Below, in pieces: positions 1-32,000 of a DNA stretch of 32,000 bases. This DNA is from Candidatus Nanoarchaeia archaeon (GTDB lineage: Archaea; Nanobdellota; Nanobdellia; SCGC-AAA011-G17; JACPNG01), in the NCBI GenBank assembly GCA_028714375.1, contig JAQTMK010000001.1:116729-148728 (forward strand). Reading direction: 5' to 3'. Within the stretch, counting starts at the first letter, position 1. Each line of letters opens with the position of its first letter. Both the position numbers and the translations under genes were made by a program. The notes below the pieces were generated by a model. That model saw nothing but the letters and a program-made list of their open reading frames with translations, made no database searches and had not been told where the DNA came from.

Positions 1-2401
1 GAACAGTATCACCTGTACTAGAATGTACCATAATATCTTTGGTATCTCCCCATCCATTTGCAGAAGTCCATACTTCTACATCTGCTCCAGTACTCCCAGA
101 TGCAGCGATATAAACTACCCCATTAGTATCTACAGCAATATCACATGTATCTGTATCATCTGAAGTAGCAAGGTTTACATCAACAACGCTCCATGCACCA
201 GTAGCAGCACTTCTATTTGCATAAAACAAGAAGTTTTCTGAAGTTGAGGAGTTCCATTGTTGAGTTGTGGTACAAATATGGACATTATCATTTAAATCCA
301 TTACAGCTGCCTGACCAACACTAAGTCTAGCAGTGCTGTTAAAGTCTAAGACCGGAATTACTGCAGCGGTTTTCCATGTTACTCCATAATTAGGTGATTC
401 ACTCCAGTATATATTATAAGCAGATGTCTCATCCCATATTGCAATCAACCCATCTGTTGAATTAATCAATAATGAATAATAACCTGAAGTTCCTGCGAGT
501 ATTTCTTTAGATGTCCAGGTTAACCCATTATCTGTTGAGTTTGTATATTGTATGTCAGATCCTGAATCCCTCCATAAACCATGTAGTGTTCCAAGAGAAT
601 CTTTGACCAACATTTTGTTATAAGATCTTCCAGAAGCTGCAACATTCCAGTCTCCAACCTTTACATCGGTTCCGCCCCCAACAAAGATATTAAATTTGCT
701 TGTCTTTAAATTATCAATATAAAGATTATATTTTTTTGGTAAATCATACTTAGTGTTGTCTTCTTCAATTAGATAACCAACACCATCATAATCACTGCAC
801 CAATCATCTTTCATTTTATTTTTATTAACTTCTTTGGTTTCAAATGCATTAATTCTATCTTTTTCTTTGGCTTCTTTGTATTCTATACTATCAATTTCAT
901 TTCCACATATTCCAATGCTCCATCTATATGATTCAGGAATGTCAAGAACTTTTGGATATACTGTGATTTTTAAGGTAGTTTCATTTATTGCCTCAACATC
1001 AGTATAGATATACTCATCTTCCTGCACTGTTTCAATATTTAGCTCAGCTGATGGAGAACTTCCTCCAATAATTCCTGGTCCTAAAACTGGTTTGTATGCT
1101 AATTCAGATTTATCTCCAAATTCAAATAATAGGTTATTGTCCATAGGAGCAATCACTTCAGTTTCACTATCACAGTAATAATCTTTAACAATTACACTGT
1201 TTTCAATAATTTCATAATTAATTACTTGTCCACTACATTTAATCTCAAGATTATTTACTGGACTGATTCTTAGGTCAGCAGTTCCAATTGTTTTAAGTTT
1301 AATTATCCAGCTATTATCTTTCGAATAAGATTCTTTTACAGTCAAGAATACTATCTCAGTTTCAAATGTTTCATTGGATGAAGCCAACCATTCAATCCTG
1401 TCAATTAATCCATCAGAATCAGTATCTATATAATTTGTATCATCAAGCAAGATATTATCCTTAGTTTGAACCAATATATTTTTACCTTCATGAGTAACCC
1501 CAGGTACATTCGAAGACATTTTTATTGTGTCATAAGGTATTTTGGATTCTATTTTGATTTCTTTGTTGTATTTGTTGATTTCTGTTTCAACACTTCTTGG
1601 TCCAGATACATAATACTCGATCTCTAAATCTTTTACAGAGTCCTCAATAATTAAGTTCTTTTCCTGAACCTCTCCAGAGAATGTATTCACCAATCCTTCC
1701 TCAGTTTTTAATTTATCTTCTTTAACTGATTCTTTGTTTTCTTCTAAAATCTTGTTTACTTTAATATTTTCTGCATCAGATGGTAGCACTACAGTTAGGT
1801 TTTCAGTAAACTCATTTAATGTAATCTTTTTAATCCATTTCACCGGTTTGTTTATCTCAACTATTCCATCCACAAACTCTTCACTGGATATAATGTCTGC
1901 AATTGGTTCCTGAACCAGCGTCTCAGTTTCATTAATTATTTCAGCAGGAATTTCTTCAATAATCTCCTGAGTCTCATTTACTATCTCAGAAGTCATATCA
2001 CTGAGGTTTGTTTCTTCTGCTGTAAAGAACCCAGTTATATTTGATTCAAAGAACAACCCAGCACCAAGAACCATAGCAATCATAGCAATTGTAATAATTA
2101 AACCATTATTTTTAGTAGATAATTTTTCTGCACCTATTCTTTCTTCACAATGTTTTAGTTTCTTGCTGTAATCTTCAATTAAGTTATCATAATAATTAAT
2201 CCAGATTGTTGGGCTCTTTCCCTGAAGTTTTTTATTTAGTAAGTTATAATACTGTGAAGGACTGATTAAGTTATTGTCATGATCTTTCTTTGTTTTATAT
2301 ACATATTTCAATATTTTTTCTTTGTAGTTCTTGCAGCTCTGTATATCTCTAATTAGCTTAATCCTCTCCTCTCTCAGTTTCTTTATACTCTTACTTGACA
2401 T
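1..2401 (-). CDS. Large membrane-anchored surface protein with C-terminal BNR/Asp-box (sialidase-like) repeats; 3' end lies beyond the window
   Basis: Absent from the ORF track because no stop lies inside the window. ATG at 2401-2399 overlaps the upstream gene's end by 11 nt. It opens a frame I read without a stop down to nt 2 (about 800 codons), and the frame arithmetic is consistent at both ends. N-terminus is MSSKSIKKLREERIKL. One TM helix (GLIITIAMIAMVLGAGLFF) lies at about aa 100-118. Asp-box motifs are STDNGLTW (nt 515-538) and SPNYGVTW. Confidence 0.75.
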   Translation of the reverse strand, partial: MSSKSIKKLREERIKLIRDIQSCKNYKEKILKYVYKTKKDHDNNLISPSQYYNLLNKKLQGKSPTIWINYYDNLIEDYSKKLKHCEERIGAEKLSTKNNGLIITIAMIAMVLGAGLFFESNITGFFTAEETNLSDMTSEIVNETQEIIEEIPAEIINETETLVQEPIADIISSEEFVDGIVEINKPVKWIKKITLNEFTENLTVVLPSDAENIKVNKILEENKESVKEDKLKTEEGLVNTFSGEVQEKNLIIEDSVKDLEIEYYVSGPRSVETEINKYNKEIKIESKIPYDTIKMSSNVPGVTHEGKNILVQTKDNILLDDTNYIDTDSDGLIDRIEWLASSNETFETEIVFLTVKESYSKDNSWIIKLKTIGTADLRISPVNNLEIKCSGQVINYEIIENSVIVKDYYCDSETEVIAPMDNNLLFEFGDKSELAYKPVLGPGIIGGSSPSAELNIETVQEDEYIYTDVEAINETTLKITVYPKVLDIPESYRWSIGICGNEIDSIEYKEAKEKDRINAFETKEVNKNKMKDDWCSDYDGVGYLIEEDNTKYDLPKKYNLYIDNLKTSKFNIFVGGGTDVKVGDWNVAASGRSYNKMLVKDSLGTLHGLWRDSGSDIQYTNSTDNGLTWTSKEILAGTSGYYSLLINSTDGLIAIWDETSAYNIYWSESPNYGVTWKTAAVIPVLDFNSTARLSVGQAAVMDLNDNVHICTTTQQWNSSTSENFLFYANRSAATGAWSVVDVNLATSDDTDTCDIAVDTNGVVYIAASGSTGADVEVWTSANGWGDTKDIMVHSSTGDTV

Positions 2402-2990
2402 TTTTCTTTCTAGCTCTATCATATACAGTCCAGATTGTACGATCATCTCTTTTTAGCAAAACAGCAATCTCTTTGAAACTAAACCTAGATTTTTCCTTAA
2501 GATAAACAACAATAGATTCTAACGCAGATAATTTTGAATTTGTAAATATTGAAATTGGAATATTTATTTTAGATTCTTTTATAATAAACAAGGAAGAATG
2601 TTTTTTCTTTGAAGAATTATAGATGTGCCATACATTTCTCTCATCTCTGTTAATTAATTCAGAAATCTTATGGAAATTAAATTCCTTATTTTCTTTAAGG
2701 TATTTTACAACAGTTTCTAAGACCGTTAGTTTTTTATTAAATATTTCAACAGGCAAGAATAAATCTTCTTTAATCAGGATGAGTAGATTATTTATGTCTA
2801 AACCATGTTTTGTTTTTATTGGGGCAATAGTCTCTTTTAATTTTTCAAAATAAATTAAATCCTCAAAAGTTAAATTTTCTTTCTTTGAATTTACTAAATT
2901 TGAAAATTCCCTGATAATTTCTTTCTCTTTCTCAGAAAGTTTAGAATAGATAGAATTACCTTTTTTTGTATTTTTTCTAGATTCTCTCAA
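2391..2990 (-). CDS. Tandem helix-turn-helix DNA-binding protein (two sigma-70 region-4/LuxR-like HTH modules)
   Basis: 199-aa ORF with a clear internal duplication: LPVEIFNKKLTVLETVVKYLKENKEFNFHKISELINRDERNVWHIYNSSKKK versus IPISIFTNSKLSALESIVVYLKEKSRFSFKEIAVLLKRDDRTIWTVYDRARKK. The start is TTG at 2990. An in-frame TAG lies two codons upstream and there is no in-frame ATG anywhere in the ORF. Confidence 0.7.
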   Translation of the reverse strand: MRESRKNTKKGNSIYSKLSEKEKEIIREFSNLVNSKKENLTFEDLIYFEKLKETIAPIKTKHGLDINNLLILIKEDLFLPVEIFNKKLTVLETVVKYLKENKEFNFHKISELINRDERNVWHIYNSSKKKHSSLFIIKESKINIPISIFTNSKLSALESIVVYLKEKSRFSFKEIAVLLKRDDRTIWTVYDRARKKNVK

Positions 2991-2994
2991 TTGC

Positions 2995-3066
2995 TAATAC
3001 ATTAATTGTAAGTATAGTATTTAAATATTACGTTTTTTATAAGAATTAATACATTAATTGTAAGTA
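2995..3066. promoter_or_regulatory. Two perfect 20-nt direct repeats (TAATACATTAATTGTAAGTA) bracketing a TATA-like box; candidate operator pair and promoter of the HTH gene
   Basis: Copy 1 is at 2995-3014, 5 nt upstream of the TTG start at 2990. Copy 2 is at 3047-3066. The TATA-like sequence TATTTAAATATT at 3018-3029 lies between them, about 27-30 nt upstream of the start codon on the minus strand. Confidence 0.5.
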
Positions 3067-3110
3067 GAACTTATTCCTAGTACAATTTAATCAAATAGAT
3101 TAAGATAAAT

Positions 3111-3416
3111 TCAATTTTTTTTAGTCTTAATTAAGCTACTCTGAATCATCCAGATTGAAGCAATCCATAAAATGGTCGTACCTAAAATCATTGATGGAAT
3201 AAACCAATCTCTGAATGGGGTTTTAGCTATAATCTCTAAGTGCCATAAGATATCTAAAAATTGTAATATTGCAAAAATTAATGTCCCTAGTAAAAAGAAT
3301 ATCGAACCTTTATGTAATAAACCTTTTGTTAGTAATATGCCCCTGTAAGCAAAAAATATTAATACTAAACTAGCCGCCAAAACAAAAATATGTATTATTC
3401 CTGCCCATAATTCCAT
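3111..3416 (-). CDS. Small integral membrane protein (about 3 TM helices)
   Basis: 101-aa ORF, strongly hydrophobic. An AAGGAGGTGA ribosome-binding site lies 6 nt upstream of the ATG, inside the end of the upstream gene. Confidence 0.7.
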   Translation of the reverse strand: MELWAGIIHIFVLAASLVLIFFAYRGILLTKGLLHKGSIFFLLGTLIFAILQFLDILWHLEIIAKTPFRDWFIPSMILGTTILWIASIWMIQSSLIKTKKN

Positions 3417-3422
3417 CTTTTT

Positions 3423-4937
3423 TCACCTCCTTAATTTTTTCATCCTTCTTATATCAGCTCTTTTAGCCATTTTTGATATCTGTTTGAATTTTTTATGTTC
3501 GTAACATATAAACACAATGAACAATATAATTATTGCCAATATTATAATTAAATAAATCAACGATTCACCAAATAATCCCAAAGGAGAATTTTGCAAGTTT
3601 TCATTCAATTCATGATCATAATAATTAAATGGATATCCTGCCTCAGCAACATCTTTTCCATATTTTAATTTAACATAAACTACATAGTTTCCTTCTCCAA
3701 AATTTTCTGGCAAAGTGATTGTCTTAATGAATGTAAGTGTCTCATCAATAGCTTTTGTTTCAACAAATTTCCATTTGGATGTTCCATTATAATCAATTAT
3801 TTCATATTCAATCAAAACATCAACAATTTTGTTATTGCCCCCAAGATCTAAGGCTGTGACTTCAAGTACCAAATTGTCTCCCTTATATAACTCAGTATAT
3901 TTTTGAGGTATTAAAATTCTGATGTCAAATAAATTTCCTGGTTTATGTAAATCTTCATAAATTTTTTCTAGAGTTCCTTCTGACATATTTATTTCTTTTG
4001 TAAATAGTCCTCTGCTAGAACCACCCCCTCCGCCGCCTCCAGGACTCCCAGTCGAAGGAGTTGATGGAGTTTCAACCGGAGTCTCTTCAACAGTATACTC
4101 TGAAAAGGAAGTTACGTTAAAAACCAAAGTTCCATTTGAATATTCTTCAATTACACAATCTGAACAAACCACCCCATCTTTTAAAATTCTTGGATTGGTG
4201 AAATTTAAATCTTCTAACTGCAAGGTAGCAGGCTTATTTAATTGAGGCATCTCAGTTGTGTTTATGAAGATTTTATTATAGGTTATTTGGGTATTTGAAT
4301 CAAAATCAAAAACTCTTACTGGTTGATCTTCAAACCATTTACCATCATCACTAAGATTAATTGTTTCTTTGAATTTAACTTTTCCATATCCCGGTTTTTC
4401 CAAACATAAATCACTTATATTCTCCTGCTCGATAGTGGTTAGATTCTCAAAAACTGTAGTGTTTCCAGTATAGGTTGTTGTGTTAACAATATACCCGATA
4501 GAAGTATTAACGTTAAAAGAAACTGTTTCTGAATCGTTTACAAACCCTAAAGAATCCTGAACATAAACTCTAATTATATGATCTCCTTGTCCTGAAACAT
4601 AAATAGTTATGTTATTGTAATAGGGAATAGAATAATTTGTAGTAATATTATCAAGATTATACCATCTCATTGAAACAAAAGACATTTCATCATAAGCAGT
4701 TATGTTAAGAAGAATATCCCCAAATCTATTATATGTAGTATTCTGGGGATAATGGATTATCACATTTGGAGGAGTTGAATCAATATTTATTTTCATGGTT
4801 AAGGAATCTGCAGTAGCCTGAGCATCAAAAATACTCTCACCTATAAAACTAATTATTTTTGGGCCAATTATAAGTATGCCCAATAAAGAGAATAAAACAA
4901 TTACAAATAGAAATCTTTCCCTCTTTTTAATCTTCAT
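3423..4937 (-). CDS. Cell-surface glycoprotein-like protein with N-terminal signal/anchor and C-terminal TM anchor
   Basis: 504 aa. N-terminal hydrophobic segment is FLFVIVLFSLLGILIIG. It has many N-x-S/T sequons, Ig-like beta-rich regions and a PSTPSTGSPGGGGGGGSS linker. The C-terminal TM (LIYLIIILAIIILFIVFICY) is followed by a basic tail. The start lies 2 nt after the upstream stop. Confidence 0.75.
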   Translation of the reverse strand: MKIKKRERFLFVIVLFSLLGILIIGPKIISFIGESIFDAQATADSLTMKINIDSTPPNVIIHYPQNTTYNRFGDILLNITAYDEMSFVSMRWYNLDNITTNYSIPYYNNITIYVSGQGDHIIRVYVQDSLGFVNDSETVSFNVNTSIGYIVNTTTYTGNTTVFENLTTIEQENISDLCLEKPGYGKVKFKETINLSDDGKWFEDQPVRVFDFDSNTQITYNKIFINTTEMPQLNKPATLQLEDLNFTNPRILKDGVVCSDCVIEEYSNGTLVFNVTSFSEYTVEETPVETPSTPSTGSPGGGGGGGSSRGLFTKEINMSEGTLEKIYEDLHKPGNLFDIRILIPQKYTELYKGDNLVLEVTALDLGGNNKIVDVLIEYEIIDYNGTSKWKFVETKAIDETLTFIKTITLPENFGEGNYVVYVKLKYGKDVAEAGYPFNYYDHELNENLQNSPLGLFGESLIYLIIILAIIILFIVFICYEHKKFKQISKMAKRADIRRMKKLRR

Positions 4938-4939
4938 AT

Positions 4940-5506
4940 CTATTTTTTAGAATTCTTACCTTTTTTAACCTTTCCAAAATAGATTATTAAGATAACCAAA
5001 ATAATAAGTACAATTACTATGATTGGAATCAAACTGATTGAAGGTGTTTGTATCTCTGGAGTCTCTTCTGAAATAACTTCCTCAGGTGATTTTATTAGTA
5101 TTGGTATTTTTGTCCCTACAGAACCGCTCATCTGAACCATCTGTCCAGAATCACTTACCACCTCTGTGAATGTTAATTCTAATTCTTTAGTATCACCAAT
5201 TTTAACTCCCTCAGGTATTTTTATTTTAATATTAACTGGAAAATCTTTTATTCCAAAAGGAATAGTGTATTTATTTCCAGCATCAAGGATAGATGCAAAT
5301 TCTTTTCCTTCTGTAATTTCTGCAGATAAGGTCATATCTTTATCCCCCACCATATTCTGTAAGGTTAATTGTATTTCTTTTTCCTGTCCTGGATACATAA
5401 TTAAAGGATTTGTTTCCCAATATGGAGAATTAACGCCAAAACCATAAACTAAAGGAAATACCAAAAACAAACTTAATAATAATACCCACCTCTTTTTGTT
5501 TAACAT
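4940..5506 (-). CDS. Secreted, C-terminally membrane-anchored protein
   Basis: 188 aa. Signal peptide is WVLLLSLFLVFPLVYG. C-terminal TM (LIPIIVIVLIILVILIIYF) is followed by KKGKNSKK. GAGGTG lies 4 nt upstream of the ATG. Confidence 0.75.
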   Translation of the reverse strand: MLNKKRWVLLLSLFLVFPLVYGFGVNSPYWETNPLIMYPGQEKEIQLTLQNMVGDKDMTLSAEITEGKEFASILDAGNKYTIPFGIKDFPVNIKIKIPEGVKIGDTKELELTFTEVVSDSGQMVQMSGSVGTKIPILIKSPEEVISEETPEIQTPSISLIPIIVIVLIILVILIIYFGKVKKGKNSKK

Positions 5507-5516
5507 TTTACACCTC

Positions 5517-6431
5517 TTAACTTACCCCAACAGTCCATGCACCCGTATTGGTTGTGGAATATGCCTGTGAACTAATCCCACCTGTTACTGATTCTACACA
5601 GAAATATAAATCTTCAGATCCAGATCCAGCAGTATTATTTCCAGCAGTGATAGTTGATCCACTCACTGCTGTTGCAGTTCCGTTAACCATTGGAGTTCCT
5701 TCACATGCATCTGCAGTATTAACACTAAATGTGTCAACCAATAAATAATCTGAAGGAGTTGTCTCTCCACCTAAATTAATAGCAGTTACTTTTACGTTAC
5801 CAGCAGTTATATCTTTGTTTGCAGTATTGTTTACTTTGATTGGGTTTGAACTTGATTTTTGATCAGTAGATGTAAGAGACAATGATGTCCATGCCAATGA
5901 GTTTGGTGCCATAACCATTGCAGTAGTTTCACTCAATGAAAATTGAGTTGTATCATTTGCTCCTTTTGCACCATTTATATCTGAAATATTTGCATGAACT
6001 GTATAAGTCCCTGATCCATCCCAATACCACAATTCAACTGTACATGAATAATTTGCAGTAGTTGTATCTAAATCTGAAAGCCAGTTGCAGCTTAAATTTG
6101 TTCTTAATTCTTCCGCAGGGTTATAGAAACTTGCTTCAGCACTTGCATCATTTAAATTACCTACTCCATCTGTGTCAGAAGCAGTAAATGTGAATGCAAC
6201 TGCAGTTAATCCAGATTCAGTAACAGACTGTGATGGAATTGTAACAACAGACCCAACTGTAGGAGCAGCGTTACCAACTGTGATATTTAAGGAAGTTGTT
6301 GCACTCGTTGCTCTACCAGTAATTAAATTAGGAAGATCTCTTATAAAATCTAAAACTCCAGCAGAAACAAAACTAACTGTTAACAAGAATATAATTGAAA
6401 AAATTAAAACGTTTTTGCCTCTTTTATCCAT
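5517..6431 (-). CDS. Secreted Thr/Ser/Ala/Gly-rich Ig-like surface protein
   Basis: 304 aa. N-terminal signal-like segment is VLIFSIIFLLTVSFVSAG. The composition is beta-rich and low in charge, with a GNAAPTVGSV cadherin/Ig-like module start. It is the first gene of the 6431-to-3111 minus-strand operon. Confidence 0.7.
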   Translation of the reverse strand: MDKRGKNVLIFSIIFLLTVSFVSAGVLDFIRDLPNLITGRATSATTSLNITVGNAAPTVGSVVTIPSQSVTESGLTAVAFTFTASDTDGVGNLNDASAEASFYNPAEELRTNLSCNWLSDLDTTTANYSCTVELWYWDGSGTYTVHANISDINGAKGANDTTQFSLSETTAMVMAPNSLAWTSLSLTSTDQKSSSNPIKVNNTANKDITAGNVKVTAINLGGETTPSDYLLVDTFSVNTADACEGTPMVNGTATAVSGSTITAGNNTAGSGSEDLYFCVESVTGGISSQAYSTTNTGAWTVGVS

Positions 6432-6481
6432 AAGTCATAAAAGAAATTTAACTAATTTATAAACATTATGGTTTTATATTA

Positions 6482-7078
6482 TTAAATTAATAGTATTGCC
6501 TTAACACCAACAGCAATAAATTTAACACCCCATGCTAGGGTAATCAATCCTAAAATCGTTGACATTGTTTGTATTGTTGTATGTCCTACAAATTTGTTGA
6601 TTCTGTTTGCCTGATAAAACAAAATCCCAGTTGCAAACAAAACAGTTAAGACTGCTAATCCAGTCATGACTCGTCCATAATCATTCATTGAAACTAAAAT
6701 TGCAGTTATTGCAGCAGGTCCTGTAAGTAAGGGAGTTCCTATCAAAGCTGCAACTGCTTTTGAAGAATTTCCTTCAACAGATTCTAAATTAGTTAGGGAT
6801 TTTCCTAGGGCCATTCTTATACCTAATAACAATAGGATAATTCCTCCAGCAACTCTGAACTCATCTATGTTTGTGCTGAAGATTTTAAGTAAGGTTTCTC
6901 CCAATATCAAAACAGCCAAGGATAAACCTAAAGCAATTAAGATTGCATATGTAGCAGTCTTTCGTCTCTCTTTTGGTTTCATCTTAGAAGATGCAGCAAG
7001 AAAAACTGCAAAACTTGCTAAAGGATCAAAAATTACTGCAAATAATATGATTAACTGAATTAAACTTTCTGCTTGCAT
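6482..7078 (-). CDS. MarC-family (UPF0056) integral membrane protein
   Basis: Polytopic membrane ORF with a MarC-like N-terminal motif (LFAVIFDPLASFAVFLA). The track start at 7087 is GTG. I prefer the ATG at 7078, which is preceded by GAAGTGA. Confidence 0.65.
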   Translation of the reverse strand: MQAESLIQLIILFAVIFDPLASFAVFLAASSKMKPKERRKTATYAILIALGLSLAVLILGETLLKIFSTNIDEFRVAGGIILLLLGIRMALGKSLTNLESVEGNSSKAVAALIGTPLLTGPAAITAILVSMNDYGRVMTGLAVLTVLFATGILFYQANRINKFVGHTTIQTMSTILGLITLAWGVKFIAVGVKAILLI

Positions 7079-7100
7079 TATTATCACTTCTCTTTTTGGA

Positions 7101-7173
7101 TAGCCCCACCAGGATTCGAACCTGGGTTACCGGATCCAAAATCCGATGTGATTGGCCGCTACACTATGGGGCT
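7101..7173 (-). tRNA. tRNA-Gln: tRNA-Gln (anticodon UUG)
   Basis: The reverse complement folds by hand into a 73-nt cloverleaf. Acceptor is AGCCCCA/TGGGGCT. D arm is GTGT-AGCGGCCAA-TCAC. Anticodon stem is TCGGA/TCCGG with loop TTTTGGA, placing the anticodon TTG at positions 34-36. T arm is CCAGG-TTCGAAT-CCTGG. Discriminator is A. No CCA is encoded. A1-U72 is typical of archaeal tRNA-Gln. Confidence 0.9.
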
Positions 7174-7222
7174 GTAATGTTAATAGAAAAACTAAATTGT
7201 AATTTTATAAAGGTTTCTAAGT

Positions 7223-7810
7223 CTAATTTCTAATCTTATATCTTCCTCTTGATTCAACCTTTTCAAACCTTCTTAAGAATTCTTTGCTTGGGTCATATGC
7301 ATTAAAAATTTCCTCAAAACTTTCATAAAAATTTTTATAGTGTTTTGCTCTTATTGCCTGTTTTAATAAATGTAAGTCTACAGCTTTGTCTTCTATTTTA
7401 TCAGAAAAAAAGCTTAATCCAAAATCAACAAAATAAACTTCTTTGTTTTTTAAAATCATGTTAGAGGTTGTCAGATCTCCGTGGATTATATTTGAGTCGT
7501 GCATCCTTTTAATTTGTTTTCCAATTTGATTGCATATCTCTTTTCTGTTTTTTATTTTGTCAAAAACATCTTTTAACAGATCCCCTTTGATAAACTCCAT
7601 TTCTATTTTCATATCTTTGTCATCCACAGAAATTAGTTTTGGTTTGTTTATGTTTATCTTTTCCAAAACTCTTGCCTCTCTTCTTGTTCTGAACTTTCTC
7701 AGTTTCTCATCTATCTCTTTTATCCTGTAATCTTTCTTTATCCTGTCTTTGATGATTTTGTTATTATCCCTGTAGATTATTGCCTCTGCACCCTGTTGTA
7801 TTATTTTCAT
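7223..7810 (-). CDS. bud32: Kae1-associated Ser/Thr protein kinase Bud32 (KEOPS subunit)
   Basis: 195 aa. It has a GAEAIIY N-terminal loop and the catalytic motifs HGDLTTSNMIL and DFGLS. The minimal kinase size is typical of archaeal Bud32. Confidence 0.8.
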   Translation of the reverse strand: MKIIQQGAEAIIYRDNNKIIKDRIKKDYRIKEIDEKLRKFRTRREARVLEKININKPKLISVDDKDMKIEMEFIKGDLLKDVFDKIKNRKEICNQIGKQIKRMHDSNIIHGDLTTSNMILKNKEVYFVDFGLSFFSDKIEDKAVDLHLLKQAIRAKHYKNFYESFEEIFNAYDPSKEFLRRFEKVESRGRYKIRN

Positions 7811-7871
7811 AAGATTAGTTTTTATTTAAAATATAAAAATCTTGTTAATTATACAAATATATACTCTAGGA

Positions 7872-7901
7872 AGAAAAAGAGTAGGAATTAAAAATCCCTA
7901 C
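7872..7901 (-). terminator. Hairpin plus T-tract terminator downstream of the small-gene cassette
   Basis: Minus strand reads GTAGGGA-TTTTTAA-TTCCTAC (7-bp stem with one G.U pair) followed by TCTTTTTCTT. It lies 24 nt after the stop at 7925. Confidence 0.45.
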
Positions 7902-7924
7902 CATAAAATAAATCAAGAGAAATA

Positions 7925-8122
7925 CTAAATATTAAGATCTTTCTTTCTCCATCGTGACATAGTGGATACATGGCGGATTATAGGTTCAAGTATCTGAAGA
8001 ATAACAAGAATTACCAAGAATCCCCCCGGAATATAAATAACAAAAAGTTGCCAGTGCCATATCAATGAGCTTACAATTGCAAGAACGATATAGCCTAAAA
8101 CAAAAAGCCAACCTTTCTTCAT
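7925..8122 (-). CDS. Small 2-TM membrane protein with basic C-terminus
   Basis: 65 aa (MKKGWLFVLGYIVLAIVSSLIW...GGFLVILVILQIL...RWRKKDLNI). A GGAGGAGG site lies upstream. Its ATG overlaps the stop of the preceding 49-aa ORF (ATGA). Confidence 0.6.
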   Translation of the reverse strand: MKKGWLFVLGYIVLAIVSSLIWHWQLFVIYIPGGFLVILVILQILEPIIRHVSTMSRWRKKDLNI

Positions 8123-8268
8123 ATTCCTCCTCCATCTTCTTCTGGAGTATATGGGCGGTTGTTCTCTTTCATTTTCTTTTCCAATTTATTGTAGTAGAAA
8201 TCCCCTTTGTGGAATATGAAGAGAAACAAACCCATTATAAAACTCCAATAATTAGTTAAATTTTTCAT
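8119..8268 (-). CDS. 49-aa single-TM peptide (not in the ORF track)
   Basis: Hand translation gives MKNLTNYWSFIMGLFLFIFHKGDFYYNKLEKKMKENNRPYTPEEDGGGI. AGGAGG lies 5 nt upstream of the ATG at 8268. It is translationally coupled (ATGA) to the 65-aa gene. Confidence 0.5.
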   Translation of the reverse strand: MKNLTNYWSFIMGLFLFIFHKGDFYYNKLEKKMKENNRPYTPEEDGGGI

Positions 8269-8278
8269 AAATCCTCCT

Positions 8279-8336
8279 AAAAATAAAAGAGGCCCCTACT
8301 CTTTAGGAAATGAAAAAGACCATCTTGCGGGGCCCC
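8279..8336 (-). terminator. GC-rich long hairpin followed by TTTTATTTTT; intra-cassette terminator or attenuator-like element
   Basis: Minus strand reads GGGGCCCC...(32-nt partly self-pairing loop, TCTTT/AAAGA)...GGGGCCTC, then a T-tract. The AGGAGG of the next gene follows immediately. Confidence 0.4.
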
Positions 8337-8356
8337 GATTGTAAACAAGACAGTCT

Positions 8357-8488
8357 TTAAAGAAGGAACCAAATAAAGATTGATGTGATAGTTATTAATA
8401 GGATGGTTCCTTCTAAAATAACTTTTCCCAATTTCCAGATATTTTTTACCCAGACATATGTGTTTTCCTGAACTCTCAACTTTAACAT
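8357..8488 (-). CDS. 43-aa C-terminally anchored membrane peptide
   Basis: ATG at 8488 is preceded by ACGGAGGTTAAA. Sequence is MLKLRVQENTYVWVKNIWKLGKVILEGTILLITITSIFIWFLL. It replaces the 125-aa TTG-started track ORF 8357..8734, which overlaps the next gene out of frame. Confidence 0.5.
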   Translation of the reverse strand: MLKLRVQENTYVWVKNIWKLGKVILEGTILLITITSIFIWFLL

Positions 8489-8534
8489 TTTAACCTCCGT
8501 TTTGTTAAGAATCCCCAAAACACCACCTGAAACC

Positions 8535-8753
8535 CTACTCCTCAGAGAATTTTTTTTCGATGACTTGTCCAACAGGGATATCGACAACCTTAGTTTCTTG
8601 CGTGTTATTTTTTGAAAGAGCCACAATAGACTTAGATTCTCTTCTTGTATAAGCTCCATTACCCAATGTTGAACTCCCCCTGAATCCGATTGGTTCATCT
8701 TCCTTTGGAAGACTTCCAGCATACAATTTAGCAAACCTCATACGAATACCCAT
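8535..8753 (-). CDS. 72-aa soluble hypothetical protein
   Basis: ATG at 8753 has GGAGG 5 nt upstream; the track ORF began at the TTG formed by the ribosome-binding site itself. Sequence is MGIRMRFAKLYAGSLPKEDEPIGFRGSSTLGNGAYTRRESKSIVALSKNNTQETKVVDIPVGQVIEKKFSEE. I recognise no family. Confidence 0.6.
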   Translation of the reverse strand: MGIRMRFAKLYAGSLPKEDEPIGFRGSSTLGNGAYTRRESKSIVALSKNNTQETKVVDIPVGQVIEKKFSEE

Positions 8754-8984
8754 GTTTTCCTCCAAAAATCAGAATTTTCCCGTCTTCCAGCTCTTCCATA
8801 GCTTTTAGAATTAACTCTAGACAATTAATTATCAAGAATTAAATTCAAATAAGCCATCCAAGGGCTTTCTAACGGTTTTTACGAAGTAATTTAGATAGAA
8901 CACTAGTTTATAAACTTTATGTTTTTGTTATTATTCAGAAGAGACAAATATATAATATATAGAAATATATACAATAATAGTAAT

Positions 8985-9012
8985 AAAAAACCACCCCCCA
9001 GCGGTTTTTTAT
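8985..9012 (-). terminator. Weak A/U-rich hairpin plus T-tract overlapping the stop of the 122-aa gene
   Basis: Minus strand reads AAAAAACC-GCTGGGGGGT-GGTTTTTT followed by ATTACTATT. Only two G-C pairs, so the call is weak. Confidence 0.3.
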
Positions 9013-9377
9013 CTTTCGATCGGTTTTAGTCTTATATTGCCAAATTCATTGAAAATCACGTCATTAAGAGCACTCTTGAGGAGTTTGTTCATTAGAGTAT
9101 TCACATCGAACTTAGTTAAGGAACCATGGATTTTAACCTTTTCTCTGTTGCCAACTATCCTCTTTTCCTTCTCGTTCCACAAAAAGACCTCGATCTTAAT
9201 ATCCCCATTTTCATCTCCTAGTTCCTCTATAAGAAGGACTGAATTATTCTTTACCCACTCAATCTTTCTTCTTATAGATTCCTGTGCTTCTTTTTCCAAT
9301 TCTTTCCTTGAAGTTTTCAAACCAAGGACAATTTTTGAAGCCATTTTTCTTGATCCTCGAATCTTAATTTTTAACAT
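9009..9377 (-). CDS. 122-aa hypothetical protein
   Basis: The preferred start is the ATG at 9377, preceded by AAGGAGAAATGT. An alternative ATG at 9443 overlaps the upstream stop (TAATG) but has no ribosome-binding site. The protein is charged and soluble, and I recognise no family. Confidence 0.55.
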   Translation of the reverse strand: MLKIKIRGSRKMASKIVLGLKTSRKELEKEAQESIRRKIEWVKNNSVLLIEELGDENGDIKIEVFLWNEKEKRIVGNREKVKIHGSLTKFDVNTLMNKLLKSALNDVIFNEFGNIRLKPIER

Positions 9378-9442
9378 ACATTTCTCCTTTCTAAAGAAAA
9401 AAGTTAAGGGGTGCAAGGGAAGTTTTCTTACACCCCAAATCA

Positions 9443-9835
9443 TTATTTCAAACTACGGAGCAGGTTAATAAATCCTATTGATGGTTTTTTTATATCTCCA
9501 AATTCAGGCGCCCCCTTCTTATTTCTTTTTGGATAAAGAAATATCCGATCTTTATTTAATCCAAGAAAAGACACAAGCTCATATGTAGCTTGATCATTCC
9601 CTTTCACAATTATTACTCCCCTAACCTCGGTCTGAGACCATATCCACTTAAAAACCTTCGCCCTGTCCTCTTCAGCCATATTTGGTTTCCACAACTCCCT
9701 GATCTCTACAGGCATTTCTATAATGACTGGCCTAAAGTTTATAAGATGTTTTTTGAGAAAGGTTTTTAACTTGGATATTTGTTTTTTAGTTGGGCCACGA
9801 GAATAAACCCATAAAATATTTAAAGGATCTTTCAT
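9443..9835 (-). CDS. 130-aa hypothetical alpha/beta protein
   Basis: The ATG at 9835 is preceded by GAGAGGAGGTTGTTT. The track start at 9910 is a TTG with no ribosome-binding site. Sequence begins MKDPLNILWVYSRGPTKKQ and includes VIIEMP and GVIIVKGNDQATYELVSFLGL. This alternating beta/alpha pattern suggests a Rossmann- or flavodoxin-like fold, which is speculative. Confidence 0.6.
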   Translation of the reverse strand: MKDPLNILWVYSRGPTKKQISKLKTFLKKHLINFRPVIIEMPVEIRELWKPNMAEEDRAKVFKWIWSQTEVRGVIIVKGNDQATYELVSFLGLNKDRIFLYPKRNKKGAPEFGDIKKPSIGFINLLRSLK

Positions 9836-10002
9836 AAACAACCTCCTCTCAGGTTTTCCATAGGATTTAAAATTTAAAAGAGAATTATCCCTATAATCCT
9901 CTTTTACCAAAAGCTTAAAACAACTTCTCTAGCATATATATCTTATTTAAAAACTTTGCTATTTATCATAAGGTTTATATATTTTATAAAAATATTAATT
10001 CT

Positions 10003-10482
10003 ATGAAAAGAGGTCAGATATCTCAGATATTTATTTGGATTACAGCAATTATCGTAATGGGCTTGGTTTTGTATTTTGGAGCAAAAACAGCGTTTAAATT
10101 AAAAGATTCAGGAAATCAGGTAGTATTATTAAAAGAAATCCAGAATCTAAAAGACGAAGTGGAAAAATATTATTACTTAGATAAAGGTTCATCTAAAAAA
10201 ATAACTTTGGGTTTTCCTTCTGAAATAACTTATATTTGTTTCTCAAATGGAAAAGCATTGGCAAAAAACAAGGACATAGAAGAGGGAATAGAATTTTTAA
10301 TAAAAGAAGAAGCCAAAAAAACAGATGGAAATAATTTGTTTTTAATACCTTTAAGCTCATTTGAAGAAACAGCTTTTTTTATCCCCTATTTAAAGCATGA
10401 ATCAGATAATCTATTGTGCGTTCAAAACGGGAAAACAATAACAATAGAATCAAAAGGAGATCATGTTAACATTAAAATTTAA
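10003..10482 (+). CDS. Archaeal type IV pilin-like protein (class III signal peptide)
   Basis: 159 aa. The N-terminus MKRGQISQIFIWITAIIVMGLVLYFGA has a short basic start, a KRGQ processing-site-like motif and then about 20 hydrophobic residues. Confidence 0.65.
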   Translation: MKRGQISQIFIWITAIIVMGLVLYFGAKTAFKLKDSGNQVVLLKEIQNLKDEVEKYYYLDKGSSKKITLGFPSEITYICFSNGKALAKNKDIEEGIEFLIKEEAKKTDGNNLFLIPLSSFEETAFFIPYLKHESDNLLCVQNGKTITIESKGDHVNIKI

Positions 10483-11809
10483 CTTTGCCTTTAAATTTCT
10501 TCATTAATTTTTCTGGATCTCCGCCCTTAAGCATCTTGACCATTTTTTTGCTCTGTCTGTACTGTTTTAACAATTCCCTAACATCGCTTACTTTTAATCC
10601 AGAACCTTTTGCAATCCTGTCTATTCTCTCAGAAGTTAACGTTTCAGGATCTTCCAACTCTTCTTTTGTCATTGACTGCATTATGAATTTCCATTTTTTT
10701 AATTTCTCTTCCTGAACTTCAAGCATGTCTTTAGGGATATTTGCATTGCTGAATCCAGGAATCATTTCCATAACCTTGTTTAATGGACCTAATTTTTTCA
10801 TACTCTCTAACTGTTCATATAAATCCAAGAAATTAAAATCTCCTTTCAAGAATTTCTTACCCAAATCTTTTGTTTTTTCTTCATCTAATTCTACGTTTAC
10901 TTTTTCTAACAAAGCTTCCAAATCTCCCATGCCTAATAATCTTGAAACAAAACCTTTTGGATTAAAACTTTCTAAAGCATCAACCTTTTCTCCAACACCT
11001 ATGAATTTAATTTTGGCTCCAGTAGTACTGCATGCAACTAAAGCTCCTCCCCCTTTTGCAGTACCATCTAATTTGGTTATAATAACTCCAGTAACATTGA
11101 CAGATTTATGGAATTGTTCTGCCTGTGCCTGAGCAGCCTGACCAATATCAGCACTTAGAACTAAAAGTCTTTCATCAGCTTTAATATAATGATTTAATTC
11201 TTCTATTTCTTCAATCAAATCTTTGCTTAAAGCATCTCTTCCTGCAGTATCAACAATAAGTAAATCATAATCCTTGTATTCTTTTTCAAACTCTTTGTAA
11301 ATTTTTAAAGCATTTTTCTCTTTCTTATCTATAAAACATTTAACATTTATTGAATCACATATTTGTTTTAGCTGCTCTGGTGCAGCTGGTCTGTGAACAT
11401 CTAAACCAATAGCAGCAACTTTCTTTCCTCTCTTAGAATAATATTTTGCTAATTTCCCGATTGTGGTTGTTTTTCCAGAACCAAACAAACCAACCATCAT
11501 TATCTTGAATGGTTTTTTATTCTCAATAACAATTTCTTCTTTCTCTTCTCCTAAGAATTTAACAAGTTCTTCGTAAACAACTTTGATAAGGAATTCTCTT
11601 GGATTTATCTGTTTTGTAATCTCATCTACTGCTCTTTTCTTAATGTTATTTGTTAGTTCCAGAACTAGTTTGACATTTACATCAGCTCTTAACAATGCCT
11701 TCTGAATGTCTTTGACCAACTCTTCAATTAGTCTTTTATCTACAAAAGAGCTTCTTGCTATCTTCCTTAAAGTTTCCTTTAAGCTTTCTCCTAATTTCTC
11801 CAAAACCAT
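10472..11809 (-). CDS. srp54: Signal recognition particle protein SRP54
   Basis: 445 aa. It has an N domain, GTPase motifs GLFGSGKTTT, DTAGR and TKLDG, and a Met-rich M domain. No ribosome-binding site is present. A TATA-like CTTATAAATAA lies about 25-30 nt upstream of the ATG, which looks leaderless. Confidence 0.95.
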   Translation of the reverse strand: MVLEKLGESLKETLRKIARSSFVDKRLIEELVKDIQKALLRADVNVKLVLELTNNIKKRAVDEITKQINPREFLIKVVYEELVKFLGEEKEEIVIENKKPFKIMMVGLFGSGKTTTIGKLAKYYSKRGKKVAAIGLDVHRPAAPEQLKQICDSINVKCFIDKKEKNALKIYKEFEKEYKDYDLLIVDTAGRDALSKDLIEEIEELNHYIKADERLLVLSADIGQAAQAQAEQFHKSVNVTGVIITKLDGTAKGGGALVACSTTGAKIKFIGVGEKVDALESFNPKGFVSRLLGMGDLEALLEKVNVELDEEKTKDLGKKFLKGDFNFLDLYEQLESMKKLGPLNKVMEMIPGFSNANIPKDMLEVQEEKLKKWKFIMQSMTKEELEDPETLTSERIDRIAKGSGLKVSDVRELLKQYRQSKKMVKMLKGGDPEKLMKKFKGKVKF

Positions 11810-11873
11810 AATTTTAGTTATTAATGTTTATTTATAAGTGTAGTTATTATATATATGTATATATTTATAAGAA

Positions 11874-11910
11874 ATAAAAAAAGGAGGGGAGCTCCTTTAA
11901 ACTCCCCTTC
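11874..11910 (-). terminator. Intrinsic-type terminator after the 829-aa gene
   Basis: Minus strand reads GAAGGGGAG-TTTAAAGGAG-CTCCCCTCC (9-bp stem with one G.U pair) followed by TTTTTTTATTTC. It lies 25 nt after the stop at 11935. Confidence 0.6.
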
Positions 11911-11934
11911 AATTAACTTCTCGAAAGATGAAAA

Positions 11935-14424
11935 TTAGAAACTGCCACCACAACTGTCGACCGCAAAGGTTACTTTCACCTTGCTGATCCCACTTGGAAC
12001 AGTTAACGAGAATTCAGCTATCATGGTCCATCCGGCATAGATTCTCACTTTGTTGTGATTATGGTCATAAGACCACCTATAGTCCCTATGCTGTGATGGA
12101 TTAAGATCTCCCGCGTTGAACTGTCCCGATGCGATTAATGGGGTTCCTCCACCCTCTCCTTCTACTTTCCATTTTATAGTGATATCCTGAAAAGCACAAG
12201 AGTCTGAGAGGTTCCATAAACTCCAGTCAAAGTAATCATCGCAATGTCCTGGACGGTTATTCTTTACAAGAACGCTACTCCCATCGCTATGGAAGAAAAC
12301 CGACTCGCAGAGTTTGCAAATTTCCCCGGTTTGAGTACTAACTGTTGTTCTTACATGTTCGCTGGAACAGCTATTTTCCGCGATCATATCGAACGTGGCT
12401 CCCTCAATATTATCGATTATAAATTCCATAACTCCACTGAGCGCAGTCGAAACAATCGTTCCATCTTTGTAAATAGTAACCTTGTCTGCATTTGTTGGTG
12501 TTGTCCAAATTACTGTTACTTTTTCCCCTGGTTCGACCATCTGCGGGTTGACTGTAAAGTTCTCTGGTACCATTATAACTTTGTTGCATACATTCACAGT
12601 TACACTGCTATAGGCAGCAGAACATTTGTTTGCAGCCTCCAAAGTATATGTTGTCGTTGATAAGACTGTTACGGTTTTTGTTCCTGTTGCGGATACTGGT
12701 TCTCCATTCAGGAGAATTACATCCGCATTTTTCACTGACCAACTCAATGTGACGACATCGCCAGGATTTGCATAGTCGGCAGAAGAAACAAAGCTTTCTA
12801 TCATTACATTGCTACATTCTTCTTCAACAGTGACCCCCTTAGTGCTACTGACTTCTGAAGGGCATTCATTAGAAGCAACCAACGTGAATTCAGTTGCTTC
12901 ATTGATGATTATCTTTTTAGAGCCAGAACCATCAATGACTTCCCCATTAAGAGTCACAGTCGATGCATCTTGAGTCGCCCAAGCGATGGTTACTTCTTCT
13001 CCTTTCTTTACGATGTTCGGAGAAACTTCGAAGAACAAAATCTGCGCTTGATGGCAGATTTGATTTGAACACACTTTTACAGTATGATTCTGATTCATCA
13101 CTATTGATCCGTTAGGGTCGACAGTAACTCCGTCCAGCGTGACGATCAATCCTTCGAAATCTTTTTGATTCTTAAGGAAGTATTTATAATCCACTACCTC
13201 CCCTTCTTTCCAGAAGGTAGTTCCTGGACGAGGATTACCATTGATCCCATCGCACCAGATTATTTTTAACCAGAAGCTTTTTTCGCAAGGTACTACTTCT
13301 AGACAGAAACAGCGCTGTATCGTATGCCCTGATGCATCAGTAACTGTACCAACAATACAGTATTTACCTATATTCATATAGGTGTGTTTTGCAGAAGCCA
13401 AATTGACAACAGTTCCATCTCCGAAATCAATTACATAAGTAAGTGGCAAAACTCCGCCATCGGCGAGTAATGTAACATCTACAGTATCCCCAGGACAAAG
13501 TGTCATGTATTCTGTGCCTCCGGCAAAGCCCGCAGTACTGCCGTGTTTTGTGACTGAAAGAGTTGCAGTTAAGGCTTCAGCTATCTTCTCAACTATTTTC
13601 TTGATTTTTACTTTTTCAATCACCAGAGGATACGCTGGTCTTATAATCTTACGATGAGTAAGGTTGTTAAATGAATCTCCGGCTTCAGCCCCGAGAAGTA
13701 CACTGACATTAACGCCCAATGCTTCGTAATTACCCCAACGGGAGAAACGACCCTCACCGCCAACTTTGGCTTTCTGCCAATCTGCTCCGATTGAGAGACA
13801 GTCAAAAACCTGCAATTCCGCTCCAAAAGAAAAACGATATATCTCTTTTTCAGCGTAAGTTCCTTCTGCTTTTAACCTGATGTTATTAAATGGTATCCAA
13901 ATCATTTCGCCTCCAAAGAAATTCATCGCCTCTGACCACGTTTGCGTAATAGTTTGTGTGTAATAATACCCCTCTTCATTCGTATAGAAGAATGGATTTG
14001 TAGATCTTTCTGAAATCAAAAAGGGATCACTAACAACAAATGCGTAGTAGCCAGTAATAGATAACTTTGGAAGTCGGAGCCTTATGGCTGGTCTGAGTTG
14101 GCTATGCATACGTTCATCTTGGTACAATAAGTCCGCAAAGAGATATGCACCAAGATTCTCTCCGTCCAATCCAATGCCGATGCTTGCACCATACTCTTTC
14201 ATAAAAGAGCTGGTGTTCATCATCAAGCCGCCTTGGAAGAATAATGCCCCAAGGTTATCGGCGAAGATGAATTGGCCATTTGCCGTCCAATCCTTGTCAA
14301 TCATTCTTCCATCCAAATAAAAGATGACATCTGCAGGATCATCTTTATCTGAGGAATAAGCCGACGGAAGAAACACAAACATAAGGGATAATACTCCCAA
14401 TGAGAGAATCAGCCTTTTTTTCAT
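11935..14424 (-). CDS. 829-aa secreted protein: signal peptide, beta-barrel-like N-domain, PKD domain, three Ig-like repeats, Cys-rich C-terminal domain (inverse-autotransporter-like order)
   Basis: Signal peptide is MKKRLILSLGVLSLMFVFLPSAYS. Residues about 30-255 consist of short amphipathic aromatic-rich strands (SITGYYAFVVS, YRFSFGAELQVF, LSIGADWQKAK, ALGVNVSVLLGAE). The PKD signature is TYVIDFGDGTVVNLASAKHTYMNIGKYCIVGTVTDASGH. Repeats lie at aa 461-697. AGGAGA lies 5 nt upstream of the ATG. Confidence 0.8.
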   Translation of the reverse strand: MKKRLILSLGVLSLMFVFLPSAYSSDKDDPADVIFYLDGRMIDKDWTANGQFIFADNLGALFFQGGLMMNTSSFMKEYGASIGIGLDGENLGAYLFADLLYQDERMHSQLRPAIRLRLPKLSITGYYAFVVSDPFLISERSTNPFFYTNEEGYYYTQTITQTWSEAMNFFGGEMIWIPFNNIRLKAEGTYAEKEIYRFSFGAELQVFDCLSIGADWQKAKVGGEGRFSRWGNYEALGVNVSVLLGAEAGDSFNNLTHRKIIRPAYPLVIEKVKIKKIVEKIAEALTATLSVTKHGSTAGFAGGTEYMTLCPGDTVDVTLLADGGVLPLTYVIDFGDGTVVNLASAKHTYMNIGKYCIVGTVTDASGHTIQRCFCLEVVPCEKSFWLKIIWCDGINGNPRPGTTFWKEGEVVDYKYFLKNQKDFEGLIVTLDGVTVDPNGSIVMNQNHTVKVCSNQICHQAQILFFEVSPNIVKKGEEVTIAWATQDASTVTLNGEVIDGSGSKKIIINEATEFTLVASNECPSEVSSTKGVTVEEECSNVMIESFVSSADYANPGDVVTLSWSVKNADVILLNGEPVSATGTKTVTVLSTTTYTLEAANKCSAAYSSVTVNVCNKVIMVPENFTVNPQMVEPGEKVTVIWTTPTNADKVTIYKDGTIVSTALSGVMEFIIDNIEGATFDMIAENSCSSEHVRTTVSTQTGEICKLCESVFFHSDGSSVLVKNNRPGHCDDYFDWSLWNLSDSCAFQDITIKWKVEGEGGGTPLIASGQFNAGDLNPSQHRDYRWSYDHNHNKVRIYAGWTMIAEFSLTVPSGISKVKVTFAVDSCGGSF
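12334..13044 (-). repeat. Three tandem ~75-80-aa Ig-like repeats (protein level) in the 829-aa protein
   Basis: The shared pattern is F.V.P..V..GE.VT..W....A..V.L.G......G......... followed by a Cys-containing strand. Unit 1 contains EVSPNIVKKGEEVTIAWATQDASTVTLNGE. Unit 2 contains SSADYANPGDVVTLSWSVKNADVILLNGE. Unit 3 contains TVNPQMVEPGEKVTVIWTTPTNADKVTIYKDG. Confidence 0.6.
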
Positions 14425-14710
14425 GGCATCTCCTTTTTGTTTTAATTTAATTAGGTACCCCCAAATTTCTAAGGATAGTCATTTCCTCCTTTCAAAATTT
14501 TCTGTTCTTTCGGTTTTTCCTTTGGTTTTTATTTTTTAAACCGAAATCTAACTATTATTAGAAATTACCTATTGGGTTTTACTCGGAGTTTGAGGTATTT
14601 GATTTATTTATAAGCTTTGTGATTACTAGATTATGACAATTTTGATAATACCAAACCTATATCTTAATAAATTTAATAGTTAGTATATTATTATATATAC
14701 TAAATAAAAA

Positions 14711-14738
14711 TTAAAAAAGCCCCTTCTTTCGAAGAGGC
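14711..14738 (-). terminator. Textbook intrinsic-type terminator after the OMP-like gene
   Basis: Minus strand reads GCCTCTTC-GAAA-GAAGGGGC (8-bp stem with one G.U pair and a GAAA tetraloop) followed by TTTTTTAATTTTTATTT. It lies 20 nt after the stop at 14758. Confidence 0.65.
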
Positions 14739-14757
14739 TAAAGTGAATGCAAGAAGT

Positions 14758-15345
14758 TCAGAAGCGGAATTCGATGAAAATTGTCGTTTCAATCCCCCCT
14801 GCATTGATTTTTTCTGTATCTATAGCAGATGGAATCTTCACAAATCTGTATGTTCCATCGACTCCGATAATGAACCAATAAGCAATTGGAATATTAACTC
14901 CTGCACCAACTGAGAATCCGACTTGGGTTTTTTCAAAGACATCTTTGTCTTCAAATTCGCCCGGGAAGAATTCTTTAAAATTTACGACCGATAGGGCAAC
15001 TGATGCCCATAATTCCGGGATCCACCGTCTGGATAGATAGGCACGTATGCCAACATCTCCGTAGATTATCTCAAGTTTAAGTGGAATTTCTCCGAAAGAA
15101 GTTTTTCCATTTTCGCTGTAGAAATCTACAGAAACAAAGGCTTCGAGTTGATCAGTGAGAAATCTTCCGCCCTCGACACCCCATATTTGGGTTTTATCTG
15201 TATAGAGTTCTTTTGTTAAAGAATCTCCAATCCAGTAATATCCAAGATGTCCATCAATCGTAAATTTTGGAAGCGGGTCTTCTGCTGCAAAAAGCGATAA
15301 GGGTGCAACAAGCACCAGAACCATAATCAATATTTTCTTAATCAT
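14758..15345 (-). CDS. Small outer-membrane-protein-like beta-barrel protein (OmpA/OmpW-size, OMP_b-brl-like)
   Basis: 195 aa. Signal peptide is MIKKILIMVLVLVAPLSLFA. Alternating hydrophobic/polar strands are rich in Gly and aromatics (GFSVGAGVNIPI, IIGVDGTYRFV). The C-terminus TTIFIEFRF has the terminal Phe and alternating hydrophobics of the bacterial OMP beta-signal. Its ATG overlaps the upstream stop (ATGA). Confidence 0.7.
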   Translation of the reverse strand: MIKKILIMVLVLVAPLSLFAAEDPLPKFTIDGHLGYYWIGDSLTKELYTDKTQIWGVEGGRFLTDQLEAFVSVDFYSENGKTSFGEIPLKLEIIYGDVGIRAYLSRRWIPELWASVALSVVNFKEFFPGEFEDKDVFEKTQVGFSVGAGVNIPIAYWFIIGVDGTYRFVKIPSAIDTEKINAGGIETTIFIEFRF

Positions 15346-17054
15346 TTTTTGTCCTCCTCTCCTCTTATGACTTTAAATGTATAATCGCCTGGACCTGGCT
15401 CTGCATTAATTTCCCCAATTGGGCCGATATATGAACCTCCTCTGGCGATGATTTGAACTCCGTAGATATATTCCACACCAGGGGGAAGCCCATGACCGTA
15501 GATATCTTCTCCAATATCCCGTCTGACAATTTCAAGATACACTTTGCTTTCTCCTGTCAGATTATTGGTTATCTCAATAAGCCTCAGATTTAGGTCCTTC
15601 GGATTAACTTCGAAAATAGGGGTTGTGCTGAATGATGTATCTTTAGTTCTCCTGTAGACTTTCATCAATTCAATCCATGGTTCGACCGGATAACAGACGT
15701 ATAACCTTCCTACAAAGAATGGTTCTCTTGAAGATCTCGAGTCATTAAATATGTCGCCCTTACAAGGACATCCACCCTTGCAGTCTCTTGAAACAACTGT
15801 AAAGATTTTTTCCTTAAGCAGATTTCCGTTTGAAGTTACCCTTACAAGTATATTTTCAGTTGTCGGGTAAGCGTGTGTGTGGCTTATGTTAAGATCTTTA
15901 GATGTAAATCCACAGGAACACATCCACTCAGCAGAGATTGGAAGATTATTTGGATTGCTGACTACCCGCACTATACCATTGAAGGTATGAGGCAGACATT
16001 CATTCAGAGGAGTAAGCGATACCTCAACTATCGGAGAATCATCACATCTTACAACAACTACTTTGGCAGATGCAGTACCAGTAATTCCTGTAGCGTTTCT
16101 TGCTTCCAATTTGATGTTATATACACCTTCAGCATGATATATGTGAGTAATCGCGTCTGAGTTCGAAAGAATGCCATCGTCACCACTCCATTGCTGCCAT
16201 ACCACCGGTCCACCGCTTACAATTGTGAATCTGAATAAAACTGATTCACCGACGCATTTCTTTTCAGGAGTAATAATAATTTTTAGCACAGGACCCGGAC
16301 AATTTTCAACTACGCTGGTTTTTGTTAAGGTGGATGTACTTCCATTTTTATCCATCGCAATTAACGTTACTGATATTGGTCCAACAGAAGTTGGAGTATG
16401 TGGGCAGGTTATACTTTTGCTTCCAACCTTGTATCCATCACTCCATTCAAATGTGTATGGAGTGATAGGATGGGGCCCGCTCGCAAAATTGGTTCCAGTA
16501 GCGTCAGCAGTGAATTCTTGCCCAAGACAGCCTTTATCTGGAGTGAGACCTAATTTTGCTTCTGGCGGACAAGTAACTACCTTTCCATATTTTTTAATCT
16601 TGGTTGTCGCCTCAGTTTTATCTTTGGCTGTTAACTCAACCCAGAAGGTTCCAACTGCAAGCACAGAGTGGGTGCATGTGATTGAAGTACCAGATTGCAC
16701 AAAACCATCGCTCCATTCAAAGCGATAGGGAGTTGTCGGATGTATGCCATCTGGGAATGTTGTCCCAGATGCATCCGCCACTCTATCTCCAGGGCATCCA
16801 CTATCAGGAGTTAAACCCAAGATAGGGTTTGGAGGATGACATTTGGCAATAGGTTCTTCAATGACTTTTTTCATAGATGGTTTAATATCTTCTGTAATCT
16901 TATCTTCCTGCGATGAACCTGTCAGAATCTCCTTAGCTGAAGAATCGTCGTTTCCATCTTCACCTTTTAATAATTTTTCTATACGATTACACCCAGAGAA
17001 AAGGAACAACAATAAAATTATTGCTCCCATCAAAACAAACAATTTGTGTTTCAT
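15342..17054 (-). CDS. 570-aa lipobox protein with four tandem Cys-framed PKD-like modules and a Cys-rich C-terminal domain
   Basis: The true start is the ATG at 17054, preceded by AGGAGGTG 5 nt upstream; the track start at 17102 is GTG. The N-terminus MKHKLFVLMGAIILLLFLFSGC contains the lipobox LFSGC. PKD-like cores are PYRFEWSDGFVQSGTSITCTH and PYTFEWSDGYKVGSKSITCPH. Confidence 0.8.
   Translation of the reverse strand: MKHKLFVLMGAIILLLFLFSGCNRIEKLLKGEDGNDDSSAKEILTGSSQEDKITEDIKPSMKKVIEEPIAKCHPPNPILGLTPDSGCPGDRVADASGTTFPDGIHPTTPYRFEWSDGFVQSGTSITCTHSVLAVGTFWVELTAKDKTEATTKIKKYGKVVTCPPEAKLGLTPDKGCLGQEFTADATGTNFASGPHPITPYTFEWSDGYKVGSKSITCPHTPTSVGPISVTLIAMDKNGSTSTLTKTSVVENCPGPVLKIIITPEKKCVGESVLFRFTIVSGGPVVWQQWSGDDGILSNSDAITHIYHAEGVYNIKLEARNATGITGTASAKVVVVRCDDSPIVEVSLTPLNECLPHTFNGIVRVVSNPNNLPISAEWMCSCGFTSKDLNISHTHAYPTTENILVRVTSNGNLLKEKIFTVVSRDCKGGCPCKGDIFNDSRSSREPFFVGRLYVCYPVEPWIELMKVYRRTKDTSFSTTPIFEVNPKDLNLRLIEITNNLTGESKVYLEIVRRDIGEDIYGHGLPPGVEYIYGVQIIARGGSYIGPIGEINAEPGPGDYTFKVIRGEEDKK
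15786..16841 (-). repeat. Four tandem ~85-90-aa PKD-like modules (protein level), each opening with Cys and carrying a second Cys 15-16 residues downstream (C-x14-15-C)
   Basis: Modules span aa 72-161, 162-251, 252-336 and 337-423, counted from the ATG at 17054. The first two are clearly paralogous: CHPPNPILGLTPDSGCPG versus CPPEAKLGLTPDKGCLG. Confidence 0.6.
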
Positions 17055-17239
17055 GAAACACCTCCTAAAGTTAGAATTTTTAGGCCTTCCAAGTCTTTCC
17101 ACTTAAAACTTTTTTAAGAAGAAAGTTACAACTAAGATGACCTACTTTGATTTTTTACAATTACAAATACGAAATTCTAGACCTATTTATTATTTATAAA
17201 GATTTCCTTTTGTAACTCCTATTAATGAGTAACAATTTT

Positions 17240-18025
17240 TCACCCTTTCATACAAATCTGATAAAACTCACATTCACCAGTGCCCCACTTGCACAAAGGA
17301 CCTTCACATTTAGGATATTCTTTGACATTATCGCTTTTAGTCATTTCATGGATTTTTTTAACCTCTTTTTTGGCAAATTCAATAAGTTCATCATCCACAG
17401 TAATATACTCTTCACCAAATTTTAAAAAATTAATCCCTGCCTTAGAAGGCATTCGTCCATATTTTTCATAAAACAACAAACAATAGATAGCAAGCTGTAA
17501 CTTATACTCCTCAGTAATGTAATCCTTATTGGAAGTTTTATAATCCAGTATAATTCCCTCATCATCAAAAAGAGCATCAATATACCCTCTTACTTTATAC
17601 TTATCACTGATAAACTCAACCTCAGTCTTTGGCTTTAGTTTGTTAAAACTTGTAACCAAATCATCAGGATCTAACTTGTCAAGTAAATCATTAACCCAGT
17701 ATCCAATCATGTCACGAGTTTCTTCAAAATAAAATCCAATCTTCTCTTTAGGAGAAACAGTTTCAAAAATATCACTTTTGTTTAACAACCAGTGTTTTTT
17801 TAATAATTCTAAAGCAATCATTCTTAATTCAAAATCAAAATTTTCTTTGGAAATCTCATCTATGTTTATGTTAAAGAATTCTTCAAGAACGCTGTGAACT
17901 AAATTTCCCCTGACCAAATGTATTGATTTTTTTAAAGGTAGGTTCTTAATATATTGATAATAATATCTTCTGGGACATTGTCTGTATGTATTTATTGATG
18001 AAGCAGACTGATATTCACGGGGCAT
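17240..18025 (-). CDS. PD-(D/E)XK nuclease, Cas4/RecB-exonuclease-like with Fe-S cysteines
   Basis: 261 aa. An N-terminal Cys lies in YRQCPRRYYY. The core motifs are IDALFD...ILDYK (D...D/ExK) and QLAIYCLL (QxxxY). The C-terminal cysteine cluster is CEGPLCKWGTGECEFYQIC. Confidence 0.7.
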   Translation of the reverse strand: MPREYQSASSINTYRQCPRRYYYQYIKNLPLKKSIHLVRGNLVHSVLEEFFNINIDEISKENFDFELRMIALELLKKHWLLNKSDIFETVSPKEKIGFYFEETRDMIGYWVNDLLDKLDPDDLVTSFNKLKPKTEVEFISDKYKVRGYIDALFDDEGIILDYKTSNKDYITEEYKLQLAIYCLLFYEKYGRMPSKAGINFLKFGEEYITVDDELIEFAKKEVKKIHEMTKSDNVKEYPKCEGPLCKWGTGECEFYQICMKG

Positions 18026-18074
18026 TTAGAAAAACATAAATTAGCGATATTTAAATTTAAGTATACTGCAGTAT

Positions 18075-19184
18075 TTAGATTCCGATTTTCTTCATTAACT
18101 CATCCTTGTCAAACTCTTTTAAATCGTTATAATTCTGGCCGTTTCCGAAATAAATTATAGGTTTTCCGGTCACATATGAAACAGAAATAGCAGCTCCGCC
18201 TTTCTCATCAACGTCTAATTTGCTTAAGATAATACCGTCAATGCCAACTGCTTCATTGAATTTAACAACCTGTTCTATGCAGTCATTCCCAGTTATTGAC
18301 TCACCTATAAATATTTTCATGTCAGGTTTTGCAACTTTGATTATTTTTTTCATCTCATCCATTAAGTTAGTATTGCTGTGAAGTCTTCCTGCAGTATCAA
18401 TCAAAACAACATCAAGATTTTTGGATTCAGCATGTTTTATCCCGTCAAAACAGACAGCAGCAGGATCAGATCCATAATCATGCTTGATAACTTTAATACC
18501 TAATTTTTCTCCATGTTCTTCAAGTTGATGTATTGCTGCAGCCCTGAATGTATCTGCTGCAACTAAAACACAGCTTAATTTGTGGTCCTGTAATTTTTTA
18601 GCAACTTTTGCAATTGTAGTTGTTTTACCGCTTCCATTAACTCCAAGAAAAACAATAACATAAGGTTTTTTTGTTTTAACTTTTGAAATTAAATCAAATT
18701 TATCATTTTTGAATAAACTTTCAATGCTTGTTTTAAGACTTTCTAAGATAATCTCTTCAATCTGTCCTTTTTTCAATGGTTTTTCAACCAAATCTTTTTT
18801 CAAATCCTCTTTTATTTTTTCTATAACTTCCAAGGCAACATTGTTTTCGAGTAAAACCATCTCTAAATCATAAAATAACTCTTCAAACTTTTCCTCATCA
18901 ATTTTTTTAGTGGTTATGACTTCATGGAATTTTTTGAATAAACCTTTTTTTTCTTTAGGCTCTTCTTTGATAACAGTTTCTTCAAAGAACTCTTTTTTTT
19001 CTATTTTTTCCTCAAAACTCTTTGTTTTTTTGTGTTCTTTTACTTCTTCCTTGATTTCTATCTTTTTTTCTTTGGGTTTTTCCTCTATCTTAACTTCAAT
19101 TTTCTCTTCAGGCACTTCTTCCTCAGCTTTTTTGCTGATTTTCTCTACAACGCCCTTTATCTTGTCTTTTAAAAATTTAAACAT
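18075..19184 (-). CDS. ftsY: SRP receptor FtsY
   Basis: 369 aa. It has a K/E-rich N-terminal region and an NG domain with GVNGSGKTTT, DTAGR and SKLD motifs. Confidence 0.95.
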   Translation of the reverse strand: MFKFLKDKIKGVVEKISKKAEEEVPEEKIEVKIEEKPKEKKIEIKEEVKEHKKTKSFEEKIEKKEFFEETVIKEEPKEKKGLFKKFHEVITTKKIDEEKFEELFYDLEMVLLENNVALEVIEKIKEDLKKDLVEKPLKKGQIEEIILESLKTSIESLFKNDKFDLISKVKTKKPYVIVFLGVNGSGKTTTIAKVAKKLQDHKLSCVLVAADTFRAAAIHQLEEHGEKLGIKVIKHDYGSDPAAVCFDGIKHAESKNLDVVLIDTAGRLHSNTNLMDEMKKIIKVAKPDMKIFIGESITGNDCIEQVVKFNEAVGIDGIILSKLDVDEKGGAAISVSYVTGKPIIYFGNGQNYNDLKEFDKDELMKKIGI

Positions 19185-19218
19185 AGAATTAGCTATTACT
19201 GATTATTTATAAATTTAA

Positions 19219-20184
19219 TCACCCTAAGGCATACATCTTTCTTATTACCAAAGTGCCATAACTTCCTTTAGGCAGTTCAAAACTTACTTCAGCTGTGTTT
19301 TCATCTAGATAAGTTATTTTTAGTTCCTTTACTCTTACAATCAAATCCCTTTCAGTACCTTCAGAACTTATCTCAGGCAATTCCTTGATTAAGAAACTTT
19401 CTTCAGTAAGTTTTTCTTCAAATAAGATCCCTTTGTAAATTTCTCCAAACTCTCCTTTTAATTCTGTCAAGAATCCGATTATAGGAACTTTAACATTGGC
19501 AATCTTATCTCCTGAAAAAATAACCTCTCCCAGATTAGTATCTGAAGTCTTATATTTTTCATATTTTTTTCCAAAATAAACATAAAGTGCTTTGTTGAAT
19601 AAATAACTCTGGTAAGCATTAACGTAAAACCTTAATTTCCTGACTCCAATGCTTCTTATTTCATTGACATAATCTTTTCCTTCAACTTTAATATCCAGTA
19701 GTTTACACGCTTCAGAAAAATTCTTTTTAATCAAACACTCACCAATTATATGATTTTTTCCTGAAAACCTCTGATCATCAAAATAATTTTCAAGAAAATG
19801 AATTTTGGCAAGTTTTCTGTCAAGGTCTCTTACAACAATTTTGAATAGGTTTCCTCTCATCTGTCCTAATTTTATTCTTTCATCTCCATAACCTATAAAT
19901 TTAAACCGAACATCTTTAACTCTTAGATCATCAAACTTTTCTTTCTTGACACCAAAAACAGAAAAATACTGTTTTGTTATAGCATTCTTATCCTTTAAAC
20001 CAGCAACATTGAAATTAGTTACTTTAAGCTTTAGTCTTCTGGCAATCTCTTTAATCAAATCATTTGTGTTCCAATTCTTCTTTTCAATCATAAAATAAGC
20101 ATATTTACCAGAATCCTTTAAAATTTTAAAATTAGGAATTTCTTCTACAAAAAAGTCCTCTGGAGTCTGTTTTATTGTGTACAT
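19219..20184 (-). CDS. truD: tRNA pseudouridine synthase D (TruD/Pus7 family)
   Basis: 321 aa. The N-terminal IKQTPEDFFVEE and the GLKDKNAITKQ motif containing the catalytic Asp are typical of TruD. Confidence 0.8.
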   Translation of the reverse strand: MYTIKQTPEDFFVEEIPNFKILKDSGKYAYFMIEKKNWNTNDLIKEIARRLKLKVTNFNVAGLKDKNAITKQYFSVFGVKKEKFDDLRVKDVRFKFIGYGDERIKLGQMRGNLFKIVVRDLDRKLAKIHFLENYFDDQRFSGKNHIIGECLIKKNFSEACKLLDIKVEGKDYVNEIRSIGVRKLRFYVNAYQSYLFNKALYVYFGKKYEKYKTSDTNLGEVIFSGDKIANVKVPIIGFLTELKGEFGEIYKGILFEEKLTEESFLIKELPEISSEGTERDLIVRVKELKITYLDENTAEVSFELPKGSYGTLVIRKMYALG

Positions 20185-20268
20185 AAAAAATAAATATTAC
20201 CAAGAGTCTATAAATTTATCTATTTTAAAATATAAATCCTTTTAAAAGAAAAATAACTCATAATCCAA

Positions 20269-20886
20269 ATGGCCGAAGTTATTATTACCTATGAAACTTT
20301 ATATGAAATTCTTAGAAGGGAAAAGTTCAGAGAAGAACTCCAAAAACTGAATGAAACCTTTTTCCAGGATATAATAAATTATCTTAAGGATAAGAAAACA
20401 ATTTTGGAATCTCAGCAGACTAAAGTTTCCATTTTTACAAGTGTTGAATCAAGCAAAACAAAGAAACAGATTGAAAACACGCTTAAGATTCTGAAAGAAT
20501 TATATGAAAGAAGAGAGGCAAAAATAATCAGAATGGCTACTTTCTCCTCAAGATCAGAAGAGAACAGTGAAGTTGATTCTTTGTTGCCAGAAGAAAAACA
20601 ATTATACTTAGAATTGAAAACAACTTTGGATTCATACAGACAAGGCATATTATTCAACCTTTTGTCTGAAAAAATGCCTGAAATCTCTAAAAGAGAAGTT
20701 TCAAAAGATTTAAAAACCCCCGAAAATCCGAAAGATACTATACTGATTAAGTTTATACAGGCAGTTCCCAAATTTTTAGGGGAAGACTTAAATGTCTATG
20801 GTCCTTTTGAACCAGAAGACATAGCAAACTTGCCAGCAAAAACGGCAAATTTATTAATACAAAAAAGCAGAGCAGAATCAATATGA
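20269..20886 (+). CDS. GINS-like DNA replication complex subunit (tentative)
   Basis: 205 aa. The helical N-terminus (TYETLYEILRREKFREELQKLNETFFQDIINYLKDKK) resembles the archaeal Gins51/15 A-domain pattern, and the size fits. Its stop overlaps the L44e start (ATGA). The family call is by eye only. Confidence 0.45.
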   Translation: MAEVIITYETLYEILRREKFREELQKLNETFFQDIINYLKDKKTILESQQTKVSIFTSVESSKTKKQIENTLKILKELYERREAKIIRMATFSSRSEENSEVDSLLPEEKQLYLELKTTLDSYRQGILFNLLSEKMPEISKREVSKDLKTPENPKDTILIKFIQAVPKFLGEDLNVYGPFEPEDIANLPAKTANLLIQKSRAESI

Positions 20887-21188
20887 AAACACCAAAAACA
20901 ATAAGAAAATATTGTAAGCATTGTAATAAACCTACAGAGCAGGCTATCAGCGCTGCTAAAAAAAGAGACAGAGGTACATTAAAGAGAGGTTCTATTGCTA
21001 GAGGTAAAGGAAGAGGACGTGGAACTGGTTTAGGAAACAAAGGAAGATGGGGATCTAAGCCAACAAAACCTAAAATGTTAGGTAAGAAAACCTCTAAGAA
21101 AAGAGACTTAAGATATAAATGTAAAGAGTGTGGAAAAACTTCAATTCAAAGATCAGGAGTAAGAACTAAGAAATTAGTTTTTGAATAA
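20883..21188 (+). CDS. rpl44e: 50S ribosomal protein L44e (eL42)
   Basis: 101 aa, very basic. It has two CxxC pairs (CKHCNK and CKECGK) at the spacing characteristic of L44e. Confidence 0.9.
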   Translation: MKTPKTIRKYCKHCNKPTEQAISAAKKRDRGTLKRGSIARGKGRGRGTGLGNKGRWGSKPTKPKMLGKKTSKKRDLRYKCKECGKTSIQRSGVRTKKLVFE

Positions 21189-21192
21189 TTAA

Positions 21193-21381
21193 ATGAGAAC
21201 AGCTACAAAAGAACCAAATAGTAAATTTTTGAAAGTAAGATGTTCTAAGTGTAAAAACGAACAATTTGTATTTGGAAAACCAGCCTCCCAAGTTAACTGT
21301 CTAGTTTGCAACACCTCTCTAGTCGAACCTAGCGGAGGAAAAGGAAAAATTAAGGGCAGAGTCTTGGAGGTATTGGAGTAA
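21193..21381 (+). CDS. rps27e: 30S ribosomal protein S27e
   Basis: 62 aa. The zinc ribbon is [32 protein letters not shown]. Confidence 0.9.
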
Positions 21382-22166
21382 TGTTTTATAAGAAAAAAGG
21401 ATGGCCAGAAGAATCTGACTTAATATTGTGTACTGTTAAAAAAATATTGCCTCATTCTGTTTTTGTTGACCTTGATGAATATGAAAATTTAGAAGGAATG
21501 CTTCACATTTCAGAAGTTGCTCCTGGAAGAATAAGAAATTTAAGGGAATATGTTGTTGAAGGAAAAAAATTAGTCTGCAAGGTATTAAAAGTAGATTCAA
21601 GCCAGAGACATATTGATGTTTCATTGAGAAGAGTTTCAATTGCTTTGATGAGAAAAAAGAACGAAGAATTTAAACAGGAACAAAAGGCAGAAAAACTTTT
21701 GGAATTTTTGGCAAAGAAAAATAAAGTTGAGATTAAGGAAATTTATTTCAAGATTGGAAATGCATTGGTTGAGGAATTTGGAAGTTTGTATTATGCTTTT
21801 GAGGATATTGTAAGAAATAATAATAGTCTTGTAAGGTTAAAAGTTGATGAAAGATTAAGAAAAGAACTTGTTGAAATAGTAAGGGAGAAAATAAGCTTAC
21901 CAGAATTTAAGGTAAAAGGTTTCTTGAAGTTATCTTCTTCAGCCCCAACCGGATTAAGGGACATCAAAGAAGTAATAAACAAGGGAATTGAATTTGCAAG
22001 CAGGAATAAATACAAAGTAAGTTTTGCATACATAAGTGCACCAAAATATGCAGTGGAGGTTATTTCAAATGATTACAAAACTGCTGAAAAAGCACTAAAG
22101 GAAGTTTCAGAATTTATTATCAAAGATCTAATTTCTAAAGGGGGTGTTGGAGAATTCCAAAAGTAG
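21381..22166 (+). CDS. eif2a: Translation initiation factor aIF2 alpha subunit
   Basis: 261 aa. The N-terminal S1 domain is GWPEESDLILCTVKKILPHSVFVDLDEYENLEGMLHISEVAPGRIRNLREY. Its ATG overlaps the S27e stop (TAATG). Confidence 0.9.
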   Translation: MFYKKKGWPEESDLILCTVKKILPHSVFVDLDEYENLEGMLHISEVAPGRIRNLREYVVEGKKLVCKVLKVDSSQRHIDVSLRRVSIALMRKKNEEFKQEQKAEKLLEFLAKKNKVEIKEIYFKIGNALVEEFGSLYYAFEDIVRNNNSLVRLKVDERLRKELVEIVREKISLPEFKVKGFLKLSSSAPTGLRDIKEVINKGIEFASRNKYKVSFAYISAPKYAVEVISNDYKTAEKALKEVSEFIIKDLISKGGVGEFQK

Positions 22167-22171
22167 AAATT

Positions 22172-22321
22172 TTGTATTGTAAAAAGTGTGATATCTACAC
22201 TCTGAAAGAAAATTGCCCTAAATGTAAACAAAAAACAATGTCCAACAAACCAGCTAAGTTTTCTATCGAAGATAAGTATGGAAAATATAGAAGAATAGCT
22301 AAAAAAGTATATAAAGAGTAA
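22172..22321 (+). CDS. nop10: H/ACA RNP protein Nop10 (not in the ORF track)
   Basis: Hand translation gives (M)YCKKCDIYTLKENCPKCKQKTMSNKPAKFSIEDKYGKYRRIAKKVYKE. This matches the Nop10 zinc-ribbon pattern C..C..YTL...CP.C plus P.KFS..D.YG.YR. The only in-frame ATG sits 22 codons in, past the zinc ribbon, so I propose the TTG at 22172. The exact start is uncertain. Confidence 0.75.
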   Translation: MYCKKCDIYTLKENCPKCKQKTMSNKPAKFSIEDKYGKYRRIAKKVYKE

Positions 22322-22337
22322 ATTTTGTCAATATAAA

Positions 22338-23087
22338 ATGTCATTTGAATTTAAGGTTTTGAAAAAAGTAAAATTAAACAAACCAATATTGATAGAAGGT
22401 CTTCCTGGAATAGGAAATGTAGGAAAGATTACTGCTGATTTTATTATAGAATCTCTTAAGGCAGAAAAAATAATTGATATCAGGACCTACAATCTGCCAA
22501 ATGCAGTTTTTGTTGGAGAAGATAATCTGATCGAATTACCTTCATTGGCAATATATTATAAAAGATGGAAAAATAATGATATCCTGATCCTTGGAGGAGA
22601 TGTTCAACCTCTGGATGAAAAATCCTGTTATGAATTTTGTGATTTATTATTACAATTACTAAAATCCTATAATACTCAGGAAATTATTACCATTGGAGGT
22701 ATTGGCCTTGGCACAGCCCCTATGGATCCAAAAGTGTTTGCAACTGCAAATAATAAAAAAATGCTTGCAAAATACAAGCACAATAAAGTATCAAGCAGTT
22801 TATATGGGATTGTTGGTCCAATTGTAGGAGTGACTGGAATTCTTCCAGCCTTGTCTTCAAGATATGATATTCCTTCAATAATTTTATTGGCAGAAACCTT
22901 GGGTCATCCAGGTTATCTTGGCATAAAAGGATCAAGGGCAGTACTGCAGGTTTTAGAATCTAAGTTTAGTTTTAAGATGGATCTGAAATCATTGGATGCT
23001 GAAATAAATGAACTTGAAACCGAATTAAAAGCCAAAGATTTAAGTTTAATATTAAAAAAACAGTCGAGTATAGATTATATTGGTTAA
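22338..23087 (+). CDS. PAC2-family proteasome assembly chaperone-like protein
   Basis: 249 aa. The N-terminal motif is PILIEGLPGIGNVGKITADFIIESL. It occupies the conserved position after Nop10. Confidence 0.7.
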   Translation: MSFEFKVLKKVKLNKPILIEGLPGIGNVGKITADFIIESLKAEKIIDIRTYNLPNAVFVGEDNLIELPSLAIYYKRWKNNDILILGGDVQPLDEKSCYEFCDLLLQLLKSYNTQEIITIGGIGLGTAPMDPKVFATANNKKMLAKYKHNKVSSSLYGIVGPIVGVTGILPALSSRYDIPSIILLAETLGHPGYLGIKGSRAVLQVLESKFSFKMDLKSLDAEINELETELKAKDLSLILKKQSSIDYIG

Positions 23088-24298
23088 AACAATTTTTTTT
23101 GTTCTTCTTTGCTTGCTTTAATCTCACCATAAACTCCGTCATACCCAGGATTTATTTTTAATTTTCCTTCTCTGCTCATTAAAATCAAATCAGCAAGTTT
23201 CCTATCGCTTATTTTTAAAATATCTTCATGTTTTTTATGAATTAAGATATCATACTCATTTCCAAGATGTTTTGTCATTCTTTCATAAACTTCTAGAACT
23301 TTCTTAGATTCAACATTTTTACTGCCTACAGAAGCAGCAATCAATTCTGCAAGAGGAATTAGTTTGTAAAATGGTTTATAATTTTTTGATTTATACCCAA
23401 ATTTTCTAGTTGCCAATTCCTCAACTCTGTAATCAACTCCGATAGTTAAAGGTTTTTTACAAACAGGACATATACCATTAAGTTTTTTGCTTTCAGTAGG
23501 AGTTAGCTGAACATTACAGGCTCTGTGACCATCCCAATGATATTTTCCGTATTCAGGATAAACCTCAATTGTTCCTGCTAAATTTTTTCCGGTTCTTATA
23601 GCATTTAATATATTTTTATAACTCATCTCTCCATCGAACATTGTTGCCTCTCTTCCAATCCTCCATGGATGATGGCTGTGCATGTCAGAAAAACTAACAA
23701 TATTAAAATTGTCTAAACTTTCAACTCTCATATTCATTTCAACATCAGAACTCATACCAGTTTCAAAAGCATGAATTTTATTTACTTTGTCTCCAAAACA
23801 AGCTTGTAAGGAATCAAATCCAGACTTACTCCCTAAAGCACCAAACCAAGAAGTCCAAATATGTGCGGGAATTACTTCAATCTTATCACTTATGTTATTT
23901 AATTTTTCAACAAACTCAATGCTTGACATTCCAAAAATTGGCCTTCCATCATAATCAACTCTTCCTTTTTTCAATAATTCATCAGTAATCTGTTTTACAA
24001 CTTCACCATTTGGAGCCAAAACAAGATGATGGACCCTTCTTCCTTTTCCATCTTGGGTATATGCTAAAGAAATCTCAGTCTGCCATAAAAAAGGAAATTT
24101 ATTTTTAGTCCATAATATCCCATTTTCGTCCTCAGTTAGTTTTTCTTTGATTTCTTTTATCCATAAAGGATGTGTAAAATCTCCGACTCCCAATATATTG
24201 ATCCCTTTTGTTCTTGCACCGTTTTCAAGATTTTCAATTGTGATATTTTTACTGCAGGCAGCAGAATATCTGCTATGTATATGTAAATCAGCAATCAT
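23084..24298 (-). CDS. PHP-domain nuclease with Zn ribbon, Endonuclease Q-like (COG1379-type architecture)
   Basis: 404 aa. The N-terminal PHP metal motif is MIADLHIHSRYS. Further His clusters are present (SDMHSHHPW). A CPVCKKPLTIG zinc-ribbon insert is also present. Confidence 0.6.
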   Translation of the reverse strand: MIADLHIHSRYSAACSKNITIENLENGARTKGINILGVGDFTHPLWIKEIKEKLTEDENGILWTKNKFPFLWQTEISLAYTQDGKGRRVHHLVLAPNGEVVKQITDELLKKGRVDYDGRPIFGMSSIEFVEKLNNISDKIEVIPAHIWTSWFGALGSKSGFDSLQACFGDKVNKIHAFETGMSSDVEMNMRVESLDNFNIVSFSDMHSHHPWRIGREATMFDGEMSYKNILNAIRTGKNLAGTIEVYPEYGKYHWDGHRACNVQLTPTESKKLNGICPVCKKPLTIGVDYRVEELATRKFGYKSKNYKPFYKLIPLAELIAASVGSKNVESKKVLEVYERMTKHLGNEYDILIHKKHEDILKISDRKLADLILMSREGKLKINPGYDGVYGEIKASKEEQKKLF

Positions 24299-24328
24299 AA
24301 AAATAAAAAAAGAAAGAAGTATTTAAGG

Positions 24329-25258
24329 TTAATTAAAGTCAGTATTTTCTACTGTAAAGGAAGTAGCAATTGAATCTTTGTACATGTAACTTAATTCAAT
24401 GTTGATTGGTTTGCTAAATGCAGTTTCCTGTAATCCAGATGTTTCAATATCACAACTGACTGTTCTTCCTCCAGATATCAAATCCACAATGCCTTCACTC
24501 CCATCATTTAATCTTGAACATTTAATTGGAATATTTCCAGTAGTGCTCACTTTAACTCTTACTTGTTCATCCATATCAGGAGTTTCAACACATTCAGATC
24601 CAAATACACCAGGAGCATAAACCATCCCTGTTCCCTGAGTCATTATATCGAAAGTTAATTTGATTGATGAACTTCTTGGAATCTGACTCATGCTTACTAC
24701 ATGAACTGGAGCTCCAGAGTTTTCTAGTCCCATATTTTCATTGTTTACAGTGCATAAATCCTCAGTAGTGTCGTCATTTGGTTTTTTCTTTAAACATATA
24801 TCTGCAACAGCTTTTGTATTATACTCATAACAGACATCTGCTCTTAAATCAACTGGGAAATCAGAATCTAGATTGTACTTATAATTCATTCTCTTAAATC
24901 TTATTTCTAGTTGGTCTGACTCAGTAACTGTGTCTCTTATCTTGGTTTTCTTTTCCAGTTTGGTAGGAGATGATTGTGATAAAGAACTCATTGAAAATGC
25001 ATCTCTTTCAACTCCCTGTAATGTAACAATTAACCTTCCAGAATCAATATCAGCCTCACCATCGTTTATAGCTAATATGCTTACATCAAATTCATCTTCT
25101 GCATTGTCTCCAACTACAGATGGAGGTTCTCCATCAACAAAACTTAAAGTTAGTCCTGTAGTCCCACCAATAAATCGGTTAGATGTACTACTGTCTTCAG
25201 TACTTGTGCACCCAAACAAAAATAAAACAACAAATAGAGCCATTAAATATTTTTTCAT
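24329..25258 (-). CDS. Putative lipoprotein (lipobox LFGC)
   Basis: 309 aa. The N-terminus is MKKYLMALFVVLFLFGCTSTEDSS. The mature part is beta-rich with six more Cys. The start lies 1 nt after the stop of the upstream 425-aa gene. Confidence 0.7.
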   Translation of the reverse strand: MKKYLMALFVVLFLFGCTSTEDSSTSNRFIGGTTGLTLSFVDGEPPSVVGDNAEDEFDVSILAINDGEADIDSGRLIVTLQGVERDAFSMSSLSQSSPTKLEKKTKIRDTVTESDQLEIRFKRMNYKYNLDSDFPVDLRADVCYEYNTKAVADICLKKKPNDDTTEDLCTVNNENMGLENSGAPVHVVSMSQIPRSSSIKLTFDIMTQGTGMVYAPGVFGSECVETPDMDEQVRVKVSTTGNIPIKCSRLNDGSEGIVDLISGGRTVSCDIETSGLQETAFSKPINIELSYMYKDSIATSFTVENTDFN

Positions 25259-25259
25259 T

Positions 25260-26537
25260 TTAGTTTTCCTCCAGATAAATATTCAAACTTTCAATATCAA
25301 AATCATTCTTAGGTATTATTTTGATGTAGTTTGCACCTCTTTGGATATACTCAGAGATGTCTTTTACAAATGTTTCCTTGGTAACATCCATGTTGAATTT
25401 AATATCATTTACTGCAATCTGTGACTGTTTTCTGTCAACAGCGTTCTTGAATTTAAATCTTAAGATAACATCATATTTTGTATAATCTGATTTACAGTCA
25501 TCTATACACTCATTGTAGTCCGTTGTTCCTTTTGTATAATCATCCTTACATTCATCTTCACAGGTAGTGTAATCAATATTGTCAACATAGTCATAATCAT
25601 CGTCTTCAATGAAGAATGTATATTCTGCTTCTAATTTTTCAGAAACATCAAGATTAATCTGAACATCCTCCAACTTATAATTTCCCTTATCAATACTGAA
25701 TTCTATTGAGTTGCTTCCTTCTTCAAGATCCTCTTCAGATATGTCTATTTTTGTTTCTTTAGCATCACAAAGCACCCTTTCTTTATTGATTGATCTGCCG
25801 TTCATCTTAATTTCCAATAATCCCTCTTCAATATTAATGCAGTTCAAGTAATAAGTTAATTCTGCGGTTTTAATTCCTTTTTTCTCAGAAGCAGTCAATA
25901 CAAAGTTTCTTCTTACGTTTTTGTTTTCTAATTTACTTACATATTTTAACTGAATTGTTTTTAATTCAAATTCGTTCTTGAAAATAAATGAGTTAGTGCT
26001 AATCTTTAATGTATTATCTTTTTGCAAATAACTTGTTGGAAGATTAATCGGTATGTCCTGGCTGTTGATTTCATCATCAAATATCTTAACTCCGTTTAAT
26101 TCTACTTTAAGATTTCCTGATCCATCGTTTATGAAGAAATATAAATCAAGACTTTGGGCCATGTCTACATCATCAAGTCTGAAATACATTGTCTGAGAAC
26201 CATCCTTAAACAAACTATCGCTTACATAAAGTCTGTCAGCAAGTTTGATTATTTCCTCACTGTTTTTTGAATATAATGCAATGTCTCCAAATTCTTTCTC
26301 CACTGTATCTTCATCTAACTTGTAAACTCTTCCTGGAGAAACTGCCAGCAAACTGATTTTATCCAATTCGCTCTGACTTACATTAGAACCTGGAATCACT
26401 CCAGTATCATATTTTAATAATTCCTCTCTTTCATCAGCAGGTAATAAAATAACATAAACAATAATGAATAAAGCCAAAAGAAGTACAAAAGTAGCTATTG
26501 CTACACCACCCTCAAGTTCCCCTCTCTTAGATTTCAT
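25260..26537 (-). CDS. Large secreted protein with pilin-like (class III) signal peptide
   Basis: The ATG at 26537 is preferred; the track start at 26543 is TTG. The N-terminus MKSKRGELEGGVAIATFVLLLALFIIVYVIL has a KRG motif followed by a hydrophobic helix. The C-terminal region contains a Cys/Asp-rich duplicated motif, CEDECKDDYTKGTTDYNECIDDCKSDYTK. Confidence 0.7.
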   Translation of the reverse strand: MKSKRGELEGGVAIATFVLLLALFIIVYVILLPADEREELLKYDTGVIPGSNVSQSELDKISLLAVSPGRVYKLDEDTVEKEFGDIALYSKNSEEIIKLADRLYVSDSLFKDGSQTMYFRLDDVDMAQSLDLYFFINDGSGNLKVELNGVKIFDDEINSQDIPINLPTSYLQKDNTLKISTNSFIFKNEFELKTIQLKYVSKLENKNVRRNFVLTASEKKGIKTAELTYYLNCINIEEGLLEIKMNGRSINKERVLCDAKETKIDISEEDLEEGSNSIEFSIDKGNYKLEDVQINLDVSEKLEAEYTFFIEDDDYDYVDNIDYTTCEDECKDDYTKGTTDYNECIDDCKSDYTKYDVILRFKFKNAVDRKQSQIAVNDIKFNMDVTKETFVKDISEYIQRGANYIKIIPKNDFDIESLNIYLEEN

Positions 26538-26584
26538 ATTCAAATGAATAAGTTTATTAATATATAAAGTTTATTATTAAAAAA

Positions 26585-27646
26585 ATGAAGATTATTAGTT
26601 CTGATTTTAAAAAAGGAAATGTAAAATTAAAAGTAGAAAGTTCTGAAGACTTATGGTACCTGTCCCAAATACTTGATAAATCAGACCTTATTACAGGAAA
26701 AGCAACAAGAAAAATAAAATTGGGAAGCTCAGATTCCAAGTCTTCTTCTGTAAAAAAGACTTTTACTTTAAAAATAGAACTTGAAAAGCCAGAATATGAC
26801 CCATCTACAAACTCCTTAAGGTTATTGGGGTTGGTTAAGAGTGAAATTGAGGATATACCAAAAGATTCTCACCATTCAATCGTTGTTGAACCAGATTCTA
26901 TAATTACAATAGAGAAACAATGGCTAAAGTATCAGATTCAGAGATTAAAAGAGGCTTCAGAAACAAAAAAAGCTGAAGTATTGATTTTAGTATTAGACAG
27001 AAGTGATGCATCCTTTGCTTTGTTGACATCTCATGGCTACGATTATCTTACAGAAATTGAAGGCGAAGTTGAAAACAAAAGAGTAAAACAAAAACTTGAC
27101 AAGAATTTTTATCTGGAAATAATAACCAAACTTGAAGAATATGTTAAAAGATTTAATATCAAAACTGTTATTTTAGCATCACCTTCTTTTTGGAAAGAGG
27201 ATTTCCTTAAAGAAGTGGAAATTAAAAACATTGAACTGGCAAATAAAATAAAACTTGCTTCATGTAATACTACTGGAAAAGCCGGTGTTGAAGAGGTATT
27301 GAACAGGACCGAAGTAAAACAAATCCTAAAGCAGGACAGGATTATTTTAGAGATGGATATAATTGATGAATTTTTAAGAAATGTTGCAAAAGAAACCCTA
27401 TCTGCTTATGGCTTTACTCATGTTGAAAGGGCTGCAAATGCAGGAGCAGTCTCTAAATTACTTTTAACAGATAAATTTCTCTTGGAAGCTAAAGAAAAAT
27501 CTAATTTTGAAAGAATAGAGTCAGTAATGAAAACTGTGGAGTCTGCAGGAGGAGAAATAACAATAATATCAACAGAGCACGATGGTGGAAAAAAACTCCA
27601 GGGCTTAAGTGGGATTGCAGCAATTTTAAGGTACGAATTTAAATAA
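26585..27646 (+). CDS. pelA: Pelota (Dom34) mRNA surveillance / ribosome rescue factor
   Basis: 353 aa. The N-terminus MKIISSDFKKGNVKLKVESSEDLWYLSQIL, the three-domain length and the eRF1-like C-terminal part fit archaeal Pelota. Confidence 0.85.
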   Translation: MKIISSDFKKGNVKLKVESSEDLWYLSQILDKSDLITGKATRKIKLGSSDSKSSSVKKTFTLKIELEKPEYDPSTNSLRLLGLVKSEIEDIPKDSHHSIVVEPDSIITIEKQWLKYQIQRLKEASETKKAEVLILVLDRSDASFALLTSHGYDYLTEIEGEVENKRVKQKLDKNFYLEIITKLEEYVKRFNIKTVILASPSFWKEDFLKEVEIKNIELANKIKLASCNTTGKAGVEEVLNRTEVKQILKQDRIILEMDIIDEFLRNVAKETLSAYGFTHVERAANAGAVSKLLLTDKFLLEAKEKSNFERIESVMKTVESAGGEITIISTEHDGGKKLQGLSGIAAILRYEFK

Positions 27647-28663
27647 TCTTGGTTCTCTTACCAACAATTTTAAAACAAACTTAGAAGGGAAATCCCTGTC
27701 ATAGTCTCCTATTATAGTTCTTAATTTTTCCTGACTAAATAATTCAACAAGTTCGTTGTATTTTTTATCATTGAATCTGTCCAGTTTTTTTCTCATTACA
27801 AGATTTAACATTAATTCTTTCTTAAGTTTTTGATTAACTCTAAACTCATAATTTTTAAAACCCTTGGAAAATTCTTTTGCAGCAATCAGTCCAGGGATAA
27901 TCCCCCCGAAAGTTGTTGCTTTAACCTGGGTTGCTGCATCCCCAACCAAAAAAATATTGTTTTTGGATATTTTTATTAAAGGATCATAAAAGGGGATAAT
28001 CCCCCCCTGATTGTCAAGAACTTTTCCGTTCTCCAATATCAAAAGTTTCTTGAACTCAATATTTAGATCTTTATTTGAAGCGACACCAATCCTGGCAATT
28101 TTTTTGTTTTCAGGAACAACCCATGAAAAACTTCCAATACCAAGATAAAACTTAACCAAATCTTCATTAAAATTACCTTTAAGTCTTGCCTGTTTTGCAG
28201 CAATAAATTTTCTTTTGTTAAATAATCCGGAATCTCTTGCAACTCTTGAATAAGGTCCATCAGCGCCAATAATAAAATCATCTTTTATCCTTAAATCTTT
28301 AAAGATTAATTCATTGCCTCTTAATCTCAATAATTTTTTATTTAAGATAATCTTAGCTCCTCTTTCTCTTGCTTTGTCAGCAAAAAAATTATCAAACCTT
28401 ACCCGATCTAAAACAAGATTCTTATTTCTTAATTTAATAAAAATGCTTTTTCCGTTGGGAGCGATTATTTCTGCTTCAGGAATTTTATTAAGCACATAAT
28501 CCTCACAGTAAATGTCCTTAGGTAAATTATTTGTGATAATTCCAGTGCATTGAACAGGTTCTCCAATCTTTTTATCCTCTTCATATATCTTGACATCATA
28601 CTGCTTGGCCAGATTATAACCAGAATATGTTCCTGCAGGTCCTGCTCCAATAATTGATACCAT
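27626..28663 (-). CDS. Geranylgeranyl reductase-family FAD-dependent oxidoreductase
   Basis: 345 aa. It has the N-terminal dinucleotide-binding motif IIGAGPAGTYSG and the LVGDAATQV motif. It overlaps the Pelota 3' end by 21 nt (convergent). Confidence 0.75.
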   Translation of the reverse strand: MVSIIGAGPAGTYSGYNLAKQYDVKIYEEDKKIGEPVQCTGIITNNLPKDIYCEDYVLNKIPEAEIIAPNGKSIFIKLRNKNLVLDRVRFDNFFADKARERGAKIILNKKLLRLRGNELIFKDLRIKDDFIIGADGPYSRVARDSGLFNKRKFIAAKQARLKGNFNEDLVKFYLGIGSFSWVVPENKKIARIGVASNKDLNIEFKKLLILENGKVLDNQGGIIPFYDPLIKISKNNIFLVGDAATQVKATTFGGIIPGLIAAKEFSKGFKNYEFRVNQKLKKELMLNLVMRKKLDRFNDKKYNELVELFSQEKLRTIIGDYDRDFPSKFVLKLLVREPRLFKFVP

Positions 28664-28703
28664 CTTAGTAAATTATTTAAACTCTTTAAAGTTCTTAAAT
28701 CCT

Positions 28704-30389
28704 ATGGGTTTAATTAAGACAATTAGAGATGTTAAAAGACTTAAAAATATTGCGAATGTATTATTCTCATATGAATTAGGTAATTTAGTGCATAATCTGG
28801 GACTAAGTTCTCATATCCCATTCACAAAAAGGCTCAGTAAAGAACAATTTATCGATAAATCTGATTTTGTTGCCTACAGATTAAGGCAGTCTATGGAAGA
28901 ACTTTCTGGAGCTTTTGTTAAGCTTGGACAGTTATTGAGTTTGCGTCCAGATCTGATTCCAAAAGAATACTGCGAGGAATTTTCAAAACTACAGGATCAT
29001 GTTGCTCCATTTAGTTTTGTATCTGTTAAAAAAATAGTTGAAGAAGAATTAAAAAAACCCTTGGAGATGGCATTTTCTTCATTTGATAAAGACCCAATTG
29101 CATCTGCTTCAATAGGTCAAGTTCACAAAGCAAAATTAATTTCAGGGGAAACAGTTGCTGTCAAGGTTCAGAGACCATTCATCGATGAGATTTTCGAGAC
29201 AGACATGGATCTGCTTTTCCACATTGCACATCTTGCTGAAAAGAATATGCCTGAATTAAGACAGTATGACCTGAATGCAATTGTAAAAGAATTTGAGGAT
29301 TATACAAAAAAAGAACTGAATTATATTGTTGAAGCAAAAAACATAGAGGAATTTTATAATAATTTCAAGAAAGATAATAATGTAAAGATCCCAAAAATAT
29401 TCTGGAATTTTACAACCAAGAAGGTTTTGGTAATGGAATTTATTGAAGGAGAAAAAATAAAGGAAATTAAAAAACTAACTCCTACAAAAAAGAAAAAAAT
29501 AGTGGATTTGATAACAAAATCAGTTATCAAACAAATTCTGGAGTATCATTTATTCCATGCAGATCCACACCCAGGAAATCTATTGATGTTGAAAGATGAT
29601 AAGATTGCTTTCCTTGATTTTGGAATCGTAGGAAGATTAAGTGACGACTTGATAGAAAAAATAGAAGGAGTCATGATTGGATTAATTCTTCCAGATAAGG
29701 AATTATTATCAAGATCTTTGATTGAATTGGGATTTGTTAAAGAAGAGATTTATATTGATGAATTTAAGGAAGATCTTTCCCATTATCTTGGTCAGTACTA
29801 TGGTGTAAATGAAACTAAGATTGATTTGACTTCAGCAATGTATGATTTGATTTCATTGTCCAGAAAGTATAAGATGAAACTTCCAACCAACTTTGTTTTG
29901 CTGGTTAAGTCTTTGGCAACTTTGGAGGGACTGGTCAGGGAACTTGATCCAGAATACAATCTTGTTGAATCCTTTAAGCCCTATGTGCAGAAGTTAGCAA
30001 AAAAAAGAAAGTCAGCAAAATATGGTTTGAAAAAATTAAAAAGTACAGCAGAGGATTTCACATATACAATAAAAGAACTTCCAAAAGATATGAGGGATGC
30101 ATTGAAAAATATAAAACAAGGAAATTTAAAATTAAATATTGATAACAAAGACATAAGAAGGTTTACCCTTGAAATAGATCGTTCAAGCAACAGGATTACC
30201 TATGGTTTGATTATTGCAGCATTGCTGGTTTCAGGCGCCTTGGTTATAATGGCAGACCTTCCACCATTCTATGAAGATATCCCAATGCTCGGAATTGTTT
30301 TCTTTTTATTGGCAGTTGTGTTCATATTCATATTTGTCATATCTATAATTATAGAAAAAATAAGAGGGAGGAAAAATGAAGAAGATTAG
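28704..30389 (+). CDS. ABC1/UbiB (ADCK-like) atypical kinase, membrane-anchored
   Basis: 561 aa. Motifs are ASIGQVHKA, VAVKVQRP, HADPHPGNL and DFG. Two C-terminal TM helices are present. Confidence 0.8.
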   Translation: MGLIKTIRDVKRLKNIANVLFSYELGNLVHNLGLSSHIPFTKRLSKEQFIDKSDFVAYRLRQSMEELSGAFVKLGQLLSLRPDLIPKEYCEEFSKLQDHVAPFSFVSVKKIVEEELKKPLEMAFSSFDKDPIASASIGQVHKAKLISGETVAVKVQRPFIDEIFETDMDLLFHIAHLAEKNMPELRQYDLNAIVKEFEDYTKKELNYIVEAKNIEEFYNNFKKDNNVKIPKIFWNFTTKKVLVMEFIEGEKIKEIKKLTPTKKKKIVDLITKSVIKQILEYHLFHADPHPGNLLMLKDDKIAFLDFGIVGRLSDDLIEKIEGVMIGLILPDKELLSRSLIELGFVKEEIYIDEFKEDLSHYLGQYYGVNETKIDLTSAMYDLISLSRKYKMKLPTNFVLLVKSLATLEGLVRELDPEYNLVESFKPYVQKLAKKRKSAKYGLKKLKSTAEDFTYTIKELPKDMRDALKNIKQGNLKLNIDNKDIRRFTLEIDRSSNRITYGLIIAALLVSGALVIMADLPPFYEDIPMLGIVFFLLAVVFIFIFVISIIIEKIRGRKNEED

Positions 30390-30588
30390 AAAAGTAGCAA
30401 AAAAAGTTTTAAGCAAAAGAAACAGAGAATTAGCAAAAAGAGCTGCAAAAATAACTGTAAGGGAAGTTAGAAGAGTTGCACCAAAAGCAAGAAGAGAAGT
30501 TGAAAAAATATATCACTTTGGCAAGAGTGAAGCAAAAAAGATAATAATAGAGATTAAGAGATCTCCAAAAAAGAAGAAAAAGAAATGA
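30376..30588 (+). CDS. 70-aa highly basic protein (30 of 70 residues K/R by my count, ending KKKKKK)
   Basis: GGGAGG lies 5 nt upstream of the ATG, inside the end of the kinase gene. It overlaps the kinase gene by 14 nt and the peptidase gene by 4 nt (ATGA). Confidence 0.55.
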   Translation: MKKIRKVAKKVLSKRNRELAKRAAKITVREVRRVAPKARREVEKIYHFGKSEAKKIIIEIKRSPKKKKKK

Positions 30589-31433
30589 TTTTTATAATTT
30601 TAGCTTTGATTGGAGTAGTCGGTCTAATTTTAGCTTCTTATTTTGATATTAAAACTAGGGAAATACCAAACATAATCAGTTTTACTATGATTGCTTTGGG
30701 ATTAGGATTGAGATTAATCTATTCAGTCATAAACAAAGAGATTATGTTTTTTGTTTACGGATTGTTGGCATTCGGTATATTTTTCCTGTTTGGAGTTTTG
30801 ATGTATTACACAAAACAATGGGGGGGAGGAGACACAAAATTATTAATGGCTCTTGGAGCACTATTTGGAACTTGGTCAACAGATTATTTTTTATTATCTC
30901 TGATAATAACCTTAATTTTCGTAGCCGCTGTTTATGGATTAGTCTGGGCAGTTTATCTTACAATCAAGAATTACAGGAAGTTTAGCAAGATTTTCAAGCA
31001 AATATATTATAATAAAAAAATCCAAACAATTATTATTTCTGTCTTCGCAGTTTTATTGATATTGGTTTCTTTGATTATCGAAGACAAAACTCTCGGATTT
31101 GTGCTTACAATCATGGCCTTTTTGGTTTTGATTTATTATTATCTTCTGATTTATCTCAAGGTTGTTGAAAAAGCATGCATGGAAAAAACAATCCCGGTAT
31201 CAAAACTGACAGAAGGCGATTGGGTAATCCATGATGTTAAAAAAGGAAATAAACTGATTTATTCTAAAAAATATAATATAACAAAAAAACATATTGAAAT
31301 TTTAAATAAATATAAAATCAAAGAAGTTACAATCAAAGAAGGATTTCCTTTTGTTCCAGCTTTTCTTCTGGCTTTAATAATTAATTTTTTAATAAGTAAA
31401 ATTTTGGTTAGATTTTTGCTTAGTTTTATGTAA
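30585..31433 (+). CDS. A24-family prepilin/preflagellin peptidase (FlaK/PibD/EppA-like)
   Basis: 282 aa, polytopic. The two aspartyl-protease motifs are YFDIKTREIPN and WGGGDTKLLMALGA (GxGDxK). A soluble insert lies before the last TM (VSKLTEGDWVIHDVKKGNKLIY...). Confidence 0.8.
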   Translation: MIFIILALIGVVGLILASYFDIKTREIPNIISFTMIALGLGLRLIYSVINKEIMFFVYGLLAFGIFFLFGVLMYYTKQWGGGDTKLLMALGALFGTWSTDYFLLSLIITLIFVAAVYGLVWAVYLTIKNYRKFSKIFKQIYYNKKIQTIIISVFAVLLILVSLIIEDKTLGFVLTIMAFLVLIYYYLLIYLKVVEKACMEKTIPVSKLTEGDWVIHDVKKGNKLIYSKKYNITKKHIEILNKYKIKEVTIKEGFPFVPAFLLALIINFLISKILVRFLLSFM

Positions 31434-31435
31434 TT

Positions 31436-31951
31436 TTATCCTGGAAAATCATCATCGAAATCAAAATCAATAATCTCTTCTTCTTTATTGATTATTTTTT
31501 CTTTCTTTTCTTCTTTTGGTAATTTTGAGATTATCATTTTTGCCAATTCTTCTCCTTTGTGGAGTTCTTTTGGATCCCAGCTGAACACAATGCCATCGTT
31601 TTCATATCTTGGGATTATGTGAACAAGTAAATGGGGAGCATTTTGTCCAGCAGCTTTTCCATTTGCAACAAATATGTTTGTACCTTCAGCATTTAATCCT
31701 TCAAACACCCCTTTTGCAATCCTGTTTGCAATGCTGAACATTTCCCTTACAGAATGATCATCCATCTGGCTTAAAACCATATAATGTCTTTTTGGAAATA
31801 AGATAACATGCCCAGGATTAGCAGGATTAATGTCTAAAACTCCCATAAAATCAGAATTTTCAAAAACTTTTATAGATTCAATTTTTCCATGGGCAATCAT
31901 GCAGAAAGGACATCTTCCTTCGTTAATCTGATTTACCTCATCATCATCCAT
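31436..31951 (-). CDS. HIT-family protein with variant histidine triad (H-L-L-V-H); the N-terminus may extend beyond the window
   Basis: It has a CPFC zinc motif and the HIT fold pattern, with NAPHLLVHIIPR in place of the usual HxHxHxx. The frame stays open from 31951 to nt 32000 (LSDEEKEKKLQEIIST), so the true start could lie outside the window. Confidence 0.75.
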   Translation of the reverse strand: MDDDEVNQINEGRCPFCMIAHGKIESIKVFENSDFMGVLDINPANPGHVILFPKRHYMVLSQMDDHSVREMFSIANRIAKGVFEGLNAEGTNIFVANGKAAGQNAPHLLVHIIPRYENDGIVFSWDPKELHKGEELAKMIISKLPKEEKKEKIINKEEEIIDFDFDDDFPG

Positions 31952-32000
31952 CGTAGAAATAATTTCTTGTAGCTTCTTCTCTTTTTCTTCATCGCTTAAT

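Follow-up and report, generated by a model that had tools for sequence, protein, structure and literature searches.

The DNA analyzed here is a stretch of 32 kb, referred to as the window, that belongs to a 382-kb contig from a MAG labeled Candidatus Nanoarchaeia at NCBI. Within it lies a GC-shifted variable segment, the island (11884..17249, not assigned to a strand), with three intact, Sec-signaled minus-strand genes that code for proteins of 570, 195, and 829 amino acids and amount to about 4.8 kb of coding sequence. One flank is an archaeal SRP54 gene (10472..11809, minus strand), which is leaderless and has TATA motifs at 11829-11838 and 11862-11871; its product is 62-93% identical to those of 80 Woesearchaeota/Nanoarchaeia loci. 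The other flank is a gene of native composition for a Cas4-like PD-(D/E)XK nuclease (17240..18025, minus strand; Pfam PDDEXK_1, 2.8e-23, and Cas_Cas4, 6.6e-09), which synteny places at such a position only in the window and in two sister genomes, MAG STA_51 (L006) and a third genome (L007). The neighborhood is archaeal, as originally predicted, and includes SRP54, FtsY, TruD, GINS51, L44e, aIF2-alpha, PAC2, a Pelota/eRF1-like protein, a RIO/Bud32-type kinase, and tRNA-Gln. When the window was compared with the two sister genomes by blastn, homology ended at 17250, which is 10 nt short of the Cas4-like stop codon, and returned at 11883, within the run of T that follows the 829-aa gene. These breakpoints are close to the limits proposed before (11874-17200), and the borders of the island coincide with native leader and terminator positions. 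The segment thus has the atypical composition, the sharp borders, and the absence from close relatives that define a genomic island. Pfam searches identified no integrase or transposase in or beside it, and no tRNA flanks it, the sole tRNA in the window being 4.7 kb off; no direct repeat was noticed at its borders.

The island has about 41% GC and the backbone about 31%. In 1-kb windows, the GC content was 0.40-0.42 between 12.0 and 17.0 kb, with a dip to 0.36 at the internal spacer, compared with 0.25-0.35 in the backbone, and the three genes reached 0.420, 0.396, and 0.412 versus 0.25-0.36 in 27 backbone genes. The tetranucleotide distance to the backbone was z = 3.2-3.8 in four 2.5-kb island windows and did not exceed 2.0 elsewhere. 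GC3 values were 0.39, 0.33, and 0.32 (backbone mean 0.253, sd 0.055), which places the island genes within the upper tail of the backbone genes (maximum 0.42). The three measures together bear out the GC shift that had been counted by hand. GC2 was also raised (0.36-0.44), consistent with the amino acid content of the proteins. The shift is not explained by amino acid composition alone, because a native protein rich in Gly, Ala, Pro, Thr, Ser, and Val (5517-6431) has a GC3 of only 0.17. The island spacers have native GC (0.23-0.27).

A TATA-like motif, TTTATAAATA (17191..17200, minus strand), stands ahead of the island's first transcription unit, and the same motif is found before SRP54, FtsY, and the 829-aa gene. 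The Shine-Dalgarno sequence AGGAGGTG (17059..17066, minus strand) is separated by 4 nt from the start codon (ATG) of the 570-aa gene, and the island Shine-Dalgarno sites do resemble those of operon-internal backbone genes, as had been noted. A hairpin plus T7 terminator (11885..11908, minus strand) found directly behind the 829-aa gene, a short way upstream of the SRP54 promoter, had the top terminator score in the 20 kb scanned (4001-24000). Another hairpin with a T-run (14718..14739, minus strand) follows the barrel gene and resembles the terminators found at this site in the two sister genomes. The two best terminator-like hairpins of the scanned region sit exactly at the ends of both island units. 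Judging by sequence, the expression signals of the island look native and its genes are probably expressed.

The 570-aa protein (15342..17054, minus strand) is a secreted PKD protein (Pfam PKD_4, 2e-18, three stretches). Its ATG was assigned behind AGGAGGTG, although the open frame reaches a GTG at 17102. The lipobox signal peptide (...LLLFLFSGC/NRIE) agrees with a [LVI][ASTVI][GAS]C-like pattern, and it is followed by four Cys-bounded PKD-like modules of about 88 aa each (about aa 75-425) and a further C-terminal domain of about 145 aa. The original description of a lipobox protein with four PKD-like modules was thus correct, with the qualification that four modules are seen by eye and three PKD stretches by Pfam. 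The only match among 5.8 billion proteins was the protein itself; the PKD region of a 674-aa protein of STA_51 is 28-31% identical to it. The stop codon of the 570-aa gene and the start codon of the barrel gene overlap in the sequence ATGA. The lipobox and PKD modules had been read as a hallmark of diderm bacteria, a reading that had to be abandoned. Proteins of native composition with LxGC signals fill the same site in many other Woesearchaeota (L041, L044, L077, L079, and L083), and the lipobox is therefore not a marker of bacterial origin.

The 195-aa protein (14758..15345, minus strand) is, by sequence comparison and predicted fold, an 8-stranded beta-barrel of an outer-membrane protein family. 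It has a Sec signal peptide, MIKKILIMVLVLVAPLSLFA/AEDP..., and a beta-signal-like C-terminus, ...GGIETTIFIEFRF-COOH (...TTIFIEFRF), with a terminal Phe; the ending GG...(R)F is conserved over the family alignment. Its alignment to Pfam OMP_b-brl (PF13505) spans positions 4-169 of the 175 in the profile and scores 28.2 bits (E 2.6e-06), slightly under the gathering score of 28.7. An exhaustive phmmer search identified 10 full-length relatives, all of which match PF13505, the best at 8.2e-15. An AF2 model, built with an 11-sequence alignment that contained barrel-family members exclusively, has 8 strands, a pLDDT of 83.1, and a pTM of 0.76. Foldseek matched it in the PDB, with probability 1.00, to OmpA-TM, OmpW, OmpX, Ail, NspA, and OprF-N, with TM-scores of 0.66-0.80 for 9fzc, 1bxw, 2f1t, 1qj9, and 3qra. 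The strands are amphipathic, with one hydrophobic face (mean KD 1.23 vs -0.53), and the prediction is a closed antiparallel barrel. These results indicated that the protein, on homology and modeled structure, belongs to the bacterial 8-stranded outer-membrane barrel family, and they supported the earlier assignment that was made from its amphipathic strands and ...FIEFRF end.

The 829-aa protein (11935..14424, minus strand) is a secreted multidomain protein with a Pfam PKD_4 match of 1e-09 at aa 308-368. It consists of a signal peptide, an N-domain, a helical linker, one PKD domain, one further domain, an array of three Ig-like repeats, each about 80 aa long (aa 451-700), and a Cys-rich C-terminal domain that ends in ...GGSF. 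Residues 451-651 share about 27-30% identity with Ig-like repeats from PKD proteins that have PF00691 in their precomputed Pfam list; searches with the N and C domains turned up no relatives. The N-domain (aa 24-250; 13675..14355, minus strand) is a candidate transmembrane beta-barrel on composition and strand pattern. Its content of aromatic residues (15.9%), Gly (10.6%), and Cys (0.4%) matches that of the two barrels and not that of the Ig/PKD regions, and it has 2.6 lipid-facing alternating strands per 100 aa, a barrel-like density, compared with 0.4-0.5 in the Ig/PKD regions. The N-domain had no Pfam match in the whole-protein search (E <=1), no PDB sequence match, and no profile match to the small-barrel family. 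Of what had been claimed for this protein, the PKD/Ig repeats hold, and the barrel-like N-domain found no HMM, PDB, or profile support. An inverse-autotransporter barrel, which would be an N-terminal barrel of 12 strands, was also considered. The tandem Ig-like passenger expected of such a protein is present (PKD plus three Ig-like repeats), and aa 24-286 match no Pfam family at E <=10, the inverse-autotransporter barrel model included, so this assignment found no support either.

In STA_51, where SRP54 is 92% and the Cas4-like protein 77% identical to those of the window, the same site holds the gene for the 674-aa PKD protein followed by one for a 182-aa barrel, which an HMM that excludes it detects at 9.7e-22. 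One sister genome thus has a barrel cassette of its own at this position, divergent from that of the window. The third sister genome has an unrelated secreted protein there. Proteins adjacent to the site are 77-93% identical between the sister genomes, and the cargo of the two relatives has a GC3 of 0.43-0.48 versus 0.28-0.37 in adjacent genes. Among 80 Woesearchaeota SRP54 loci, STA_51 is the only one with a barrel-family member; 78 others have other cargo or none. The native cargo of other Woesearchaeota, which includes lipobox or secreted proteins, has a GC3 of 0.10-0.35, near that of its own locus. The 829-aa gene has a leader of about 210 nt (14426..14639, minus strand) with a TATA motif, CTTATAAATA, at 14605-14614 and the Shine-Dalgarno sequence AAGGAG. 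It is homologous to the leaders of the unrelated cargo in both sister genomes by blastn, alignment, and nhmmer (9.6e-42); no convincing RNA structure was found in it. The site is a hypervariable expression site, in which a conserved leader and terminator surround unrelated cargo. What the original prediction described as a one-off island is instead one state of a slot common to the sister genomes. The barrel of the window and that of STA_51 score only 29-30 bits against each other and higher against metagenomic members of the family (62 bits with P0011 and 48 bits with P0014, respectively). Because each is closer to metagenomic members than to the other, exchange is suggested rather than vertical descent.

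The barrel relatives are all <=30% identical and come from short, taxonomically unlabeled metagenome contigs, and the barrel phylogeny is a neighbor-joining sketch of 12 sequences. Seven members have a readable context, and in five of them the barrel adjoins a large secreted propeller/PKD protein. The closest relative, P0011, follows a 664-aa propeller/PKD protein (L094). Other arrangements are a 1037-aa SBBP-PKD protein and then the barrel (L091/L092); ECF sigma, TPR, a 595-aa protein, and then the barrel (L003/L004); the barrel and then a 769-aa PKD protein (L005); and the C-terminus of a partner and then the barrel (L095). In L089 and L093 no large protein lies beside the barrel, and the neighbors are bacterial-looking (HAMP; RmuC plus N-methyl pilin). 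Where they can be judged from their genes, the contexts look bacterial. The metagenomic cassettes (L094, L091/92, L003/04, L005, and L095) share with the window the barrel family, the succession of a big PKD protein and a barrel, which either overlap or lie 10-20 nt apart, and, in the partner, a signal peptide or lipobox-like N-terminus such as that of the 570-aa protein. However, the archaeal partners (570 aa, and 674 aa in STA_51) have no propeller domains and lack the conserved FN3-like C-terminal domain (about 105 aa) of the bacterial partners, which hhalign aligned to them with a probability of <1%. Therefore, the cassette is not simply a copied bacterial unit. No described function of the bacterial two-gene cassette was found.

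Taken together, it is probable that the island is a laterally acquired bacterial-type surface module in a hypervariable slot of a genuine Woesearchaeota-type (Candidatus Nanoarchaeia, DPANN) chromosome. The combination of PKD protein and small barrel was most likely acquired from bacteria, either directly or via the pan-genome of the archaeal lineage, and it is in this sense that we infer the direction and source of transfer. The horizontal acquisition of a bacterial outer-membrane/adhesin module had been proposed before; the foreign composition, the archaeal backbone, and the barrel family favor it, and the lipobox and PKD modules no longer count in its favor as diderm markers. Woesearchaeota contain numerous bacterial genes as well as large murein-lytic proteins, and it has been proposed that their hosts are bacteria (PMC8204110). 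In the pathway envisaged, the coding sequences placed between FtsY/Cas4-like and SRP54, framed by a native leader and hairpin terminators, would be exchanged wholesale between close relatives. The slot of the window holds two units of foreign composition, one an operon of the PKD lipoprotein and the OmpA/OmpX/OmpW-like barrel and the other the 829-aa gene. All three proteins would be exported by Sec, the PKD protein would be lipid-anchored via the archaeal lipoprotein route, and the barrel may embed in a lipid bilayer as a membrane partner or anchor. The Ig/PKD arrays would project outward as variable adhesins by which the archaeon touches a partner cell, perhaps a bacterial one.

The sharp compositional step at each border, together with the bacterial-looking contexts of the barrel family elsewhere, could also be produced by a chimera, in which a bacterial fragment was mis-joined into the archaeal contig during assembly or was binned with it. 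Nonetheless, one run alone (SRR22315509) yielded Logan contig L001, which matches window positions 18561..11762 with 100% identity and spans both junctions, extending just 48 nt into SRP54, and contig L002 (SRR22315508) covers 16437..12094. Since an independent single-run assembly is identical over both junctions, a mis-join is unlikely, in agreement with the original argument against a trivial one. A separately assembled second MAG carries a related cassette at this locus, the island-internal leader and the post-barrel terminator have native homologs in the sister genomes, and the spacers have native GC. The chimera is largely refuted already and extremely improbable. We also give little credence to the view that these are native archaeal surface proteins, the GC shift of which reflects a content rich in Gly, Thr, Ser, and Val and poor in Lys, Glu, Ile, and Asn, or the codon bias of high expression. 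The raised GC2 is in line with it, some backbone ORFs reach a GC3 of 0.33-0.42, the leader, TATA motif, and terminators are native, and the slot holds lipobox or secreted proteins in other Woesearchaeota. However, that native cargo keeps the low GC3 of its own loci, a native protein of similar composition does not share the shift, and GC3 and tetranucleotide usage changed along with GC2. The barrel's only detectable relatives are mostly in bacterial-type contexts, with STA_51 the one exception among the Woesearchaeota SRP54 loci.

Another explanation, unlikely in our opinion, accepts the transfer and denies it a role: bacterial genes would have entered a recombination hot spot as recent, neutral cargo or cargo in transit, and the barrel would be of no use to a single-membraned archaeon. 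The three proteins have no close relatives except themselves, the cargo differs among three sister genomes, and insertion machinery is not known in archaea. What such cargo does not lead one to expect is the intact coding sequence in a small, streamlined genome, the correct placement of Shine-Dalgarno sites, native promoters, and terminators, the translational overlap of the PKD and barrel genes, or a PKD-plus-barrel pair kept or acquired twice in the lineage. At the opposite end, the barrels could be residents of an outer-membrane-like second bilayer such as those reported for ARMAN, Altiarchaeum, and Ignicoccus. The predicted canonical amphipathic 8-strand barrel with its terminal-Phe beta-signal would suit this, diderm archaea exist, some of them within DPANN (PMC4243693, PMC8871954), and a possible PopA-like protein is mentioned in Altiarchaeales (PMC12228718). 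However, the cassette is strain-variable, which does not fit a structural envelope component; it is absent from the third sister genome and the 78 other Woesearchaeota loci at this site. No Omp85/BamA or other outer-membrane biogenesis gene was found in the 32 kb, and no ultrastructure is known for the lineage. This explanation is very improbable. It is quite doubtful, and less so than a second bilayer, that a dedicated hypervariable slot in a DPANN genus deploys functional barrels and PKD/Ig adhesins, the barrels inserting without a cognate BAM into the cell's own outer-membrane-like layer or into the outer membrane of a bacterial partner. We know of no established route by which a beta-barrel would function where both outer membrane and insertase are missing.

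Transmembrane beta-barrels that end in a beta-signal are regarded as a signature of diderm bacteria and of the organelles derived from them, and to our knowledge archaea, even the few with two membranes, do not use them. The island places an intact, signaled, predicted OmpA/OmpX-like barrel beside PKD adhesins in a DPANN chromosome, with a divergent second copy in a sister slot. It makes testable whether a cell that lacks BAM or an outer membrane has any use for a beta-barrel, and whether some DPANN attach to bacteria, as proposed from murein-lytic proteins (PMC8204110). If the barrels insert into the outer membrane of a bacterial partner, they would be a first molecular handle on DPANN-bacteria episymbiosis; if the genes are silent passengers, they would be just another case of bacteria-to-DPANN gene transfer. 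The locus further reveals a compact cargo slot through which ultra-small archaea vary their surface proteins.

With the small 8-stranded barrels of diderm bacteria (OmpA-TM, OmpX, OmpW, Ail, and NspA/Opa), the 195-aa protein shares the mature length of about 175 aa, the Sec signal peptide, the lack of Cys, and the C-terminal ...F-x-F. Unlike theirs, its gene lies in an archaeal chromosome and has archaeal promoter motifs; the protein is <=30% identical to any known sequence, scores just below the Pfam cut-off, and belongs to a host with no known outer membrane or BAM. Co-encoded pairs of a lipoprotein and a small barrel are familiar in bacteria, and we take BT1927, an S-layer lipoprotein, and BT1926, an 8-strand barrel, to be such neighbors in Bacteroides thetaiotaomicron. 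The likeness of the island operon to this pair and to RcsF-OmpA/C/F, which is assembled by BAM, is an analogy only. Bacterial lipoprotein/barrel surface pairs, and a phase-variable surface locus in Bacteroides, are described in two reports (bioRxiv 10.1101/823146; PMC12228718). The 829-aa protein has the domain order of inverse autotransporters (type Ve; intimin and invasin), i.e., a signal peptide, a beta-rich, Cys-poor N-domain of about 230 aa, a linker, and an Ig-like/PKD array, and differs from them in having no LysM or periplasmic domain. The slot as a whole resembles hypervariable surface-protein loci (flexible "metagenomic islands" and expression-site-like slots), which likewise have conserved flanks, leader, and terminator around unrelated secreted or surface cargo. 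In contrast to those loci, the window sequence showed neither a recombinase or invertase nor a silent store of cassettes, and it is an archaeon that has bacterial-type outer-membrane barrels among its cargo.

The GC shift originally predicted at 11874-17200 was confirmed by a 1-kb GC profile and by strand-symmetrised tetranucleotide distances. GC was 0.40-0.42 from ~12.0 to 17.0 kb, with 0.36 over an internal spacer, and 0.25-0.35 in the window outside the island. The tetranucleotide distance from the backbone reached z = 3.2-3.8 in four 2.5-kb island windows and was at most 2.0 elsewhere. The three expected open reading frames were all present on the minus strand: a 570-aa gene (17054..15342) that starts at the ATG behind AGGAGGTG, a 195-aa gene (15345..14758) whose product ends in …TTIFIEFRF, and an 829-aa gene (14424..11935). 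Their GC contents (0.41, 0.40 and 0.42, respectively) compare with 0.25-0.36 for 27 backbone genes, and their GC3 of 0.32-0.39 with a backbone mean of 0.253 (sd 0.055, maximum 0.42). The spacers at the island edges and inside the island have a native GC of 0.23-0.27. In the NCBI annotation of the source MAG, the Shine-Dalgarno (SD)-led ATG frames of 829 and 195 aa (11935-14424 and 14758-15345) are called at 724 and 188 aa; the 724-aa version would lack the signal peptide and some of the N-domain.

The flanks are archaeal, as had been proposed. The backbone encodes SRP54, FtsY, TruD, GINS51, L44e, aIF2-alpha, PAC2, a Pelota/eRF1-like protein, a RIO/Bud32-type kinase and one tRNA-Gln, and tRNA was the only Rfam match. 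SRP54 is 62-93% identical to that of 80 Woesearchaeota/Nanoarchaeia loci. Some backbone frames were of separate interest. A 199-aa ORF (2391-2990, minus strand) gave a weak, below cut-off match to Sigma-70 region 4 (E 7e-4); Woesearchaeota are reported to carry Sigma-70-like genes (PMC8204110). A 504-aa protein (3423-4937, minus strand) weakly matched the Nup98/96 autopeptidase S59 domain (23.6 bits, cut-off 28.4), which would be unusual in an archaeon, if real. Three putative ORFs at 8357-9910, with TTG or ATG starts and relatively high GC3 (0.33-0.42), had no Pfam match and were rejected as ribosomal-protein genes for that reason; both strands are open at 9009-9468, and the stretch matched no Rfam family.

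The 195-aa protein matched the Pfam family OMP_b-brl near end-to-end with 28.2 bits, 0.5 bit under the curated cut-off. An exhaustive phmmer search of 1.84 billion cluster representatives returned ten full-length relatives (185-208 aa, 22-30% identity), all of which matched OMP_b-brl (best 8e-15) and were named, where a source name was given, OmpW or opacity-like. Two further matches, P0010 and P0017, are repetitive cadherin/Ig proteins and were discarded as barrels. AlphaFold2, run with an alignment of barrel-family members only, predicted eight strands (pLDDT 83, pTM 0.76); the single-sequence run gave pLDDT 36. Foldseek matched the model to OmpA-TM, OmpW, OmpX, Ail, NspA and OprF-N with probability 1.0 and TM-scores up to 0.80. 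One face of the strands is hydrophobic, and the protein has a Sec signal peptide, no Cys and a conserved GG…F-x-F ending. The family match, marginal in its Pfam score, the relatives, the predicted fold and the ending place the protein in the bacterial 8-stranded outer-membrane barrel family, in agreement with the original prediction. It adds a strongly diverged new member to a family already known.

The 570-aa protein begins with a lipobox signal peptide (…LFSGC) and ends in a domain without assignment. Four PKD-like modules had been described; four Cys-bounded ones can be counted by eye, of which Pfam detects three. Its lipobox had been read as a feature of diderm bacteria, a reading that is not diagnostic since lipobox proteins of native composition often occupy the same chromosomal position in other Woesearchaeota. 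The 829-aa protein consists of a signal peptide, an N-domain of ~230 aa, a helical linker, one PKD domain, three Ig-like repeats and a Cys-rich C-terminal domain. The repeats (~80 aa each) are ~27-30% identical to those of PKD proteins with PF00691 in a precomputed Pfam list. The N-domain, proposed to be barrel-like, matched no Pfam family (E up to 10), PDB chain or small-barrel profile, so kinship to any of these was rejected, and none of the fetched loci held a relative. Its aromatic (15.9%), Gly (10.6%) and Cys (0.4%) contents equal those of the two barrels, and its 2.6 lipid-compatible alternating strands per 100 aa are at barrel level, ~5 times the density of Ig/PKD regions. These features are suggestive of a candidate transmembrane barrel, and the resemblance to inverse autotransporters, which failed its HMM test, is read as an analogy only. 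When 5.8 billion proteins were searched by word seeding with each of the three island proteins, only the queries themselves and generic PKD/Ig repeats came back; for the 829-aa and 570-aa queries this holds among the best 8000 candidates by shared words, where single-domain relatives may be crowded out.

The island lies in a conserved setting. The order TruD-FtsY-[gap]-SRP54-Bud32 is kept across Woesearchaeota, with a gap of 0 to ~7 kb usually filled by lipobox, secreted or membrane proteins of native composition. Two sister genomes carry other cargo at the island position. In L006 (MAG STA_51; SRP54 92% and Cas4-like protein 77% identical) a 674-aa PKD protein is followed by a 182-aa protein that matches a barrel-family HMM built without it at 9.7e-22, and L007 (MAG STA_79; SRP54 93% identical) has an unrelated 688-aa secreted protein. 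Homology among the three relatives breaks at window position 17250, 10 nt before the stop of the Cas4-like gene, and resumes at 11883, in the T-run after the cargo. The Cas4-like PD-(D/E)XK nuclease gene (17240-18025, minus strand), stand-alone and of native composition, lies between FtsY and this slot. Of the 81 SRP54 loci compared in Woesearchaeota (80 fetched and the window), only those of these three genomes have it there; it has no CRISPR or cas neighbours inside the window, and a metagenome scan with its alignment returned only distant, short loci.

A conserved leader of ~210 nt with a TATA motif, CTTATAAATA, and an SD sequence precedes the 829-aa gene (14426-14639, minus strand). It is homologous to the leaders downstream of the Cas4-like gene in L006 (7055-7278) and L007 (7572-7807); the cargo genes that follow it in the three genomes are unrelated. 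The leader was not found beyond these genomes in 93 fetched loci, and its RNA structure is unconvincing (three sequences; consensus -9.7 kcal/mol, positive covariation term, no covariation support). Hairpins followed by T7 close the cargo slot at 14718-14739 and 11885-11908 in the window and at ~9895-9930 in both L006 and L007. The terminator is common to the two sister genomes, and the one after the window barrel gene resembles it. Several differences on both arms of the L006 and L007 stems are, by eye, apparently compensatory, and such intrinsic-terminator-like hairpins therefore seem native to this archaeal lineage rather than imported with bacterial genes. In 20 kb scanned, the two best terminator-like hairpins fall exactly at the ends of two island units. 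The placement of leaders and terminators thus describes two tandem framed units, [leader'-570-barrel-terminator] and [leader-829-terminator]. In the backbone, first genes have no leader, and their TATA motif lies ~25 nt ahead of the ATG. Each of the three island genes is preceded by an SD sequence, as are backbone genes inside operons and as had been claimed; SRP54 and FtsY have the same TATA motif as the island. Sigma-70-type promoter matches were not enriched (67 found, 74 expected).

The barrels of the window and L006 score only 29-30 bits against each other, and each scores higher against metagenomic members, with 62 bits (P0011) and 48 bits (P0014/P0020), respectively. As the flanks are 77-93% identical, replacement of the cassette or independent acquisition fits better than vertical divergence. 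A chimeric contig is largely refuted and exceedingly improbable. Logan contig L001 (6.8 kb), assembled from one run only (SRR22315509), matches window 18561..11762 with 100% identity and thus crosses both junctions, though it reaches only 48 nt of SRP54; a second one, from run SRR22315508, covers 16437..12094. Stronger evidence comes from the sister genomes, as L006 has a PKD protein and a barrel-family protein at the same position. The island is probably not an assembly artefact, and the original view that it is no trivial mis-join appears to be right. Native proteins with a composition-driven shift are also improbable. Cargo GC3 exceeds that of adjacent genes in all three genomes, which is not so in more distant Woesearchaeota slots. 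A 304-aa backbone protein (5517-6431, minus strand; 56% Gly/Ala/Pro/Thr/Ser/Val, GC2 0.52, no Pfam match) has a surface-like composition and nonetheless a GC3 of 0.17, so amino-acid content alone cannot explain the shift. Neither an integrase nor a flanking tRNA was found at the island, and no viral relative came up when viral contigs were scanned with the barrel and the 829-aa protein.

We favor, with moderate confidence, the reading that a surface module of bacterial type was gained by lateral transfer and placed in a hypervariable expression slot that is itself native. The genes of the PKD lipoprotein and the barrel share an ATGA stop/start overlap, and the two would be co-translated; Sec would export all three proteins. 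The barrel may be embedded in some bilayer as a partner or anchor, with the PKD/Ig arrays as putative variable adhesins that contact a partner cell. In vitro, small barrels do not need BAM to fold into bilayers. Murein-lytic proteins and many bacterial genes have led to the proposal that Woesearchaeota have bacterial hosts (PMC8204110). That the segment is silent passenger DNA is rather unlikely. A true outer-membrane-like compartment is very unlikely: archaea with two membranes exist (PMC4243693, PMC8871954), but strain-variable cargo fits a structural component poorly. Our literature searches turned up no account of OmpA/OmpX-type barrels in DPANN; closest was the brief mention of a possible PopA-like protein from Altiarchaeales (PMC12228718). 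What is unusual is where this barrel lies: on an archaeal chromosome, with promoter, leader and terminator all native, in a slot prone to swapping, and with a second case in a sister genome.

The neighbors of metagenomic family members (ECF sigma, HAMP, RmuC, N-methyl pilin) suggest bacterial contexts. In five of the seven readable ones (L094, that of the closest relative; L091/92; L003/04; L005; L095) the barrel gene directly adjoins the gene of a large secreted beta-propeller/PKD protein. These partners (L094 175-2169, L091 3054-6167, L003 5228-7015, L005 2921-5230, L095 9-491) each carry at the C-terminus a conserved FN3-like domain of ~105 aa with the pattern PP…NR.LF…W…YRIYR…Y.Y.V.AVD..G.ES, which matched no Pfam family and NCBIfam only weakly. 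Together the two genes appear to form a bacterial surface cassette that is so far undescribed. The bacterial neighbors were rejected as homologues of the window 570-aa and 829-aa proteins, their likeness being confined to PKD domains. A shared FN3-like C-terminus was likewise rejected for both archaeal partners, the 570-aa protein and the 674-aa protein of L006 (hmmsearch unsupportive, hhalign probability <1%). The archaeal modules are thus similar to the bacterial cassette in their barrel family, PKD content and order of genes but differ from it in the FN3-like domain, which only the bacterial partners carry, and are therefore no simple copies of it.

Follow-up and report, generated by a model that had tools for sequence, protein, structure and literature searches.

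An open reading frame of 829 aa, encoding a predicted secreted adhesin, lies on the minus strand of a 382-kb contig whose GenBank source is Candidatus Nanoarchaeia archaeon (a DPANN MAG). We analysed a stretch of 32,000 nt of this contig, referred to here as the window. The gene content of the contig is archaeal (Gins51, aIF2-alpha, L44e, PAC2, an eRF1-family protein, TruD, SRP54 and FtsY), in agreement with the sequence-only reading of this DNA, which had placed the 829-aa protein in an archaeal contig. Together with two neighbours, the adhesin gene forms a three-gene island situated between SRP54 and a Cas4-like nuclease/FtsY, with the following features:

11885..11908, minus strand: terminator-like GC hairpin and T-run, just 3' of the adhesin stop codon
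11935..14424, minus strand: whole gene (ORF), 829 aa, putative inverse-autotransporter-like adhesin
11935..12324, minus strand: Cys-rich C-terminal tip domain, aa 701-829 plus stop (alignment A3, AF2)
12325..13059, minus strand: three tandem Ig-like repeats, aa 456-700 (repeat self-alignment)
13060..13290, minus strand: beta-rich region, aa 379-455, InlB B-repeat-like (read from the sequence)
13291..13566, minus strand: PKD domain, aa 287-378 (Pfam PKD_4, E=1e-9 over aa 308-369)
13567..13689, minus strand: linker, aa 246-286 (alignment A1, DSSP, face polarity)
13690..14352, minus strand: predicted N-terminal beta-barrel domain, aa 25-245 (AF2, Foldseek, face polarity, weak profile matches)
14353..14424, minus strand: Sec signal peptide, aa 1-24, cleavage motif AYS followed by S (read from the sequence)
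14431..14436, minus strand: Shine-Dalgarno AAGGAG, 7 nt 5' of the ATG at 14424
14605..14613, minus strand: TTATAAATA, TATA-box-like motif, ~185 nt upstream of the adhesin ATG
14758..15345, minus strand: island neighbour of 195 aa, signal peptide plus small OMP-like beta-barrel
15342..17054, minus strand: island neighbour of 570 aa, lipobox-like signal (LFSGC) plus PKD repeats
17191..17199, minus strand: TTATAAATA motif upstream of the 570-aa/195-aa transcription unit

The GenBank version of the adhesin is 724 aa long and begins at M106, which leaves out the signal peptide and barrel strands 1 to 5. This gene model is truncated: homologues align from approximately residue 27 onward, and the long start (ATG at 14424) is therefore the correct one. 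An identical 829-aa protein is also encoded on a Logan contig (L001). The signal peptide reads MKKRLILSLGVLSLMFVFLPSAYS, with the cleavage point directly before SD, and equivalent N-terminal signal peptides are present in the homologues. The protein contains 19 cysteines, 18 of which occur after the barrel, where about 18 in total had been estimated. Also upheld was the layout proposed in the sequence-only reading, in which a signal peptide (aa 1-24) and a barrel-like N-domain are followed by a PKD domain, three tandem Ig-like repeats and a Cys-rich C-terminal domain.

The island and its host contig

The 570-aa ORF reaches 17102 when read from a GTG, and its stop overlaps the start of the 195-aa gene. 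The 195-aa protein matches the Pfam family OMP_b-brl with E=2.6e-6, at 28.2 bits against a cutoff of 28.7, and ends in TIFIEFRF, a C-terminal beta-signal-like sequence with Phe as the last residue; only the protein itself was retrieved from a 90%-identity clustered database of ~5.8 billion sequences.

Composition changes sharply at both ends of the island, with a GC3 of 0.32-0.39 in the island genes as compared with ~0.17-0.31 in well-supported flanking genes. Shine-Dalgarno sites and terminator hairpins accompany the island genes, in contrast to native first genes, which are leaderless. Horizontal acquisition of the island is probable, with bacteria as the most likely source and phage or other mobile DNA as a possible vehicle. 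We detected no att-like direct repeats flanking it, and its three proteins had no match in the PHROGs library.

The TTATAAATA motif found upstream of both island units also precedes the native SRP54 and FtsY genes. It occurs 6 times in the window, as compared with 1.9 occurrences expected, and 5 of the 6 are intergenic, on the minus strand and upstream of genes of that strand. A scan for sigma-70 promoters showed no enrichment (15 found, 15.3 expected). Judged from these sequence signals, the adhesin gene is intact, and an archaeal-type promoter probably drives its expression.

These signals bear on a reading in which the island is recent bacterial DNA that is functionally inert, the barrel being impossible to assemble without an outer membrane and the genes heading towards decay. 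A GC3 raised relative to the host, starts led by Shine-Dalgarno sites in the bacterial style and intrinsic-terminator hairpins (both in contrast to the leaderless native genes), a 195-aa neighbour with a bacterial C-terminal beta-signal-like ending, and the absence of outer-membrane machinery from the window and related loci would all fit inertness. However, 3/3 island ORFs are intact, the host-type motif stands upstream of both units, intact and highly divergent family copies occur in three archaeal contigs (20-31% identity, in different genomic contexts), and a conserved syntenic slot in two CPR genomes also holds intact copies, which together make an inert island improbable.

The sharp shift in composition at both island ends could also be produced if a bacterial fragment had been misjoined into an archaeal contig during assembly or binning. 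A Logan contig from run SRR22315509, generated by an independent assembler and possibly derived from the same reads as the MAG, argues against such a chimera: it is 100% identical over window positions 11762-18561, spans both island junctions, and extends into SRP54 at one end and into FtsY at the opposite end. In addition, two other archaeal contigs (62 kb and 520 kb) contain embedded homologues, and host-type promoter motifs lie inside the intergenic regions of the island. A misjoined fragment is hardly credible on this evidence.

The predicted N-terminal barrel and its linker

The AF2 model of aa 25-300 has a pLDDT of 93.5 and a pTM of 0.84. When it was compared with the PDB using Foldseek, the first three matches were the transmembrane beta-domains of invasin (4e1t) and intimin (4e1s and 5g26), with E-values from 2e-7 (4e1t) to 5e-6 and TM-scores of 0.50-0.61. 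The best 50 of the 73 matches (E<=1e-3) are all outer-membrane barrels, and the top target-normalised TM-scores (range 0.66-0.72) belong to the 12-stranded barrels NanC (0.72), KdgM (0.68) and PcoB (0.68). We infer from the model a 12-stranded barrel from which one long hairpin (aa 121-179) protrudes. The strand count derives from DSSP, from the deletion of the hairpin in short-type family members and from the top TM-scores to 12-stranded barrels, and the predicted closure of the barrel from DSSP, the indel pattern and the TM-scores.

Across 27 homologues, 12/12 barrel strands have one apolar and one polar face. The apolar face has, family-wide, a mean Kyte-Doolittle value of +1.6 and a polar fraction of 0-0.23, as compared with a mean of -0.9 on the opposite face, which is 30-66% polar in 11/12 strands (0.10 in strand 97-106). 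Because this one-face pattern occurs in a barrel of ~12 strands, the apolar face would point outward; the polar Q and R residues that are conserved in the barrel sit on its non-lipid face.

No significant Pfam or PDB sequence match was found for the target N-domain itself, and the weak profile-level matches of its family all go to outer-membrane barrels. Profile A1 of the family matched, weakly, the designed TMB12 (E=0.0025) and OmpX (E=0.08) in the PDB; OMP_b-brl was matched by 5 of the 27 family N-domains (Pfam, best E 1.2e-4), and MipA, DUF481, Phenol_MetA_deg or MtrB_PioB each gave weak Pfam matches to single members of the same 27. The lack of a significant match for the target region would be compatible with a soluble beta-barrel or beta-sandwich in place of a membrane protein, but the outer-membrane identity of all of the best 50 of 73 Foldseek matches, together with the near absence of polar residues from one face of each strand in 27 homologues, makes a soluble fold very improbable. 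The sequence-only reading had itself raised a soluble sandwich and kinship to S-layer proteins as counter-possibilities; the N-domain does not model as such a sandwich, nor are its homologues S-layer proteins.

A search of 1.84 billion cluster representatives gave 41 relatives of the N-domain at E<=1e-3, the best non-self match being at 4e-47, and the N-domain is therefore a real conserved domain rather than a chance pattern. The barrel defines an uncurated, undescribed family for which there is no Pfam or NCBIfam model. A search for homologues, which had been proposed along with the initial reading, located family members on three archaeal contigs and one phage-like contig, at two syntenic CPR loci and in Acidobacteriota/Aminicenantes. 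The further archaeal members lie at loci that also encode TBP and RFC (L002) or EF-1alpha and S6e (L006); of the CPR loci, L003 carries an MreB 93% identical to that of Patescibacteria MAGs, and L007 is syntenic with it. The same full architecture as in the target is present in P0010, the protein on the phage-like contig, and P0033, from the diderm phylum Acidobacteriota, has SH3b domains and a coiled coil N-terminal to the barrel. In short-type relatives, the barrel bears a domain that neighbouring genes carry as lipoproteins. Other searches were less productive: the full protein retrieved itself and PKD/Ig-repeat matches only, a protein homologue search with profile A1 retrieved nothing, GTDB genomes scanned with A2 gave no relative, and the family was not found in IMG/VR scanned with A2 and with P0010.

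Two bacterial proteins, P0002 and P0005, which combine an OmpA domain, a beta-rich region and the same Ig repeats, were considered as a second, related barrel-plus-Ig family. They were rejected as barrel homologues, the N-domain profile giving no match and hhalign a probability of 0.5%; they share with the target the Ig repeats only, and their beta-rich region is unrelated to the target barrel.

The linker that follows the barrel consists, in order, of a short helix, a Y-P motif and a 17-residue polar strand (LVIEKVKIKKIVEKIAE). P266 is invariant and Y265 near-conserved across the family (alignment A1), and the strand, which corresponds to DSSP 243-259 in domain numbering, is modelled by AF2 with a pLDDT of ~95. 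Being polar on both faces family-wide, as well as conserved, the strand fits enclosure in a water-filled lumen, and the linker may lie in the lumen of the barrel.

An alternative is an OmpA-like topology, in which the barrel is only an anchor and the C-terminal domains stay on the side of the termini, never threaded through the pore, as would occur if the barrel inserted from outside into the membrane of a partner or of the cell itself and left the stalk outside. An N-terminal barrel followed by C-terminal domains describes OmpA as well, and the barrel has no sequence homology to IAT_beta. In addition, the 32-kb window shows no sign of BAM or of a periplasm in the archaeon, and the lipoprotein-type domain on the barrel of short-type relatives suggests an interchangeable anchor. 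We nevertheless regard this topology as unlikely, given that the invasin and intimin matches include the linker region (279 aligned columns), that the linker is conserved with both faces of its 17-residue strand polar, and that the conserved Q and R of the barrel occupy its non-lipid face.

The stalk and the tip

Pfam recognises the PKD domain at aa 308-369, with 38.8 bits for PKD_4 (PF18911; cutoff 27) and 26.2 bits for PKD (PF00801; cutoff 23.5). A PKD domain comes first after the linker in most of the long family members that we scanned with Pfam, and short-type members have a different small C-domain in its place. The beta-rich region that follows (aa 379-455) had no Pfam match; segments resembling it occur in P0011, P0018 and P0035, and Flg_new_2 modules in clade-A relatives. 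The three Ig-like repeats (aa 456-700) align with each other and with the tandem repeats of the bacterial proteins P0002 and P0005, at 27-30% identity, and no Pfam match to Big_1 or Big_2 was detected in the target.

Five homologues share the conserved tip domain, which measures ~130 aa and has SCGGSF as its C-terminal residues. It is modelled as an 8-strand beta-sandwich (AF2 pLDDT 88.8) and contains an invariant CxxC, an N-x-S/T sequon and one further Cys (alignment A3). Its Foldseek matches are weak (TM<=0.45) and comprise galectins, CBM66 and PRY/SPRY; on these weak matches, the tip may be a jelly-roll, galectin-like sandwich that is disulfide-rich and lectin-like. A distinct tip domain, as claimed from the sequence, is thus present, but it is not the C-type lectin of intimin and invasin.

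Membrane context and related systems

Both beta-barrel membrane proteins and type V secretion count as hallmarks of diderm bacteria and their organelles. Sortase and YkuD, which are carried at the CPR locus L003, are typical of monoderms. DPANN Nanoarchaeia and described CPR are regarded as monoderm (PMC8871954). Genes of the Omp85/BamA, Lpt, Lol or Skp/SurA type were found neither in the 32-kb window nor in ~75 kb of related archaeal and CPR loci. Some archaea are reported to be diderm, namely Ignicoccus, ARMAN and Altiarchaeum (PMC8871954), and a possible porin-like relative has been mentioned in Altiarchaeales (PMC12228718). In the literature we found no report of inverse autotransporters in archaea, nor of outer-membrane barrels in Nanoarchaeia or CPR.

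The reported diderm archaea and the possible Altiarchaeales relative, taken with two OMP-type barrels encoded side by side, the 195-aa one with a canonical C-terminal Phe, could mean that DPANN/CPR lineages own an unrecognised outer membrane or lipid layer, in which the protein would be an ordinary outer-membrane adhesin. We consider this quite improbable: the assembly and transport genes named above are absent from the window and the related loci, native surface proteins in the window are anchored by C-terminal transmembrane segments, and the sortase and YkuD of L003 are of monoderm type.

With a probability of roughly 0.6, we read the 829-aa protein as a secreted surface adhesin of type Ve architecture, built on a barrel of an uncurated family and encoded in a foreign three-gene island of likely bacterial origin that carries host-type TATA motifs. 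The adhesin precursor would be exported by Sec, the barrel, its lumen occupied by the linker, would embed in a lipid membrane, and the stalk and tip would be displayed for cell-cell or cell-surface attachment. We infer, and favour only weakly, that insertion could proceed independently of BAM, into the outer envelope or the membrane of a partner cell, during episymbiotic contact. What the target shows is a type Ve-like architecture only, and not type Ve secretion in an archaeon.

A more speculative extension, which we offer tentatively, is that ultra-small DPANN/CPR episymbionts without an outer membrane share, via phage or mobile DNA, BAM-independent type V-like barrel adhesins that tether cells. 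Assembly of the barrel may then take place in the membrane of a partner or host cell, or in some unrecognised outer layer of the symbiont itself. If true, this would be the first beta-barrel autotransporter-like surface display outside diderm bacteria, and the first in Archaea. The presence in DPANN and CPR of a confidently modelled barrel that is structurally closest to those of intimin and invasin, and is fused to an adhesin stalk, raises the questions of how, and into which membrane, such a barrel inserts without BAM, whether DPANN and CPR cells attach to hosts by a barrel adhesin, and whether phages move envelope modules across the bacteria-archaea boundary.

Several known systems resemble parts of this protein. 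OmpA also has its barrel first and a soluble domain behind it, but it has 8 strands and a periplasmic peptidoglycan-binding domain, whereas the target has ~12 strands, a conserved polar linker and Cys-rich adhesin-type domains, and no Pfam match to the OmpA domain (PF00691). NanC, KdgM and PcoB, whose top TM-scores fit a 12-stranded barrel of similar size, are stand-alone channels without linker or passenger and have no sequence similarity to the target. In classical autotransporters (type Va) the barrel is C-terminal, whereas the target has an N-terminal barrel and a beta-sandwich at its C-terminus. Phage OMPs and autotransporter beta-domains of uncultured Caudovirales are a further comparison: phage-encoded outer-membrane barrels in BFVD match the model structurally, though weakly (TM 0.3-0.5), and P0010 lies on a phage-like contig.

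Inverse autotransporters (intimin, invasin and E. coli YeeJ) have the same order of parts as the target, from the signal peptide through the barrel and Ig-like domains to the tip, and the beta-domains of invasin and intimin are the best structural matches of the target barrel. Barrel plus linker measure ~270 aa here, as compared with the 279 positions of IAT_beta, and the putatively periplasmic SH3b domains that precede the barrel in P0033 occupy a position like that of the periplasmic LysM in intimin. The invasin_beta domain defines the IAT family, which has been reported only from diderm bacterial phyla, and the diagnostic criterion of Heinz et al. 2016 is a sequence match to the invasin_beta/IAT_beta domain (PMC4943183). 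PF11924 (IAT_beta) matched neither the target (E<=0.01) nor any of the 27 family N-domains (E<=1), and the alignment by hhalign of family profile A1 with the IAT_beta domain of YeeJ (aa 125-400) had a probability of 0.95%. The barrel is without detectable sequence relationship to IAT_beta and is not a sequence-level member of that family; the intimin/invasin-like character first proposed for this protein is supported for the domain order and the barrel fold, but not for IAT_beta membership. Because there is no sequence link, the resemblance to inverse autotransporters may be convergent. The predicted passenger is analogous in design and different in its domains, with PKD and unclassified Ig-like repeats in place of Big_1 and a putative jelly-roll sandwich in place of the C-type lectin of intimin and invasin. 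Whereas inverse autotransporters are reported from diderm bacterial phyla, the hosts of the family described here include DPANN archaea and CPR bacteria.

Domain composition of the 829-aa protein

The target gene opens at an ATG at 14424, with an AAGGAG Shine-Dalgarno site 7 nt 5' of it, and its product begins with a typical Sec signal peptide (MKKRLILSLGVLSLMFVFLPSAYS followed by SD).

11935-14424, minus strand: open reading frame of the 829-aa target protein
11938-12342, minus strand: its tip domain, as delimited by an alignment of homologues

The GenBank entry for this protein (P0001), a 724-aa 'PKD domain-containing protein' on a 382-kb contig of the Candidatus Nanoarchaeia archaeon MAG, begins at M106 of the 829-aa form. 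Family alignments begin at residue ~27 of the 829-aa form; the longer start is therefore correct, and P0001 is truncated, missing the signal peptide as well as barrel strands one to five, both of which are conserved among homologues. A tiny upstream ORF (14451-14486, minus strand; MTILRNLGVPN followed by a stop) with a strong GGAGG site lies within the 5' leader of the gene.

C-terminal to the barrel, Pfam placed a PKD domain at aa 308-369, and three tandem Ig-like repeats of ~80 aa each follow at aa 456-700, sharing 27-30% identity with the tandem repeats of two bacterial proteins, P0002 and P0005. Five homologues share the final ~130 aa, in which an invariant CxxC is accompanied by an N-x-S/T sequon and one further Cys, and 18 of the 19 cysteines of the protein lie beyond the barrel. 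The sequence-only reading had listed a cleavable-looking signal peptide, a PKD domain, three Ig-like repeats, a Cys-rich C-terminal domain and about 18 cysteines, all of which were recovered here, the long start being backed by the homologue alignments. The tip was modelled by AlphaFold2 as an 8-strand sandwich (pLDDT 88.8), with weak structural matches (TM<=0.45) to galectins, CBM66 and PRY/SPRY. The sequon (N738 in the target) and the CxxC are invariant in all six sequences of the tip alignment; the sequon could be a conserved glycosylation site or a structural motif.

Predicted fold of the N-terminal domain

The N-terminal domain of the target had no sequence match in Pfam, NCBIfam or PDB. 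An exhaustive phmmer search with aa 25-300 against 1.84 billion cluster representatives retrieved 41 proteins at E<=1e-3, of which 22 also passed E<=1e-10; the closest non-self relative was at 4e-47. In this family the domain spans ~260 aa, positioned either directly behind the signal peptide or behind an extra N-terminal region of 170-300 aa. A conserved Y-P motif, with an invariant proline, lies C-terminal to it, and the linker is followed by PKD in most long members and by a different small C-domain in short-type members.

AlphaFold2, supplied with a 27-sequence alignment of the family, returned a model with pLDDT 93.5 and pTM 0.84, consisting of an all-beta meander, a short helix and then a 17-residue strand. 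Foldseek against PDB gave 73 matches at E<=1e-3, fold classes being taken from the matches listed: the first was the invasin transmembrane beta-domain (4e1t; E=2.1e-7, TM 0.55/0.61), ranks 2 and 3 were the intimin beta-domain (4e1s and 5g26), and the remaining matches listed were outer-membrane barrels, namely OmpG, porins, NanC, KdgM, PcoB, FapF and the autotransporters EspP and EstA. The top target-normalised TM-scores belonged to 12-stranded barrels (NanC 0.72, KdgM 0.68, PcoB 0.68). We read the DSSP string of the model as 12 strands, with strands 97-117 and 128-155 (domain numbering) probably forming one long protruding hairpin, the tip of which is deleted in short-type members. On the 12-strand reading the long loops would fall at odd positions, as in bacterial OMPs with a periplasmic N-terminus.

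Across the 27 homologues, one face of every strand (12/12) carried almost no polar residues (fraction 0-0.23, mean Kyte-Doolittle hydrophobicity +1.6), and the opposite face was mixed and more polar (fraction 0.30-0.66 in 11/12 strands, mean -0.9); the linker strand was polar on both faces. This pattern is the signature of a lipid-embedded barrel whose water-filled lumen holds a segment belonging to neither the wall nor the lipid-facing surface. Weak profile matches point the same way, comprising a designed 12-stranded TMB and OmpX in PDB as well as the Pfam families OMP_b-brl (5/27 members), MipA, DUF481, Phenol_MetA_deg and MtrB_PioB. All structural statements on the target are predictions, and as a prediction the N-terminal membrane beta-barrel proposed earlier was borne out by model confidence, by PDB matches to outer-membrane barrels and by the apolar and polar strand faces, with the invasin and intimin beta-domains as the best PDB matches of the model.

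Genomic setting and family distribution

Genes for Gins51, aIF2-alpha, L44e, PAC2, an eRF1-family protein, TruD, SRP54 and FtsY in the window agree with the archaeal assignment of the contig made from sequence alone, and Candidatus Nanoarchaeia is placed in Nanobdellota, that is, DPANN (NCBI). Three same-strand genes make up a GC-richer island at ~11.9-17.1 kb, and the target gene comes last among them.

10472-11809 and 18075-19184, minus strand: SRP54 and FtsY, two SRP GTPases around the secreted-protein island
14758-15345, minus strand: island gene for a 195-aa OMP-like protein with signal peptide
15342-17102, minus strand: island gene for a 570-aa PKD-repeat protein with a lipobox-like signal LFSGC (MKHKLFVLMGAIILLLFLFSGC)
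17240-18025: Cas4-like PD-(D/E)XK nuclease at one island edge
11885-11908 and 14718-14739, minus strand: terminator-like hairpins with T-run, 3' of the two island units
11829, 11862, 14605, 17191 and 19204, all minus strand: copies of TTATAAATA from a motif scan

GC content was 0.40-0.42 in the island versus ~0.31 in its flanks, and GC3 was 0.32-0.39 versus ~0.17-0.31 in well-supported flanking genes. A Logan contig from SRR22315509 was 100% identical over 11762-18561, across both island junctions; since it spans these junctions and two other archaeal loci exist, a chimera is unlikely. No att-like repeats were found flanking the island. The ORF of the 570-aa gene reaches 586 aa from an upstream GTG. 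As its stop codon overlaps the beginning of the 195-aa gene, the two form an operon. The 195-aa protein scored just below the Pfam OMP_b-brl cutoff (28.2 versus 28.7 bits), its C-terminus (...TIFIEFRF) resembles the beta-signal of bacterial outer-membrane proteins, and in a database of ~5.8 billion sequences clustered at 90% identity the only match was the protein itself; the archaeal contig thereby has a predicted second OMP-type barrel.

Elsewhere in the window, three small ORFs at 8357-9910 (minus strand; 125, 144 and 155 aa; GC3 0.33-0.42) had no convincing family match and may be another foreign patch or non-genes. The products of a three-gene cluster at 3423-6431 (minus strand) look like native archaeal surface proteins (504, 188 and 304 aa), and each has a signal peptide; the 504- and 304-aa proteins carry many N-x-S/T sequons and the 504- and 188-aa ones C-terminal transmembrane anchors, an anchoring style that differs from that of the island proteins.

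In the native first genes of the window (SRP54, FtsY, TruD and others), which are leaderless and have no Shine-Dalgarno site, a TATA box lies 25-32 nt 5' of the ATG. Unlike these, the island genes have long leaders; all three carry strong Shine-Dalgarno sites, and both island transcription units end in terminator-like GC-hairpins with a T-run (9 such sites in the region, 3.7 expected). Such Shine-Dalgarno sites and terminators are bacterial traits. The exact motif TTATAAATA, found before SRP54 and FtsY, also occurs upstream of both island units (6 copies in the window versus 1.9 expected); 5/6 copies are minus-strand intergenic, upstream of minus-strand genes, and we predict it to be the local TATA-box motif. 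We infer that the island is foreign yet apparently wired to host promoters.

The other archaeal family members are P0011 (MDD5178050.1), encoded in another Nanoarchaeia MAG, where TBP and IleRS genes flank it and RFC genes are close by, and P0035, on a 520-kb contig carrying EF-1alpha and S6e; a PDDEXK gene lies near P0035 in its locus (L006). The contig of the CPR member P0018 measures 134 kb and also encodes sortase, YkuD, Ddl, type IV pilin and an MreB with 93% and 88% identity to Patescibacteria MAGs; in a related genome the corresponding syntenic slot is filled by P0028/P0060 (FtsJ, RsmD, family gene, PAP2, FAD oxidase, PEGA, MreB, GT4). The two occupants (L003 10001-11632 and L007 10001-12409) are only ~25% identical to each other, and the slot looks like a replacement hot spot. 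Diderm phyla are represented by P0033 (Acidobacteriota) and P0029 (Aminicenantes). The full target architecture, including the Cys-rich tip, recurs in P0010/P0050 (796 aa), on a phage-like contig (L089 1-9279; ENA ERZ27247916 k141_939166) that also encodes a phage-type dATP/dGTP pyrophosphohydrolase, a Mom-like gene, a lytic transglycosylase or tail-like protein and an intein-type dUTPase (dUTPase with homing endonuclease).

A neighbour-joining tree, used descriptively given its long branches and lack of support values, split the family into clade A, the Acidobacteriota-type proteins with InlB-B-repeat passengers, and clade B, containing the target, P0011, P0009, the phage-like P0010, the CPR members, the third archaeal member and the ~380-aa short type. 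Family genes exceeded their neighbours in GC3 (0.42 versus ~0.34 at the P0011 locus; 0.63 versus ~0.35 in L007); this elevation across hosts, as yet unexplained, fits repeated transfer. The ~380-aa short-type members lie amid tandem small lipoprotein genes of 172 and 179 aa (L091 152-4415). The C-domain of P0013/P0017 is homologous to the adjacent 172-aa lipoprotein (38% identity over 50 aa), and therefore one domain is displayed on either a lipid anchor or a barrel, a hint that the barrel may be a portable anchor. The bacterial P0002 (JGI, 1027 aa) and P0005 (ENA, 1043 aa) start with an OmpA peptidoglycan-binding domain, continue with a coiled coil and a ~230-aa beta-rich region, and then carry target-type Ig-like repeats; by HMM and hhalign comparison that region is unrelated to the target barrel, and it may represent a separate barrel-plus-Ig design.

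Proposed mechanism and relation to inverse autotransporters

We regard the part list, barrel fold class, strand polarity pattern, family distribution and island composition as demonstrated; the mechanism is inferred. Sec export of the target would come first, the barrel would then occupy a membrane and enclose the polar linker in its lumen, and the PKD-Ig stalk would present the tip, which is disulfide-rich and lectin-like, for adhesion. Neither Omp85 nor any other gene for outer-membrane biogenesis was found in the window or in ~75 kb of related archaeal/CPR loci, and the native surface proteins of the window are anchored by C-terminal transmembrane segments. The described CPR are monoderm, although diderm forms exist among a few archaea (PMC8871954). 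One option is that the barrel inserts, independently of BAM, into the membrane of a partner cell or into an outer layer. Another is that an unrecognised outer membrane receives it. The barrel may also be an OmpA-like anchor without threading, or the gene an inert acquisition.

We found no report in the literature of inverse-autotransporter-like proteins in Archaea or CPR, and the barrel is covered by no Pfam or NCBIfam model. We rate the target as a predicted type Ve-like architecture that uses a barrel of a new family and occurs in organisms from which such proteins would not be expected.

Inverse autotransporters are defined in the field by the invasin_beta/IAT_beta Pfam domain (PMC4943183). 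At E<=1 this domain (PF11924) gave no match in the target or in the 27 family N-domains, whereas E. coli YeeJ matched it at E=1e-113 over aa 125-400. The profile comparison with intimin/invasin-type barrels that the sequence-only reading had suggested came out negative, hhalign of the family profile against the YeeJ domain giving a probability of 0.95%; with PF11924 absent as well, membership in the inverse-autotransporter family by sequence was ruled out. The passenger of the target consists of PKD and unclassified Ig-like repeats, whereas inverse autotransporters carry Big domains, and its tip matches weakly to the galectin, CBM66 and PRY/SPRY folds and not to the C-type lectins of intimin and invasin. 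In the Acidobacteriota member P0033, bacterial SH3 domains and a coiled coil precede the barrel, occupying the position of LysM in intimin, a parallel that supports a topology like that of intimin in hosts with an outer membrane. The proposed intimin/invasin likeness holds for domain order and closest fold and fails for family membership: the target has the architecture of inverse autotransporters and its closest fold is theirs, yet it belongs to a separate family, which may be convergent or very distantly related.
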